Assembly: GCA_963793305.1 (NCBI GenBank)
Contig: CAWBZV010000005.1
Span: forward strand, 608,001 to 672,000
Source: an uncultured Gemmatimonadales bacterium
GTDB taxonomy: Bacteria; Gemmatimonadota; Gemmatimonadetes; Gemmatimonadales; Gemmatimonadaceae
DNA length: 64,000 bases
Direction of reading: 5' to 3'
The notes beneath the pieces were generated by a model, which saw only the letters and a list, made by a program, of their open reading frames with translations, was not told the origin of the DNA and ran no database searches. The position numbers and the translations under genes were made by a program. This document shows, piece by piece, positions 1 through 64,000 of this stretch. Position 1 is the stretch's first letter. Each line of letters opens with the position of its first letter.

Positions 1-1632
1 CGTCGTCGAGACGCAGTCGAACCGGGAAGCGCGCATCACCGCCGTGCCAACTCCAACTCTTGAGGGGCATTCCGTCGGCAACACCGGCCGCTGCCGCGGG
101 GCCGCCCACGCGCACGCCGCGAACGACGTGGTCGCGGGTCGAGGCTGACGCATCGAACCCAAAGTCGAAGGTGTACAGTGACTGGAGCTCGACGCGGGCG
201 CAGCCGGCGATCGCGCCCGCGATCATGGGAACCATCTCGCCACGCACGATGAACGAATCGATGGCCGCGGCGAGGGCCGGACGGGACAGAGGCAAAGCGG
301 CGGCGACGATTGCGGAGTCGGTGACCTGTCCGCCGCGGCGCGATGCGCGGTATAACGCGTGCATGAGATCATCGACGGCGCGTTGCCCGAGATGGAGGGC
401 CAGCGCATAGCCTTGATAGTATGGATATCGATTGGCGTTCGCGTCGACCCAATATCGCCGCTCGATCTCCGTCAGCGAGCTGCCGTGCAGGGGCGAGAGG
501 TAGTACGCGCGGAGCCCCGCGTTCACGCGATCGATGTAGCCGCTGTCGGTCAACAGGCCGGCGGCGCGTGCCATGCGGTCCGCGTAGTACTCGGTGAAGC
601 CTTCGGAGAACCACTTATAGTGTTCCTCGGGCGGGGCGGTCGCGATCGTGTGGCCGTTCCATTCGTGGAAGATTTCGTGCGAGAGGTTGAGGGCGATGGT
701 AGGCACTGCGAACGCGGTGTCGGCAAATGATACGAATCCGTTCGTGAACGCGGTGCCACCGACCAACCCTCGCGAAAAGAGCGGTACGAGCACAACGGAG
801 TACAACCGGAGGCCGTGTCGCCCCAGAACGCGCGCTCGGTCGACCAGATGCTCGCGACGGTCCGAATGAAGACGGAGTCGCTGAAGTGAAAGTGTCCACC
901 TATTCGAACGTCGAGTCCGGGGTTGCGGTCGTTAGACGGCGCTCCTCGGAAACGACCGGCGGCAAACGAAGCGTTGCGCAGTTGATCGATGGTCGTCGTC
1001 GCGTATTGCTCGAGGCCGCCGCCATAGCTCGTCACGACGCTCCAATCGGCGGGGAGATTGCGCCACGAGACGTGCACGGAGACGCGGGTACTGTCCGGTA
1101 GGTCCGGCACCAGTAAGCCGTTTTGCGCGTTGAAGACAGCGAAGTCGCTGTCGACGACGGCTCGGTGATAGAGTGGATAGCGAAGGGCGCCCGTCCAGTC
1201 CTGGTGTAGCCGAAAGCTCACGGTGGTCGCGGACGGTAGGCGATACGCGGAGTCGGTCTCGGGCATGACGACGCCCCTCCCGATCGCGTTCACATTGGTG
1301 ATGGACTTGAACAGGCTGTCCTGCCCGGCCCACCGCGCGGGCCGGCGCACGCGGATGGTCGCATCGTCGACCCCATGCAGCGTGAGGGCGATGTCGAGGC
1401 ACGCCGCACCGGCGGAATCGTAGGCGAACGAGAGGGCGTAGCTCAGGTCAAACAGCGGCGTCGCTGCGGGGTTTCGGCGCACGTGCGGTGTACACGCCAA
1501 CGCGCCGAACGCGAGCAAGGCCGCGAAACGCGCGGCGTCGGTGGTCACGATCGGTCTCGCGGAGCCGCGACGCTTCACGGCGTTGTCACCATGCGCTACC
1601 TGTTCTCGGACGCAGCAGGTATCAAGAGTCAC
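1..1632 (-). CDS. M61/M1-type zinc metallopeptidase, lipoprotein-like; runs off left edge; frameshift near 805
   Basis: ORF 550..1632 gives the N-terminal domain (LGALAC lipobox-like). After a frame change near 805 the minus strand reads LYSVVLVP...GGTAFTNGF...LSHEIFHEWNG...WFSEGFTEYYA (HEXXH plus downstream E) and stays open towards position 1. Confidence 0.75.
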
Positions 1633-1718
1633 GTGGCTTCGAGCACGCGTCTAGAACGAATGCAACATCCAAGTCGTTTGGGCTGGCGTGCCGCGTCGAG
1701 TCCACTACTTTCGCTCAC

Positions 1719-3536
1719 ATGCGCAACGTCCCGGTCGTACGCGGAATTGCCATCGCCGTCGTCTGGACCAGCACGGCGATCGCGCAGAGCGCCGATGATG
1801 GGTGGGGTGGTGTCTGCTGGAGCGCACGAACTGGGGGTGCGATCCGCTCTGTGCCCGCGGTGACCAATGATGCCGTGTATGTCGGGAGCGCCGACGGATA
1901 TTTCTACAAGCTCGATCGGCGCAGCGGGTCAATCCGGTGGCGATTTGCGGCGGGGAGTCCCGTCGATGGGGCGCCGGACGTGGGCGCGCAACTGGTGTAT
2001 GTCACCGCGCGCAACGGGCGGGTGTATGCTGTCGAGAAGGAGAGTGGGCGCTTGCGTTGGTCGCATCAGGCTGGAGCCGCAGTCATGCTGGGACCGTATC
2101 AGCGCGGGTACGATCTGTTCGTCGCGGGGCCCCGAACCGCCGACTCATCGGTCATCGTCGGTGGCCCGGACGGCGTGGTGTGGGCATTCGATGCCGTGAG
2201 CGGGCGTGCGCGCTGGCATGTCGCGCTCGGCACGTCGATCTGGGCCACGCCTGCCGTCGATGGCGGGACTCTGTATATCGCAGCGAACGACGGCCGGTTG
2301 TATGCGCTCGAGCGCCGCACTGGCGCGCGGCGGTGGCGCTTCGACACCGAAGGCGCGGGGCTCGATCTGGCCAAGGAAGGATTCGATCGGCGGTCCATCC
2401 AGTCGTCTCCGGTCATTGGTGAGGGGATGGTGCTCTTCGGGTCGCGCGACGGACACCTGTATGCGGTCGACGCCAAGAGCGGCCAACAGCGGTGGCGTGC
2501 CGCATACGCCCCTTCGTGGATCGTGTCCTCACCGACCGTTGATGGCGATACGGTGTACGTGACGACATCCGATGCTCAGCTCGTTGCCGCGCTGGACGCT
2601 CGTAGTGGTCGGGAGATCTGGCGCCGACGTTTGGGTGGGAGACTTTTTCCCGCGGCGGCGATTTCAGGTACGGCGTTGTACGTGGGCACGAACGAGGGGC
2701 AGTTCGTCGCACTCGATCGGGCAACCGGTGCCGTACGCTGGCGGTATCTGGTCGGCGATCCGCTGCACGCCACGCCCGTCGCGCGTGATGGCATTGTGTA
2801 TTTGGGGTCCGATGGTGGTCGCATCGAAGCCATCTCACTGAGTGCGGGATCGTTTCCGGTGAGAGCGGTGTTCTGGGATCCAATGTACGAGCGCTTGGGG
2901 CCGGTTCGTGGCGGCAGTGCGCTGCGCGAATATTTGGCGGAAAATGGGTTCGAGCTTTTGGACTCCGCCGCGCTCGGATCATTTCTCCGCGCGCGGATCG
3001 ACGATCGCCGGCCGAGCGCGATCGTGTTTGCGCAGGATGTTCTGCCGAATGCCGATACTGCTGCGTTTCACGAGTATCTGGCAGCGCAGGGGAAAGTGGT
3101 CTGGTTCGGAAATCCACCACTGGCGTTGGGACGAGATTCCACCGGTGGGATTCCGCGCGACTCCTCGGGGTATCCGGACGATATTTCACTGGCCCGAACC
3201 GACCGTCTCCTCGGCAACATCTACAAGCTGGGCCGATTCGACGGGACCAACTGGTGGGCGACGCCGACGCCGACTGGTCGCGCCTGGGGGCTGGATGATG
3301 GTCGTATCATCTCGGGATCCGTTGGCATTGCCGGTGTCAGCGAAGTGCTGGCGGTAACGGAGACTGGCTTCGCAGGGGCCTGGGTCAAGTCGTATGGCGG
3401 GCCGCGGGGCTCGGGCTTTGTTATGCTCGGGGGCGGCGGCGTGCCGCGCGCGGATGGCATTCCGCTCGAGCAGCTGGCGAGCATTCGACGGGTAGCGGAC
3501 TACGGATTGATTCGACGCGCCGGCGGTTGTCACTAG
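1719..3536 (+). CDS. Secreted PQQ-type beta-propeller repeat protein (BamB-like repeats) with C-terminal extension
   Basis: Signal peptide from ATG 1719. Many repeats of the type VYVGSxDGxLYALDxxTGxxRW. Confidence 0.8.
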   Translation: MRNVPVVRGIAIAVVWTSTAIAQSADDGWGGVCWSARTGGAIRSVPAVTNDAVYVGSADGYFYKLDRRSGSIRWRFAAGSPVDGAPDVGAQLVYVTARNGRVYAVEKESGRLRWSHQAGAAVMLGPYQRGYDLFVAGPRTADSSVIVGGPDGVVWAFDAVSGRARWHVALGTSIWATPAVDGGTLYIAANDGRLYALERRTGARRWRFDTEGAGLDLAKEGFDRRSIQSSPVIGEGMVLFGSRDGHLYAVDAKSGQQRWRAAYAPSWIVSSPTVDGDTVYVTTSDAQLVAALDARSGREIWRRRLGGRLFPAAAISGTALYVGTNEGQFVALDRATGAVRWRYLVGDPLHATPVARDGIVYLGSDGGRIEAISLSAGSFPVRAVFWDPMYERLGPVRGGSALREYLAENGFELLDSAALGSFLRARIDDRRPSAIVFAQDVLPNADTAAFHEYLAAQGKVVWFGNPPLALGRDSTGGIPRDSSGYPDDISLARTDRLLGNIYKLGRFDGTNWWATPTPTGRAWGLDDGRIISGSVGIAGVSEVLAVTETGFAGAWVKSYGGPRGSGFVMLGGGGVPRADGIPLEQLASIRRVADYGLIRRAGGCH

Positions 3537-3642
3537 TGCCGGAGCTGGACGGCGCGGGGCTTGCAAGCTGAAATCGTTGTGAACGGCCGGAGCCCGCCTG
3601 GCTGTAGCCCGTTCGAGGATCGTTCGATCGTCAGCAGCGCGA

Positions 3643-5091
3643 TCAGGGGCCAACCGGGCTAAATCGTGCTACGAGCGCGGCCCAGGGGACCAGCCGGAAG
3701 TGTGGCCCCGATGTCACGCGAGGGGCGAGATGCAGTTCGTTGGCCGTCTGCACCAGCTCGGAGACATAGAGATTGGGGGACGTGGTGTCCTGGACGCGGT
3801 CGCTCGCCCAAAGGAAGCCGGCGTCCGCGATGTAGACGCCCAAGACTCCCTCGCTCGCCGCGCCGGTGACGGGGAAGACGGTCAGCGCGCCGCCCGCGCG
3901 CGACTCGCTCGAGCGAACGGTATCGATGTGCGCGCGAGTTGCCGCGCGGATCATTGGCGCGGTCAGCGGGTGGGTGAGGACAGTCGCGCCGTTCGCGACC
4001 CAATAGCGGAGTCCCGCGATGTGCGGCCAAATGTCAGTGGCGGCGACGAAGACGAGCGGATGGTGACCTGGGAATAGCTTACCGATCCACGACGAATCCT
4101 GGCTGGCGCGGCGGTCGCCTTGCGGTGAGTCGAGGATGAAGACGGTGTCGGCGACGAGCGCGATCGCGGATGTGAACGAGCGGTTCACGAGCAAGAACGC
4201 GTGAGCGCTTACGCGAACGGTGTCGGGCGCTTCGTCGGTCCAGTAGGGTTCGGGAGGTACCAGGAGCGAGTCCGCCATCACTCCAAACGCGGACATTGAA
4301 GGAAATACCGGCGCACTGTCGCGGCTCACGAGAGTGGCACCATTGGCGCCGACGATGCGGAGACGGTCCTTCGCTCCGCCGACGACGCGCATGACGCCCA
4401 TGGGGAAGAGCGCCGGACCGACGCGATCCCAGTCACCGTAACGGTACTCCACCGACTCGGGCCCTTTGAAGTAGTTCCGCTCCATCCGCGCGAGCGCGAC
4501 TGGGAGCCCATTTGACTCGCTGATGAGCAGGTGCTCCGCGCGGGGCCCCGAGAGCCGGCGCAGCGTGAGGCGTGGAAGTCCGCGAAACGCGCAGCGCCCT
4601 TCGAAGACCGCATCGCCGCGCGCCATCCAATCCGCTACCACGGCCCAGGGATTGAACGAGCGTTGCCAGGTGGCGGCGCCATGAAGCGCCACAGGTGCGA
4701 GATGCACCGAGTCGGTGCCGGTCAGCGTCGCCCGAACGCCGCTCCAAAGAGCGCTCTTGGGACCGAATGGGCTCGTGCGCTCGATACTCGCGGCCGGATC
4801 GAACCAGAAGTCCTCGTCGGTATCGAATGCCTCGAAAGGCGGATCGCTGCGGTCGCCGAGGTCGCGGAGCTCGCGCACCATCCGCGAGCGGACGTGCAGG
4901 ACTCGCCCCATGACTCGGGTGACGCCCATCGACGCGACGGCTCGACTCAGGACGTCCGTCGCCGAGGTGCCGCGTGGCGCTGGTTGGCATGATGGGAATT
5001 GGCTCGCGATCGCCGCGAGCAAGAGCGCTTCGGGGATTAATCTCGCGATTGGGCTGATCTTCGATCCACTGGACTGGGGGAAGTTGGTCAA
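3643..5091 (-). CDS. Hypothetical secreted protein with C-terminal metallo-beta-lactamase-like fold; 5' end uncertain or disrupted
   Basis: Long ORF with VFILDSP...ATDIWPHIAGLR resembling a degenerate HxHxDH region. A hydrophobic signal-like stretch lies near 5000-5035. Confidence 0.5.
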   Translation of the reverse strand: MTNFPQSSGSKISPIARLIPEALLLAAIASQFPSCQPAPRGTSATDVLSRAVASMGVTRVMGRVLHVRSRMVRELRDLGDRSDPPFEAFDTDEDFWFDPAASIERTSPFGPKSALWSGVRATLTGTDSVHLAPVALHGAATWQRSFNPWAVVADWMARGDAVFEGRCAFRGLPRLTLRRLSGPRAEHLLISESNGLPVALARMERNYFKGPESVEYRYGDWDRVGPALFPMGVMRVVGGAKDRLRIVGANGATLVSRDSAPVFPSMSAFGVMADSLLVPPEPYWTDEAPDTVRVSAHAFLLVNRSFTSAIALVADTVFILDSPQGDRRASQDSSWIGKLFPGHHPLVFVAATDIWPHIAGLRYWVANGATVLTHPLTAPMIRAATRAHIDTVRSSESRAGGALTVFPVTGAASEGVLGVYIADAGFLWASDRVQDTTSPNLYVSELVQTANELHLAPRVTSGPHFRLVPWAALVARFSPVGP

Positions 5092-5314
5092 AATTGCAAT
5101 TCGAATAGTCGACCCCGATGGAGCAGAGCTGGTGTCATTGAATGCTCAGCCAATAAGCTTTCAACCTCCATACCCAGGGTATCCCGCGGTGTGGTTCAAC
5201 ACACTAAGCATCAATGTTGTGTTCCCACGAGAGGGCACGTATTCCTTCCAACTCCGCGTGGATGGCCTGCAACTGAGCGAAGTCCCTCTGTATGTAGGGC
5301 CGTCCCCTAAGTAA
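5033..5314 (+). pseudogene. 5'-truncated fragment of a small beta-sandwich protein (DUF6941-like)
   Basis: Low-GC segment translating to ...IAIRIVDPDGAEL...VVFPREGTYSFQLRVDGLQLSEVPLYV. No credible start; it abuts the opposite-strand gene. Confidence 0.4.
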
Positions 5315-5648
5315 GAGCTTGCGCTGGCGCAAAAGCGCTAGACGCTCGATCGCGACCTCGCTCAGGCCGCCGCCGGCAGCCTGCTGAGCCAAGAGAAATC
5401 CGTCGGCGCTTAACTGCATGCGCTACGCGTCACGGGCCGGCTAGAGGTCGCATCTCATGTGGAGCCAACATTTCGGCTGAAAGGACCGAGGCAATTCTGA
5501 CCTAGATATTGCCATCGCGAGCCCCTAAGGTTTGCCGGATGCCACGGCCTCCTGAGCTAGCGCGACGTCGCTGGTCGACCTATGCCACCCTTATATTCCG
5601 TTGGTCCAACAGCTACCGCGGCCCATTGCCGCGTCCGCGGTAGGCCTT

Positions 5649-5903
5649 ATGGAGTGGCCGACTTGGTGGAACTGGGACCTCGAGCTAACGCCTCATCTCG
5701 AAAAGCGCATGGAGGATCGCCAGTTTTCGGAAATCGATCTGAGGGCCATGTTGCATAAGGCGGCCGGGTGTCATCCCAATGTGATTGCCGGACGGTTCGT
5801 TGTCGATACAACACACGCCGGGCGCCCCTGGGAAGTCATAGTCGAACCGGACGATGATGAGTCCTTACTAGTCGTGGTTACCGCGTACCCAGTCGACCGA
5901 TAA
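5649..5903 (+). CDS. DUF4258-family putative toxin (RelE/BrnT-like)
   Basis: LTPHLEKRMEDRQFSEIDLR...VIVEPD...LVVVTAYP pattern; immediately upstream of a DUF2283 gene. Confidence 0.75.
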   Translation: MEWPTWWNWDLELTPHLEKRMEDRQFSEIDLRAMLHKAAGCHPNVIAGRFVVDTTHAGRPWEVIVEPDDDESLLVVVTAYPVDR

Positions 5904-5907
5904 GACC

Positions 5908-6177
5908 ATGCGAGATCGCTACCTTGAGGTGACATTCCGGAAGGGCAAAGTCCTCGCCGCGTATCTGTACCTTCCCAGGCCCGCTGGCGCACGCAGCGTT
6001 CGAACGGTGACCGCAGGCCCAGGCATTTTGATTGACTTCGGTTCCGGCGATGTAGTGATCGGTATTGAAATCACGTCACCTGGCGCGATTACTCTCGACG
6101 CGATCAACGCAGTTTTGGCGCAATTGGGGCAACCGCGCGTAAGCGCCGCGGAGTTAGCGCCACTGCGTGCAGCATAG
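5908..6177 (+). CDS. DUF2283-family putative antitoxin
   Basis: AAYLYL...GILIDFG...VIGIEI motif; 4 nt after the toxin gene. Confidence 0.75.
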   Translation: MRDRYLEVTFRKGKVLAAYLYLPRPAGARSVRTVTAGPGILIDFGSGDVVIGIEITSPGAITLDAINAVLAQLGQPRVSAAELAPLRAA

Positions 6178-6308
6178 CCATCGCTCCGGCTCTCGCACTG
6201 CCAGATTCACAGCCGCTTGTCGAACGGCGATAGTTGAGGTGACGCGAGTCGTCGCCGCGCCGATCAAGATACCGCCCTTACGTCTCTCGCACGGCTGGCT
6301 TCGCGCCT

Positions 6309-7350
6309 ATGTCCTATCGCCCCGAACGAGTCAACCTGCATCAGAAAGTGCTCGACGCCGTGTATGCGCACGTACTGCGCGACTCGAAGTGGCCAAGAAC
6401 GCGGCTGCTTGAGATTGAACTGGCTACCTTCTTACCTCCGGGCGTTGGCTGGTTCGAGGTTATCCACGAGATCGGCAACGAGTTCATCTCTGAGTGCTCC
6501 GCCAGAGGGCGACGGAACGTGCATGCTGACGCTGGGCGGCGTAGCGAGGTGCACGAGGGCCGAACTGGACGTTCAGCGAGTCCTCTATATCGCCGGCAAT
6601 GCCGCCGCCGCCTACCACGAGTCCGGCGGGGACGGAACTGCCGTGTTAAATCTCGGCGATCTCTTCAAAGCGGAGGCGCTAGACAGTCCATCGATGAGTC
6701 GTCTTATGATGATCCTCGAGTCGATGGAATGGCTCTCGCCGGCCGGATTCCCAGTGTACAAGGTGTTGCGCGGAGCGATGACGCTCGGTGGCGTTAAGTC
6801 GGTGGACGAGCTTGCGGCTCGGACACGTGACTACAAGCGCGGCGTAGAGCGCGACAAGCGGCTTGCTTATTCCTCAATCAACGGCGCCGCGGCTCCGCCG
6901 CACATCCTCTTCGTCAGTCACGCCGCGGTCGATCTGGAGATCGCCGACCTGCTTGCTGCCCATCTGGAGGTCGCTCTCCCGATGACCGCCGTCTTCGTTG
7001 CGTCCCGGCGGGATGCGATCGTCTCCGGAGAAGAGTGGTTGGACTTGATCCGTGCGAAGCTTCGACAAGCGGACGCGTTCGTCGTGCTATGGACGCACCG
7101 AAGTGCCGAGAGACCATGGCTATGGCTCGAAACCGGCGGTGCCTGGGTGAAGGACAATCCACGACTAATACCGGCAACAGCTGGCGGATTCGCCAAGAGT
7201 AAGATCCCGTTGCCCATTTTACTCAGCCAGGCGCGTGCCCTCGAAGATCCGCAGGATGCGGCACAGCTCTTTCGTGATCTCGGTGGCGAGCTGAAGGATC
7301 CGGCTGCCTTCTCAGCGGCGATCGCCGAGGCCGCGCAAAGAATCAAGTGA
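6309..7350 (+). CDS. Protein with unknown N-terminal domain and C-terminal TIR domain; frameshift near 6490-6500
   Basis: Joins ORFs 6309 and 6364. C-terminus reads LFVSHA...D...GEEW...I...L...F.VL.T..S..RPW...E.G.AW, with the TIR catalytic Glu present. Confidence 0.8.
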
Positions 7351-7419
7351 GCTTGTAGTTCATCGGTTGCGTCATTGCTGGCGTGCCCACTTTTAGCACG
7401 CGCAGTACGTTGTCCGAGC

Positions 7420-8199
7420 CTACTTACCACCAGGTTCGGGGCAGTACTTCGTCAAGAAGTACGGATCATCTACCGGCACAACGCGCAACGAAACGGATCT
7501 CATCGAGTACAGTCCACAACTTATGACGTCCGCCGAATCTAGGTCGAACAAAGCAACGTTATGACCCGGTCCGAGCGCGCTGTGATACGCAATGCCATCG
7601 AGGCCGTCATTTCGGAAAAGCTCGGCCAGAATCTGTGTCGGTACGTACTCGGCAAGGTCCTCGTGGCGCCCGACTGGCCGCGAATACGCTCGATCTATCT
7701 CGCCCCAATTGGCCCGCTCGCGCTCTGCCTCGTCTGGTTCGTTGAAGTAGACCTTCCACGGCCCGGCGTTGACGGTGCAGTTCATGATACGAAAAGTACG
7801 GCAGACCCGAAGCTCGGCGGCTGACACGAGAGCCCCGATCCAGGGACGAACCTCGGCAATTGTCGTGTCGCGCTCAGTGGCGGTGTACAGCACGGGAATT
7901 CCCTTAGGATTGGCTCGACCTTCGTAGGCTGACTGCCGCCGTGGCTTCATCTCGTCAGGACCGAGGGCGCATGCCATGTCCTCCTGCTCATTCTCGGCTA
8001 CCAGCTCAGTCCGATAGTCATGCCCTTCGCGCGCTCTCCAGAGCACCGTCCCTGCGGCAATCTCCTCGCGCCGCGATTCGCTAGAGGACAGGACCGCGGC
8101 TAAGTAGTCTTGCTGCTCCTTCACCCTTATGTAGCGCCATTGCCGGCTCACCGACTCGGCGAACTCATCGAAGCTGCGGACGGATTTGAAGGGCGGCAT
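7420..8199 (-). CDS. RES-domain protein (NAD+ phosphorylase/ADP-ribosyltransferase fold)
   Basis: LWRAR...GRANPKGIPVLY...AEVRP...YVPTQILAE...DGIAYHS...NVALF; conserved R, E and S residues present. Confidence 0.85.
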   Translation of the reverse strand: MPPFKSVRSFDEFAESVSRQWRYIRVKEQQDYLAAVLSSSESRREEIAAGTVLWRAREGHDYRTELVAENEQEDMACALGPDEMKPRRQSAYEGRANPKGIPVLYTATERDTTIAEVRPWIGALVSAAELRVCRTFRIMNCTVNAGPWKVYFNEPDEAERERANWGEIDRAYSRPVGRHEDLAEYVPTQILAELFRNDGLDGIAYHSALGPGHNVALFDLDSADVISCGLYSMRSVSLRVVPVDDPYFLTKYCPEPGGK

Positions 8200-8213
8200 T
8201 TCCGTGGGCCACT

Positions 8214-8390
8214 CTACTTACGCTTTGCCTCAGCGGCCCTTCGCTCGATCTCTCTTAACACGAGCGACCGGACCCAGGAGCTAGCCAGCAGATGGTCCGC
8301 TTCCGCGGCTCTTTCGATGAGCTTCTTCTCGGTCGGCGTCACGCGAACGTAGACCACTTGAGACCGCTTCTCGGCCATGCGCTGGAACAT
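8214..8390 (-). CDS. Small ribbon-helix-helix protein (below the ORF-track size cutoff)
   Basis: Manual translation: (MFQR)MAEKRSQVVYVRVTPTEKKLIERAAEADHLLASSWVRSLVLREIERRAAEAKRK*. Beta-strand followed by two helices; stop lies 14 nt before the RES start. Confidence 0.7.
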   Translation of the reverse strand: MFQRMAEKRSQVVYVRVTPTEKKLIERAAEADHLLASSWVRSLVLREIERRAAEAKRK

Positions 8391-8556
8391 AGGCGAGCCT
8401 TTGGCAGGCGTCTGTGCGGCGAATCGCTAGCGTTTGTCCGACACGCTTCGTAGATTCCGGCGTCCCTAGTGGAGACCCGGAGACCGCATGACGTCCCAGG
8501 AACTAAGTGTCGTACCGTCTATGGACGCAGTGCGACCCTCGGTGGAGGGATCGCCA

Positions 8557-8805
8557 ATGACACCACTGGAGCGCAAAGCCGCTTTCAAGGCAGCAGTCAC
8601 TATGACGCAAGCCTCGGCTGCCGTGGCGGCGCGCCAGCTCAGTGTGTCCTACAACCACCTCATGCTCGTGCTTAGCGGCGAGCGTACCGGCTCCGAGCGG
8701 CTGTGCCGCGCGATTGCCGCATTCCTCTGTCGCACCGAAGTTGAAGTCTTCGGCAGTCGTGCCCAACGCGTGGCGCCCGAGCCTCAGAGCGGCAGAGAGC
8801 GATAG
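8557..8805 (+). CDS. Cro/Xre-like HTH protein, paralog of 16170..16445
   Basis: GGAGGG RBS before ATG 8557. AARQLSVSYNHLMLVLSGER HTH is near-identical to the element A copy. Confidence 0.7.
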   Translation: MTPLERKAAFKAAVTMTQASAAVAARQLSVSYNHLMLVLSGERTGSERLCRAIAAFLCRTEVEVFGSRAQRVAPEPQSGRER

Positions 8806-8849
8806 CGCCTGGCGCCACGGCGCTCAGCCTTTCCGTTGTGATTAGCTGT

Positions 8850-9060
8850 GCGAGCAAGAGGATCGATAGCGGTGTCTCGTGCCTTCGGCACTGCGACCCG
8901 CTATCTGATCCTTGCTCGCCGCCATTCGCACTCGGCTTCGCCGAGGTGCTCAAGGCGGGTCTAGCCTGTCCCGCATCGCGTCGCGCGAGCCTTGCCGCAT
9001 GTCCGAGCACGAGCCGTCGGGGCGCTCCGCCTTCTAGGGGCTCCCGCGCCCCACGGCTCG
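8850..9060. other. Conserved long imperfect hairpins in element C; candidate single-strand origin or structured element
   Basis: Stems at 8850-8919 (GCGAGCAA/TTGCTCGC, GGATC/GATCC, GATAGCGG/CCGCTATC, GTGCC-TTC-GGCAC), 8928-8949 and 9010-9060. All are conserved in element A. Confidence 0.6.
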
Positions 9061-9628
9061 AACTACGGAACAGCATCGGACTGGCGCGACGGGCCGATCG
9101 TCTGACGTAGACCCGAACGTCACCGAGGCCCGCCGCGCCACGAAGCGGGTTGTCCTGGTTGAAACGGTGCCATCTCTAACGCCACAGCGGCAGGTGGGTG
9201 GCCACTGAGCACGCGGCGCTCACGGCGTCTACAGAGCCGTGCTCAGGCAAACTACCCATTGCGGGCCGAGCCCGGCTTGGCTGCAGCGCCTCCCCCGAGT
9301 CCTCAATTCGGGTCCGAGCCGGGTCATTTCAACATTAACGTGCAATCGCGTGTCCTTAATCCGCTATCGGGCCGTGTCATCTCAGTAGGGCTGCGGATTT
9401 GGCGCCTCACCGGGGTTTGGTAGGTAGGAGGACTCACAGCGATGCCTCCCGCGCTCGCAAAGATGGACCAGATGCGCTTCTCGTGACTCTCACTCTTGTA
9501 GGCGCAGCTCGTCGACCCAAAGGCCGCGAGCGATAGCGCAGTCGCTTTGACCGTGTAACGGCAGGGGACTAGACCCCCTGGGACGTGAACTCCGTCTAGT
9601 AGAGAGACACACCAACCACAGGACACCG

Positions 9629-9990
9629 ATGACACCTCCGACGTTGGACCCCCGCACCAAACCGACGATGGTCCGCTGGACGCCCACCGAGATCGCGACG
9701 GTCAGCGAGCGCGCGCAGGCCTGCGGTCTCACCGTCGCCCGCTTCGTCCGCGAAGCAGCCCTCGGCGCTGTGCCCAAAGCCACGCGCAACGTCGACCAGA
9801 AGGCGTTGGTGCGCGAGCTGGCACGCAGTGGGCGACGGAACGGAAGCACCTCTCGATCACAGACGTCGCGGCCGCCGGCGGATGGCGCGATACGGCGACT
9901 CTTCTGACGTGCTACACGCAGCCAGATAACGAAACGCTCCTCGCCGTCATGAGCGAGGAGCGGAAGGTCCGAGAGATATCGGTTAGCTAG
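9629..9990 (+). pseudogene. mobC 5' part fused by deletion to the last ~50 codons of a tyrosine integrase
   Basis: 9629-9830 matches MobC 17944-18145. From ~9828 another frame reads WATERKHLSITDVAAAGGWRDTATLLTCYTQPDNETLLAVMSEERK, matching the C-terminus of integrase 20199..21497. Confidence 0.85.
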
Positions 9991-10060
9991 GTCGCGGCCG
10001 CAGAGAAACACGGAACAAACGCGGAACGCGATTTTCAGCTAGTTGTTAAGTCCTTGTAAC

Positions 10061-10108
10061 TCAATCGGGACGGCGGGATTTGAACCCGCGACCCCCTGAA
10101 CCCCATTC
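10061..10108 (-). repeat. att site: perfect 48-bp copy of the tRNA-Pro 3' half
   Basis: TCAATCGGGACGGCGGGATTTGAACCCGCGACCCCCTGAACCCCATTC is identical to 21501-21548. Confidence 0.95.
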
Positions 10109-10276
10109 GGTTCTCGGGGACGACATCAACAACATAGTTTGGCGCTGTTCAGAGGGAAAACCGGGCGTCGGGCCCGATCTTCACGACGAAAATGTCGGTT
10201 GCTGCCGGCAGAAACGGGCCCCCGAACGGGCCCCCGCCGAATCAGGCGACGTGAGGCGACGGCTTTCGGGGACAGC

Positions 10277-11485
10277 TCAAACGGTACGTCGCTTAAGCTC
10301 CGCAAGCGTGATGAGCACTTCGCGAGGTGACGAAGCATTGGGCGGTCCAAGAACGCCAGCGGCGTGCAACTGGTCAATTAGGCGAGCGGCCCGGCCGTAA
10401 CCAATCAGCAATCGTCGCTGGAGCAGTGCAGTGGATCCCTGATCGTGTTGAATCACGACTTCTGCCGCTTGGTGGAGGAGCGGATCGACATTCGGGTTTG
10501 ATTTACTGAACCAGTCAGGTTCATGAGCTGCTGCAACCGCACGGCGTACGGCTTTCATTGTTTCGGCAGGTGGTGTCGAACCGGAATTGCGTTGCGAAAG
10601 GTAGGCGACAAGACGATCTGTCTCCGAATGTGACACATAGCCGGCGCGGATTCTCACCGGCATTGCCGTGTCAGGAGCGAGGTAGAGCAGTGTTCCGAGA
10701 CCCTCCAGGTGCTCCGCCCCGGACCGATCGAGCACCGTCCGGCTGTCGATGCCGGATGGTAGATGGAACGCGATGCGACTCGGAATCAGGCCTTTGACAT
10801 CCCCCGTCACGAAGGGCGATGTCGGTCGGGAGGTCACCAGGACAAGGTGTACGCCAACAGCGCGACCATGCTCGGCGATGACAGCGAGGAAGTCACAAGC
10901 CTCCGGATGTGGCAGCGTCAGACCCGTGACATTGTCAATGACGCAGACGATAAAAGGCAATCGCTCCGGGTCCTCCCGCTCGAGGACCAGACGATTCTGC
11001 TCAAGGATCGTGCGGTAACCGCGTTGGTGGAAAACACGGCCGCGTCGATGAATCTCGACAATGCACCACTTCAGGACCTTGAGCGCATCGTCAAGGTCGC
11101 TGACAACCGGCAGTAATAGATTCGCTAGGCCGCTGTATGTCGGGAGCTCCAACCCGCCCGTGTCTATCAGTAAGAAGCGCAACTCGTGCGCGGTGTAACG
11201 CACGAGGAGGGTGGCGAGTAAAGAGTGAACGTAGCTCGACTTTCCAGAGCCAGTCGTACCAGCGATCAGAAGGTGCGGCGCGCGCGCGAGATCAGCGAGG
11301 CGGAGCTCTTGGCGGTCGTCTAGCCCTAAGACGAATGTAAGGTTGCCGGCCACGTTAGCCAACGTGGGCGAAAGAAGAAGGTCACGCAGTTTGAGATCTG
11401 GCGTGTCCGAGTCAGGATTCGTCTCTGTCCGAGTGGCGGGCCAGATGAGATCAAGTGGGATGGGAAACGAGTGCATTGTTGTCAT
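10277..11485 (-). CDS. Soluble FtsK/SpoIIIE-family motor domain with gamma domain; no TM domain; Walker B DE changed to DN
   Basis: APHLLIAGTTGSGKS Walker A; LPFIVCVIDNV; GRAVGVHLVLVTSRP; SRTVLD..GAE.L.G.G; STALLQRRLLIGYGRAARLIDQL gamma domain. Confidence 0.85.
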   Translation of the reverse strand: MTTMHSFPIPLDLIWPATRTETNPDSDTPDLKLRDLLLSPTLANVAGNLTFVLGLDDRQELRLADLARAPHLLIAGTTGSGKSSYVHSLLATLLVRYTAHELRFLLIDTGGLELPTYSGLANLLLPVVSDLDDALKVLKWCIVEIHRRGRVFHQRGYRTILEQNRLVLEREDPERLPFIVCVIDNVTGLTLPHPEACDFLAVIAEHGRAVGVHLVLVTSRPTSPFVTGDVKGLIPSRIAFHLPSGIDSRTVLDRSGAEHLEGLGTLLYLAPDTAMPVRIRAGYVSHSETDRLVAYLSQRNSGSTPPAETMKAVRRAVAAAHEPDWFSKSNPNVDPLLHQAAEVVIQHDQGSTALLQRRLLIGYGRAARLIDQLHAAGVLGPPNASSPREVLITLAELKRRTV

Positions 11486-11537
11486 CCGCCCATTCAGCCC
11501 CCACTACACGCCGGCTCGAGTGCGTTCACGCCCAGCG

Positions 11538-11768
11538 TTACGGTTTCGATTTCGTGTGCGGATAACTGCGCGTGTACGGTGCCACGTGTGTCCCATACTT
11601 TTTCGTATATCCGCGGACATGCACCCGGTTATCAGGATTGTGCGGCTTCGCGGTGTGGTGCGAAGGCGGCCGAGTCGATTGCGCTCCAGCGGGTATGGAA
11701 GCGGCGGCGAACATTGCGAATACGAGCGGCAACAGCCTGCGAAGACGTAGCACAGATCCCCCTGTCAT
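11538..11768 (-). CDS. Small secreted basic protein with a VxVxGYxxxxGTxVxPYxRSxP motif
   Basis: Signal peptide (LLPLVFAMFAAASIPAGA) followed by VHVRGYTKKYGTHVAPYTRSYP. Confidence 0.55.
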   Translation of the reverse strand: MTGGSVLRLRRLLPLVFAMFAAASIPAGAQSTRPPSHHTAKPHNPDNRVHVRGYTKKYGTHVAPYTRSYPHTKSKP

Positions 11769-12144
11769 TATGATGCTGCCACTAATAGTGAACTGCGTCG
11801 CAGCGCGATAGGGCACGTTTCTGACAGTGATGGGGCAGATTTCTGACAGTTGATGGATCGCTGGCCCAACCTCACGCTTATCGGGCGCGTCTGACTTCCC
11901 AGGCAACTTCAGCATCGCGCCGCATTTCACTCTGATAGCCCGGCAATCCGCCGCATTCCTGGCGACGCGATGTCGGCTCGGAGGGGGCAATGTGTACCCA
12001 GCCAAGATGGATGTGACGCTGTAAACTGGTAAACAAACGGCGGGATGATCCCGTAGGACTTCGCGTTTGAATTCAGGCACATAACGGCTGGGTCTACAGA
12101 TCGATATCACTGAACTGTTGCCATTACTTACACTTAGTCGTTAA

Positions 12145-12170
12145 TATTCAGCATTCGCGAATAGCGAATA
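12145..12170. promoter_or_regulatory. 26-bp imperfect palindrome; probable autoregulatory operator
   Basis: TATTCAGCATTCGCGAATAGCGAATA with perfect core ATTCGCGAAT, 23 nt upstream of the HTH gene in an AT-rich promoter region. Confidence 0.55.
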
Positions 12171-12193
12171 ACTCTCAAGAACCGGATACGAAG

Positions 12194-12739
12194 ATGAAGA
12201 AGAGGAAACAGTCTGCTCTGAAACCGGCTGATGTGGGCGTCGCACTCGGACTCGTAGAGCATCCGCACGCCTCATATCAGCGCCTCAACGAGATGCTTGG
12301 AATCAGTTCCAGCACGGCTTTCGCCGCGGTGTGCCGGCTGCGCGATGCGGGATTGGTCCGGCAGGACGAGTGTGTGGTGATACGTCAGAACCTGCTCGAG
12401 TTTTTGGAGCACGGCGTCCGCTACGCGTTTCCCGCGTCACCTGGTGTGACGTTACGCGGTGTACCAACATCACACGCCGGTCCTGCACTCGCGAACGATA
12501 TCGTTGGAGAGGACGCGGTCGTCTGGCCAAGCGCGGCTGGGGCGACAGTTGGTAAAGCCGTCACACCTCTGCTGCCGAAAGCAGAGCAGCTTCCGAGCCG
12601 TTCTCCGGAGGTCTACTGGCTGCTTACACTGGTTGATGCGTTACGCGTTGGCCGTGTAAGGGAACGCAAGCTGGCAATAGCGAAGCTGCGCGCACGGATG
12701 TACGGTGACTCGACGGTGAGCAACAACGCACTGGCGTGA
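12194..12739 (+). CDS. Winged-HTH protein; putative type IV TA (AbiEi-like) antitoxin
   Basis: LKP.DV...LGISSST...RL...GL; LLEFLEHGVRYAFP; RGVPTSH; LVDALRVGR.RE. Overlaps the nucleotidyltransferase gene (GTGA). Confidence 0.7.
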   Translation: MKKRKQSALKPADVGVALGLVEHPHASYQRLNEMLGISSSTAFAAVCRLRDAGLVRQDECVVIRQNLLEFLEHGVRYAFPASPGVTLRGVPTSHAGPALANDIVGEDAVVWPSAAGATVGKAVTPLLPKAEQLPSRSPEVYWLLTLVDALRVGRVRERKLAIAKLRARMYGDSTVSNNALA

Positions 12740-13435
12740 GAGACCCCACTTCCGCCAAAGCGATGGCGGCAATCGTTGCGGCACTGGGTGACTGGGGACA
12801 ACGAATAGTTTTCATCGGCGGAGCGGTCGCCCCTCTACTGCAGACCGATCCGCCGTTGCCGCGGGTAAGACCCACGGACGACGTGGATGCGATTGCCGCT
12901 ACGCTGAGCTATCCCGACTATGGGAAGCTCGAGCAGGCACTGCGAGATGCTGGATTCAAGCACGGCGGCGTCACTGGCCATGCGACCCACGCGCACCGCT
13001 GGTACACACCAGACGGGACGAAATTCGATCTCGTGCCATATGGTGACCATCTCGGTGCCAGTGGCAACCAATGGGACGAGATCGCAGCCAACGATGCTGT
13101 GTCCACCATCGTCGATGGCGTCGAAGTGCGCCATGTGAGCGCAACAGGATTCCTGGTCCTCAAGTGGGCAGCCTATGCGGACCGCGGTGCCAACAATCCC
13201 GTCGGCAGTGAGGACATTCGAAGACATCCTCGCCGTGCTCGCATCTCGACCGTCGATTCTAGGCGAGATCGCAGCAGCGTCGGACCAAGTCAGAACCTAC
13301 CTGCGCGACTGCGCAACAACGTTGATTGCACACCCCGATTTCGCCGACGCTTTGGATGCGCATCTTGGCCCTGCACTCAACAGAGTGGCCGTCATCGCCT
13401 CCGTCCGGACCACGCTCAAGACAATCGCAGAGTAA
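12736..13435 (+). CDS. AbiEii-like nucleotidyltransferase (type IV TA toxin); frameshift near 13217
   Basis: VFIGGAV...RPTDDVD and LKWAAYADRG...SED(I/F)EDI; continues in ORF 13175..13435. Confidence 0.7.
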
Positions 13436-13519
13436 GTCTTAAGCCTGCAGCCACGCCTAAGGTTGCATGGGATCCACGTGCCGACATCTCGCAGCGGCAG
13501 TTCGTAAGCTGTTAAGAAC

Positions 13520-13566
13520 CAATCGGGGCGGCAGATTTGAACCCGCGACCCCCCTGAACCCCATTC
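13520..13566 (-). repeat. att site: degenerate copy of the tRNA-Pro 3' half
   Basis: CAATCGGGGCGGCAGATTTGAACCCGCGACCCCCCTGAACCCCATTC, with a few substitutions/indels relative to 21502-21548. Confidence 0.9.
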
Positions 13567-13770
13567 GGTTCACGGGTACGGCATCAACAACCTGGGTTGG
13601 CGCCGTTCAGAGGGACAACGGGCGTCGGGCCCGATCTTCATGATGGAGATGTCGGCGGTTGTCCGCAGAACGGCCCCCAACGACCCCCGGACGGATACCC
13701 GACTCCCCGACATTTCCGATATCGCATCGCACGCGCGCGTTGTAGGGCGCGCGTGGCCGCCACGACACGA

Positions 13771-14874
13771 CTACGGCTCCTTGCTCGAGCGCGTCGTCAG
13801 CAGACGTACGACGTTTCCGACGATCATCCGCCAACGTTTCGGCTTTTCGCTAACCCTCGTCGGCCGCAAGCGCGTTTCTACTTCACCCCAGCAATTCGCG
13901 CCCATACCGGCAGCGAACGCTCGACCTGTAGCGAGTTCGGTTGGATGACGAAGCACACGTTCCGAGAACCGTTCTGCGAACGGCAGCAGATGGTTGTCGA
14001 GATATTCACTCAGGAAGTCCTTATGCACGACGTCGATTACCGCGACCCGGTTCTTTTCTGTTCGGGGAGCCTCATCGTCGTACTCGTGTCTGAGAACTCG
14101 CACCCAGGGCAGGAGAGTGAGCTCGGTTGCTCCACTCTCAACGCTAGCAGCAACCATCGGCGCGTTGACAACACCCAAACCGATTGACAGATGTGCGTCG
14201 AAATACCACGCAGTGGGAGGAGGCGCCTCGTCAGTGGCGAGATGCTCAAGCCCTTTGATAAGTGGCAGCATGAGTCCGTTGTAAGCCTCTGTCCCAGAAA
14301 GTTCTAATTCTGAGCCTTTGCGGACGCACTTGCTGAGAGTGTGACAATAAGGCGGTGCGGTTTGAAATGGATCTTCCTCGAGACCGAGAGCGTGGATTGC
14401 CGTGAAGTGCCAAGTGGATAAGTCATCGTCCGTGGAAATCGTCACATAGGGCGAGTGAAGACCACAAATCGATGGGTGACTTAGTGGCCTCAGCCCGGTC
14501 TTCGTCAGAAAGAAGACGTACGGAAGTTGAGACTGTTTACACTCGATGATAAGTGTTAACTGCGGCCGAACGCGTGGCTGAGGATCCCAGCCGTGCAACC
14601 GTCTATCGGCGCGCAGGTCGATCGTGCGCAGTTCCTTGGAATCCCTATCGAGATACGACCACTCGTCGAGGACAACGAATCGCTCCCGCAACAAGTCGCC
14701 CACCACGATCTGTAGTGGGTATCCGGACTGGTCCACCGCACTGAGGACCTGAGCCGGCTGGATACCAGTGCTAAGCTGGTTAGTGTTGGGATTGGTTTGG
14801 GCAGTCTTCACGTTGGCGATATCCGAGTCTTTCACTCCGGCTAGTCTGTCCGCAATTTGTGCGCTGGGCGACAT
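13771..14874 (-). CDS. Putative PD-(D/E)XK nuclease-fold protein
   Basis: SGYPLQ..V...L...EWSYLD......RTIDLRA...LIIECKQS motif. Likely start ATG 14874. Confidence 0.6.
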   Translation of the reverse strand: MSPSAQIADRLAGVKDSDIANVKTAQTNPNTNQLSTGIQPAQVLSAVDQSGYPLQIVVGDLLRERFVVLDEWSYLDRDSKELRTIDLRADRRLHGWDPQPRVRPQLTLIIECKQSQLPYVFFLTKTGLRPLSHPSICGLHSPYVTISTDDDLSTWHFTAIHALGLEEDPFQTAPPYCHTLSKCVRKGSELELSGTEAYNGLMLPLIKGLEHLATDEAPPPTAWYFDAHLSIGLGVVNAPMVAASVESGATELTLLPWVRVLRHEYDDEAPRTEKNRVAVIDVVHKDFLSEYLDNHLLPFAERFSERVLRHPTELATGRAFAAGMGANCWGEVETRLRPTRVSEKPKRWRMIVGNVVRLLTTRSSKEP

Positions 14875-14938
14875 TGGTGTCGCGGGACTCGACCGCGGCC
14901 GCGAAACGGGGTTGATCTCAAGCGACAGTGACTGTTGA

Positions 14939-15298
14939 CTATCCGAACGGAGAGGTCTGCCAGGTAGTCGCGTCAAACAGCACAGCGCACGCGCTACCGT
15001 TGATCCACAACGTCTGGGGCCAACCCCAATAGAAGAGGTGAGCCGTACCTCCTGTTGGCAGGCGCTGCTCCGTTGGTACGCCAGTCCCCGTATATAGCAC
15101 GACTTGATCCCCGGCCCGTACGGTCTTGGTTGGAAACCAAAACGCAGGATGCGCACCTGGTTGCACGCCGTTCACGCCGGCGTAAACGGTCGAGAAAACC
15201 ACGAAATAGGCGAGATCGCACTCGGAGAGCACGTTGAGATACAAGCGCTCCATGTTCGGCGTCCCACGATCCACTATTCGCTGAATCTGTATTCTCAT
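14939..15298 (-). CDS. Hypothetical all-beta protein, lamin-tail-domain-like
   Basis: IVDRG..N.ER.YL...CDLAYFVV...FWFP...VRAGD.VVLYTG.G...FYWG....W. Translationally coupled (ATGA) to the upstream membrane protein gene. Confidence 0.55.
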   Translation of the reverse strand: MRIQIQRIVDRGTPNMERLYLNVLSECDLAYFVVFSTVYAGVNGVQPGAHPAFWFPTKTVRAGDQVVLYTGTGVPTEQRLPTGGTAHLFYWGWPQTLWINGSACAVLFDATTWQTSPFG

Positions 15299-15741
15299 TT
15301 TTTGACCAGTCGTCCGACACACGCGCCAGCGATTAGCACTATGCCGATTGCCAAGCATAGACCGCCCCGAGCTTCCGACGTCCAGAAATACGGCGCTAAG
15401 CCTAGTATCGCACCGCCCAGCCCCACGCCGACTGCAAAGAGGACCTCTATCGCCCGGACCGTTCTCACATCCGCCTCGAGCACGCATGCTCTCGTATTGG
15501 CAGCGTGATATCTCTCAACGTATCCGCGCAGCTGGTCGAGCTCTGCCTCGAGTTTCTCAATTTCATCGAGTAGCAACTTTGGAACGCCTGGTGTGGTCAG
15601 GTCCGCGTCACTGAGCTGACGACGAAGGTCGCGAAAGGCTTGACGCCTACCACTGGGAGCCGCCGGAGGGAGGTCGTTTGTCGGCTGCGTCCCCTCGGTG
15701 CCTACCGCTTGTTGCTGGGCTTTTTGATTAGCATCAGTCAC
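15295..15741 (-). CDS. Coiled-coil protein with two C-terminal TM helices
   Basis: GAGGA RBS before GTG 15741; LLDEIEKLEAELDQLR coiled coil; hydrophobic helices VLFAVGVGLGGAILGLA and LCLAIGIVLIAGACV. Confidence 0.65.
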   Translation of the reverse strand: MTDANQKAQQQAVGTEGTQPTNDLPPAAPSGRRQAFRDLRRQLSDADLTTPGVPKLLLDEIEKLEAELDQLRGYVERYHAANTRACVLEADVRTVRAIEVLFAVGVGLGGAILGLAPYFWTSEARGGLCLAIGIVLIAGACVGRLVKK

Positions 15742-15767
15742 AACGTTCCTCGTCGGCAGCACAGGCT

Positions 15768-16052
15768 CTAATCGCTCCGGTGACGCTTCGCTGGCCGCCG
15801 CCGTGATTGCGAATCGGCAACGCGGTCGAACAAGTCTCCTGGGTTGACTCCTAAAAAGGCGCAAAGCCTGTCAATCGTGTCGGCGCCGATACGTTCGAAC
15901 CGGCCATCCTCGCTCGCGAGTTTGTAACTCGCGTGCGGGCTGAATCCTGCTCCCGTAATCAGATCATACGGTTTCAGTCCGCGCTGTCGTAGTAGTTCCG
16001 CCACCCGCAGTCGTACCACCCTGCGCTCTCTCGGTAGGAGTCGACAAGCCAT
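15768..16052 (-). CDS. Xre/Cro-C1 family HTH repressor
   Basis: LRVAELLRQRGL...L....G.S......L.....RI..DTIDRLC.FLGV.PGDLF. Confidence 0.8.
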   Translation of the reverse strand: MACRLLPRERRVVRLRVAELLRQRGLKPYDLITGAGFSPHASYKLASEDGRFERIGADTIDRLCAFLGVNPGDLFDRVADSQSRRRPAKRHRSD

Positions 16053-16110
16053 CGCGTAGCTGGTCTACCAGCCTCAGCAGACGCGCCGCTTCGCCAAATC
16101 TCCCACCGAG

Positions 16111-16160
16111 TTGCTTCTTACACTATTGGCACGTAGACTATTGTATCGTACGTACCAATA
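16111..16160 (+). promoter_or_regulatory. Sigma70-like promoter overlapped by a 12-bp inverted repeat (probable operator)
   Basis: TTGCTT-17 nt-TAGACT at 16111-16139. TATTGGCACGTA (16124-16135) and TACGTACCAATA (16149-16160) match 11/12 as an inverted repeat, between the divergent HTH genes. Confidence 0.55.
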
Positions 16161-16169
16161 CTCTCGACT

Positions 16170-16445
16170 ATGGAGGTAAGGGTGTCGACGACTGGAATGG
16201 CGCCCTTGGAGCGCAAGGCAGCCTTTAAGGCGGCCGTCACAATGAACCGGGTCACCGCTGCTCAGGCAGCCCGGAATCTCAACGTCTCGTACAATCACCT
16301 TATGCTGGTGCTCAACGGCGACCGCGTCGGCTCCGAGCGGTTATGCCATGCCGTCGCCGCATACCTTGGCCGCACCGACGTCGAAGTCTTCGGCAGTCGT
16401 GCGCAACGCGTGGCGCCCGAGCCTCTGAGTACCACAGAGCGATAG
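16170..16445 (+). CDS. Cro/Xre-like HTH protein
   Basis: AARNLNVSYNHLMLVLNGDR HTH; divergent from the repressor; paralog of 8557..8805. Start may be GTG 16182 after GGAGG. Confidence 0.7.
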   Translation: MEVRVSTTGMAPLERKAAFKAAVTMNRVTAAQAARNLNVSYNHLMLVLNGDRVGSERLCHAVAAYLGRTDVEVFGSRAQRVAPEPLSTTER

Positions 16446-16489
16446 CGCCTGGCGCCACGGCGCCCAGCCTTTGCGTTGTGATTTGCTGT

Positions 16490-16588
16490 GCGAGCAAGAG
16501 GATCGATAGCGGTGTCTCGTGCCTTCGGCACTCATCCCGCTATCTGATCCTTGCTCGCCGCCATTCGCACACGGCTTCGCCGAGGTGC
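16490..16588. other. Conserved hairpins in element A (a further conserved hairpin lies at 17323-17373)
   Basis: Same stems as 8850-8949 and 9010-9060. Confidence 0.6.
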
Positions 16589-16743
16589 TCAAGGCGGCTT
16601 ATCACTGCCTCACGCCCGGGGGCGCGCCGACCGCCGAGGCTTCGCAGTTGGCCCGTCGTCTTCGTGGTTGGCCGCTGATCGTGCTACCCCATCGCGCGGT
16701 AGGATCTCCAAGGTTGCCGAGCTCTTTGCAACGCCGACGCAAT

Positions 16744-17193
16744 CTATTCACGTAGTGTATATCGCCCGATCGAACATATGCCGAGTCCGTGGGGATCATA
16801 TTTGCGCCAGTCAGCAATCGTCAGAAGAGTCAACTCAATCGCCTCATGATCTTGCTGGACCGCCAACCACAGTGGCGGACTGTCACAGAATCCGTTCTTA
16901 CCCTTGTTGAGTACGAAATAGGCCTTGGCATTCGTGACTCTGTACATGCGTGCACCTGTCAGCTCGTCCACCACGCTGACAGTGCTAATGGCGTCGAATT
17001 GCAACTGCATGATTCCCCTGTACTTGGCGAACGACGCAACAGACGTGCTCAGCGTGAGCGAACCAGTCAGCCATTCTGCGTTGTTGCTGTAGGCATCAAA
17101 CAGCCTTGGGACGGAATCAGGTAGCGACGTTTGACCGATCGCGGGAAAGGGCACCACGAAACAAGCAACCACTACCAGGAAGGCTGCGCGCAC
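16744..17193 (-). CDS. Hypothetical secreted protein (variable cargo)
   Basis: Signal peptide and lower GC; absent at the homologous position of element C. Confidence 0.55.
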   Translation of the reverse strand: MRAAFLVVVACFVVPFPAIGQTSLPDSVPRLFDAYSNNAEWLTGSLTLSTSVASFAKYRGIMQLQFDAISTVSVVDELTGARMYRVTNAKAYFVLNKGKNGFCDSPPLWLAVQQDHEAIELTLLTIADWRKYDPHGLGICSIGRYTLRE

Positions 17194-17943
17194 GTCTTGT
17201 CCTTGATTGGATAGTCTTGCATAGGACGGAGGCGTGTACGGAGAGTAACGGCACCGCGGAAATAGGCGTCTGGAACGCGCCGACCTAGGCGCTCAATCTG
17301 AAGTGTCTGCTGGGTTCGAGCACGAGCCGTCGGGGCGCTCCGCTCTCTAGGGGCTCCCGCGCCCCACGGCTCGAACTACGGAACAGCATCGGACTGGCAC
17401 GGCGTACCCACCGTCCGGCGTAGACCCGTCCGTCACCGAGGTACGCCGCGCCACGGAGCGGGTTGTCCTGGTTGAAACGGTGCCGACTTGAGCGGCACAG
17501 TGGCCCGTGAGTCTCCAGCTAGGCCACGGTGCCACGCCACCGCGGTTGCTAATGCCGCCAAACTACCCATGGCGGGCCGTGCCCGGGCTGGCCGCGGCGC
17601 CCGAAGCGTGTCCTTGGTTCGGGCCCGAGCCGGGTCATCACAGCAGCAATGCGCAATCTCGTGTCCATAACCCGGCGTTGGGGCGTGTCATCTCTGAGGC
17701 GTTGCGGTTTTGGCGCTCCGGCGGGGTTTGGTAAGTAGGGAGCACTCGATATCGATCGCGCGCGCCACTCACGAGACGAGGACCGAACGCGCTTCTCGTG
17801 GCTCTCACTACTAAGAGAGGCGCTGCTCGTCGACCGAGTTGGCGCCAGAGATATCGCAGGCCTCCCAATGTAACGAAAGGGGACTAGACCCCTCCCAACC
17901 CGAACTCCGTCTAGGTAGGACAGACCCCAATCACAGGATACCG

Positions 17944-18276
17944 ATGACACCTCCAACGTCAGAACCCCGCACCAAGCCGACTATAGTCCGCTGGACACTC
18001 ACCGAGATCGCGACCGTGACCGAGCGCGCGAAGCAGTGCAATCTCTCCGTCGCCCGCTTCGTCCGCGAATGCGCGCTCGGCGCCGTGCCGAAGGCCGCGC
18101 GCCACGTCGACCACAAAGCGCTCCTCCGCGAACTCGCCCGCAGCGGCAATAACCTCAACCAGCTCGCGCACGAGGCCCACGCCCGCGACCTCTTCCCGGC
18201 CCAGGAGAAGCTCGAGGCCGCCCTCGCGCTGCATGTGTCCGTCCTCCGCCAACTCGTCGACGAGCCGGAGCGGTGA
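17944..18276 (+). CDS. mobC: Relaxosome accessory protein MobC (RHH)
   Basis: VRWT..E...V..RA...LSVARFVRE and ELARSGNNLNQLAH motif; overlaps the relaxase start. Confidence 0.9.
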   Translation: MTPPTSEPRTKPTIVRWTLTEIATVTERAKQCNLSVARFVRECALGAVPKAARHVDHKALLRELARSGNNLNQLAHEAHARDLFPAQEKLEAALALHVSVLRQLVDEPER

Positions 18277-19799
18277 TCGCGAAGACGAGCAGCGGGAAAA
18301 GCTTCGGCGGCCTGATGCACTATCTCGAAGTAGGCCGGTCAGGTCGTGAGCCCGAGCGGGTCGATTGGACCGCGTCACGGAACCTCTTCGGCACGGACGA
18401 CCCGGAACTCGCCGGCCAGGTGATGGAGGCTACGGCCGAGCAGAGTCTCCGCATCCAGAAGCCCGTCTATCACTTGTCGCTCTCGTTCGATCTGACGGAC
18501 AGAGTCGACCGGTCGCGTATGGAGCTCGTGGCGGACCGGTTGCTCGACCGCCTGGGGTTGCAGGACCACCAGGCCATGTTCGTCGCGCACCGCGACCGCG
18601 AACACGCGCACGTCCACATCGTCGTCAACCGCGTCCACCCCGAGACCGGCGTGGCCTGGGAGCAATGGCAGGATCACCCGAGGATCGAGCGGACGCTGCG
18701 AGAGACGGAGCGCGAGATGGGACTCCGTGAAGTGCCGGGCCGCCTCTACCGCGCGCCCGGCCACGAGCTCCCCGAGCGCGCCCTCGACACCAGTGGAGAG
18801 CGTCACGCCGCTGAGAGGACACACGAAATGTCATTCGCTGACACTGTACGCCAACATTTGCCGGAATGGCGCCAGGCACAGTCATGGGAAGATCTTGCCG
18901 AGCGACTGGCGAACTATGGGTTCAGGATTGAACCAAGGGGCCAGGGGATCGTGATCACGGACGGCGAGCAACAGGTGAAAGCCTCGCGCGTGGCCCGTGA
19001 TCTGTCGGTCAACCGCCTGGAGCGGAAATTCGACGCGCCGTACCCCGGCAGGGCCCTCAGTGAGCCGGGGCGCGAGATCGATCCCGCGATTCGAGGCCTG
19101 GTGCGCGATATCCGCGCGTACGACGAGGCTACACGGCATGCGAAGGCCTTGGGTGAAGCCGAGACCCGGTCGCGCGAGGCTGCCGAGCATGCGCACGCCA
19201 TAGAGCGCGCATCTCGTGACTGGCGCAATCGCGCCGACAACGTCACTCGGGCCCTCGGCCGCGTGTACCAGTCGCCGGAGGACGCCCGGGTCCGACTCGC
19301 CGAACTGGAGCGTGCGCTCGGCAAGGAAGTGGTCACGCGAGAGCTTCACGACCGCCCGGAGCAATTCGGCCGGCTTCGGACTGTCGAGCGCCCAGGCGTG
19401 CTTGGACTTGTGCGGCGCGACGACGCACCAGCTCGCGCCGAAGCGCGGAATCTCGGGGTTGCGATCGACGATTACCGCAAATCGGAGCAATCCCTCCGAT
19501 CGCATCTGCGCCCAGGCAGCGAACTGACGAGAGACTTGGTCGATACCGTGGAACGCGCGGCCGGCATCGCGCATGACCGTGCGCAGAGCGTTGTCCGCGA
19601 GCTGCGCGACGCCGGCCAAAACTTGCCGGACCGGCGCGTCATGCAGCGGACAATCGGAGAGCTCGCGTCAACGCTCTCGGCGCCGGAATCGCGACTCCTG
19701 CGGACGTTCGTCACTGATGCCCAGGCGCGACTGGTGACGAAGTTCGTGGGCTTCGCCCGCGAGATCGCACTCGGGCGCGATCGTGGCCTTGGGGTCTGA
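18273..19799 (+). CDS. MOBP-family relaxase/mobilization nuclease
   Basis: Motif I GKSF.GLMHYL, motif II YHLSLSF, motif III HRDREHAHVHIVVNRV. Confidence 0.92.
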   Translation: MIAKTSSGKSFGGLMHYLEVGRSGREPERVDWTASRNLFGTDDPELAGQVMEATAEQSLRIQKPVYHLSLSFDLTDRVDRSRMELVADRLLDRLGLQDHQAMFVAHRDREHAHVHIVVNRVHPETGVAWEQWQDHPRIERTLRETEREMGLREVPGRLYRAPGHELPERALDTSGERHAAERTHEMSFADTVRQHLPEWRQAQSWEDLAERLANYGFRIEPRGQGIVITDGEQQVKASRVARDLSVNRLERKFDAPYPGRALSEPGREIDPAIRGLVRDIRAYDEATRHAKALGEAETRSREAAEHAHAIERASRDWRNRADNVTRALGRVYQSPEDARVRLAELERALGKEVVTRELHDRPEQFGRLRTVERPGVLGLVRRDDAPARAEARNLGVAIDDYRKSEQSLRSHLRPGSELTRDLVDTVERAAGIAHDRAQSVVRELRDAGQNLPDRRVMQRTIGELASTLSAPESRLLRTFVTDAQARLVTKFVGFAREIALGRDRGLGV

Positions 19800-19804
19800 G
19801 ACCA

Positions 19805-20212
19805 ATGGATAGCCGCTCGCCGGCGGCCGCACCCCTGGATGCATTGCGGACGAAGTGGCGAGCCCGGCGCGACGAGTTCGCCAGGTTCCAGGCGGCCGTC
19901 AATGGCGCGACGCTCTGTGACGAACTGCTGGCCGACCTCAATGGCGCGCTGCTGGCGCACGACGACGAAGTGCTCACGTTGCGCGATGCGGCCGCGGTAT
20001 CGGGGTACACGGTCGATCATCTCGCACGGCTGATCCGACAAGGCAAGCTACCGAACGCCGGACGGAAGCGCGCACCGCGTGTGCACCGTCGTGACGTACC
20101 ACTCAAAGCGAACACCTCGCGCGGACACGACACAGATAGCTATAATGCCCGATCCGACGCCCGGTCCCTCGTGCGGCGCCTCCGTTTCGGAGGCGTAGAT
20201 GACACAGACTAA
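19805..20212 (+). CDS. Excisionase-like HTH protein
   Basis: LTLRDAAAVSGYTVDHLARLIRQGKLP; immediately upstream of the integrase. Confidence 0.7.
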   Translation: MDSRSPAAAPLDALRTKWRARRDEFARFQAAVNGATLCDELLADLNGALLAHDDEVLTLRDAAAVSGYTVDHLARLIRQGKLPNAGRKRAPRVHRRDVPLKANTSRGHDTDSYNARSDARSLVRRLRFGGVDDTD

Positions 20213-21497
20213 CGGCTGGCGGAAGGTAGGGGACCGGTGGACGCGATCGCTCGGAGTGCGTGGGCTTCGCGTCCGGCTGTTTCAAAAGCGAAAGCATGGA
20301 GTGTTCTATCGGACACTGTGGGTACCCGGTGAAGGCAAGGACCGGAAGTGTCTCGATACGAGTGATCGTCGAGAAGCAGAGCGACTCGGTCGAACATTGC
20401 TCACCGAACTTCGCTCCGCTCGGGTGGCTCGTGCGCCCCAGATTCGATCAGAAGCGCCGTCGTCACTTACGCTAGGCGAGCTGTGGCGGCGATATCGCAC
20501 GACATGTCCCGCGTTTCTCGACAACGCGGCGACGAGCCAAAGTGACTCGCGGAGCCGGATACGAGTGCTCCTGGCGCACTTTGGCCGCCGGTGCCCGGTC
20601 GGGAGCTTGACGGCTGACGACCAAGCCTCGTACGTAATCGCTCGTCGCGCTGGAGGAATCCGCATCCGGGAAGGTGAGTTGACCGGACCAGTGCGTACAC
20701 GTTCGGCCGAGGCAGACCTGGTGCTCCTGCACCAGATGCTCCGTTGGGCTACAACGGCACGAGTTGATGGCGTGCCGCTGCTCCGAAGTAATCCACTAGC
20801 CGGCGTACGGCGGGTTCGCGAGCAGGACCCGAAGCGACCGATTGCGACGTGGGACCGATATCTGGCCACACGCGCCGCGGTGCGCGAGTTGGCGGCGCAA
20901 GCGGAGTCAGAGGCTGATCGAGTGCGCTGGGTCAAGATCGAGCTCGCACTCGTTCTCGCCGAAGCCACGGGACGACGACTCGGCTCGATTCGGCAGCTGC
21001 GGTGGGAAGACATCGACTGGGCGGCCTGCACCATTCGTTGGCGGGCAGAGGCCGACAAGAAACGGCGCGAGGCGATCGTGCCTGTCCCGCTTCGGTTACT
21101 CGACGAGCTCAGACAGTTTCAGAAAGAGTTGCGCGCGGTTGGCGGCCTGGTCTTCGGCGCCGAACACGACGCGACGAACGCGATGGATCGCCACCTGTTC
21201 GACAAGTGGCTCGCGCATGCTGAGAAGAGAGCTGGACTCAAGAAGCTGGACGGTGGACTGTGGCACCCTTACCGGCGAAAGTGGGCAACCGAGCGAAAGC
21301 ACCTCTCGGTTACGGACGTTGCCGAAGCCGGCGGGTGGAAAGACACCGTGACCTTACTGACGTGCTACGCGCGGCCAGATAACGAAACGCTCCTCGCCGT
21401 GATGAGCGAGGAGCGGAAACTCAGAGACTGCGCGGTTCGGTGCGAGAAACGGGCCCCCAACGGGCCCCCGTTAATCTTGCAGTTCGTAAGTTGTTAA
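20199..21497 (+). CDS. Tyrosine recombinase/integrase
   Basis: ATGRRLGSI..LRW.DID (catalytic R), WHPYRRKWAT (HxxR), GGW...LLTCY (W, Y); adjacent to the tRNA att site. Confidence 0.92.
   Translation: MTQTNGWRKVGDRWTRSLGVRGLRVRLFQKRKHGVFYRTLWVPGEGKDRKCLDTSDRREAERLGRTLLTELRSARVARAPQIRSEAPSSLTLGELWRRYRTTCPAFLDNAATSQSDSRSRIRVLLAHFGRRCPVGSLTADDQASYVIARRAGGIRIREGELTGPVRTRSAEADLVLLHQMLRWATTARVDGVPLLRSNPLAGVRRVREQDPKRPIATWDRYLATRAAVRELAAQAESEADRVRWVKIELALVLAEATGRRLGSIRQLRWEDIDWAACTIRWRAEADKKRREAIVPVPLRLLDELRQFQKELRAVGGLVFGAEHDATNAMDRHLFDKWLAHAEKRAGLKKLDGGLWHPYRRKWATERKHLSVTDVAEAGGWKDTVTLLTCYARPDNETLLAVMSEERKLRDCAVRCEKRAPNGPPLILQFVSC
21448..21469 (+). repeat. Tandem AACGGGCCCCC repeats; probable integrase arm-type sites
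   Basis: Perfect pairs at 21448-21469 and 10213-10235, and a degenerate pair at 13669-13689, each near an att core. Confidence 0.6.
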
Positions 21498-21504
21498 GAA
21501 TCAA

Positions 21505-21578
21505 TCGGGACGGCGGGATTTGAACCCGCGACCCCCTGAACCCCATTCAGGTGCGCTACCGGGCTGCGCTACGTCCCG
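21505..21578 (-). tRNA. tRNA-Pro(GGG)
   Basis: Reverse complement CGGGACGTAGCGCAGCCCGGTAGCGCACCTGAATGGGGTTCAGGGGGTCGCGGGTTCAAATCCCGCCGTCCCGA folds as a cloverleaf. Anticodon stem CCTGA/TCAGG with GGG anticodon; GTTCAA T-loop; CCA not encoded. Confidence 0.97.
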
Positions 21579-21640
21579 TACTTAACGTCGGGAAGGTAAC
21601 TTGTTGCCGTATGGTCCTCCAGCATCGACTCGGTGGCTAT

Positions 21641-22378
21641 ATGGAGTACTCGGCCCCTGCCGCGTTGGCGCCGTATTGCGAGGCTGTATGGACGTGCAAG
21701 ACGCCCAGCGAGCATCAGCAAGCGGTGCACCGGGTGTGCCCGATCTGGCGGTGAATATCCAGCTCGCGTATCTCAGGGACGCCGCCAGGCACGTGTGTGA
21801 GCCAACGCTCGGCGTCGGCGGACCGATCGCGACGCCGGTTGTTGCAGGATTCGAGCCGAGGCGCGAGATCGTTGCGTTGAAGGTGAAGCTCGAATGGAGC
21901 GATGGGGTGTTGGATCAGCTGCCGCGACTGGCACGGGCGGTCCTCGACGGGCTCTCGCATACACTGTCGATCGAGGAGGCGACCGATCTGCTGATCGCGA
22001 ACATCGCACCCAGGCCTCGCGCGGTCCCCCTGGCGGCGCGGGCGCTCGATATCGTACGATGGACGAGAGGGCAGTGCGCGGTCGAGCAGGTTGCCGACCG
22101 GCTCAATGTCTCGCCGCGACACCTGAGGCGTGAAGTCGAGCGCCAAGCCGGCGTCACCCCCAAGATGTATACGCGCACGGTAAGGCTGCTGCGGGCCGTG
22201 ACGATCGCGGATGCCTATCCGGCGGCGCAGCCCATGCCATGGGCGAAGGTGGCCGCGGATAGCGGGTTCTACGATCAGTCACATTCTCATTCGCGAGTGC
22301 CACGCGCTCTGTGGCCTCACGCCCGGTGAGATTCTCATGGGGCGGCGGACAGAGATGGTGGGTCAAAGCGAGCCATGA
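21641..22378 (+). CDS. AraC-family regulator; frameshifts near 21740 and 22287
   Basis: EYSAPAALAPYCEAVW N-terminus; VEQVADRLNVSPRHLRR...GVTPK...VAADSGFYDQSH.IRE. Confidence 0.75.
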
Positions 22379-22408
22379 AACCTCCCAAATCGGCTGCCTC
22401 GAACGATC

Positions 22409-22993
22409 CTACTTTCCGACGAATCCGTCCTTGGCCAACTGATCGGACGTCATGGTGATGACGTCGACATGCAAGCGGATTGGCTTGAACGGGTTGTTCG
22501 TCGTGTCTTTCGGCACCGACACGATGGCCTCGACGACGTCCATGCCTTTGAACACCTGCCCAAATACCGTGTAGTGGTTGTCCAGCCGCGCGAGCCCCTG
22601 CTTGTTGGCGACGATATAGAACTGGCAGCCCGGATCCAACGACTGCTTGTTCCCATCGGTCCCGGCTCCAACCGCACCGTACACATGCTTCAAGTCGTCG
22701 CGGAACTCCGGCGCCAACAAGTTGGGGAACGAGCCGAACCCCTGCGGCGTATCGGGACACCCACCCTGCGCCACAAAATCTTTGATGACACGGTTGAACG
22801 TCAGCGTGTCCCAGTAGTGGCTCCCCGCGAACTTGATGAAGCTCGCTTTGTGCACCGGCGTCTCATCGTGGAGCACGAACAGGATCTCGCCGAGATCGGT
22901 TTTGATCCGACCGACTTGATACGTCTTGACTGACCGCCCGGTGCTGGCCACGAGCGGAAGAGCGAGCAGCAGGATGAGCGCGAATCGTCGCAT
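22409..22993 (-). CDS. Cyclophilin-type peptidyl-prolyl isomerase, secreted
   Basis: TDLGEI...TP.HK..F...FNRVIKDFVAQGG...QFYIV...LDNHYTVFGQV..GMDVV; signal peptide from ATG 22993. Confidence 0.9.
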   Translation of the reverse strand: MRRFALILLLALPLVASTGRSVKTYQVGRIKTDLGEILFVLHDETPVHKASFIKFAGSHYWDTLTFNRVIKDFVAQGGCPDTPQGFGSFPNLLAPEFRDDLKHVYGAVGAGTDGNKQSLDPGCQFYIVANKQGLARLDNHYTVFGQVFKGMDVVEAIVSVPKDTTNNPFKPIRLHVDVITMTSDQLAKDGFVGK

Positions 22994-23012
22994 GGCGCCC
23001 AAGATACGGGCG

Positions 23013-23683
23013 CTATCGCCTGTGCACCAACCGCGCGTCCGGATCCGCACCCTGCCACCCGGCGCGGGCGAGCTCCGGTGTCGGGGACTCGGCCTCCGGA
23101 TATCCGATGCAGAGGTAAGCCACGAGATCCCACGACGGCGGGACGTTCGAGCGAATCGCGGACGCCGATCGGATCGAGGATCGAGACCCAGCCCACGCCA
23201 ATCCCCCAAGCCCGAGCCACGAGCCATAGCGTGTGGACGGCCGTGACCACGGAGTACTGAAGCATCGCCGGCATCGTGCGCTGGCCGAGTCCGTGGCCGG
23301 CCTCCGTGCCGGTGTCGGCGAACACCGCCAGATGTACCGGTGCGTCGTCGAGCCCAGCCAGCTTGAGCTCGGCGTACCTCCGCGCGCGCTCACCAGCGTA
23401 CTCGGCCAGCGCCTCCCGGTTGCACGCCAGAAAGTTCGCCCGCACGGCAGACCGAACTTGCGGCGACTCGACCAACACGAAACGCCATGGCTGGCTGTAC
23501 CCCACCGACGGAGCAAGACAGGCGCGCTCGACGAGCCGCTCGATCACGCCCGGCTCGAGCGGAGCGGTGGCGAACCGTCGGAACGTCCCGCCGCCAGAGG
23601 AGGAGAGCGTCGAGCCCCTCGCGGAATACGTGGTCGAACCGCGGGGTATCAGTCTGAGTCTCGGGGACTGTCACCGACTCCAT
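23013..23683 (-). CDS. bluB: 5,6-dimethylbenzimidazole synthase; two frameshifts (~23585 and ~23155)
   Basis: LLWRRDV..F, APSVGYSQPWRFV, LKLAGL..AP, YSVVTAVHTLWL.ARA.GIGVGWVSILDP, VAYLCIGYP. Confidence 0.88.
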
Positions 23684-23725
23684 ACCCCGAGCGATAGCTG
23701 GCGTACTCGCTATGTTCAAGGAGCC

Positions 23726-25000
23726 ATGCGTACACTCCTCTGGTTGTGCGTCCTGGCTGGCTGCGCAGGCGGCCACGAGGCCGGTGTCGTCACGCCGCCC
23801 CTGGGCTCGACGACGATCACGGTGCCCGCCAGCATGCGGAGTGTGCCCTTCGACGTCCCGCGCTCCCTCAAGATCCCAACCGGCTACCACATCGCGGTCT
23901 ACGCGCGTATCCCGAACGCCCGGTTCGCTGTCGTCACGCCGGACGGCAACCTCCTGGTCTCAGTCCCCAACTCGGGGTCCGTCCAACTCGTCCGGCCGAA
24001 CGCCAGCGGCGATCCACTCGTCTCGACCTACGTCTCCGGGATCGACAACCCGCAAGGACTCGCGATTCACACCATCGGCGGCGTGACGTATTTGTATGTC
24101 GCCGAGGAGACCCAGGTCGATCGGTACGTCTGGACTGCTGGCCAACTCACGCCGGGGGCTCGCCAGGTTATCGTCTCCGGACTCCTGGCCGGCGGCTCGC
24201 ATCCGTACAAAAACCTCGCGCTCGATGCGAACGATGAGCTCTACGTCGCGCTCGGCTCGAGCTGCAACATCTGCACGGGTGATCTCACGAGCACACCCGA
24301 GCGGGCCGCCATCTATCAGTACAATGCCGACGGCACTGGTGGACACCTGTTCGCCAACGGACTCCGCAATCCCGAAGGGCTCGCGATCCTGCCGAGTAAC
24401 AACACACTGTGGGCGGCGGTGAACGAACGGGACGACATCCCGTATCCGTATCACGACGCGAGCGGCAACTCGTATGGCGGCGTCTACAAGGCGTACGTCG
24501 ACAACCACCCACCCGATGAGCTCACGTCAGTGCGCGACGGCGGGAATTACGGGTGGCCGTACTGCAACCCCACGCAAGACTCGTCGGCCGGGTACGACAA
24601 CATGCCGTTCGATCCATCGGTCGACCAAGGCATCAACGATGCGAACCAAGTCAGCTGCGCCACCATGGATCGCGTCGTAAAAGGCATCCAAGCCCACTCT
24701 GCTCCACTCGGGCTCACGTTCACGATCGGCACCAATGCTCCCACAGCGTTTCGGAGCGGAGCGGTACTGGGGCTGCATGGATCATGGGACCGGACCACCA
24801 ATACGGGGTACAAGGTCATCTATGTGCCGTTCTTGGGATCGCTCCCCACAACCGGCACGACGCCAACTGACTTAGTGACTGGTTGGGCCGATGCTCATAG
24901 TTACTGGGGCCGTCCCGTTGACGTTGTGGTCGACGCTTCGGGTCGTTTCTTCATTACGGACGATCAAGCGGGCGCGATCTACTTGCTGATCGCGCCATGA
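23726..25000 (+). CDS. PQQ-dependent sugar/sorbosone dehydrogenase-like lipoprotein
   Basis: LAGC lipobox; GSSCNIC; GLRNPEG; VNERD; GNYGWPYC; AHSAPLGL; HGSWDR; GRPVDV. Confidence 0.85.
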   Translation: MRTLLWLCVLAGCAGGHEAGVVTPPLGSTTITVPASMRSVPFDVPRSLKIPTGYHIAVYARIPNARFAVVTPDGNLLVSVPNSGSVQLVRPNASGDPLVSTYVSGIDNPQGLAIHTIGGVTYLYVAEETQVDRYVWTAGQLTPGARQVIVSGLLAGGSHPYKNLALDANDELYVALGSSCNICTGDLTSTPERAAIYQYNADGTGGHLFANGLRNPEGLAILPSNNTLWAAVNERDDIPYPYHDASGNSYGGVYKAYVDNHPPDELTSVRDGGNYGWPYCNPTQDSSAGYDNMPFDPSVDQGINDANQVSCATMDRVVKGIQAHSAPLGLTFTIGTNAPTAFRSGAVLGLHGSWDRTTNTGYKVIYVPFLGSLPTTGTTPTDLVTGWADAHSYWGRPVDVVVDASGRFFITDDQAGAIYLLIAP

Positions 25001-25903
25001 GCGCGGGGTGACGCCGAACACGCGCTGGAACGCCCGAGTAAACGCCGCGTCGCCCTTGTAGCCGACGGATTTCGCGATCGCGTACAACTTGGCCCCCTTC
25101 TCGCGCAGAAGCCGACCCGCGGTCTCCATCCGCCAACGCGTGAGATACTCGAGCGGCGTCTCGTCGAGCAGCGCCTTAAAGCGCGCCGCGAACGCCGATC
25201 GCGACATGCCCGCGGCGGACGCGAGCGTCGCCAAAGTCCAGGGCTCCCCGATCGCGCGGTGCATCGCCTCGAGACTCTTGCCGATCTGCGGATCGGCCAA
25301 CGCCTGCAGCCACCTCGGCCTCGCGGTGCAGCTACCCGACGCCGCATGAGCCCGCAGCGCTTGAATGAACAGAATGTCGGCGAGCCGCGTGACGATCACC
25401 GGCGACCCGGGCGCGGGCGACGTTAGCTCGGCGCTCAGCATCTGTAGCGTCGTCACGAGCGCGTGACTGCGCGGCTCATCAGCGCGGATCAGGATCACGG
25501 GAGGCAAGAGATCGGTGAACCGGCCGCTCGATTGGTCGAGCGTGAACCAGCCATTCACGATCGTCGTCGGCGCGCCGCCACCGCCCACGCGCATAACGCC
25601 ATCAACACCAGGCGGCGCGACCTCACAGAAGCTCACCGTGCGGGACTCAGGCTGATCGCCGAGCACATACTCCGTGTTCGGCGCGACGAGCACGCAGTCG
25701 CCGCCGACGAGCGGAATCGCCTCGCCGCCGGCGACGCGCAGATAACAGTTCCCGCGCGCGACGTATGCGAAATGCGCGTACGCGTAGACGGCGGCACTGT
25801 CGCCCTCATGGCGCTCGAGCCCCCACGGTGCCGTCGCTTCGATCCGCGCCCCAACGGCGCTCGACACGTGGATCGCCGTGAAGACGTCTGTCATAGGGTC
25901 CAT
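24872..25903 (-). CDS. AraC-family regulator with cupin N-terminal domain (RclR-like)
   Basis: MDP..D......; RLADILFIQALR; WTLATLA..AGMSRSAFA.RF; YLTRWRM; AFTRAF.R.FG.TP. Confidence 0.88.
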   Translation of the reverse strand: MDPMTDVFTAIHVSSAVGARIEATAPWGLERHEGDSAAVYAYAHFAYVARGNCYLRVAGGEAIPLVGGDCVLVAPNTEYVLGDQPESRTVSFCEVAPPGVDGVMRVGGGGAPTTIVNGWFTLDQSSGRFTDLLPPVILIRADEPRSHALVTTLQMLSAELTSPAPGSPVIVTRLADILFIQALRAHAASGSCTARPRWLQALADPQIGKSLEAMHRAIGEPWTLATLASAAGMSRSAFAARFKALLDETPLEYLTRWRMETAGRLLREKGAKLYAIAKSVGYKGDAAFTRAFQRVFGVTPRSWRDQQVDRARLIVRNEETTRSVDHNVNGTAPVTMSIGPTSH

Positions 25904-25990
25904 TTTGCCCCCTCCAATCTGGACGATCAGTCAAGAAATATGGACTGTTGAGCATTACTAGTACAAGTTCATTAGCGTACTATCTACACC

Positions 25991-26371
25991 ATGCCAATTC
26001 TCATACTCATCGGCCGCGTCCTGTTCTCGGCCATCTTCCTCTCGGCGTTCTTCGGCCACTTCAAGGCCGGCACGATCGCCTATGCGAAACAGGTTGGACT
26101 GCCGGCCGCGTCCATTCTCGTGCCGGCCTCGGGCGTCCTCGCGGGGCTCGGTGCGCTCTCCGTGATGCTCGGCTTTCATGCCCGCATCGGTGCCGCGCTC
26201 ATCGCGCTCTTTCTCATTCCCGTCACCATCAAAATGCACGACTTCTGGAATGCGAAGGACCCGATGATGGCTCAGATGCACCAAGCCATGTTCTTCAAGA
26301 ACGTCTCGATGCTCGGCGCGGCGCTTCTGATCATCGCCTTCGGCTCGGGTCCGCTCAGCATCGCCGCCTGA
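25991..26371 (+). CDS. DoxX-family membrane protein
   Basis: LIGRVL...F; T..MHDFW; FFKNVSMLG.AL; G.G.LS. Confidence 0.85.
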   Translation: MPILILIGRVLFSAIFLSAFFGHFKAGTIAYAKQVGLPAASILVPASGVLAGLGALSVMLGFHARIGAALIALFLIPVTIKMHDFWNAKDPMMAQMHQAMFFKNVSMLGAALLIIAFGSGPLSIAA

Positions 26372-26495
26372 CGAGCTCAGCCGAATGTAGATGAGTTGAT
26401 ACAGTCGATTGGTGTAATCTTGGTTGCTGCAACCAATAAGTTGCGAGACCGATTAGTCGACTGTGCACGAGACCTACCATTGGAATTGCTCCGTC

Positions 26496-27743
26496 ATGCG
26501 CGTGTTGATGTTCGGGTGGGAGTTTCCCCCGTATCGCGCGGGCGGATTGGCAACCGCCACGCTAGGACTCGTCAAAGGGCTCGTGCAACGTGGCGTCGGC
26601 GTCACGCTCGTGGTGCCATTCCCGGTCACCGCGCGGAGCGCCGAAGGCGCGCGACTGTTGAGCGCGACGGAGATCGCCGAACGATTCTCGATCGTCCGCA
26701 TCGACTCGCCATTGGTCGCCTACACCGGCGCCGCCGACTATCTGTTTGAGCTGCGGCCGGCCGAGGGCGCCGCGCCAATGCAAGCGCCGACGGCGGTATA
26801 CGGACGCGACCTCATGACCGAAGTCGATCGCTTCGCCGCGGTGGCCGCCCACGTCGCCGCGGTCGAGCCGCACGACGTGATCGACACGCACGACTGGATC
26901 ACGTTCGCGGCCGGCCTGCGCGCGCGCGGGGCGTCCGCGAAACCACTCGTCGCCCACATCCACGCGACCGAGTACGATCGCGCCGGAGATGGCGCCAACC
27001 CCGCGATCCTCGCGCGCGAATGGGAAGGGCTCCATGGCGCGGACCGGATCATCGCCAACAGCCATCGGCTCGCCCGGCGCGTGACGGACCAGTTCCACGT
27101 CTCGCATGACCGGGTCGACGTGATCCACTGGGGCGTCGACGGCATTCGCGTCGCGGTCGACGAGGCGCGCGCGAGCGACCGGCTCCTCGGCAACGCCCAC
27201 CCGGTGCTGCTCTTCATCGGCCGCGTCACCTGGCAGAAAGGCCCCAGGTACTTCGTCGACGTCGCCCGGCGCGTGGCCGACTATTTTCCGAACGCACGGT
27301 TCGTGGTCGTCGGGGAAGGGGACGCGCTGCCTGACATGGTCCGATACGCGGCCAATGTCGGGATCGGCGAGCAGATCCTGTTCGCCGGTGGCGTCGAAGG
27401 ACCAGAGGTCGACCGGGCGTATCGCATGGCGGACGTTTGCGTGATGCCGTCGGTGAGCGAGCCGTTCGGGCTGGTCGCGTTGGAGAGTTTACGGAACGGT
27501 ACGCCCTGTATCGTGCCGCGGGAGTCGGGCGTCGCTGAAGTGCTGGAGAACGTGTTCAAGATCGACTTCTGGGACATCGACGAAATGACGAACACGATCG
27601 TCGCGCTGGCGCGATATCCAGCGCTGAAGGATACGATTCGCGAGCAGGGACTCGCCGAGCTCGACTCGCCGCGCCTCGGCCTCGACGAGCCCGCGCGCCG
27701 CACCGAGGCCGTCTATCGCCGGGTGGTGAACACTCATGGCTGA
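26496..27743 (+). CDS. GT4 glycosyltransferase (glycogen-synthase-like)
   Basis: MRVLMFGWEFPP...GGL; HDW.T; HIHATEYDR; MPSVSEPFGLVALE. Confidence 0.9.
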   Translation: MRVLMFGWEFPPYRAGGLATATLGLVKGLVQRGVGVTLVVPFPVTARSAEGARLLSATEIAERFSIVRIDSPLVAYTGAADYLFELRPAEGAAPMQAPTAVYGRDLMTEVDRFAAVAAHVAAVEPHDVIDTHDWITFAAGLRARGASAKPLVAHIHATEYDRAGDGANPAILAREWEGLHGADRIIANSHRLARRVTDQFHVSHDRVDVIHWGVDGIRVAVDEARASDRLLGNAHPVLLFIGRVTWQKGPRYFVDVARRVADYFPNARFVVVGEGDALPDMVRYAANVGIGEQILFAGGVEGPEVDRAYRMADVCVMPSVSEPFGLVALESLRNGTPCIVPRESGVAEVLENVFKIDFWDIDEMTNTIVALARYPALKDTIREQGLAELDSPRLGLDEPARRTEAVYRRVVNTHG

Positions 27744-28917
27744 TGTGTGCTGTTATTTCCAAGTACATCAACCCTATCGGCTCCGTGCGTTCCGGGTGTT
27801 CGACATCGGCAACGGCGCGACGTACTTCGACGAGAAGAAGAACGTCGACATCCTCAAGCGCATCGCCGAGCAATGCTACATCCCGGCGAACGATCTGCTC
27901 GCCCGTCTCATCACTGAATCGGACGGGACGTTCAAAGTCGCGATGTCGCTGAGCGGTACGCTCATCGAGCAGCTGGAGACGCATGCCTGCGACGCCCTCG
28001 AAAGCTTCCGCGCCCTGGTGGCCACGGGCGGCGTCGAGCTGCTCGGCGAGACCTATTATCACAGCCTCGCGTCACTCGCCGACCCCGACGAGTTTCGGGC
28101 GCAGATCACGCTCCACGGCGCGCTCATCGAGTCGCTCTTCGGCCAGCGCCCGCGGGTATTCCGCAACACGGAGCTGATCATGAGCGACGAGATCGCACCC
28201 GTAGTCCGCGATCTCGGATTTGCCGCGGCCCTCGCCGAGGGCGCGGCGCATGTGCTCGGCTGGCGCTCGCCCGCCTATGTCTACGAGGCCGGCGCGGCGC
28301 CCGGGCTCCGATTGCTGACGCGTCACTATCAGTTGAGCGACAACGTCGCCTTCCGGTTCTCGGCTCGCGGCTGGAATCAATGGCCGCTCCGGGCGGACAC
28401 CTACGCGGACTGGCTGGCCAAGACGCCTGGCGATTGCGTCAATCTCTTCATGGACTACGAGACGTTCGGCGAGCACCAATGGTCGGAGTCCGGCATCTTC
28501 GAGTTTCTGGCGCGACTCCCCCAGGAGACGAGCGAGCGAGGTGTCAAATTCTTGCAGCCATCTGAGCTCGCGACCCGTCAGCCGGCGGATCGGGTGTGGT
28601 TCAACAGACCGACCTCCTGGGCTGACCAAGAGCGCAACGTCAGCGCCTGGCTCGGGAACCGTATGCAGCGCGCGGCCCACGATCGGGCCTATGCGTTACG
28701 GGGCGCCGTGCTGAAAACCGGCGATGCGACGCGGATCGAGGACTGGCGCCGGCTCACCACGAGTGATCATTTCTACTACATGGCGACCAAAGAGCATTCC
28801 GACGCCGAGGTCCACTCGTACTTCAGCCCGTACCGCTCGCCGTACGACGCGTTCATTCGCTACATGAACGTCATGCAGGACGTGCAACAGAAGAGCGAGG
28901 CGGCCGTCACCGCGTGA
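27736..28917 (+). CDS. GH57 glycoside hydrolase (alpha-amylase-like)
   Basis: YFQVHQPYRL; ETYYHSL; FRNTEL; FMDYETFGEHQW; TSDHFYYM. Confidence 0.9.
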   Translation: MADVCCYFQVHQPYRLRAFRVFDIGNGATYFDEKKNVDILKRIAEQCYIPANDLLARLITESDGTFKVAMSLSGTLIEQLETHACDALESFRALVATGGVELLGETYYHSLASLADPDEFRAQITLHGALIESLFGQRPRVFRNTELIMSDEIAPVVRDLGFAAALAEGAAHVLGWRSPAYVYEAGAAPGLRLLTRHYQLSDNVAFRFSARGWNQWPLRADTYADWLAKTPGDCVNLFMDYETFGEHQWSESGIFEFLARLPQETSERGVKFLQPSELATRQPADRVWFNRPTSWADQERNVSAWLGNRMQRAAHDRAYALRGAVLKTGDATRIEDWRRLTTSDHFYYMATKEHSDAEVHSYFSPYRSPYDAFIRYMNVMQDVQQKSEAAVTA

Positions 28918-31631
28918 GCGAGGCCGACCGCATCGACGAGGACGCCCGGCGCGTCCGCAACTGGACACGGTGGGGCCCCTACCTCTCCGAGCGCCAATGG
29001 GGCACCGTTCGCGAGGACTACTCGGCCGACGGGAACGTCTGGAGCTTCGTCCCGCACGACCACGCGCGGAGCCGCGCATACCGCTGGGGCGAGGACGGCC
29101 TCCTCGGCATCTGCGACCGCGAATGCCGCCTCTGTTTCGCCGTCGCCCTCTGGAACGGTCACGACCCGATCCTGAAAGAACGGCTCTTCGGTCTGACTGG
29201 CCCCGAGGGAAATCACGGCGAAGACGTAAAAGAATGTTACTACTATCTCGACTGCACGCCGACCCACTCGTACATGCGCGCGCTCTACAAGTATCCGCAG
29301 CGCGCGTATCCATACGATCAACTGGTGGCCGAGAACCGCCGGCGCACGCGCGCTGACCCCGAGTACGAGCTGATCGACACGGGCGTATTCGACGAAGGCC
29401 GATACTTCGACGTGACGGCCGAGTACGCAAAGGCCGCGCCGGACGACCTCCTGGTCCGCATCAAGGTCGCGAATCGCGGCCCCGAAGCGGCTTCGCTGCA
29501 CCTCATGCCGACGCTCTGGTTTCGGAATACGTGGTCGGGCGGGCGGCACGGGCGCGAGTATCCGCCGAAGCCGACGATGAAGCAAGTTGCCCCGGGTCAC
29601 GTGCATAGCGATCACGAGACGCTGGGGCCGTACACGTGGTTTGCCGAAGGCGGACCGCCGCTGCTCTGGACCGACAACGAGAGCGACCTCTCTCGCCTGT
29701 ACGGCATTTCCAATCGATCCCAGTATGTCAAGGACGCTTTTCACTACTACCTGATCGATGGTCGGCAAGATGCCGTGCGACCCGAACCCGAGGGAACGAA
29801 AGTCGCCGCGCATTATCTGCTCGATATCCCGGCGGGAGGGGAGCAGGTCGTTCGCCTCAGGCTGACGGGCGGTGAGATCCCGCCGCGCGATCCATTTGGC
29901 GACGAGTTCGACGCGACGTTCGCCGCCCGTATTGGCGAGGCCGACGAGTTCTACGAATCACGTATCCCCGAGGCGACGACCCGCGACGAGCGCGCGATCA
30001 TCCGCCAGGGGTACGCGGGCCTGCTCTGGTCGAAGCAGTTCTATAACTACGTCGTCTCCGAATGGCTCGACGGCGATCCGGCCGAGCCCCCGCCGCCGGC
30101 GTCGCGGCTCCATGGGCGCAACAGTGATTGGCGGCACGTGCACGCGCGCGACATCATCCTCATGCCGGACAAATGGGAGTATCCCTGGTTCGCCGCATGG
30201 GATTCCGCGTTTCACATGGTGTCACTCGGCGCCGTCGACACGCATTTCGCGCGGAACCAACTGATCCTGTTCATGCGCGAGTGGTACATGCACTCGAACG
30301 GTCAGATCCCCGCCTACGAGTTTGCGTTCGGTGACGTCAATCCGCCGGTGCACGCCTGGGCCTGTTGGCGTCTCTACAAGATGACGGGCCGCACGCGCGA
30401 GGCCCGCGACCGGCGATTTCTGGTGCGCGCCTTCCACAAGCTCCTCATCAACTTCACGTGGTGGGTCAATCGGAAGGACTTGGAGGGCAAGCATCTCTTC
30501 TCGGGTGGATTCCTCGGTCTCGATAACATCGGCGTATTTGATCGCTCGCGTCCTCTCCCAACCGGCGGACACCTCGAGCAAGCCGATGGCACGGCCTGGA
30601 TGGCCTTCTTCTGCGTGACGATGATGTCGATGGCGCTCGAGCTCGCGCGCCAGGACCACGCGTACGAGGACGTCGCGTCGAAGTTCTTCGAGCACTTCGT
30701 CGCGATCTCCGACGCCATGAACACGTTCGGAGGTACAGGCCTCTGGAACGACGAGGACGGGTTCTACTACGATCAGCTGAGCGTCGACGGCGCCCGGCGC
30801 GCGTTGAAAGTGCGCTCACTCGTCGGCGTCATTCCGCTGTTCGCGTGCGACGTGCTCACCGACGCGCTCGTCCAGTCGCTGCCCGGCTTCAAGAGTCGGC
30901 TCGAATGGTTCCTGGAAAATCGCCCGCTACAGGCCCGGCTCATCGTCCACGCGGATCCAGCGTCTGCCGGCGCCGACGGCCGGCACCTGCTGGCGATCCC
31001 CTCGCGAGAGCGGCTCACGCGCGTGCTTCGCTACGTGCTCGACGAGAACGAGTTCCTCTCGCCCTACGGGATCCGCTCGCTCTCACGAGTGCATGCCGAG
31101 CACCCGTTCGATCTAGATGCGGGCGGCACCCGCTATCGGGTCGACTATGAGCCCGGCGACTCGCAATCGGAGCTGTTCGGCGGCAACTCCAATTGGCGCG
31201 GACCCATCTGGTTTCCGCTCAATCATCTGCTGATCGAAGCGCTCGAGCGCTACGACTACTTCTATGGCGATTCGCTCAAGGTCGAGTGCCCGACCGGATC
31301 CGGGAAGTACCTCACGCTCGGCGAAGTGTCTCGAGAAATTCAGCGGCGCTTGGTCTCCATCTTCTTGCCCGATGCACATGGTCGCCGTCCAGTTCACGGC
31401 GATGATCCACGGTACGCCACGGACCCTGCATGGCGTGATCTCATCTTGTTCTACGAGTTCTTTCACGGGGACAACGGCCACGGACTCGGAGCCAGCCATC
31501 AGACGGGGTGGACGGCGCTGGTCGTGAGGAGTGTCGAGGACCTGGCGCGCGAGCGGAGCGGCGAGCGCCGCGGCCGCTACACCCCGGTTCGCCCATCGGT
31601 GCAAATCTCGGCGGTGACGAATGCGCCCTGA
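28914..31631 (+). CDS. GH63-like glucosidase
   Basis: WGPYLSERQWGTVREDYS; MPDKWEYPWFAAWD; GGNSNWRGPIW; EFFHGDNG.GLGASHQTGWT. Confidence 0.9.
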   Translation: MSEADRIDEDARRVRNWTRWGPYLSERQWGTVREDYSADGNVWSFVPHDHARSRAYRWGEDGLLGICDRECRLCFAVALWNGHDPILKERLFGLTGPEGNHGEDVKECYYYLDCTPTHSYMRALYKYPQRAYPYDQLVAENRRRTRADPEYELIDTGVFDEGRYFDVTAEYAKAAPDDLLVRIKVANRGPEAASLHLMPTLWFRNTWSGGRHGREYPPKPTMKQVAPGHVHSDHETLGPYTWFAEGGPPLLWTDNESDLSRLYGISNRSQYVKDAFHYYLIDGRQDAVRPEPEGTKVAAHYLLDIPAGGEQVVRLRLTGGEIPPRDPFGDEFDATFAARIGEADEFYESRIPEATTRDERAIIRQGYAGLLWSKQFYNYVVSEWLDGDPAEPPPPASRLHGRNSDWRHVHARDIILMPDKWEYPWFAAWDSAFHMVSLGAVDTHFARNQLILFMREWYMHSNGQIPAYEFAFGDVNPPVHAWACWRLYKMTGRTREARDRRFLVRAFHKLLINFTWWVNRKDLEGKHLFSGGFLGLDNIGVFDRSRPLPTGGHLEQADGTAWMAFFCVTMMSMALELARQDHAYEDVASKFFEHFVAISDAMNTFGGTGLWNDEDGFYYDQLSVDGARRALKVRSLVGVIPLFACDVLTDALVQSLPGFKSRLEWFLENRPLQARLIVHADPASAGADGRHLLAIPSRERLTRVLRYVLDENEFLSPYGIRSLSRVHAEHPFDLDAGGTRYRVDYEPGDSQSELFGGNSNWRGPIWFPLNHLLIEALERYDYFYGDSLKVECPTGSGKYLTLGEVSREIQRRLVSIFLPDAHGRRPVHGDDPRYATDPAWRDLILFYEFFHGDNGHGLGASHQTGWTALVVRSVEDLARERSGERRGRYTPVRPSVQISAVTNAP

Positions 31632-33543
31632 CGCCGAGTGGCTGGAGACGGACGGACTCGGCGGATTCGCCATGGGCCCCGTCATTGGTCCACGCACGCG
31701 TAGGTATCACGGGCTTCTCGTGTGTGCTCGCCAGCCCCCCGCCGATCGAGTGATGCTCGTCAACGGATTCGAGGCCTGGGCCGTGACGCCCTACGGCCGT
31801 TGGCCACTGTCAGCCCAGCGCTACACGCCGGACGTGACAGTACCGGCTGACACGCCTTTCGCTGTGGGGTTCACGCACGAGCCGTGGCCGACGTGGACGT
31901 ATCAGCTCCCTGACGGCACGACGATCGTGCACGAGCTGGTGGTGCCGTACGGCGCGCCCGCCGTCTGCCTGTCCTGGCGCGCGACCGTCACGCGTCCCGG
32001 TATCACGCTCGTCGTGCGCCCGTTCATCACCGGCCGCGGCATCCATACGCTGCACGCCGAAAATCCGTCTTTCGCTTTCGAATCGCAGACGGTGGCGGGA
32101 GGCGTCCACTGGCAGCCGTACGAGTCCATGCCGGGCGTGATCTCGCTCGCCAACGGCGCATACAAGCCGGATCCGCAGTGGTATCGCCACGTGCAATACG
32201 ATCTCGATCGCGCACGGGGCTACGACTTCGTCGAGGACGTCGGCTCACCTGGCGTCCTGACGTGGTCGCTCTCGTCCGGCGCGGCATCATGGGTGATGGC
32301 GGCTGATACCGACGAAGCACGCCAGTGGATCGGCCGCGCGCGCTCGTCGATCGCGTTGTCCGAGCGGGCGCGTCGCGAGGAACGGCGGCGACGCGCGGCG
32401 TTGGCGGCTCCGCTCCGGCGCGCCGGCGACCAATACATTGTCCGCCGCGGGCACGGCGAGACGATTCTCGCTGGCTACCCGTGGTTCGGCGATTGGGGAC
32501 GCGACACGTGTATCGCGGTTCGTGGTCTCTGTCTTGCAACCGGCCGCCTCGATGTCGCCGAGCGCATCCTGGCCGAGTGGGCGGAACACATATCGCAAGG
32601 CATGATACCGAACCGGTTTCCCGAGCATGGCCAGGAGCCCGAGTACAACTCGGTCGACGCGTCCCTGTGGTTCATCATTGCGGTCGACGAGCTGCTCCGA
32701 CTGGCCGGACGGGACATCGCGCATGCTGGCCAGCTGATCCTGGCCGTCCTGAACATTGTCGACGCCTATGTCCGGGGCACCCGCTATCACATTCGGGCCC
32801 AGGGCGATGGGCTGCTCGCCGCCGGTGACCCGAGCGTGCAGGTCACGTGGATGGACGCCAAGATCGGCGATCGCTGCATGACCTCTCGCGCGGGCAAAGC
32901 GGTCGAGATCCAGGCGTTATGGATCAATGCACTCCGGATCGCGGCGGACCTCGATCCCGCGCGGTGCTCCGTATGGATGGAGGGGTTCGAACGCGCCCGC
33001 GCCGCGTTCAGCGAACGGTTCTGGCGTGAGGATGTGGGCTGGTGCTACAACGTCGTCGACACCGACAACGTGAGCGGCGCGGTCGATCCCTCGTTCCGGC
33101 CGAATCAGATTTTCGCGGTCGGCGGATTGCCGAACCAGCTGCTGGGCGGCAACGATGCGCGCCGGTTGGTCGACGCCGTGGAGCAGCGCCTGTGGACGCC
33201 AATGGGACTGCGGACGCTGGCTCCCGATGACCCGGCCTATCGTGGCCGGTATGGCGGCAATCAAGAGCAGCGCGACGAGGCGTACCATCAGGGCACGGTG
33301 TGGCCGTGGCTCGCCGGACCGTTTATCGACGCCTGGGTGCGCGTGCGCGGCGGCACGGATCGCGTACGGCGCGAAGCCCGCGCGAAATTCGTCGAGCCGT
33401 TGATCGCCAGGCTCGATGAAGGGCCGGGCATGGGACACCTGCCGGAAGTCGCCAATGGCGATGCGCCGTTCGAGCCCGGCGGCTCGCCGTTCCAGGCCTG
33501 GTCGGTGGCCGAGTTGCTACGAGTCACGCTGACCGTGGTATGA
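31621..33543 (+). CDS. Amylo-alpha-1,6-glucosidase (glycogen debranching enzyme family)
   Basis: EWLETDGLGGFA; AGYPWFGDWGRDT; TWMDAK; YHQGTVWPWL; QAWSVAE. Confidence 0.9.
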   Translation: MRPDAEWLETDGLGGFAMGPVIGPRTRRYHGLLVCARQPPADRVMLVNGFEAWAVTPYGRWPLSAQRYTPDVTVPADTPFAVGFTHEPWPTWTYQLPDGTTIVHELVVPYGAPAVCLSWRATVTRPGITLVVRPFITGRGIHTLHAENPSFAFESQTVAGGVHWQPYESMPGVISLANGAYKPDPQWYRHVQYDLDRARGYDFVEDVGSPGVLTWSLSSGAASWVMAADTDEARQWIGRARSSIALSERARREERRRRAALAAPLRRAGDQYIVRRGHGETILAGYPWFGDWGRDTCIAVRGLCLATGRLDVAERILAEWAEHISQGMIPNRFPEHGQEPEYNSVDASLWFIIAVDELLRLAGRDIAHAGQLILAVLNIVDAYVRGTRYHIRAQGDGLLAAGDPSVQVTWMDAKIGDRCMTSRAGKAVEIQALWINALRIAADLDPARCSVWMEGFERARAAFSERFWREDVGWCYNVVDTDNVSGAVDPSFRPNQIFAVGGLPNQLLGGNDARRLVDAVEQRLWTPMGLRTLAPDDPAYRGRYGGNQEQRDEAYHQGTVWPWLAGPFIDAWVRVRGGTDRVRREARAKFVEPLIARLDEGPGMGHLPEVANGDAPFEPGGSPFQAWSVAELLRVTLTVV

Positions 33544-34922
33544 ATGAAGACCGGTTCAATGTCATCATCATCGGGACAGGCCAAGCCGGCGTACCGCTGG
33601 CGGTAGCGTTCGCGCAAGCAGGCCGGCGGACCGCGATTATCGAACGCCGGCACGTTGGCGGAACGTGCGTGAACGAGGGCTGCACGCCGACCAAAACCAT
33701 GGTGGCGAGCGCACGCACCGCGTACGTCGCGCGGCGTGCGGGCGATTACGGCGTGCGCACGGGCTTTGTCAGCGTGGACCTGGCCGCGGTCGTCGCGCGG
33801 AAACGAGCCGTCGTCGAGAGCTTTCGCCATGGTGGCGAGCGACGACTCGCCAACGCCGGCGTCGAGTTGATCCGTGGAAATGCAACGTACGTCGACGCGC
33901 GTACGATTCGGGTCGCGACTGTTGGCGATGCGGCGCGCACGGTGACGTCGCCGCTCTCCGTGATCAATACCGGCGGCCATCCGGCGCGGCCGGACATTCC
34001 CGGACTCGACGAGGTTACGGCGTTCGACTCGATGTCGATCATGGAGCTCACGGCGTTGCCCGATCATCTCATCGTGATCGGTGGCGGCTATGTGGCCGTC
34101 GAGTTCGCGCAGATGTTCCGGCGGTTCGGCAGCCAGGTCACGATCGTCCAGCGCGGCCCGCGCTTGCTCGGGCGAGAAGATCCGGATGTCGCCGATGGCC
34201 TGGCCGAGGTCCTGCGCGGTGAAGGTGTCGAGGTGCTGCTCGGCGCCATGCCGACCCGCATCGAGCCGGGTCGCGAGGCCGCGGTCAGCGTCACGGCCAT
34301 GACCGCCGATGGCGAGCGCATGGTCTCAGGCTCACACCTCCTCCTCGCCACCGGCCGCGACCCGAGTACCGCCACGCTCGGCCTGGACGCGGCGGGCGTC
34401 GAGCGACACGCGCGTGGTTTCGTCAAAGTGAACGAACGCTTGCAGACCACCGCACCCGGCATCTACGCGGCCGGCAACGTCACTGGCGCGCCAGAGTTCA
34501 CGCACGTCTCGTACGACGACTATCGCATCCTGCGGCGCAATCTGCTCGAGCACGGCAATGCGACGACCACGGGCCGCCTGATCCCCTACACGGTCTTTAC
34601 CGACCCGCAACTCGGGCGCATCGGCATGAGCGAGTCCGAGGCCCGCGGCATGGGCCTCAACGTGCGCGTCGCCCGCTTGCCAATGACCTCCGTCGCGCGC
34701 GCGATCGAAATGGACGAGACGCGCGGTTTCATGAAGATCGTCGTCGACGCCGGTACCCAGCGCATCCTCGGCGCCGCGATCCTCGGTGTCGAGGGCGGCG
34801 AGATCATGGGCGCGATCGAGATCGCGATGATGGGTGAACTCCCGTACCCGCGCCTCCGCGACGCCATCTTCGCGCATCCGACCCTGATGGAAGCGCTGAA
34901 CAACGCGTTCGCGACACTATGA
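33540..34922 (+). CDS. Pyridine nucleotide-disulfide oxidoreductase (RclA/mercuric-reductase-like family)
   Basis: IGTGQAG; GGTCVNEGCTPTK; IGGGYVAVE; HPTL.E; lacks the C-terminal CC of MerA. Confidence 0.85.
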   Translation: MNEDRFNVIIIGTGQAGVPLAVAFAQAGRRTAIIERRHVGGTCVNEGCTPTKTMVASARTAYVARRAGDYGVRTGFVSVDLAAVVARKRAVVESFRHGGERRLANAGVELIRGNATYVDARTIRVATVGDAARTVTSPLSVINTGGHPARPDIPGLDEVTAFDSMSIMELTALPDHLIVIGGGYVAVEFAQMFRRFGSQVTIVQRGPRLLGREDPDVADGLAEVLRGEGVEVLLGAMPTRIEPGREAAVSVTAMTADGERMVSGSHLLLATGRDPSTATLGLDAAGVERHARGFVKVNERLQTTAPGIYAAGNVTGAPEFTHVSYDDYRILRRNLLEHGNATTTGRLIPYTVFTDPQLGRIGMSESEARGMGLNVRVARLPMTSVARAIEMDETRGFMKIVVDAGTQRILGAAILGVEGGEIMGAIEIAMMGELPYPRLRDAIFAHPTLMEALNNAFATL

Positions 34923-35078
34923 GACACGCCAAGTACACAGCGCGCTTCGCGCGACCGTCTCCGGCGCGAGAACGTGAAGCGCGAGTACGTGAAGCGCGAG
35001 TATGCGACGCGCTATCAGCCGGAGCTCAAGACGGGCGAAGCGAAGCGAGCCGACGCGAAGCGTCGCTCAGAACCGTAC

Positions 35079-35552
35079 TTAGTCGAGCGAGAAGGGCAGC
35101 ACGACTGGCCCAGTCTTACGACCGTGGCCGCGCCGAGACAGCGCCGGCCAATGGCGCGCCGCATTGTCGAGCGCCGCACGCCGCGCGGCGTCCCACATCG
35201 GATCGAACGTGGTCGCCTCACAATGCGCCCGAACCTCGACCGAGGTCGCAAACGTCGCGCAATGCGCGTCGAGCTGCGCGGCCCCGTCCGCGTCCTCCGT
35301 CGCCAGCCGCTCGCTGATGACAAACCAATTATCGGTCGTCAGGACGACATCGATGCCGACGTTGCGCGAGAGCCTCGCGCCGTCGCGCCCGTCCGCGCGC
35401 CCACGGCCAATGGTCCAGCCAAAGGCCGTACGCGGACCTTCCTCGCTCAACACGAGGATCGACGTCGGGGGACCGAGATGGGCGCGAACGGCTTCCACCG
35501 CGGCGCTGACATTATCGTCCCGAGGTTCTAATATTCGAGCCGGCTCGGACAT
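35079..35552 (-). CDS. Hypothetical protein
   Basis: Open frame filling the intergenic gap; no recognisable motif. Confidence 0.35.
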   Translation of the reverse strand: MSEPARILEPRDDNVSAAVEAVRAHLGPPTSILVLSEEGPRTAFGWTIGRGRADGRDGARLSRNVGIDVVLTTDNWFVISERLATEDADGAAQLDAHCATFATSVEVRAHCEATTFDPMWDAARRAALDNAARHWPALSRRGHGRKTGPVVLPFSLD

Positions 35553-35715
35553 ATATAGTAGCGACCTCAAGCGATATCCGGACCATGATGTCGACCCATG
35601 CCAACTACCATGGGCTCATAGCGTTATCTTGCGGTGCGACCCCGTGGAATCCAGGCGTTTGCCGCATTTTGCGGCGTTTCCTCGCGAACTGCGAGACCGG
35701 ATTACTTTCACCACC

Positions 35716-36681
35716 ATGAAAGCCTTTACGCTCGCGTTGTGCCTAACGATCGGTGTCGCGCCCGCGCTCATCCCGAGCACGGCATCAGCACAACCCGCTG
35801 CCGAGCAACAGCAATCCGACAGCGAGAAGCTGCAAGAGATCAAAGTCGGTCACGGCCGCAAGGTGATCCGACCCGGCGGCGACGTCGAGCCGATCTTCGT
35901 CTGGCGCCGCGGCGCGACGCTGGCCACGCTCGTGGCGCTCGCGGGCGCCCTCGTGCTCGCGCTACCGGTCGCCGGCGTCTACGAGTTCACGAACCGCCGG
36001 CGCACGACGCTCGACCGCGGTGTGACGCAGAGCATTCTGTTGCTACCGCCGATCGTCGCCGGGATCGTGATGGTCGTGCAGAATAGCCTGGCGCTCGCGT
36101 TCAGTCTCGCCGGCGTGGCGACGACCGTGCGGTTCCGGAGCTCGCTCAAAGACACGAACGACGCCGCGTACATTTTTCTCGCGATCGCGATCGGCATCGC
36201 CGCGGGCGCGCAAGCGCTGGACGTTGCGACCGTCGTATCCGCCGGCGCATGCGCGGCTGCGCTCTTCGTCTCCGGCCTGTCCGGTATCGTCCACCAACCG
36301 CCCGTGTCAGTCGCGCCCTCGCCGTCCTCGTCATCGTCGCCACCGAAGAAGGCCGACGCGCCCGCGGCCGCCTCTCCCGACGATACCGCGCGCAGCGTCG
36401 CGATCCTCGTCTCGGCGCCGCACGACGAGCACGCGCGATCGGCGGTCGAGTCGTTGCTCGACGGCCTGGCGAAAGACTGGCGCCTCGACACACTCGAGAA
36501 CAACTCGCTTTCGGAAGAGGCGCATCTCCGCTACGTCGTTCGCACGAAGAAGCGTTTGGATGCCGATGCCTTGATCAGCGCCATCAACGCGGCCGGCGCA
36601 TCGCAGGGCATTCACGCCGAGATCGACCACGGTCCGGCACCGGCGAGCGCACCCGTGCCGGCGCCAGCGACGAGCACGTGA
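35716..36681 (+). CDS. DUF4956-family membrane protein
   Basis: IVMVVQNSLALAFSLAG...VRFR..LKD..DA.YIF..I.IGIAAG; signal peptide from ATG 35716. Confidence 0.8.
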   Translation: MKAFTLALCLTIGVAPALIPSTASAQPAAEQQQSDSEKLQEIKVGHGRKVIRPGGDVEPIFVWRRGATLATLVALAGALVLALPVAGVYEFTNRRRTTLDRGVTQSILLLPPIVAGIVMVVQNSLALAFSLAGVATTVRFRSSLKDTNDAAYIFLAIAIGIAAGAQALDVATVVSAGACAAALFVSGLSGIVHQPPVSVAPSPSSSSSPPKKADAPAAASPDDTARSVAILVSAPHDEHARSAVESLLDGLAKDWRLDTLENNSLSEEAHLRYVVRTKKRLDADALISAINAAGASQGIHAEIDHGPAPASAPVPAPATST

Positions 36682-37766
36682 TTGGGTTACCGGTCATCGC
36701 TTGCGCGATGCTCGCCGCGATCGCGCAGTCGCAGCAGCCGCCGCAGGCCGATACGACCGATGTTGCGCTGTTCCTGATCGGTGACGCGGGCGTCCCGCGT
36801 GTCGGCTTCGAGCCGGTGCTCGCCGCGCTCCAACGCGAAGTGGCCGCCGCGCCCGGCGAACGGGTGATCGTGTTCCTCGGCGACAATATTTACCCCCGCG
36901 GCCTCCCCGACTCCACGGATCTCGCGGGCCGCATCGAGGCCGAGCGTCGCCTCACCGTGCAGGTCGTCGCCGCGGAGTCCTCACACGCCAAGACCATCTT
37001 CGTTCCCGGCAATCACGACTGGGACGCCGAGCGCCCGGACGGTCTGGCGGCCATTCGGCGCGAGGCGGCGTACATTCGTCAGATCAGCCACAACACGGTG
37101 CTGTTTCTTCCAGCGAACGGTTGCCCGGGTCCGGCCGTGTTCGATGCCGGCACACGGGTTCGCCTGCTACTCCTCGATACGCAATGGTGGTTGCACGCTG
37201 GCCCGAAGCCCGAGGGACCGCCCGGGAGCTCCGGTTGTCCAGCCGCGACCTCGGCGGACGTCGTCGATTCGATCCGAACGCATATCGCAACCGCGGGCAA
37301 TCGATCGGTCGTCGTCCTCGCGCATCACCCGATCTATTCCGGCGGCGCACACGGCGAGCATTGGAACATCGGCGATTATCTGGGATCGGCTCCGGTTCTC
37401 CTCCTCCGACGCATGGTGAACTCCCCGCAAGATTTCCGGAACAGCGTCAATACGGCGATGCGGCAGGCGTTATCGAGCGCCTTCGATCCGCTCCCCCCGT
37501 TGCTGTATGTGTCCGGCCACGACCACGGCCTGCAAGTCCTGACCGGCCGACCATCGGCGCACGAGCCGCTGCGCTACATCGTATCCGGCGCGGGCGACTA
37601 CGACCATCTGGATCCCACGCGACGCGTCGACCGCACTCGTTGGGAGCAACGCGCATCGGGCTACGTGCGGGTGGATTTCTATAAGAGTGGGACGGCCCGG
37701 CTCGCCGTTCACGTCGTCGACGCGCAGGGTGGCACGAAAGAAGCTTATACAGAAACTCTACAGTGA
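36678..37766 (+). CDS. Calcineurin-like metallophosphoesterase, secreted
   Basis: LIGDAG; FLGDNIYP; PGNHDW; HHP; SGHDH motifs. Confidence 0.88.
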   Translation: MIGLPVIACAMLAAIAQSQQPPQADTTDVALFLIGDAGVPRVGFEPVLAALQREVAAAPGERVIVFLGDNIYPRGLPDSTDLAGRIEAERRLTVQVVAAESSHAKTIFVPGNHDWDAERPDGLAAIRREAAYIRQISHNTVLFLPANGCPGPAVFDAGTRVRLLLLDTQWWLHAGPKPEGPPGSSGCPAATSADVVDSIRTHIATAGNRSVVVLAHHPIYSGGAHGEHWNIGDYLGSAPVLLLRRMVNSPQDFRNSVNTAMRQALSSAFDPLPPLLYVSGHDHGLQVLTGRPSAHEPLRYIVSGAGDYDHLDPTRRVDRTRWEQRASGYVRVDFYKSGTARLAVHVVDAQGGTKEAYTETLQ

Positions 37767-40438
37767 CGAAACGGATATTCTGGTCTCTCGCCAGTTGTTG
37801 TTGCATTGCCTCCGCCTCGGTGCGCGCCCAGAATCCGGGCGCGGACCTGACGACGTCGAAGGACACGAACCGGGGGCCGCATGCCAGGCCCGCGCCGGGC
37901 CACGTCTTTCCCGCGCCACCACCTCCGACGAGTGATGTGCCGGAGTCGGTCACGGTCGTGCCTGGTCCGGAATATCGCGCGTCGTTCTGGCGCAAGTTCT
38001 TCGCGGGTGCGCACAATCGCGATCTATGGACCACGCCGATTCGAGTACAAGTCTTGGATCTGGCGCGATTCGCGGGCGGCCTGACGCCGATCGAGCACGG
38101 CGGCGGCTTGCAAACCGTGTCGTTGCACATGATGGGCGCGAACGGTATCGAATACTCGCTCCGCTCGGTCGACAAGCGCCCGAAGGTGCCCGAGGAGCTG
38201 CAAGGCTCGGTTGTCGAGCAAATCGTCGCCGACCAGACGAGCGCCGGCCATCCCGCCGCACCGCTGATCGTCGCACCGTTGGAGACCGCGGCGCGCGTGC
38301 TCCACGAGGAGCCCGCGTACTACGTGATCCCCGACGATCCACGCCTCGGCGCATTCCGGCACGAGTTCGCGGGGATGCTCGCTGAAGTCGAGGGCCGGCC
38401 CAAGACCAAGGATGGCGAGGAAGGGTTCGGCGACGCTTCGAAAGTCGTGAAGACCGAGAAGCTGCTCGACGACCTGAACGCCAAGAGCGAATCGAACCGC
38501 GTCGACTCCCGCGGTTATCTCACCGCGCGACTGACCGACATGTACGTCGGCGATTTTGACCGTGACGCCTCCCAGTGGCGGTGGGCGCGTTTCGGCGACA
38601 AGGACGACCGGATCTGGAAGCCGATTGCCGTCGATCGGGACTGGGCATTCGCGAAGAGCGATGGCCTCATTGCGTGGATCGCTCGACCGCACCGGCCGGA
38701 GCTCATGATCTTTGGCCCTCACTATCCGTGGCTCTTCGGGTTGATGTTCGAGGAGTGGGACCAAGACCGCCGACTGATGCAAGACCTGCAGCGGCCCGTG
38801 TTCGACTCGACCGCCCGATGGTTGCAGACGGTATGGACCGACTCGGCCATCAAGGACGCGGTCGCACATATGCCGCCCGAGATGCAGGCAAAGCGCGGTC
38901 AGTTCACGACCGAGGCGCTCGAGAAGCGACGCGACAATCTTCCGCGCGAGGCCGACGCGTTCTATCGGGCGATGGCATGGGGCGCGGACGTGCATACGAC
39001 GAGCGAGGCGAGCGTCATCGACATCACCAGGCGCCACGACACGGTCGACGTTCGGATGCGCCTCAAGGACGCCACGCCGGTCGATCCGTACTTCGAGCGG
39101 TCGTTCGTACGCGGTGAGACGCACGAGATCCGAGTCTATCTCGATGCGGGTCCCGACAGCGTCACCGAACGTGGCGGCGGCGACGGCATCAAGATTCGCA
39201 TTCTCGCTGGCGCGAATGGCGATGTCCTGGTCGATTCGACGACCGATAGCCCGGGCCAGACGCGCGTCTATGACTACGGCCACCCGGTGCGCCTGGTCAA
39301 TGCGCACGCCGTCGGCGTCGACAGTCGCCGCTTCATGGGACCCAAGGTGCCGCCCGGCACGCTCGTGCGCGATGTCGGCGAGAAGTGCGAGACCGAGCCC
39401 GGCTTCGCTGGCGGGTCGGACGCTGGCGTGGGCGTCGGGCTCAACATGACGTGCAACGACTACGGGTTTCGCCGGCAGCCGTGGGCGCTGAGCAACAGCT
39501 TCACGATCGGCTATGGCAGCGCGGCCGGCGGCGGAGGACTCGACTACTTGGGCCAGCTTCGTCCCGTCGGGAGCCGCGAGCTCTGGACGTTGCATGCGAC
39601 CGCGGTCACGTCGCAGTTCACGTGGTTCTTTGGCTACGGGAACAATAGCAAATTCGTCGCGGACACCAACCACGGCTTCGGCGAGTCGTTCTACCGGGCG
39701 CGCCAGTCGTACTTCCAGTTCAATCCGGGGCTGACGCTCCCATTCAATGGAACCACATCGCTCACGTTGTCGCCGTTCCTCCGCTATTGGCAGACCGGTA
39801 GGACGGGGACGATACATCATCGACAAAGCCGTACGGTGGCGACGGACCGTTCGGCTCGATCGGTGGGACGGTCGACTTCCGGTACGACACGCGCGACGAC
39901 AGGGGGTACGCGAGGAGCGGCGTGCTACTCAACGTCTTCGGCCGTGGCGTTCCCGATGTCTGGAATGCGCAGGACGTCGTATGGGAAAGTACGGGCAACC
40001 ATTGGCACCTATCTCTCGCCGCCGGCCGACTTCGCGGTGCGGCCGACTCTCGCGCTCCGCATCGGCGGCGAGAAGCTCTGGGGCACGGCGCCCTACGAGG
40101 ACATGGCGCACATCGGCGCCGCCGCCCCCGGCGAGCCGTTCAGCGTGCGTGGCTATATCGCCGACCGCTTCACCGGAACCGCGTCGGCATTCGGCAACGC
40201 GCAAGTCGAGTTGCCGATCTTCCAGCCGCTGATCTTAGTGCGCACCACGTTCGGGCTCATCGCCTTGAACGACATCGGCCGCGTGTGGATGCCGGGCGAG
40301 CACTCCTCGGCGTGGCACGATGGTTACGGTGGCGGTCTGTTCCTCGCGCCATTTTCGGGGAAGGTGACGGCGAATTTTCTCCTGGTCCACGGGACGGACG
40401 GCAACCGATTCTATTTCGGATATGGCACTGGACTCTAG
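37763..40438 (+). CDS. Omp85/BamA-TamA-like outer membrane protein with large N-terminal domain; compensating indels at 39810-39975
   Basis: GGG.QT.SL..LRSVDK; GD.DR...QWRW; an alternate frame gives FRYDTRD...SG; VRGY...RF.G; C-terminal YFGYG. Confidence 0.75.
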   Translation: MTKRIFWSLASCCCIASASVRAQNPGADLTTSKDTNRGPHARPAPGHVFPAPPPPTSDVPESVTVVPGPEYRASFWRKFFAGAHNRDLWTTPIRVQVLDLARFAGGLTPIEHGGGLQTVSLHMMGANGIEYSLRSVDKRPKVPEELQGSVVEQIVADQTSAGHPAAPLIVAPLETAARVLHEEPAYYVIPDDPRLGAFRHEFAGMLAEVEGRPKTKDGEEGFGDASKVVKTEKLLDDLNAKSESNRVDSRGYLTARLTDMYVGDFDRDASQWRWARFGDKDDRIWKPIAVDRDWAFAKSDGLIAWIARPHRPELMIFGPHYPWLFGLMFEEWDQDRRLMQDLQRPVFDSTARWLQTVWTDSAIKDAVAHMPPEMQAKRGQFTTEALEKRRDNLPREADAFYRAMAWGADVHTTSEASVIDITRRHDTVDVRMRLKDATPVDPYFERSFVRGETHEIRVYLDAGPDSVTERGGGDGIKIRILAGANGDVLVDSTTDSPGQTRVYDYGHPVRLVNAHAVGVDSRRFMGPKVPPGTLVRDVGEKCETEPGFAGGSDAGVGVGLNMTCNDYGFRRQPWALSNSFTIGYGSAAGGGGLDYLGQLRPVGSRELWTLHATAVTSQFTWFFGYGNNSKFVADTNHGFGESFYRARQSYFQFNPGLTLPFNGTTSLTLSPFLRYWQTGRTGTIHHRQSRTVATDRSARSVGRSTSGTTRATTGGTRGAACYSTSSAVAFPMSGMRRTSYGKVRATIGTYLSPPADFAVRPTLALRIGGEKLWGTAPYEDMAHIGAAAPGEPFSVRGYIADRFTGTASAFGNAQVELPIFQPLILVRTTFGLIALNDIGRVWMPGEHSSAWHDGYGGGLFLAPFSGKVTANFLLVHGTDGNRFYFGYGTGL

Positions 40439-42509
40439 CACGATCGCCGAAGTCCCCGGTTGGCGCGCACCCGATGACGATGACACGCACGATACGCTGC
40501 TCGAGTTCAACGCCCACGTCTTGGCACTCGCGCAGCATCCGCGCACGCCCCTCTGCGAGCGCGCGCGCTTTCTCGCCATCCTCGGCGGGAATCTCGACGA
40601 GTTCTTCACCGTCCATGTGGGCGAAGCGAAGGCCTGGCTGGCGGGGAAGGGCGCGTTCGAGCCGGACTTCACGGATACCGACGGCGGAATAGGCGCGCGC
40701 GGTACAAACGTCCAGACGCTGATTCACGACACGATGCAGGCCGCGAAGGGCGCCGGCGCGCTGCTGCATCATGGGCGCGAGTGGTTCCGCACGGAATGCC
40801 GGCCCGCGTTCGCCGACGCTGGTATTCACCTGAGTCGCTGGACCGAGCTCTCGCCCTCATCCAGCGAAATCGCCGAGCGGTACTTCGCGGATCATGTCCT
40901 TCCCGTATTTGCGGGGATCGGCGGCGACGGGCTCCCGCATCTCCCGTCGCTGTCCCTCGCGTTGGTCGTGGTGCGTCAGAGCGACGGCAAGCTGCTCATC
41001 GTGCCCGTTCCCCGCACGCTGCCTCGCGCGATCGAGCTCCAGCCGGGCACCGAGTACATGGCGCTCGAGGAGCTGATGCTGCTCCACGCTCATGTGCTGT
41101 GCCCCGATGCAGGACCCGACGCGAAGGCGTTCGTGGTGCGAGTCACCCGCGCCTCCGATACGCGACTGGGGAAACGGCCGAGCGGCGACCCCGTCTCGGC
41201 GGCCGAGGCCTTGCTCGCACGCCGTGAGCACGCGCCGGTCGTGCGCCTCGAGGTCAACTGCTCGATGCCGCGCGCGATCCGCAAGCAACTCCTGGCGATG
41301 TTCAGCGCCGAGGCGCAGGCGGTTGGCGTGAGCGGCGCGACGCTCGATGCGTGCGACGTCTTCGAGACTGACGGCCCGGTCGTGTCGCTCGATGCGCTCT
41401 CGTCCATCGCGTCGATCAAGCGAGCGGATCTCACGTACCAATCGTTCCGCCAGCGCATCCCGATTCCGGAGTCGCAATCCATCTGGGAGCGGCTGCGCGC
41501 GGGCGATGTGTTCGTCCATTTTCCCTACGACTCGTTCACGGCCTCCGTGGGCCGCATGCTCGAAGACGCCGCCAGCGACCCCAATGTGCGCGCCGTGCGG
41601 TGTACGATCTACCGCACCGAGCGCGACTCCCGGGTGATCTCGGCGCTGGTGCGCGCCGCGCAGGCTGGCAAGGATGTGCTGGTGGTCGTCGAGCTCATGG
41701 CGCGCTTCGACGAGAGCCCGAATCTCCGATGGACCACGATCCTGACCGATGCCGGCTGCCGCGTGGTGCACGCGCCACCGGGCCTCAAGGTGCACGGGAA
41801 GGTCGGGGTCATCGTCCGTCCCGAGGGTTCGTACGGGTTCGTGAGCACGGGCAACCTGAATTCGATCACGGCGGCCCACTACACGGATTTCGCGATCCTC
41901 ACGGCACGCCCGGACATCATCGCCGAGCTCGCGGCGTTATTCGATGATCTCGCGGCGGGCGATGTGACGCGTGCCAAGTACCACCACGTGTTGGTGTCGC
42001 CGTACTCGATGCGCGACCCACTGCTGACGCTCATCGGCCGCGAGGCCGCGCGCGGCGAACAGGGCCGTATTCGCGCGAAGCTCAACGGTCTCGACGACCC
42101 GGAGATCATCGGCGCGTTGTACACGGCGTCCGAAGCGGGCGCGCGTATCGATCTCCTCGTACGCGGGCTCTGCACGCTCAGACCAGGTATTCCGGGTCGT
42201 TCCGAACGAATTACAGTTTCCAGCATTGTGGGCCGGTTCTTGGAGCATGGCCGCATCTATGCTTTCGGCGACGACTACTGGATCGGATCGGCCGACTGGC
42301 GCATGCGCAACTTGATGCACCGCGTCGAGGTTGCCACGCCAATCGTTGACGCGACGGCTCGGCGTCAAGTCGAGGAGATCTTGAGCGCCGAGTTGAACGA
42401 CCCGACGCGATGGATGATGCGCGGCGACGGGTCGTATGCGCAGGACCCGAACGCGGCATTGACCGAGGGGACTCAAGACCGATACGTATCGCGGCTGTCG
42501 CCTGTGTGA
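40422..42509 (+). CDS. ppk1: Polyphosphate kinase 1
   Basis: NLDEFF.V; H.PYDSF; TIYRT; VEL.ARFDE..N; LKVHGK; STGN.N; SIVGRFLEH.RI; SADW..RNL..RVE. Confidence 0.92.
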   Translation: MALDSSTIAEVPGWRAPDDDDTHDTLLEFNAHVLALAQHPRTPLCERARFLAILGGNLDEFFTVHVGEAKAWLAGKGAFEPDFTDTDGGIGARGTNVQTLIHDTMQAAKGAGALLHHGREWFRTECRPAFADAGIHLSRWTELSPSSSEIAERYFADHVLPVFAGIGGDGLPHLPSLSLALVVVRQSDGKLLIVPVPRTLPRAIELQPGTEYMALEELMLLHAHVLCPDAGPDAKAFVVRVTRASDTRLGKRPSGDPVSAAEALLARREHAPVVRLEVNCSMPRAIRKQLLAMFSAEAQAVGVSGATLDACDVFETDGPVVSLDALSSIASIKRADLTYQSFRQRIPIPESQSIWERLRAGDVFVHFPYDSFTASVGRMLEDAASDPNVRAVRCTIYRTERDSRVISALVRAAQAGKDVLVVVELMARFDESPNLRWTTILTDAGCRVVHAPPGLKVHGKVGVIVRPEGSYGFVSTGNLNSITAAHYTDFAILTARPDIIAELAALFDDLAAGDVTRAKYHHVLVSPYSMRDPLLTLIGREAARGEQGRIRAKLNGLDDPEIIGALYTASEAGARIDLLVRGLCTLRPGIPGRSERITVSSIVGRFLEHGRIYAFGDDYWIGSADWRMRNLMHRVEVATPIVDATARRQVEEILSAELNDPTRWMMRGDGSYAQDPNAALTEGTQDRYVSRLSPV

Positions 42510-42610
42510 TACCGGTATTGCCCTCCCGGGGGGACAGTCTCATGCGCGTTAAGGCCGTGTTTCGGTTCCAACGACTTGTAGGTCAACGAGTTGGGAACCG
42601 GGCCCCAACG

Positions 42611-42624
42611 GGCGCGAATCTCGC
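42611..42624 (+). promoter_or_regulatory. Possible sigma54 (-24/-12) promoter
   Basis: GG-N10-GC (GGCGCGAATCTCGC) 15 nt before ATG 42639, preceded by an inverted repeat at ~42563-42600. Confidence 0.3.
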
Positions 42625-42638
42625 TTCCCGATACTGGC

Positions 42639-42947
42639 ATGCCCGCCATACCAGTAGAGACCACGGACGCGCTGCGATCGGCGATCATCGAGCACGTCAC
42701 GTTGGAGCCGGCGCCCGAGGCCCAAGTGCTCGATCGCGTGATCGAGCGGCTGACGCGAGAAGGGCAGCATCTCAACCTGCGCGTCGAGCAACTTCTGGTT
42801 GTCGTGAAGACCTGCTGGCACGAACTGCCCCTGGCCATTCGCCGCTCGCCACGCGCGGCTCCGGATATCCTGCTGAATCGCATGGTCCAAGGGTGCATTC
42901 GGACGTACTACGCGGATTCACGGCGTCGTCGGAGATTGGTCACGTAG
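42639..42947 (+). CDS. Small helical hypothetical protein
   Basis: MPAIPVETTDALRSAI...EQLLVVVK..W...CIRTYY; plausible codon usage. Confidence 0.55.
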   Translation: MPAIPVETTDALRSAIIEHVTLEPAPEAQVLDRVIERLTREGQHLNLRVEQLLVVVKTCWHELPLAIRRSPRAAPDILLNRMVQGCIRTYYADSRRRRRLVT

Positions 42948-44066
42948 CACGTCGGTCACGTGTCGTGCGATCATCAGCTCTTCGTCGGTCGCGACGACAC
43001 GCACGGTGACCGCATCGCCGTCCGCGGAGAGAATCGCAGCGTTGGCGCCGTTCCGTGCCGGGTCGACACGCACGCCGAGAAATCCCAGCCCCTCGCAGAT
43101 CTGCTCACGCACCGGCGCCGCGTGCTCGCCGATGCCGCCAGTGAACACGATCGTATCAACGCCTCCAAGGGCCGCGGCATAGGCGCCAATGGTTTTCTTG
43201 ACGTGGTAACAGAACACGTCGATGGCTTCTCGCGAATCGGCATCCGTTCGCGCCAGCAATTCCTGCATATCGCTCGTCGCGCCCGAGAGCCCGAGCAATC
43301 CCGCTTGATGGTTGACGAGACGCCCGACGTTACCGGCCGACATATCACGTAACAGATACAGCATGACGCCAGGATCCAGATCCCCGGATCGCGTCCCCAT
43401 GACGAGCCCTCCGGTCGGCGTCATCCCCATACTGGTATCGACACTCCGCCCGTCGAGGACAGCCGCGACGCTCGCGCCGTTGCCGAGGTGCGCGATGATG
43501 GCCCGCTTGCCCAGCGGGACGGCGCTGACCACGTACTCGTAAGACAGCCCGTGGAACCCGTAGCGAATCACCCCGCGATCAGTGAGCGGCCGGGTGAGCC
43601 CCCACAGTTGCGCCACCCGCGGCATGCGCCGGTGAAACGCGGTATCAAAGCACGCGATCTGCTCAAGTCCGGACGACCATCGCCGCACCGCCTCGATCGC
43701 CTCGAGTGCCTGCGGCAGATGCTCCGGCGCCAGGGGAATCAGCCCACGCAACGTGTCCTCCACCGTTGACGTGATGCACACCGGTCCGAAATACGTCGCG
43801 CCACCGTGCACGATGCGATGCCCGACCGCGGCGAGACTCCGCACGTCGAGCCGTGCCTCGAGCGTCTCGGTCAGCACGCGCCACGCGGCGGCATGATCGG
43901 GCAGATCAACGCGCCGCTCGTCCGATGGCGTGCCGTGCACGGTCAGCGTGCCATCCGGCGTCCCGATGCGTGCCAGCGCGCCGGACATGATGCGCCCGTT
44001 CGCGTCTGCCTTCGCGAACACGGCGAACTTGAGGGACGACGAGCCGGCATTGAGCGCGAGAATCAT
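42918..44066 (-). CDS. ackA: Acetate/propionate kinase
   Basis: ILALNAGSSSLKF; GHRIVHGG; FDTAFH; RYGFHGLS; HLGNGAS; TSMG.TP..G..MGTRSGDLDP; FTGGIGE; TDEEL. Confidence 0.95.
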   Translation of the reverse strand: MILALNAGSSSLKFAVFAKADANGRIMSGALARIGTPDGTLTVHGTPSDERRVDLPDHAAAWRVLTETLEARLDVRSLAAVGHRIVHGGATYFGPVCITSTVEDTLRGLIPLAPEHLPQALEAIEAVRRWSSGLEQIACFDTAFHRRMPRVAQLWGLTRPLTDRGVIRYGFHGLSYEYVVSAVPLGKRAIIAHLGNGASVAAVLDGRSVDTSMGMTPTGGLVMGTRSGDLDPGVMLYLLRDMSAGNVGRLVNHQAGLLGLSGATSDMQELLARTDADSREAIDVFCYHVKKTIGAYAAALGGVDTIVFTGGIGEHAAPVREQICEGLGFLGVRVDPARNGANAAILSADGDAVTVRVVATDEELMIARHVTDVLRDQSPTTP

Positions 44067-44106
44067 GGACGAATGGCCAATTTGGTATATGTTGGACCCC
44101 GGGCGT

Positions 44107-45603
44107 ATGGAGCAGCGCGTATTCTACTGCCAGGGCCCGGAAGCACACGTCTGGTCCGATCCAGATGATGCGGGCAAATGTTGTAACGGGTACGAGCGCG
44201 CCGTCGAGATCCAGCGCGACGCGCAGGGCAACGCGCAACTCGCATACTTCTGGCGCCCGATCCCGTCCCCAATCGTCGGTATCGCGGGAGCGCTGGTCGC
44301 CGATGAGGCACGCACACTCGGAACCGACCAGATCGTGATCCCGCCGAGCCCGACCCCGCCTGTCGAGGCCCACAGATGCTCGTTAGACGACGAGCCGCGC
44401 AGCGGGGAGGAGGGTCTTAGCCCGCTCCGCCACATAGCGTACTTCGAAGCACTCGGCGCCTCCGAGACGGGCACCCCGGAGTGGGAGGCGACGTCAGCCG
44501 GACTCGTCGTGCTCAGGCTCGTTGACCGTTGGGTCTGGCGCCACGTCCGCGAGCGCGCACCGACGTTTCGTGAATTCGTCACCGTTCGGCGAGCGATCGC
44601 GCGCGTCGCGCCCGGTGCGATGCGCGCCGCGCTCGAGGAGCTCGCCTCGGCGGTCGCCGTATTCTCCAGCGCGCGCGCGTCGCCAGTGAACGACTGTCTC
44701 ATGGCCTACGCGCAGGTCCTGCAAGATGGCGCGCAGTGGTCGTTGGCGGCCGACGTGTATGACACAGTCCTAATGAATGCGAGATCGGCGTCGGACGCGC
44801 GGGCGTTGCCGGTCTGCGCGGTGCGTGCCGGTCTCTGTCTCCGGATGATGGGCAAACTCCGGGAGGCCGACCGGGTGTACCGCTTCGGTCTCGACGTTGC
44901 CTCGGAGATCGGCGATCGGCACAGCGCGATGCTCGCGCGCGTCGGCCTGGCCGCGGTCGCGGCGCAGCGCGGTGAGCTGCCGGAAGCCGTGTCCGTGCTG
45001 GACCAGGTGATTCTTGACGCTGTCGGGCCGGAGCTCAAGGCGGTCCGGGCCGCGGCGCTTCACGATCGTGGCGGCGTCGCGATCGTCCGGCAGGAATATG
45101 AGCGGGCGGTGCTGCTTCTATATGAAGCGTTCACGCTCTATCAGGATGTCGCGAACCGTGACCGGGCGTTGAACGATCTCGCGACCGCGCTCGGCAGTCT
45201 CGGGTTGCGTGGGGCGGCGCACGATGCGTACTTCGTCATTCATTCGACGTTGCATCAGCGGGATCTGCGGTGGTGGGCAGGCCTCAACCTCATGCGGTTG
45301 GCGGTGCTGGAGCACAACGAGAGCGAGTTTGAGCAGTACCGGCTGCGGCTGCGCCGGGAATCGCTGACGGGCACGCATGCGGCCCACTATGCCCTCTTCG
45401 TCGGGGAGGGGCACGCACGGTTCGGGCGACCCGATCGGGCGCGCCGTGCGTTCTCGCGCGCCGCGGAGCTCGCGCTGGAGTTCGGTCTTCCGTCGGTTGC
45501 CGCCGGAGCGATCGCGGCGCGGGGATCGTCGGAGGTCGCGGCCACGCCCGCCGTCGCGCGGGTCGTCACCGCGATCCGCGCATTGGCCGGAGTCGAATCC
45601 TGA
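44107..45603 (+). CDS. TPR-repeat protein with Cys/His-rich N-terminal extension
   Basis: Helical repeats (ARVGLAAVAAQRGEL.EA, ALHDRG, RDRALNDLA, YALFVGEG); paralog of 55753..56788. Start uncertain. Confidence 0.65.
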   Translation: MEQRVFYCQGPEAHVWSDPDDAGKCCNGYERAVEIQRDAQGNAQLAYFWRPIPSPIVGIAGALVADEARTLGTDQIVIPPSPTPPVEAHRCSLDDEPRSGEEGLSPLRHIAYFEALGASETGTPEWEATSAGLVVLRLVDRWVWRHVRERAPTFREFVTVRRAIARVAPGAMRAALEELASAVAVFSSARASPVNDCLMAYAQVLQDGAQWSLAADVYDTVLMNARSASDARALPVCAVRAGLCLRMMGKLREADRVYRFGLDVASEIGDRHSAMLARVGLAAVAAQRGELPEAVSVLDQVILDAVGPELKAVRAAALHDRGGVAIVRQEYERAVLLLYEAFTLYQDVANRDRALNDLATALGSLGLRGAAHDAYFVIHSTLHQRDLRWWAGLNLMRLAVLEHNESEFEQYRLRLRRESLTGTHAAHYALFVGEGHARFGRPDRARRAFSRAAELALEFGLPSVAAGAIAARGSSEVAATPAVARVVTAIRALAGVES

Positions 45604-45605
45604 CC

Positions 45606-46451
45606 ATGCGGTTGCACCTGGGTCGCCGTTTGCGTGTGCTGCCAGCGCTCGCCGATCACGTCCTGCCATCGACGCGATCGATCGATGTCATCGCGTTTCT
45701 GCCCGACCGGCTGCTCCAGACGCTCCGCGTGGTCGCCGCGGGGCGTCATGTGCTCACGACTGTCGCGACGATGTCGGAGCTGGACGCAGCGTTGCGACAG
45801 GGTCGCGCCGATTGCGCGGTGGTCGATCCGCAGGGTCCTGGCCGGCCCGGGGCCAAGCGACTCGGACCGTTGCTCGCGCGGTATCCGGGCGTGCACGTCG
45901 TGGTGTATACGACGCTCACGGCCGAGTCCATGCACGACGTCGCGGCCCTCGGCGTTCGCGACGTCGTGCTCTTCAACTGCGACGACCGGCCGACCTACTT
46001 TCGCGACCTGCTCGAGACCGCGCCGGCGGCCTCGCTCACGGACGACGTGCTGGCGCGGGTCGAGGGGGCGCTCACGATCGTGCGACCCGAGCTCCGTCGC
46101 GCGCTGGCCGAGCTCTTTCGCGCTCCGGAAACAATCAGATCGGTCGATGCCTTCCGTCGCGTCGCGGGTATGTCACGCATGACGCTCGGCCGTGCGCTCA
46201 CGAAGGCTGGGCTGACGTCGCCTAGTGGTCTTCTGCGATCGGCCCGCGTGGTCCGCGTGTACTTCCTGGTGCGTCGCGGCGGGCTCCGCCTCAAGATTAT
46301 CGCGCCGCGGCTAGGCTACTCGTCGCCGCGAAAGTTGGCGGATGAGTGCAAGGCGTTGACGGGGCTCACGCCGATGCTGTTGTCGCGGACCGTCGATCCC
46401 GATGAGTTCTCGGCGCTCATCGCGCGCAAACTCATGCGCCATCCGTTGTAG
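45606..46451 (+). CDS. AraC-type HTH regulator with receiver-like N-terminal domain
   Basis: DCAVVDP...VVVYT receiver-like segment; SV......GMSR.TL.R.L..AGL..P..LL..AR...IA.RLGYSS.R.L. Confidence 0.75.
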   Translation: MRLHLGRRLRVLPALADHVLPSTRSIDVIAFLPDRLLQTLRVVAAGRHVLTTVATMSELDAALRQGRADCAVVDPQGPGRPGAKRLGPLLARYPGVHVVVYTTLTAESMHDVAALGVRDVVLFNCDDRPTYFRDLLETAPAASLTDDVLARVEGALTIVRPELRRALAELFRAPETIRSVDAFRRVAGMSRMTLGRALTKAGLTSPSGLLRSARVVRVYFLVRRGGLRLKIIAPRLGYSSPRKLADECKALTGLTPMLLSRTVDPDEFSALIARKLMRHPL

Positions 46452-46634
46452 CTGCGCCGTTCATAACCACTCCGTTTTCAACACCACGTATCGTCCTCGT
46501 CGCGTATTGCTTCTGGCAACATTTTACAGTTGCGGGTGTGACTCAGTGGGCATATCTATGCCGCCACAGGCAAGCAGTCAGTGAGAGTGCGCCGCTGACG
46601 GGTCGTATGCAGCGAGTTCGATCCCTTTGTTCCG

Positions 46635-46958
46635 ATGATCGCGAGCTTTTTCCGGCGCGCCCGCGGGAAGCCAGCCGTTTCGTTGTCCGACCGTCTCATC
46701 GCGTCCCCACGCGTGTCGCGCGCGACGCAGCACGGTCAGACCATGCTGCTCGATCTCTCGGGCGGGGCGTACTACACGCTGAACGAGAGCGGCGCGTTCA
46801 TCTGGGACATGCTGAAGCAAGGCACCACGCTCGGCGAGATCGTCGACGCGCTCGAAGCGCGCTACGATGCGCCACGCGAACAGATCGCTTCCGACGCCTC
46901 CACAATGACCACGGAGCTGATTGCTGCCTCCTTGGTCCGCTTTGAGCGTGCCCAGTGA
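46635..46958 (+). CDS. Lasso peptide RiPP recognition element (B1, PqqD family)
   Basis: LLDL..G.YYTLN.SGAFIW.ML..G.T..EIV.AL..RYD....I..D.......L....LV. Confidence 0.9.
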   Translation: MIASFFRRARGKPAVSLSDRLIASPRVSRATQHGQTMLLDLSGGAYYTLNESGAFIWDMLKQGTTLGEIVDALEARYDAPREQIASDASTMTTELIAASLVRFERAQ

Positions 46959-47356
46959 TGACGCGAACTCGCGTCATCAAGCGAATTCGAGCCGTCGACA
47001 GCGCGGTCGCGCTGATCGCGATCAAGCTCATGCTGCTCGTGATCGGCTTCGCGCGCACTTACTCATTGCTCCAATCGCGCGTGCGCGATCTCGCCACAAC
47101 CACCGAGCCCGATGCCGCGACCTTGGACGCCTCCGCGCGCTCGATCGTCGTCGCCGCCATACTGATTCCGGGCCGCATCGAGTGCCTTGAGCAATCTTTG
47201 GCACTCTGGTACTTACTCCGCCGCCGCGGTGTCTGCGCCGAGCTGACGTTCGGCATGCGACAGTACCCGTTCGGCGCGCACGCCTGGGTAACCTACCGAG
47301 GCGAGCCGCTCAACGAGGATCGCGAAGCGCTCCGACATTACGTCGCCTTCGCCTGA
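46955..47356 (+). CDS. Lasso peptide leader peptidase (B2, transglutaminase-like)
   Basis: CLEQSLAL..LLRRRG....L.FG....PF.AHAWV...G..LNE (Cys-His catalytic motifs). Confidence 0.92.
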   Translation: MMTRTRVIKRIRAVDSAVALIAIKLMLLVIGFARTYSLLQSRVRDLATTTEPDAATLDASARSIVVAAILIPGRIECLEQSLALWYLLRRRGVCAELTFGMRQYPFGAHAWVTYRGEPLNEDREALRHYVAFA

Positions 47357-47360
47357 TCTC

Positions 47361-49107
47361 ATGCCCTCATTCTTCACACTGGTGCGCCCGGGCGGCGTCC
47401 CAGCCGACGAAGGAGTTCGCTGCGGCGACTGGACCGTCGTTGGCACGGCGCGCCTCGACAACCGCGCCGATCTCCAGTCGTGGGCGAACGCACCGGCAGC
47501 GGCCTCCGATCTCGATCTGATCGCGTCGGTAATCTCCACTCGCGGCGAACGCTGCGTCCGCGACCTCCTCGGCGACTTCGCTTTCGTCGCCCAGAATGCC
47601 GTGACTCACCAGGCAATCGCGGCGCGCGACGCATTCGGCGTGCGGCCTCTCTACTACCGCACCAAGCCCGACGAGCTGGCCTTCTCTTCCCACGCCGCTC
47701 GTCTGGCCGAGGGCACCGAGTATGACCTCGACTACATCGCCGAGTTCATTCTTTCGGGCTTCGACCGCGACCACCGCACACCTTACCGCGGCGTCCGCGC
47801 TTTCCCTCCGGGCCACGTCCTCGTAGCCCAGAACGGCACCACGACTCTCTCGCGCTACTGGTCCGCGGCCGAGTTCCAGCCCGCCGAGCATGCCTCGGCC
47901 GAGGAGAGCTGCACCGAGTTCCGTGCTTTGCTCGAGCGCGCGCTCATTCTCGAACCTCACAGGCGCCGACGACTGTTGGTCGCAACTGTCAGGCGGTCTC
48001 GACTCCTCCTCGCTCGTTTCGCTCACAGAAACAATGCGCCGTGCCGGCCGAGTCCCACACGGGATCGCCGGCACCGTGATGATGGTCGACTCGCTCGACG
48101 ACGAGTCTCACTACGCACGCGCGGTCGTCGAACAGTACGGCGTTCGCTTCGAAACGGTCACCGACTACTGGCTCTGGCAAGACGACGGCGAACCGCCGCC
48201 GCCCAACGACCTACCGGACCCACTCTACCCGATGTACGCCCGCAACCGCGCCCTCTGCTCGATCGTGCGCAACGCCGGCGGTCGAGTTTTGTTCAGCGGC
48301 GTCGGCCCCGACCACTTCGTCGCCGGCAACCTGTATTTCTTCGCCGACTGGCTCGCACGCGGCAAGGTCCTCGAAACCATTCGCGAGCTCTGGCGTTGGT
48401 CGGTGCTCGGCAAGAAGCCATTCTGGAAATACGCGGTCGACAACGCGATCGCCCCTTTGCTGCCGTCACGCCTCCGCAGCCTGGCGGCGCCGCGCTGGGC
48501 GCAGGTATACGACTGGATCTCTCCAGGGTTTGCCCGTCGCCTTGGGTTGAACGATCGGACCGCATGGGGCCGCGCGCTTAACGAGGCCCCACTCGGACAC
48601 AAATTCGAGGGGCAGGGCGTAGCGGACATCGATCACTTGGTCGTATGCATCGATCGTGGCGAGTTTGAGAGGGGCATCGAGATGCGATGTCCATTCCTCT
48701 ATCGCCCATTCGTGGAATTCTGCCTTCGGCTTCCGCGCGAGCTCCGTATTGAGAAGGCGACCAAGAAGTGGCTCATGCGCGAGGCGATGAAGGGCGTCCT
48801 TCCCGAAGGCGTTCGCACTCGTCGCGATAAGGGTGCGATCAGCGGTCGCACGCGCTGGGCTCTGAGTCGAGAAGGGTCAACTATCGCAACTATGCTGAAG
48901 TCGTCAACCCTCGCCGACCTAGGATGTATCGACATTACGAAGGTGCGGAAGGCAATTGAACGCGCTCGCACCGGTGATGACGCGGTGCTGTTCGCGGTCA
49001 CGCGAACGTTGGCGCTCGAATTCTGGCTACAGGTTACCAATCACCGGAGGAGGGTCCGCAGCCTTCCTACCGATTCGGCGGCATCGACCCTCGCCGTCGC
49101 CGTATAA
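47361..49107 (+). CDS. Lasso cyclase (asparagine-synthase-like isopeptide ligase); +1 indel near 47948
   Basis: ARLDNR.DL; GDFAF; RD.FGVRPLYY; then in the next frame LSGGLDSSS, DESHY, LFSG.G.D, R.PFL, KWLMREAM.G.LPE.VR.R.DK. No N-terminal Cys. Confidence 0.88.
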
Positions 49108-49135
49108 CACCACTCATTCTGGAGAAAGCAAGACA

Positions 49136-49255
49136 ATGCACAGCACCATCAAGCAGAGCTACCTTGCACCAAGCGCCACGCACACGACAATCGCGGTCGT
49201 CACGCTCGGAACCGCCAGTCAGTCTGGTGAGCCTGTCGCCGGCCTCCACTGGTAA
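49136..49255 (+). CDS. Lasso peptide precursor: leader MHSTIKQSYLAPSATHTTIAVVTL, core GTASQSGEPVAGLHW
   Basis: GGAGA RBS; YxxP leader motif; Thr at -2; core G1 with E8 acceptor; directly after the cyclase. Confidence 0.9.
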   Translation: MHSTIKQSYLAPSATHTTIAVVTLGTASQSGEPVAGLHW

Positions 49256-49264
49256 GCCGAGCTG

Positions 49265-49297
49265 CTGACGTGGAGCGGTCGCGGCCGCTCCCGTCAG
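49265..49297. terminator. GC-rich stem-loop between the convergent precursor and TonB-receptor genes
   Basis: CTGACG(T)GGAGCGG-TCGCGG-CCGCTCC-CGTCAG. No U-tract, so it may be a stabilising hairpin rather than a terminator. Confidence 0.5.
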
Positions 49298-51888
49298 TAC
49301 AGGACGCGGAGTCCGAGGCTGGTCGTACGTCCGGGTGTCACAAACGTGGCAAATTGCTCGACAGCGTGGTTGTCGGTGAGGTTGTCGACGCTGACCCAAC
49401 CAGAGACGCGTCGGCTCAATTGCTGGTCGATCGTAAACCTGAGCTTGACGAAGCCAGGCCAACGCTTGAGTTCTTGGCGGGGAGTGAGGAGCGAATCTGC
49501 GGGGAGCGCCTGCTTCACGACGTCCATGCTGGTCCAGTAACCGACATACGTCCCTCCGACGCCAATGTCTCCGCCACGCCAGGGCGTAGCATTCATCGTC
49601 ATCCCACCTGACGTCAGTGGTACCAGTTGCGCTTGGTCGCCGACTCGGTATGAGCCGGTCGTGTCGCCGCCTAGTTTGACGATCTTGCTGGATGTGTACG
49701 AGTATTCCCCGGTCAAGCGCACCGGTGGCAAGGTGACCGTGCCGCTGATCTCCAACCCTTCGTTCTTGATCTCGCCGATATTTTGATACTGAAAGATGGT
49801 GGTTCCTTGTTTCGATCCCACTTGCTCGTGAATGATCAGATCATGTGCCCGCTGGTTGTAGTACGTGACCGAGAGTGATCCTGAATTGCCGAATTCCAGA
49901 TCAACTCCGCCGTCGCCGCCATCTTGACGCTCCGGCGCCAGCACCGGATTCGCACGCTGAACGGCGCCGAAGAGAAGAGACGCAGAATCACGTTGCGCCG
50001 GTAGACCGGGTTGGATCGCCGATCCGTACGAGGTCCGAGCTTTCAATACGATGTCGCCCAATGATTTAACGAAGGAGGCTCCGATTCGAGGAGCCAGCGC
50101 CACGCTGTAGTGCAGTCCGAAGCCGTTGTCTATGTCTGCGCGCAACCCGCCCGTCACGAATAGATGTTCCAGCACATTGATCTGGACTTGGCCGAAGCCG
50201 CCTGTGTTACTCACGGGATTGCGGTTGATAGCTGCCGCCGACGAGGAAGCGAGTCCCACGATGGCCGGCAATAGTGAGAGACCGACTTGATCTGATGTCC
50301 GTTCGTAGTGATCGAACCCGATCGTTGCTACTCCGTTCCATTCACGGCCGATTGGAACATGCACCGACGAGTTGTACGCGATGGATGCCTTGCCACTGGC
50401 TTGGTTGAATGACGCCAATAAGCTGTCGCCGGGGCTCGTGTATTGTGGTGACGTGCGTACTTCTTCGAGCTCGGAACGATCATAACCGATCGTGAGGCTG
50501 TGTGTCCACGCTTCGAAAGGACGATAAACGAGATTCAGCCCGTACGTCTCCTCGCGCTCCGTGTCGGTAGTGTTCTGCGGCTTCGCGTACGCCGGGACCC
50601 CAGTGGCGATGAGCGCCGGCGACTCGATGGCTGGGAAGGTCCTTTCGATATAACGAGCCGAGAGTTGAACGGAGACTGGCCGCTCGTCCAGGCGAATGCC
50701 GCCGTAGGCGCTCGGATCAGACGAATAGTACCCCGGTAGCCAGTCACCTACGTGGCGATAAGAAGCCCCGAGGTCATAGCTCGCGTCACCGTGAGCCCGT
50801 TCCAGAGATACGCTGTACTTCTGCTGCAACGCGGCGCCAGGCTGCGCAGGATCTTGGACGACGCCCTCGGCGACCGATGCCTCCAGGGTCGGATGGTCGG
50901 TCGCCAGCTCGCCATGCTTCGTGAAGATTTGCATCACACCACCGCTGGCATCCGATCCATAGATGGTCGACGCTTCCGGTCCGCGGATGACTTCGACGTG
51001 ATCGATACTGTTGATGTCGACAGCCGCATATGCGGGATCCGCAACCTCGACTCCGTCGATGTACGTCTTGATGTTGTTGATATTGAACGAGTTGATGCCT
51101 CGCACGCTGATCGTGCTGTAGTAGTCAAGTTGGCCTTGATCCCAGGCGATGCTCCCCGGCACTTGCCCGCGGAAGATCTGGTCCACACTTGTGAGGTGCT
51201 GTTGCTGGATCTCGTCACTCGTGATGACGCTGATGGGCGTCGGTATGTCGGCCACCAAAGTGGGCGTGACGGTACCGGTCACAACGACCCGTTCGAGCTC
51301 ACCCGTGAACTGCTCGACGCGAAACTCGACAGTCTGCCGACTGCTCTGGGTGACCGTGACCGTCTGGGACACGGGATGGTAGCCGAGCAGGCGTGCCTGG
51401 ACGGTGAAGGTGCCGTTGGGCACCGAGTCCAGACGGAACGCGCCGCTGTCCGTGGTAACCCCGTGGTGCCACAGGCCCACAATGACGATCGTGGCGCCGG
51501 GGATAGGTGCGCCGGTGTGCGAGTTCAGAACGTGGCCGCGGACGACCGACGGCGGAGCCTGGCGGACGATGATCGCGGAATCGAATGGCTGCGCGACGAG
51601 CCCCGTGCCGCGCAGAACGAAGCCGAGGGCGCGGGCTAGGGTGGTGCGGGAGTCGTGGAGTGTGACTCTCTGGGCAAGTGAGTTGACGACCAGCGTCTCG
51701 AAATTGAAGTCGACGCCAGTCGACCTGTGGATCTCGTCGAGCGCCTCGCGGACCGTCGCGTCGCGAAGGTCGACGGTGACGATCCGATCGAGGGGAGTCG
51801 GCGACGAACTGGCGGGGCGGGGAGTCGCCGGAGCCTGGGCACGCGCAACGCAAGGCTCCACTCCCAACCCGACGGAAATGGCCAGCAC
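49294..51888 (-). CDS. TonB-dependent receptor/transducer with STN signalling domain and carboxypeptidase-regulatory-like domain
   Basis: PLDR.VTVDL....V.EAL..I (STN); VVVTGT TonB box; YIDGV; IDHVEVIRGP.ASTIYGSDASGGV.QIFTK; NLTD...PGRT..LG. Confidence 0.92.
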   Translation of the reverse strand: MLAISVGLGVEPCVARAQAPATPRPASSSPTPLDRIVTVDLRDATVREALDEIHRSTGVDFNFETLVVNSLAQRVTLHDSRTTLARALGFVLRGTGLVAQPFDSAIIVRQAPPSVVRGHVLNSHTGAPIPGATIVIVGLWHHGVTTDSGAFRLDSVPNGTFTVQARLLGYHPVSQTVTVTQSSRQTVEFRVEQFTGELERVVVTGTVTPTLVADIPTPISVITSDEIQQQHLTSVDQIFRGQVPGSIAWDQGQLDYYSTISVRGINSFNINNIKTYIDGVEVADPAYAAVDINSIDHVEVIRGPEASTIYGSDASGGVMQIFTKHGELATDHPTLEASVAEGVVQDPAQPGAALQQKYSVSLERAHGDASYDLGASYRHVGDWLPGYYSSDPSAYGGIRLDERPVSVQLSARYIERTFPAIESPALIATGVPAYAKPQNTTDTEREETYGLNLVYRPFEAWTHSLTIGYDRSELEEVRTSPQYTSPGDSLLASFNQASGKASIAYNSSVHVPIGREWNGVATIGFDHYERTSDQVGLSLLPAIVGLASSSAAAINRNPVSNTGGFGQVQINVLEHLFVTGGLRADIDNGFGLHYSVALAPRIGASFVKSLGDIVLKARTSYGSAIQPGLPAQRDSASLLFGAVQRANPVLAPERQDGGDGGVDLEFGNSGSLSVTYYNQRAHDLIIHEQVGSKQGTTIFQYQNIGEIKNEGLEISGTVTLPPVRLTGEYSYTSSKIVKLGGDTTGSYRVGDQAQLVPLTSGGMTMNATPWRGGDIGVGGTYVGYWTSMDVVKQALPADSLLTPRQELKRWPGFVKLRFTIDQQLSRRVSGWVSVDNLTDNHAVEQFATFVTPGRTTSLGLRVLY

Positions 51889-51989
51889 GAGAAGCGATGA
51901 AGCGAACCGCCGAGCGGTGCAGGCCAGGACTTAGGCCTCCCAATGAGGTGGGGATGCGTCTTTACGCCCCCCACACTACATTAGGTTCT

Positions 51990-53045
51990 CTATTGCCGGA
52001 ATAGCTGAACCTTATGCTCGTCGGGTTTGTATTGCAGACCCGCAACCGTCTGCGTGAGCAACCCGAGGGTGTGCTCCATTGTGCCGTCAGCAACAGTGAT
52101 TGTGACTGGAACGGCAGCAAGACTCGCGTCCGCGATCTCGATGTCGATATTGTACTTTCGTCCGATCGTCTCGGCGACCTCGCGAAGTGGCGTATCCGTG
52201 AACGCCAACCGCCCCACGGTCCAGTCGAAGTACGCCGAGCCCACGGCCGTCACACGCACCGCACGCCCGGCGACGTTGACCTGCCCGATGCGCCCGCCCT
52301 CGAGGATCTCACTCCCGTACGGCGTCTTCACCGACACGCGCCCACTCTTGACGGCCACGCGCGCATCGCTGCCCGGATAAGCTCGCACGTCGAACTCAGT
52401 GCCGAGATCCCGCGTCTCGATGTTGCCCGCGCGCACGAGGAAAACGCGATCGGATCGATGCTCGACAGTGAACGATGCCTCGCCGACCAACGTCGCGACG
52501 TGATTGCCCGCGCGATCGATGGCGAACGAGAGACGGCTATCAGGTGCGAGCACGACGCGCGCGCCATCAGGCAAGCGCTGCTCGTGCGGCGTCTCCCCGC
52601 GCATCGCCATATAACTCACCGGCACGGACCGCACGGTAGCCACGCGCGAGATCACGTATGTCGTGCTAATCAACACGACCGCAGCACTCGCCGCGACAGC
52701 ACGCCACGGGATGCGCCAGCGCGGCATACCTTCAGCGAGCCCGCCGTCGACAACGCGCAGATGCTCGATCCCGCGCCCAGGCAGAGAGAACCGATCGCGC
52801 CGGTCGTGCTCGGCGATACGATCCTGTACCGATTCCCACGCATCTTCCGGATCGACCGGACTCGCCCCGATGCGCCGCCCGATCATCGACCAGACTTTCT
52901 TGTGCGCCTTGATGTAGCGCTGCACCGAGAGATCGTCCGACATCCAGCGCTCGACCTCGCGCCGCTCCGGCAGCGGACTCAATCCATCCAAAAAGCGGTG
53001 GACCGCCTCCCACCGCGGATCGTCCGGTCCGTATTCGTCAGTCAT
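51990..53045 (-). CDS. FecR-family anti-sigma factor
   Basis: TM segment; LPDG.RV.L.PDS.L; L.GEA.F.V.H; DLGTEF.V; V.V..G.V; W..GRL.F.D.PL.EV. Confidence 0.92.
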   Translation of the reverse strand: MTDEYGPDDPRWEAVHRFLDGLSPLPERREVERWMSDDLSVQRYIKAHKKVWSMIGRRIGASPVDPEDAWESVQDRIAEHDRRDRFSLPGRGIEHLRVVDGGLAEGMPRWRIPWRAVAASAAVVLISTTYVISRVATVRSVPVSYMAMRGETPHEQRLPDGARVVLAPDSRLSFAIDRAGNHVATLVGEASFTVEHRSDRVFLVRAGNIETRDLGTEFDVRAYPGSDARVAVKSGRVSVKTPYGSEILEGGRIGQVNVAGRAVRVTAVGSAYFDWTVGRLAFTDTPLREVAETIGRKYNIDIEIADASLAAVPVTITVADGTMEHTLGLLTQTVAGLQYKPDEHKVQLFRQ

Positions 53046-53095
53046 GTGTCCGTCTCGGAGGTTCAACACATATATAGACGCATGAGACCCGCTAT

Positions 53096-53803
53096 CTACG
53101 TATTCCGTCCCGGAGTCGGCAACCACGGCGCCAACTCTTTACGAAGCGTTGCATACGCCTGATGCAACTGCGTGTCCACCGTACGAATCGACACGCCCAT
53201 CAGCTCCGCGATCTGTGCGTTCGTGATCTGCCCGACGCGATGTAACACCAGCGTCTCGCGCCGCCGCACCGGCAACTTGGCGACCGCCCGCGCGATCGCC
53301 GCTTGCAATTCGCCAACCGCGAGCTCCGACTCGACCGGCAGTCGCTCCGGGTTCTCCGGAAGCGGCCCGGGACCAAACGTCCCGTTCGACCGGAGCACCC
53401 GCGCGATCCAATGGCGCTCCACGCGCCGCCGCCGGAGCGCCGAAATCGCCCGCTTCCGCACGGCCGCGTACAAATACGAAACGAGCGACTGCCGCACCGA
53501 CAACGTCGTCCGCTTCGTCCACAAGTTCAGCATGACCTCTTGGACAATTTCCTGCGCGTCCGCGTCCGACGCTACGAGCGCATAGGCGATATTGACAAGC
53601 CAGGGCTGATAATGTAGAAACGCATCGCGGAACGCGGTCTCGTCACCGCGATGAATCCCATCGATCCACTGGCGATCGGTCGTCGCCTGATCGATGGCGC
53701 CCCCGTGCTGCACGGAGGGCGATTCGAATCGCGGCCGGCGATTCACCGATGGCTGCCGGTGGCGGAACGGAGGACGGCGAGAATCATCTGACGCGGAGAA
53801 CAT
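53096..53803 (-). CDS. ECF RNA polymerase sigma-70 factor (FecI-like)
   Basis: GDE.AF; DAQEIVQEV.L.LW; SYLY.AVR; LP.RRRE...L.......N..IAE.MGVS.RTV.TQL. Confidence 0.92.
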   Translation of the reverse strand: MFSASDDSRRPPFRHRQPSVNRRPRFESPSVQHGGAIDQATTDRQWIDGIHRGDETAFRDAFLHYQPWLVNIAYALVASDADAQEIVQEVMLNLWTKRTTLSVRQSLVSYLYAAVRKRAISALRRRRVERHWIARVLRSNGTFGPGPLPENPERLPVESELAVGELQAAIARAVAKLPVRRRETLVLHRVGQITNAQIAELMGVSIRTVDTQLHQAYATLRKELAPWLPTPGRNT

Positions 53804-53819
53804 AGAACACCCTCACTCA

Positions 53820-54023
53820 CTACGCAGCAGTATGTGGCAAACTCAACTCAACGACCGGCTCGACGAGATCACGCGCCCGCCGACCCGGCAACCGATCGGC
53901 ACGCATCGCTTCCGCGAGATGCCGTAGCCCCTCGAAGTACGCGACCATCTCCGTCTCGGCGCGCACGCGCGCCTCGAAGATCGGACGATCCGTCGTATCG
54001 AATGCCCGGTAGATCCAATACAT
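53820..54023 (-). CDS. Small hypothetical protein
   Basis: AGGAGGA RBS upstream of ATG 54023; 67-aa ORF. Confidence 0.5.
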   Translation of the reverse strand: MYWIYRAFDTTDRPIFEARVRAETEMVAYFEGLRHLAEAMRADRLPGRRARDLVEPVVELSLPHTAA

Positions 54024-54235
54024 GGTGGGAGTCCTCCTTAATGCTCAAGAGACGCTCGCCACGCCCCGACTACGTATAGACGTGCGGACAACGTGACCGG
54101 GTGAACGTCGTTACGAAGCGCAAAGCCGGGGTCGCCAGGAAGCAACCTCAGCAAGGGCTTGTGCGGGGTATCTCAGCGCCTAATGTTGAGCCCGTTGAGA
54201 GCTCGCGCTCCGGCCCGCTCATAGGGGACGGGCCC

Positions 54236-54335
54236 GCGATAACGGCACAACCGCCGAAAGGCGGCGTCGCAAAGCTCTGGAGGCTAACGCGCGCTTGAGC
54301 CATTCGGGCGCGCCATGCCAGTCCGGCCGCCGAAC
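54236..54335 (+). ncRNA. c-di-GMP-I (GEMM-I) riboswitch
   Basis: GGCACAA-CCGCC-GAAA-GGCGG-CGTCGCAAAGC...GGCTAAC...CATGCC...GCCGAA: GNRA tetraloop, GCAAA junction and UAA/AU tetraloop receptor, 5' of an RBS and GTG 54360. Confidence 0.8.
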
Positions 54336-54359
54336 GGACGAGAGGGGAGGAGCGCGCAC

Positions 54360-55710
54360 GTGACCACGCGGCTCATACTCGGCGCCTGCATGCTCGCGCA
54401 CGTGGCGCACGCGCAACTAGCGGCGAAGCCGTCGTTGGCGACACCCACAACGCTACGCGAGACAGAGACCGGTTCCTGGCGCGCGGGCGACGCCATGGTC
54501 TGGATCCGCGTCGCTCCCACCGGCGCGATCTCCGTCTACGCATCCCACGGGTACCGCAGCGCGTTCGCGCATGCGGTGATCATCACGCCCGAGGACGCCG
54601 ATAAATGGGCGGACCTCGGCGACCACGTTCTCGCCGGGCAAACGGCGAGTGGCGCGATCATGCTCGGCGACAGCGACATCGCGCTCGAGCCCATGCGCGC
54701 CGGCGACTCGGTCGCGCTCGCCGTCAGACTCGGCGGCGTGCGCCCCGACGGCATCACGTTCCTCATGAACGGGCAGTCGCTCCGTGAGGTCCTGCCGATT
54801 CTCCGGGCGACCGCGAAAGCAGCGCGCGCCACGCAATCGGCGAGCGCGGCACCTCCGGCGACAACACCGGCAACGCCGGCAGCCGCGCCGACTGCCGCGA
54901 AAACAGCTCCTGCGGCGCCAGTTATTGCGCCCGCTCCGGCAACGGCGACTGCAGCCCCACCTGCCGCGGCACCAGTTACCGTGACGCCAGCTACTGCGGC
55001 GCCAGCCGCTGCCCGCGCCACCACTCCGGCCGCCGCTCCCGCACCTACGCCGCACACGGCAGCGATCGACTCGCCCCCACCCGCAGTGCCGGTTGTCTTA
55101 GCCTCTGCGGCTGCGGCGCCCGCGGCTCCGCCAGAGGTCGCTGCGGCCGACACGCCACCCGCGCCCGCTCCCGAGGCCGAAGTGGCGCCAGCGACATCGA
55201 CGCCGAGCTGTCGTGGCAGCTCCGGTCGCGCCAGCTCAAGTCGCGCCAGTTCCGGTCGCGCCAGCTCCCGTTGCTCCCGCGAAAATCGCGAAAGTGACAA
55301 AGCTGAAGCCAACGCCCCAAGCGCCTGAGACGGTGCCGTTACGCCGTACGAGCGCCGGCAGCATCGCCAAGCCCGCGGCCGCCATGACGATCACCGTTGG
55401 GCCGACCGATGCCACCAAGCTCGCACCGTCGACCGTGGCCAACCTCGTCAAGCAATGGCAGTCGCAATTGGATCTTTGCTACTCTGAATTCGGCTTGAAG
55501 GTCAACCCGGCGTTGACCGGTTCGATCGCGGTGCGCCTCGCGATCCGTACCACGGGCGACGTTGGCGCGGCGACCTTCGTGCACCACAAGTGGTCTGGTG
55601 CGGGCGGTACCGAGGCCGAGTCGTGCATGCGCGCACGAGTGATGGCGTGGATGTTCCCACCGGCGTCGACGCCGAGTGCACACGAGTTCACCGTCGCCTT
55701 CGCACCGTAA
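54360..55710 (+). CDS. Secreted protein with Ala/Pro-rich linker and C-terminal AgmX/PglI (TonB-C-like) domain; frameshift near 55200
   Basis: Signal peptide; long A/P/T linker; L..CY...LK.NP.L.G.I.VRL.I...G.V...ESCM......W.FP...F...F.P. Confidence 0.75.
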
Positions 55711-55752
55711 TCGATCGAGAGGGTTGCCAACGTCGGCGGCGACGCCAATGTT

Positions 55753-56788
55753 ATGTGTCCGATGTCGCCGATTGCGTCTCTGACGCTTCGCTTGTCCGAT
55801 GCACCGCGCTCTGAGGACGACACCCAGTCGGTGCACCTGAGACTGGCCGATGCCGATCGGCTCCGCCGCAGCGAATCATGGGATGACGCCATCGCCGCAT
55901 ACCGCGCCGCGATCGGCGCGGCCGCCCCAACTGACCGCGATCTCCTCGCCGACGCCAATCGGCACCTCGGCTTCTGCCTGCGCATGGCGGGACGCCTCGG
56001 CCCCGCGGCCGACGCGTACGCCGCGGCGGCCAGCATGGCCCACGGCCTCCGCGATGTGCGGCGCATGCTGCTCGCGCGCATTGGATCCGCCGTGGTCGTG
56101 TTCTATCGCGGGAATCTCCCCGCAGCCGCCGATATGCTCGAGGCCGTAGTGCTCGAGGCCGAGTCGCTCGTGGCCACGAATCGCTCTCTCGTCAATGTCG
56201 TCGCGCGCGCCAAGCACGATCGCGCGACCATCGCGCACGATCGAGGGTCGCCCGAGATCGCCGTCGCCGATCTCTACGAAGCGTTTCATTTATATACCGA
56301 TGCCGCACAACGCGATCGCGTGCTGATCGACATGGCGCGCGCGTTCGGTGACCTCGGACTGACCAACGTCGCGCGCGATGCGCTGCTGCTCTGCCGAACG
56401 TGCGCCGCCGGTCCCGCCGCGCGCACCGCCGCGACGATCAATCTGCTCGACATGGCCCAGCGCGAAAGCGATCACGTCACGTTCGAGCACTATCGCCAGA
56501 ATGCTCGCCGCGGAGCCGCTCATTCCAAGACACGCGGCGTACTATCATCTGTTCGTCGGTGAAGGCCTGAGACGGTTCGGCGACGCCGCGGCAACGGATG
56601 CGTACGCGCGCTCACGCGACATCGCCGAGCGGTACGGACTGAACGAGGTCATGCTGCGTGCCGAGGCGGCACTGACCACCCCCGCTCAGTCGCCCACGGC
56701 ACGCGCCCCTCGCAAGACGACGTATCCGCCGGCGGTCCAGCGCGTCGCCGCGTCAATTCACGCGCTAGCCGCACAAAACGCGGGCTAG
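55753..56788 (+). CDS. TPR-repeat protein, paralog of 44107..45603; frameshift near 56500
   Basis: Shares motifs with the first copy: G.CLRM.G.L..A, LAR.G.A.V...RG.L..A, HDR, LYEAF.LY.D...RDR.L.D.A, AA.Y.LFVGEG..RFG. Confidence 0.75.
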
Positions 56789-56901
56789 CGCGTGACGCTT
56801 CGAGGCAGCGCTGACGCGCCGCACGAAGCTGGTCGGTTGGACAACGCTCGGCTGCGCCTCGCTGTGGCGCGCTGCCGCATTCGACGCCTAGATTGTCGGG
56901 C

Positions 56902-57330
56902 ATGCGTCGAACCGTGTTCCTCCTGATGGTGCTGGCCGTTGCCGCATGCGGGGCAACGCTGTGGCCTACGACGAAGGTGCAAACCAAGTCCTTCGCGCCC
57001 GATCTCTACGGCTGCGCGGCCGCGAGCGTCCGGGCGCTCAAGTACTCGTTGGTCAGCAACGACTCCAACGGTGGCCGGTTCGAGGCCCGGCGCAAGTACT
57101 CGCTCAAAGCAGAAGGTCCGGATGTCGATGAGGTCGGGCGTGCCAATGTCCTGACGGTGGAGATCGTCAAGGCACGGAACGACTCGAGTGGTACCACGAC
57201 CCTGAAGGTCCAAGCTGGGACGCTCTCGACACACGAGACGAAGCGTGGGCCGACGGAAGACCCGGAGTATGCTTCGCCCGCGGTGAAACAGGACGCCCAG
57301 ACAGTCGTCACCCGCTGCGCGAGCACATAA
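56902..57330 (+). CDS. Hypothetical lipoprotein
   Basis: MRR-hydrophobic-VAAC lipobox. Confidence 0.65.
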   Translation: MRRTVFLLMVLAVAACGATLWPTTKVQTKSFAPDLYGCAAASVRALKYSLVSNDSNGGRFEARRKYSLKAEGPDVDEVGRANVLTVEIVKARNDSSGTTTLKVQAGTLSTHETKRGPTEDPEYASPAVKQDAQTVVTRCAST

Positions 57331-57334
57331 ATAC

Positions 57335-57982
57335 ATGCGGAACTACATCACGGAGTTCATCGGGACGTTTTTCCTCGTACTGACCGTCGGCTTCTGTGTG
57401 ACGTCCAACGCCCCCCTCGGCGCGCTGGCGATCGGCTCGTCGCTCATGATCATGGTCTACATGGGCGGCCACATCTCGGGCGGACACTATAACGGCGCCG
57501 TGTCGCTCGCCGTATTCCTCCGCGGCAAGATCGACGCGCGCACGTTCGTCGGCTATCTCATCAGCCAGCTCCTCGGCGCGATCGCCGCCGCGCTCATCGT
57601 GTACCTCGTGACGAGCAAGACCTATCCGCTCGCCCCTGGTCCGGGCGTCTCGCCGATGGCCGCGCTCATTGTCGAAACGCTGTACACGTTCGCACTCTGC
57701 ATCGTCGTGCTCAACGTCGCGACCTCGCCCGATACCGAGGGCAACTCGTACTACGGTCTGGCGATCGGCTTCACGATCGTCGTCGCCGCGATCAGTGGTG
57801 GATCGATCTCGGGCGGCGCGTTCAACCCGAACGTCGGCACGGGCCCGATCCTGGTCGATGCGATCCTCAAGGGAGGCTCGCTCGCCAATGTCTGGCTCTA
57901 TCTCGTCGGCCCATTCCTGGGCGGTGCATTGGCGGCATGGGTCTATCGGTTGCAGAACCCGGCACCGGCGGGCAGCGCCTGA
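57335..57982 (+). CDS. MIP/aquaporin-family channel with non-canonical NGA and NPN motifs
   Basis: TEFIGTFFL; GHISGGHYNGAVS; E...TF.L; ISGGAFNPNVG; WLY.VGP.LGG. Confidence 0.92.
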   Translation: MRNYITEFIGTFFLVLTVGFCVTSNAPLGALAIGSSLMIMVYMGGHISGGHYNGAVSLAVFLRGKIDARTFVGYLISQLLGAIAAALIVYLVTSKTYPLAPGPGVSPMAALIVETLYTFALCIVVLNVATSPDTEGNSYYGLAIGFTIVVAAISGGSISGGAFNPNVGTGPILVDAILKGGSLANVWLYLVGPFLGGALAAWVYRLQNPAPAGSA

Positions 57983-59122
57983 CTTTAGCCGCGGCATTCA
58001 ACGCGCGCCTCACGCAGCTCACATGCTTTGCGTGCGGGCGCGCGCATGACCCGCATGTCCCGCAGCGCGTCTGCACGGCGTGCGGCATGCCGTTGCGCGT
58101 GGACTATCGCCTCGATAGCTCGTCTCTTCCTCGTCAAGCGCTGACCAACCGGCCGGCGTCGCTGTGGCGCTACCGCGAAGTCTTGCCGTTGGCCTCAGGC
58201 GAAGTCACGCTGGGCGAGGGCTGGACGCCGTTGGTCCAGGTCGAGCCTCGCGTCTGGATAAAGGATGAATCGCGCAATCCCACCGGCTCCTTCAAAGCCC
58301 GCGGTCTGGCGATGGCCGTTTCCGTCGCCCGAGCGCTCGGAGCGAAAGCACTGACCGCACCCTCGGCCGGCAACGCCGCTGGCGCTCTCGCGGCGTACGG
58401 GGCGAGAGCCGGTATTCCCGTCGTCGTCGCGATGCCCGAAGACACCCCTCGTGGGTGCATCGAGGAGTGTCGGGTCTACGGCGCGCACGTGGAGCTCGTG
58501 CCGGGGACCATATCTGATGCCGGCAAATGGCTCCGGGACCACGGACCGGCGGACGCATTCAATGTCTCGACGCTCAAGGAGCCGTACCGGGTCGAAGGCA
58601 AGAAGACGATGGCCTACGAGCTCTTCGAGCAATTCGAGGGGAGCCTGCCAGAATGTGATCGTCTATCCCACGGGTGGCGGAACAGGGCTGGTTGGGATGG
58701 GGAAGGCGATCGAAGAGATGCGCGCACTGGGCTGGATCCCGGAGGGAGCAAAACCCCCGAGGTTCGTGTCGGTGCAGACCGCGGGCTGCGCCCCAGTTGT
58801 CCGTGCGTTCGACTTGGGCGCCGAGAAAACAGAGACATGGGCCGACGCCGAGACCCGGGCGTGGGGCCTTCGAGTCCCGTCGCCGATCGGCGGGTTCGTT
58901 TGCCTGAGAGTGATCCGCGAAACGCATGGCACGGCCGTCGCGGTGAGCGAAGGCGAGATCGCGCCCGCCACTCGCGCGCTCTCGGCACAGACCGGCGTCG
59001 ACATCTGCCCTGAAACCGGGGCGGCGTGGTCGGCGTTTGTCTCTTTGCGCGCATCGGGATGGATCACGCCCCGAGACCGGGTCGTCGTCTTCAATACGGG
59101 GACTGGGCTCAAGTATCGTTGA
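57937..59122 (+). CDS. thrC: Threonine synthase; frameshift near 58650, start uncertain
   Basis: CxxC...CxxC; LWRY; LGEG.TPL; K.ESRNPTGSFKARG; SAGNA; EGKKT; YPTGGGTG; PE.GAA; FNTG.GLKY. Confidence 0.85.
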
Positions 59123-59212
59123 CCTAACCCCGGCCCGTATCTTGATTTGGACGCGCTAGCCGGTTTGTTCCAGCCCGTGTATGTTACGAGCGCGCTACAA
59201 CCCCGAGAGCCT

Positions 59213-60463
59213 GTGAAATCGAGCATCAAGCCTTCTGCGAGTTCCGATGATATGGATGCGCCTCAGCTGAGCGCATCATCGGATGTCTTCTTTAAGACCC
59301 GAGATTTTACGCGGCTCGCCGAAGCGAAGGCCTCCGGACTCTACCCGTATTTCGTCCCCATCGAGTCCTCGACCGGCACCGAGGTCGTCATCGACGGCAA
59401 GCGTCGCGTGATGATCGGCTCGAACAACTATCTCGGCCTGACGCACGACCCCCGCGTGATTGCCGCGGCCCAAGCCGCCATCGAGAAGTACGGCAGCGCG
59501 TGCACGGGCAGCCGGTTCCTGAACGGCAACACCGACCTCCACGATCGCATCGAGGTCAAGCTCGCCGAGCTCACCGGCAAAGAAGCGGGCCTGGTGTTCT
59601 CGACAGGGTTCCAGACAAACCTCGGCGTCATCGCGACGCTGGTCGGCCGCACGGACTTCGTCTACATCGACAAGCTCGATCACGCGAGCATCGTCGACGG
59701 ATGCTTCCTATCAGCCGGCGACACCGTCCGGTTCCGCCACGGTGATCTCGGCGATCTCGAGGCCAAGCTCGCCCGAGGCAACCGCAATGGCGGCGGCAAA
59801 CTGATCGTCGTTGACGGCGTGTTCAGTATGGAAGGCGACATCGTCGACCTCCCGCGCTTGGTCGAGCTCTGCGCCCAGTACGACGCCCGTCTCGTGGTCG
59901 ACGACGCACACTCGATCGGCGTCCTCGGCGAGACCGGCGCCGGTACCGCCGAGCACTTCGGACTCACGCCACAAGTCGATCTCATCGTCGGCACGTTCAG
60001 CAAGTCGTTCGCCTCGATCGGTGGGTTCGTCACCGGCGAGCGCGAGGTGATCGAGTACCTCAAGCATCAGGCGCGGGCGCTCATCTTCAGCGCCTCGATG
60101 CCGCCATCGGCGTGCGCCGCGGTACTCACCTGTATTGACATCATGGCCGCCGAACCCGAGCGCCGTCAGAGGCTCTGGGAAAACGCGGACTACATGCGTG
60201 CCGGGCTCCGGTCGCTCGGCTATGATACCGGCGTCAGCGAAACTCCCATCGTGCCGGTGATCATCGGCAACGATCTCATGACGTTCCATTTCTGGCGCTC
60301 ACTCTTCGACAAAGGCGTGTTCACGAATCCAGTCGTGGCGCCCGCCGTCCCCGAAAAAGAATCCCGGATCCGCACCTCATACTCGGCTACCCACACGCGT
60401 GACCAACTCGATTTCGTACTCGATGTGTTCGCCAAAGTCGGGCGAGCGGCCGGCGTGATCTAA
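59213..60463 (+). CDS. spt: Serine palmitoyltransferase-like alpha-oxoamine synthase
   Basis: GLYPYF.PI; MIGSNNYLGLT; GSRFLNG; HASIVDG; DGVFSMEGD; DDAHSIG; GTFSKS (PLP Lys); neighbours are a GNAT and an SDR gene. Confidence 0.75.
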   Translation: MKSSIKPSASSDDMDAPQLSASSDVFFKTRDFTRLAEAKASGLYPYFVPIESSTGTEVVIDGKRRVMIGSNNYLGLTHDPRVIAAAQAAIEKYGSACTGSRFLNGNTDLHDRIEVKLAELTGKEAGLVFSTGFQTNLGVIATLVGRTDFVYIDKLDHASIVDGCFLSAGDTVRFRHGDLGDLEAKLARGNRNGGGKLIVVDGVFSMEGDIVDLPRLVELCAQYDARLVVDDAHSIGVLGETGAGTAEHFGLTPQVDLIVGTFSKSFASIGGFVTGEREVIEYLKHQARALIFSASMPPSACAAVLTCIDIMAAEPERRQRLWENADYMRAGLRSLGYDTGVSETPIVPVIIGNDLMTFHFWRSLFDKGVFTNPVVAPAVPEKESRIRTSYSATHTRDQLDFVLDVFAKVGRAAGVI

Positions 60464-61588
60464 TGACGAACGTCACGGTCAAGGCTGCCGACAGCGCCTC
60501 TGACCGCAAAGAGTTTATCGAACTTCCGTATCGCCTCCACGCAGGGCACCCGTACTGGGTTCCCCCGTTGCGGTCGGAACGTCGCACACTTGCTCGACCC
60601 CGCCAATCCATTCTTCGCGCACGCGGAAGCGCAGCAGTTCATCGCCCGCGACGCCTCGGGGAAGGTCGTTGGTCGCATCGTCGCGGTCAAAAACGACGCG
60701 CACACGGATCGCCATCACGACGGCGTTGGATTCTTCGGCTTCTTCGAGGCCGAGAATGATCCGGGCGTGGCGGCTGCGCTATTTGACACGGCCCGCGACT
60801 GGCTCAAGCAACGCGGCTTCACGACCATGCGCGGCCCGATGAGCCCATCGATCAACGACGAGATCGGTTTTCTGATCGACGGTTTCGACCAGACGCCCGT
60901 CGTGATGATGCCGTACACGCCGCAGTACTATCCCGCCCTCGCCGAGAGCTATGGGTTCACCAAGGCGAAGGACGTGTACGCGTATCGGCACGACAAGACC
61001 GCGCTGCAGCTCGATCGCGTCAAACGGCTGGCCAACGTCCTGGCGAAGCGGAACAACATCGTCGTCCGCCCGCTCAACATGAAGAACTTCCAGGGCAACG
61101 TCGACAAAGTCAAAGATCTCTACAACGCCGCCTGGGAAGCGAATTGGGGCGCGGTACAGATTACCGAAGAGGAGCTGGCCAACGTCGCGAAGCAGCTCAA
61201 GCCCGTCGTGCTGCCCGACCTCGTGCAATTCGCCGAGATGGACGGACAGACGGTTGGATTCTCGCTCGCGCTGCCCGATCTCAACGTCGCCCTGAAACAC
61301 ATGGGCGGCCGCCTGTTCCCATTCGGCTTCCTCAAGCTGCTCTGGTACCAGCGCAATATCCCAGGCCTCCGCGTCTGGGCGCTCGGCGTGCATCCCGACC
61401 ATCGCCGGAGCGGCGTGGCGGAGCTCCTGTACCTGGCCATCGTCAAGAATGGACTCGCCCGCGGGATGGTGTATGGGGAGTCCGGGTGGATCCTCGAGGA
61501 CAACTATTTGATGCGCCAGGCGATCGAGAAGATGGGCGGCCAGCGGTACAAGACGTACCGCGTTTACGACAAGCCGATCGGGGGCTGA
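60463..61588 (+). CDS. GNAT-fold putative bacterial ceramide synthase (bCerS-like); frameshift near 60585
   Basis: FI.LP..L....YWVPPL; NPFF.H; GRI; FGFFE; GP.SPS.N.E.G.L.DGF; Y...YY; YN.AW..NWG; LGV.P..R..G; E.GWILEDN..M; YKTYRVY. Confidence 0.75.
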
Positions 61589-61618
61589 ACCATCCCGGCG
61601 TCTCAGCGCTTCGCGCTG

Positions 61619-62572
61619 GTGACCGGCGCGAGCGGGTTTGTTGGTGGCCATCTGACCGAGGCGCTCCTCGCCGACGGATGGCGCGTGCAATGTCTCGTGC
61701 GCCGCGACAGCAATACGCGCTGGCTCCCCACCGATCGGGTCGAAATCATCTACGGCGACGTCGGCACGCCGTCCACGCTCCCGGATGCCGTCCGCGGCGT
61801 CGACATGGTGTTCCATCTCGCGGCCGTGACCTCAGCCCGGGAGCGCAGCGAATACACCAGGATCAATGCCGGCGGCACGCAAGCCGTCATCGAGGCGATG
61901 CAGGTTGCCGCGCCGGGCGCGATGCTCGTCCTCTGTTCCAGCCAATCGGCGGCGGGCCCGTCGCGCGAGGGACGACCGATCACCGAAGCGGACGCGCCAC
62001 AACCGATTGGTCCCTATGGCGAGTCGAAGCTCGCCGCTGAACAGCTGGTGATCGCGAGCGAGCTTCGTCACATCATTATTCGCCCTCCGGCGGTCTACGG
62101 CCCGCGCAATGTCGACATTCTGTTTGCGTTCCGCCTGGCGAGCGCCGGCATCGCCGTTCGCGTGAGCTCGCGCGGGCAGAAGCTGTCCATGGTGCACGTG
62201 CGCGACCTCGCGGCAGGGCTCGTGGCGGCCGCATCGGCGGAGCATGCGCGCGGCGTGTATTACGTGAGCGGAGGAACGCATGCGTGGGAGGATATCGTAC
62301 GGGGCATTGGCGTCGGGGTCGGCCGCCGCGCACGCGTGATTGTCCTGCCGCGCCCGCTGGTCGTCGCCGCGGCCTGGGGCAACCGTTTAGTGGCGCGCGC
62401 GATACACGCGAAGCCGCTGCTCACGCCAGAGCGTGTCCTCGACATGGTACAACCCGACTGGAGCTGCGACGATTCGCGCGCGCGTCGCGAGCTCGGCTAC
62501 TCGTCCGCCATACCATTGGATGAAGGACTGGCCGAAACGGCCGCTTGGTATCGCCAGGCTGGCTGGCTGTAG
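61619..62572 (+). CDS. NAD-dependent epimerase/SDR; putative ceramide reductase (CerR-like); true start slightly upstream
   Basis: VTGASGFVG; HLAA; SSQSA; YGESK; RPPAVYGP. Confidence 0.75.
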   Translation: MTGASGFVGGHLTEALLADGWRVQCLVRRDSNTRWLPTDRVEIIYGDVGTPSTLPDAVRGVDMVFHLAAVTSARERSEYTRINAGGTQAVIEAMQVAAPGAMLVLCSSQSAAGPSREGRPITEADAPQPIGPYGESKLAAEQLVIASELRHIIIRPPAVYGPRNVDILFAFRLASAGIAVRVSSRGQKLSMVHVRDLAAGLVAAASAEHARGVYYVSGGTHAWEDIVRGIGVGVGRRARVIVLPRPLVVAAAWGNRLVARAIHAKPLLTPERVLDMVQPDWSCDDSRARRELGYSSAIPLDEGLAETAAWYRQAGWL

Positions 62573-62594
62573 GGTGTAACTGTATACTGGCGGT

Positions 62595-63965
62595 ATGCGC
62601 CTAACAATCGTTGCCCTCGCGCTCGCTGGGTTGGCCGTCACCGCCCGCGCGCAGGATCCCGGAAACACCGGATCAAACGTCCCTGACGCCCAGAAACGCG
62701 GCGGGAACGAAAAGATGAAGCTGCTGTCCCGCACCGAGACCAACCCCGGTTCGTGGAAAGCCGCCGACATCGAGATCGAGCAGGACAAGAACCGACCGTA
62801 CGTGTATGTCTGCGGGTTCACGAACTTCAACACCAAGATCTACGACATCTCGAACACGTCGAGCCCGAAGTTGATCTACACCTGGACCATCGAGAACCCC
62901 GAGCTGCATCGCGGCATCGGCGCGATGGACGGGAAGTACTTCAAGATCAACGGCAAGTACTACTACGCGCAGTCGTTCCAGTTCATGCAGGGGAGCCCTG
63001 ACCAGGACTTGGGCGCCGTCATCTTCAACGTCACCGGCTTGCCCGATCCGTCGAAAGTAAAAGTCGTCGCCCGCATCAAGTACCCGCAGGCGCTCGGTGG
63101 CTTCCACAACACGTTCGCCTACAAGCACTCCGACGGCCGCGTGATCTACTTCGTGACCGTGAACGACTCCAAGTCCGTCATGTACGACTTGGACAAGATC
63201 GTCGCCGGCGTCGATCCGGCCCAGGCGATCATCGGTGGTGTCCCCAATCCCACGCCGTTCAAGCAGATCGGCTCCGGTGGGTACCACGACTTCGAAGTCC
63301 AGTACGATCCGCAGGATCACAAGGACAAGTTCTACGGCGCCGGCCTCGGCGGCTTCTCGGTGTGGGACATCACGAAGCCCGAAACGCCGACCCAAATGTT
63401 CACGATCACGTCGCTCGGCCAAGACGTGGCGCACACGTTCACGCCATCACCCGACGGCAGGTACGCGGTCACCGAGACGGAGTATCAGTACACGCCGCTC
63501 CGGATCTGGGACCTGCAGGCCGCGCAAGCCGGGACGATGAAGAACGTCGACACGCCGATCGCCGCGTGGACGGCCGACTGGCACGACCTCTCCCACAACC
63601 ACGAAGTGCGCTGGCCGTACGTGTTCGTGTCGGCCTACGAAGACGGTCTGCAAGTCTTCAACTTGAAGGATCCGAAGCACCCGGTTACCGAAGGGCACTG
63701 GTTTACGTGCGAGTGCGAGCATGAGCACGGGTTCGGCGGCTCACCCGACAATAACTGGGCGAGCACGACCAGCGTCATGCAGGGTGCGTTCGGCGTCGAT
63801 ATTCGGAACTACAATGGGCTCGTCGTGATCTCGGACATGCGGACCGGTCTGTGGCTGTTCCACATGGACGGGTTCAACGGATGGAACGGCAAGGACTACG
63901 GGATGCCGAACATCTCGAGCGTGCAGGACTACGATCACGGTCCGGCCCACGTACCCATCTCCTGA
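62595..63965 (+). CDS. Secreted LVIVD-repeat-like beta-propeller protein
   Basis: Signal peptide; repeats of IYDIS..SSP, VWDIT.P, IWDL, SAYEDGLQVFNL.DP; ISDM.TGLW. Confidence 0.7.
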   Translation: MRLTIVALALAGLAVTARAQDPGNTGSNVPDAQKRGGNEKMKLLSRTETNPGSWKAADIEIEQDKNRPYVYVCGFTNFNTKIYDISNTSSPKLIYTWTIENPELHRGIGAMDGKYFKINGKYYYAQSFQFMQGSPDQDLGAVIFNVTGLPDPSKVKVVARIKYPQALGGFHNTFAYKHSDGRVIYFVTVNDSKSVMYDLDKIVAGVDPAQAIIGGVPNPTPFKQIGSGGYHDFEVQYDPQDHKDKFYGAGLGGFSVWDITKPETPTQMFTITSLGQDVAHTFTPSPDGRYAVTETEYQYTPLRIWDLQAAQAGTMKNVDTPIAAWTADWHDLSHNHEVRWPYVFVSAYEDGLQVFNLKDPKHPVTEGHWFTCECEHEHGFGGSPDNNWASTTSVMQGAFGVDIRNYNGLVVISDMRTGLWLFHMDGFNGWNGKDYGMPNISSVQDYDHGPAHVPIS

Positions 63966-64000
63966 GCTCGGCGCAGCCGAAGCTCCGTCTAACAGACCAG

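Follow-up and report, generated by a model that had tools for sequence, protein, structure and literature searches.

A lasso peptide cluster in an uncultured member of the Gemmatimonadaceae raises two questions: which peptide it encodes, and what that peptide is for. The cluster lies in a stretch of 64,000 nucleotides (hereafter the window), for which an earlier note had listed the biosynthetic genes and predicted a core. The new core alone is a routine new member; the interest of the locus is mostly in a missed receptor operon, a missing isopeptidase and a block of mosaic ancestry. In the working names used below, G000 is the window's assembly, other G labels are family genomes and L labels are loci.

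Biosynthetic genes and the cyclase frame

The lasso pathway consists of leader binding, leader cleavage and ring closure, and genes for these steps follow one another on the plus strand. B1, the leader-binding RRE (46635–46958), matches PqqD (PF05402) at 73.5 bits, above the cut-off; the lasso-specific PqqD models score below their own cut-offs. The leader peptidase B2 (46955–47356) matches the lasso B2 model NF033537 at 86 bits (cut-off 33), as well as PF13471, and its Cys and His-Ala-Trp are invariant in all seven aligned B2 proteins. The lasso cyclase C (47361–49107) is read in two frames, a GATase_7 part at 47361–47948 and an Asn_synthase part with the motif SGGLDSS at 47950–49107, both halves matching lasso-specific NCBIfam models at scores under their cut-offs; in close relatives the gene is unbroken and encodes 581 aa. 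With these Pfam and NCBIfam matches, the three genes stand where the earlier note had placed them, and it is virtually certain that the locus is a real lasso cluster.

The cyclase frame is split in the window assembly by one extra base at 47947–47949, in agreement with the indel previously reported at 47948. The base is absent from all four relatives that have the site and from all four site-spanning contigs (three of four runs), which belong to other strains that differ from the window by 4–9%. Furthermore, of 69 genes with an unbroken frame in G001, the syntenic part of G000 has 16 (23%) broken, and the reverse comparison gave 4 of 58 matches, all at loci broken in G000 itself. Since the base is missing in relatives and contigs and neighboring genes are broken alike, an assembly error is the likely explanation, and we regard the frameshift as an artefact with considerable confidence. 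Were it real, the strain in the window would be a non-producer that keeps its receptor, a silent cluster or cheater whose relatives make the peptide. This is very improbable: the extra base does lie outside any long homopolymer, the contigs that lack it do come from other strains, and receptor-only modules do exist in the Gemmatimonadaceae, but the same assembly breaks nearly a quarter of the neighboring genes, and dN/dS is low in both cyclase halves and in the precursor, in pairwise comparisons involving the window.

The biosynthetic genes are preceded by an AraC-type regulator (45606–46451, plus strand; HTH_18, 39.7 bits, above cut-off), a candidate local regulator that is of the AraC rather than the GntR type and has homologues close to several other Gemmatimonadaceae lasso clusters. 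It is adjoined throughout the genus by a gene for a TPR protein (43930–45603, plus strand, start uncertain; TPR_12/TPR_MalT below cut-off), which is syntenic in L034, L035, L037 and L038. Between the regulator and B1, a non-coding element at 46530–46604 (plus strand) is conserved in eight aligned loci and could be a promoter/operator or a 5′ leader hairpin; it has matches at orthologous loci only, plus one in G000. A structured RNA was rejected for this element, as covariation is weak (two-sided change in 1 of 16 predicted pairs) and Rfam gives no match. Scanning for sigma-70 promoters and terminators performed at chance (2 versus 1.8 expected; 3 versus 4.9 expected). No exporter was found among the genes called from 42 to 57 kb of the window, and the peptide would leave the cell by a route encoded outside the cluster; in G003, an ABC-2 set precedes the AraC gene by about 2.4 kb.

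The order B1-B2-C-A had been called atypical, which does not hold for this lineage. Among 31 other Gemmatimonadaceae lasso loci, picked by likeness to the window's cyclase, two stop at the cyclase and the remaining 29 are informative; in every one of these the precursor lies 3′ of the cyclase, so that the gene order is normal for the lineage. A search of 401 family genomes confined the orthologous cluster to the window's genus and located B2-type genes in 262 of them, a tally in which three genomes labelled as unpublished (G012, G161 and G321) are counted; these three enter no other result given here. The remark that the host lineage is poorly mined for RiPPs is supported. Lasso clusters have been reported in 29 marine Gemmatimonadota genomes (PMC11316326), and no characterised lasso peptide from this phylum was found in the literature searched.

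A short precursor nested in a longer frame

The precursor is a 39-aa ORF (49136–49255) nested in a 99-aa ORF (48956–49255). As the earlier note had proposed, this hidden gene is real: it is conserved and its invariant core codons are under purifying selection, and YxxP, Thr at −2, Gly1 and Glu8 are as claimed for it. A ribosome binding site, GGAGA (49121–49125, plus strand), lies 10 nt 5′ of the ATG, with GGAG kept in all ten aligned loci. The 24-aa leader (49136–49207) has a YxxP motif at −16/−13 (Y9-x-x-P12), Thr at −2 and Leu at −1. It is followed by a core of 15 aa and a stop codon (49208–49255), which starts with Gly1 and would consist of a ring closed between Gly1 and Glu8, a loop from Pro9 to Gly12, and Leu13 and His14 as likely plugs. 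YxxP and Thr at −2 are marks of lasso precursors according to PMC6784204, which describes the Leu of YxxPxL as typical of Actinobacteria and not universal; the window's leader is without this Leu, having Ser at −12 and Ala at −11.

An orthologue of 37–45 aa lies directly 3′ of the cyclase in five of five congeneric genomes, and one follows the cyclase in nine of 11 metagenome loci, the remaining two of which end within the cyclase. At the seven invariant core codons, pS is 0.57 and pN is 0 over ten loci, indicative of purifying selection. The 99-aa frame was rejected as a gene; it is unconserved, and in three of ten relatives an in-frame stop occurs 6–16 codons 5′ of the ATG.

A profile search returned 51 candidates, of which 40 proteins, the window's own included, make up the precursor family; the set was clustered at 90% and is biased towards the search profile. 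In this set, all 40 members have Thr at −2, Leu at −1, Gly1, Gly7, Glu8, Pro9, Gly12 and His14, and position 13 is Tyr, Leu or Phe throughout. Ring positions 3–6 and positions 10 and 15 vary, core lengths range from 15 to 19 aa, and all 40 cores are distinct from each other. Glu8 and these lengths agree with lasso cores in general, which have 14–24 residues and an Asp or Glu at position 7–9. The leader Tyr at −16 is present in 39 of the 40. Two residues past the Pro, the 39 members with short leaders have Ala, Val or Thr, and YxxPxL occurs only in the 45-aa precursor of G003.

These data support the proposed cysteine-free class II core of 15 aa with a Gly1–Glu8 ring: Cys is absent from all 40 cores, and the window's core contains no Asp or Glu other than Glu8. 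We are confident of the core as predicted. Its mass after cyclisation, recomputed as M = 1477.695 and [M+H]+ = 1478.702, reproduces the earlier value of about 1477.69 Da. In the known pathway, B1 would bind the leader, B2 would cut after Leu−1, and C would join Gly1 to Glu8 around the tail to yield a lasso of 15 residues that residue 13 and His14 would keep in place; the product is probably threaded. Leu13, His14 and Trp15 had all been put forward as plugs. The family favors the first two positions, which are conserved, and speaks against the third, as position 15 is Ala in three and Val in eight of the 40 cores, which makes Trp15 a poor candidate; the pattern of conservation thus points to residue 13 and His14 as the likely plugs.

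The family amounts to a very short lasso scaffold that comes with natural tolerance data, positions 3–6, 10 and 15 being free and 7, 8, 9, 12 and 14 fixed. A literature search, with subscription papers, supplements, MIBiG and RODEO lists outside its scope, returned no paper with the core motifs, and the core may sit unnoticed in some mined dataset. The precursor profile, run against PDB sequences, gave an unrelated best hit (E = 0.55), in a library without chains under 20 residues and hence without most lasso structures.

A convergent receptor operon and no isopeptidase

On the minus strand, facing the precursor, are genes for a TonB-dependent receptor of 864 aa (49294–51888) with STN, carboxypeptidase-like, plug and barrel domains in Pfam, a FecR-type anti-sigma factor (51990–53126, start probably 53045; PF04773 and PF16344) and an ECF sigma factor (53096–53803, start uncertain; Sigma70_r2 and r4_2). 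This convergent operon had been overlooked in the first reading of the window, as had the absence of an isopeptidase and the mosaic block described below. The stop codons of receptor and precursor are 39 nt apart. Between them lies a candidate terminator-like hairpin (49266–49296, no strand assigned), which the terminator scan did not pick up; hairpins of −22 to −29 kcal/mol, energies without a shuffle control, fold at this place in five of five loci tried, from differing sequences. A search of the regions preceding B1 and the receptor gene yielded no common sigma-type motif, which leaves feedback of the sigma factor on the lasso genes unsupported.

A structure model of the receptor (pLDDT 83.7) matches folds of the SusC/FpvA/FoxA type at 13–19% identity, that is, TonB receptors in general and no narrower group. 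An earlier model of the barrel alone, from nine sequences, was poor (pLDDT 48.5).

We collected the best 31 homologues of the barrel, at 255 bits or more, from the 401 family genomes. Of these, 27 have a lasso cyclase gene within 10 kb; the other four comprise two that run into an S9 gene at the contig end, one on a contig of 2.8 kb and one orphan module. One of the 27 cyclase-linked barrels belongs to an additional module at a distance of 7 kb from a cluster, and orphan receptor modules are found at L092 and L111. A further 15, more distant homologues, chosen for their long contigs, form a separate clade; they are accompanied by sigma and FecR genes, and lasso genes are absent from the fetched stretches. 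In the genus of the window, the receptor adjoins the precursor in six of six genomes. Going by its homologues and their neighborhoods, the receptor is part of a lasso-associated lineage, and we consider it likely that it is cognate to the peptide. By its domain content and its lineage, it would bind the peptide and, by way of STN and FecR, pass the signal on to the sigma factor.

S9 peptidases are the family to which lasso isopeptidases belong. Such a gene is present in 25 of 29 other Gemmatimonadaceae lasso clusters, the clusters of L052, L053, L066 and L083 also being without one. None lies between precursor and receptor in the six loci of the genus, and PF00326 has no match in the window; the nearest matches on the same contig are at 554 kb and 711 kb. 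In a midpoint-rooted FastTree phylogeny, the genus's S9-less receptors form one clade of ten rows with a support of 100, nested among receptors that are mostly beside S9 genes, which makes loss of the S9 gene the simpler reading. If an ancestral isopeptidase was indeed lost from the cluster, the peptide would be read and not dismantled by a dedicated enzyme. The literature searched, with subscription papers and supplements outside the scope, contained no paper on the S9-less layout.

As a rival reading, the lasso might carry cargo, binding a metal or other nutrient outside the cell through His14 and the C-terminal carboxylate; the receptor would re-import the complex, FecR and the sigma factor would induce uptake, and release would proceed without a dedicated isopeptidase or with one encoded elsewhere. 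For isopeptidase clusters, such a hypothesis has been published (PMC9266682). It would fit the invariance of His14 in the 40 precursors and the arrangement of STN receptor, FecR and sigma factor, which is that of siderophore signaling receptors such as FpvA and FoxA. An enzyme could also act in trans: with five of six S9 queries from lasso clusters, the top two matches in the genome are the S9 genes of the two C3 clusters, and one query has a C9 gene in second or third place. However, His14 is the single conserved candidate ligand and is accounted for as a plug, the enzyme for release, on which the hypothesis centers, is absent from the cluster, and isopeptidases are reported to be cluster-specific (PMC9266682). 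We consider cargo transport unlikely.

Mosaic ancestry of precursor and receptor

The precursor and part of the receptor differ in history from their surroundings. The mosaic block, which has approximate borders and no strand (49000–51250), comprises the 3′ end of the cyclase, the precursor, and the barrel and plug of the receptor, with divergence beginning near 48400. Compared with L034 and L057, the window is 93–96% identical in nucleotides over araC and B1 and 90–91% over fecR, but only 68–69% over the barrel and 64% over the core; compared with L060, the values are 83–84% for araC and B1, 86% for the barrel and 80% for the core. Within the block, dS climbs from 0.1–0.25 to 1.8–2.1 with dN/dS near 0.1, a combination that points to exchange of old alleles and not to rapid change. 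The switch in history falls near receptor residues 200–230, where the periplasmic domains give way to the plug. AU tests on eight loci, with groups that were named after the identity tables had been seen and loci that are related to each other, agree with this: the barrel rejects the grouping of the flank (p-AU = 5.6e-6), and the grouping of the barrel is rejected by the flank (p = 0.0085) and by the STN and carboxypeptidase-like part (p = 1e-5).

From these comparisons, peptide and receptor appear to have been swapped between strains as a unit. The peptide gene and the ligand-facing part of the receptor would have been exchanged together, with the signaling domains staying with FecR, which is the pattern expected of cognate ligand-receptor pairs. 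Core and barrel identities correlate over nine loci (rho = 0.55, permutation p = 0.003), and the correlation drops to rho = 0.33 over 12 loci when inferred pairs are included. A candidate rule, by which Gln or Arg at core position 5 marks one receptor type, held in the ten loci seen in DNA and was abandoned after failing in two of three pairs that had been inferred from contigs of equal length.

Linkage and a general swapping of receptors remain rival readings of the mosaic block. With 39 nt between the stops, joint inheritance of precursor and receptor follows from linkage alone. In that case, the receptor could be uncoupled from the peptide, varying under pressure from phages or bacteriocins or taking up another nutrient, with the precursor hitch-hiking beside it and the peptide serving, for example, as an antibacterial. 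Several observations go with such a view. In a control comparison of barrels, where two of 28 loci are without an alignable barrel, four of 18 other barrels are 73–83% identical between the window and G001, as low as or below the 83% of this receptor, and the identity dip against G001 ranks near the bottom of 97 windows without being the lowest. Positive selection was found in neither core nor receptor loops, dN/dS being below 0.5 in every segment; loops, as defined from a low-confidence model, do not differ from non-loops. No strict residue rule ties core to receptor, orphan receptor modules exist, and antibacterial lassos are described in parts of the literature as entering through siderophore receptors. 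Against G004, on the other hand, six of six other barrels are 90–97% identical and that of this receptor is 68%. The receptor lineage is also tied to lasso clusters and, in the genus, to the flank of the precursor, and the cluster is without an exporter or immunity gene. Gly4 and the near-terminal Tyr or Phe, features reported for RNA-polymerase inhibitors (PMC6784204), are absent from the window's core, and Gly4 occurs in two of the 40 family cores. We therefore regard an uncoupled receptor as improbable.

Of the readings considered, we prefer the one in which the peptide is the ligand of the receptor and acts as its signal over its three rivals, and give it about an even chance on the sequence patterns described. 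A more specific form, in which the lasso would be a strain-specific signal, with matched peptide and receptor in each strain that are exchanged as a cassette, a readout through FecR and the ECF sigma factor and no need of the degrading enzyme, is put forward tentatively. If true, a mechanically knotted peptide would serve kin recognition or quorum sensing via a TonB receptor, and would do so in a phylum of which few members are in culture.

Comparison with known systems

The closest parallel is offered by isopeptidase-type proteobacterial clusters, which are described (PMC9266682) as having a TonB-dependent transporter, sigma and anti-sigma factors and usually no ABC exporter, and as enigmatic in function. 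With representatives such as astexin-2/3 with AtxE2, sphingopyxin I, benenodin-1 and rubrinodin, the window shares the class-defining genes, the TonB receptor and the sigma/anti-sigma pair. Unlike them, it has no isopeptidase in the cluster, an AraC-type regulator in place of the GntR regulator that precedes the precursor gene there, separate B1 and B2 genes, a precursor after the cyclase, a convergent receptor operon and an added carboxypeptidase-like domain in the receptor. Other Gemmatimonadaceae lasso clusters resemble the window in having B1-B2-C-A facing sigma-FecR-receptor, with receptors of the same lineage, but mostly include the S9 peptidase and have different and mostly longer cores, whereas the precursor family of the window has a short 15-aa core ending in G-[YLF]-H-x. 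Exporter-type antibacterial clusters, such as that of microcin J25, possess the ABC exporter that this cluster is without.

TonB receptors in lasso clusters have been noted before, and a role in resistance was suggested (PMC7849407). The role of lasso peptides accompanied by such receptors and sigma/anti-sigma pairs is described as unresolved in PMC9266682. In the literature searched, with subscription papers outside the scope, no paper connected lasso peptides and isopeptidases with quorum sensing and TonB, and the arrangement of receptor, FecR and isopeptidase appeared in a single review. The window presents a module reduced to peptide, receptor and signaling genes, in a family that offers 40 naturally occurring cores and receptors of five or more deeply diverged types. 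This natural series of peptides and receptors allows a cross-activation matrix, by which signal, cargo carrier and bystander could be told apart.

FecA-FecR-FecI is a siderophore cell-surface signaling system. In FpvA and FoxA, as in the window, cell-surface signaling of this kind involves STN, plug and barrel domains together with FecR and an ECF sigma factor; in contrast to these, the window's receptor, at 13–19% identity, has a ribosomal peptide as its presumed ligand. For the exchange of peptide and receptor, the staphylococcal agr system offers an analogy only: there, peptide, processing enzyme and receptor vary as cognate sets, according to a preprint (bioRxiv 10.64898/2026.04.29.721596). 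The two systems are not homologous; agr uses a histidine kinase, whereas the window combines an outer-membrane receptor with a sigma cascade and a putative cognate specificity.

Genes and elements flanking the module

The module, in which the lasso genes face the receptor–FecR–sigma operon, is bracketed by two paralogous TPR proteins (43930–45603 and 55753–56788), whose mutual identity, as measured in relatives, is about 39%. Upstream of the sigma gene lies the gene for a 67-residue protein (53820–54023) that is 100% identical in the congeneric genomes G001 and G004. A conserved non-coding element (46530–46604), found only at orthologous loci, precedes the RRE gene B1. A Pfam search with the protein of 102–118 residues encoded beside ackA (42591–42947) returned no match. 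Further out, positions ~6500–21500 carry genes for TIR, RES, FtsK, NikA/MobC, a relaxase and an integrase, and the G001 contig can be aligned with the window only from ~21 kb onward; this region looks like an integrated mobile element.

Riboswitch, gene with a TonB-C-like end and broken frames

Beyond the sigma gene, a c-di-GMP-I riboswitch was detected on the plus strand at 54234–54334 (57.5 bits; gathering cut-off, 35). Downstream of it, also on the plus strand and two genes away from the ECF sigma factor, lies a gene (54390–55707) whose product is rich in Ala and Pro and has an end resembling TonB-C; this protein could energise the receptor or could be unrelated to it. The gene's frame is broken in the window assembly; the G001 version comprises 404 residues. 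More broken-frame genes occur at 21.6–23.7, 54.4–59.1 and 60.5 kb, their G001 counterparts being intact, and "pseudogene" calls in the window's own genome assembly hold only subject to a check of the reads.

Related clusters, modules and precursors

The same genome carries two further lasso clusters, L041 and L042 (contig C3, 502000–521999 and 755000–774999). Each has three candidate precursors and encodes, besides a receptor, an S9 peptidase and a SusD-like protein. In L041 there are also two genes of the PqqD type, along with several TPR-like ones that lack annotation. Two sigma–FecR–receptor–S9 modules of the lasso-associated receptor lineage (L092:3405–15360 and L111:28–6866) have no adjoining lasso genes and are possibly eavesdroppers. 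At L066, a BNR-repeat protein (6356–8287) takes the S9 peptidase's place between receptor and precursors. This locus is among those in which Gemmatimonadaceae lasso precursors, many in number, combine very different rings with a common G-x-[VL]-G-[FY]-x-[LI]-like tail (L043, L066, L067, L069–L071, L073, L075–L078 and L080–L084).
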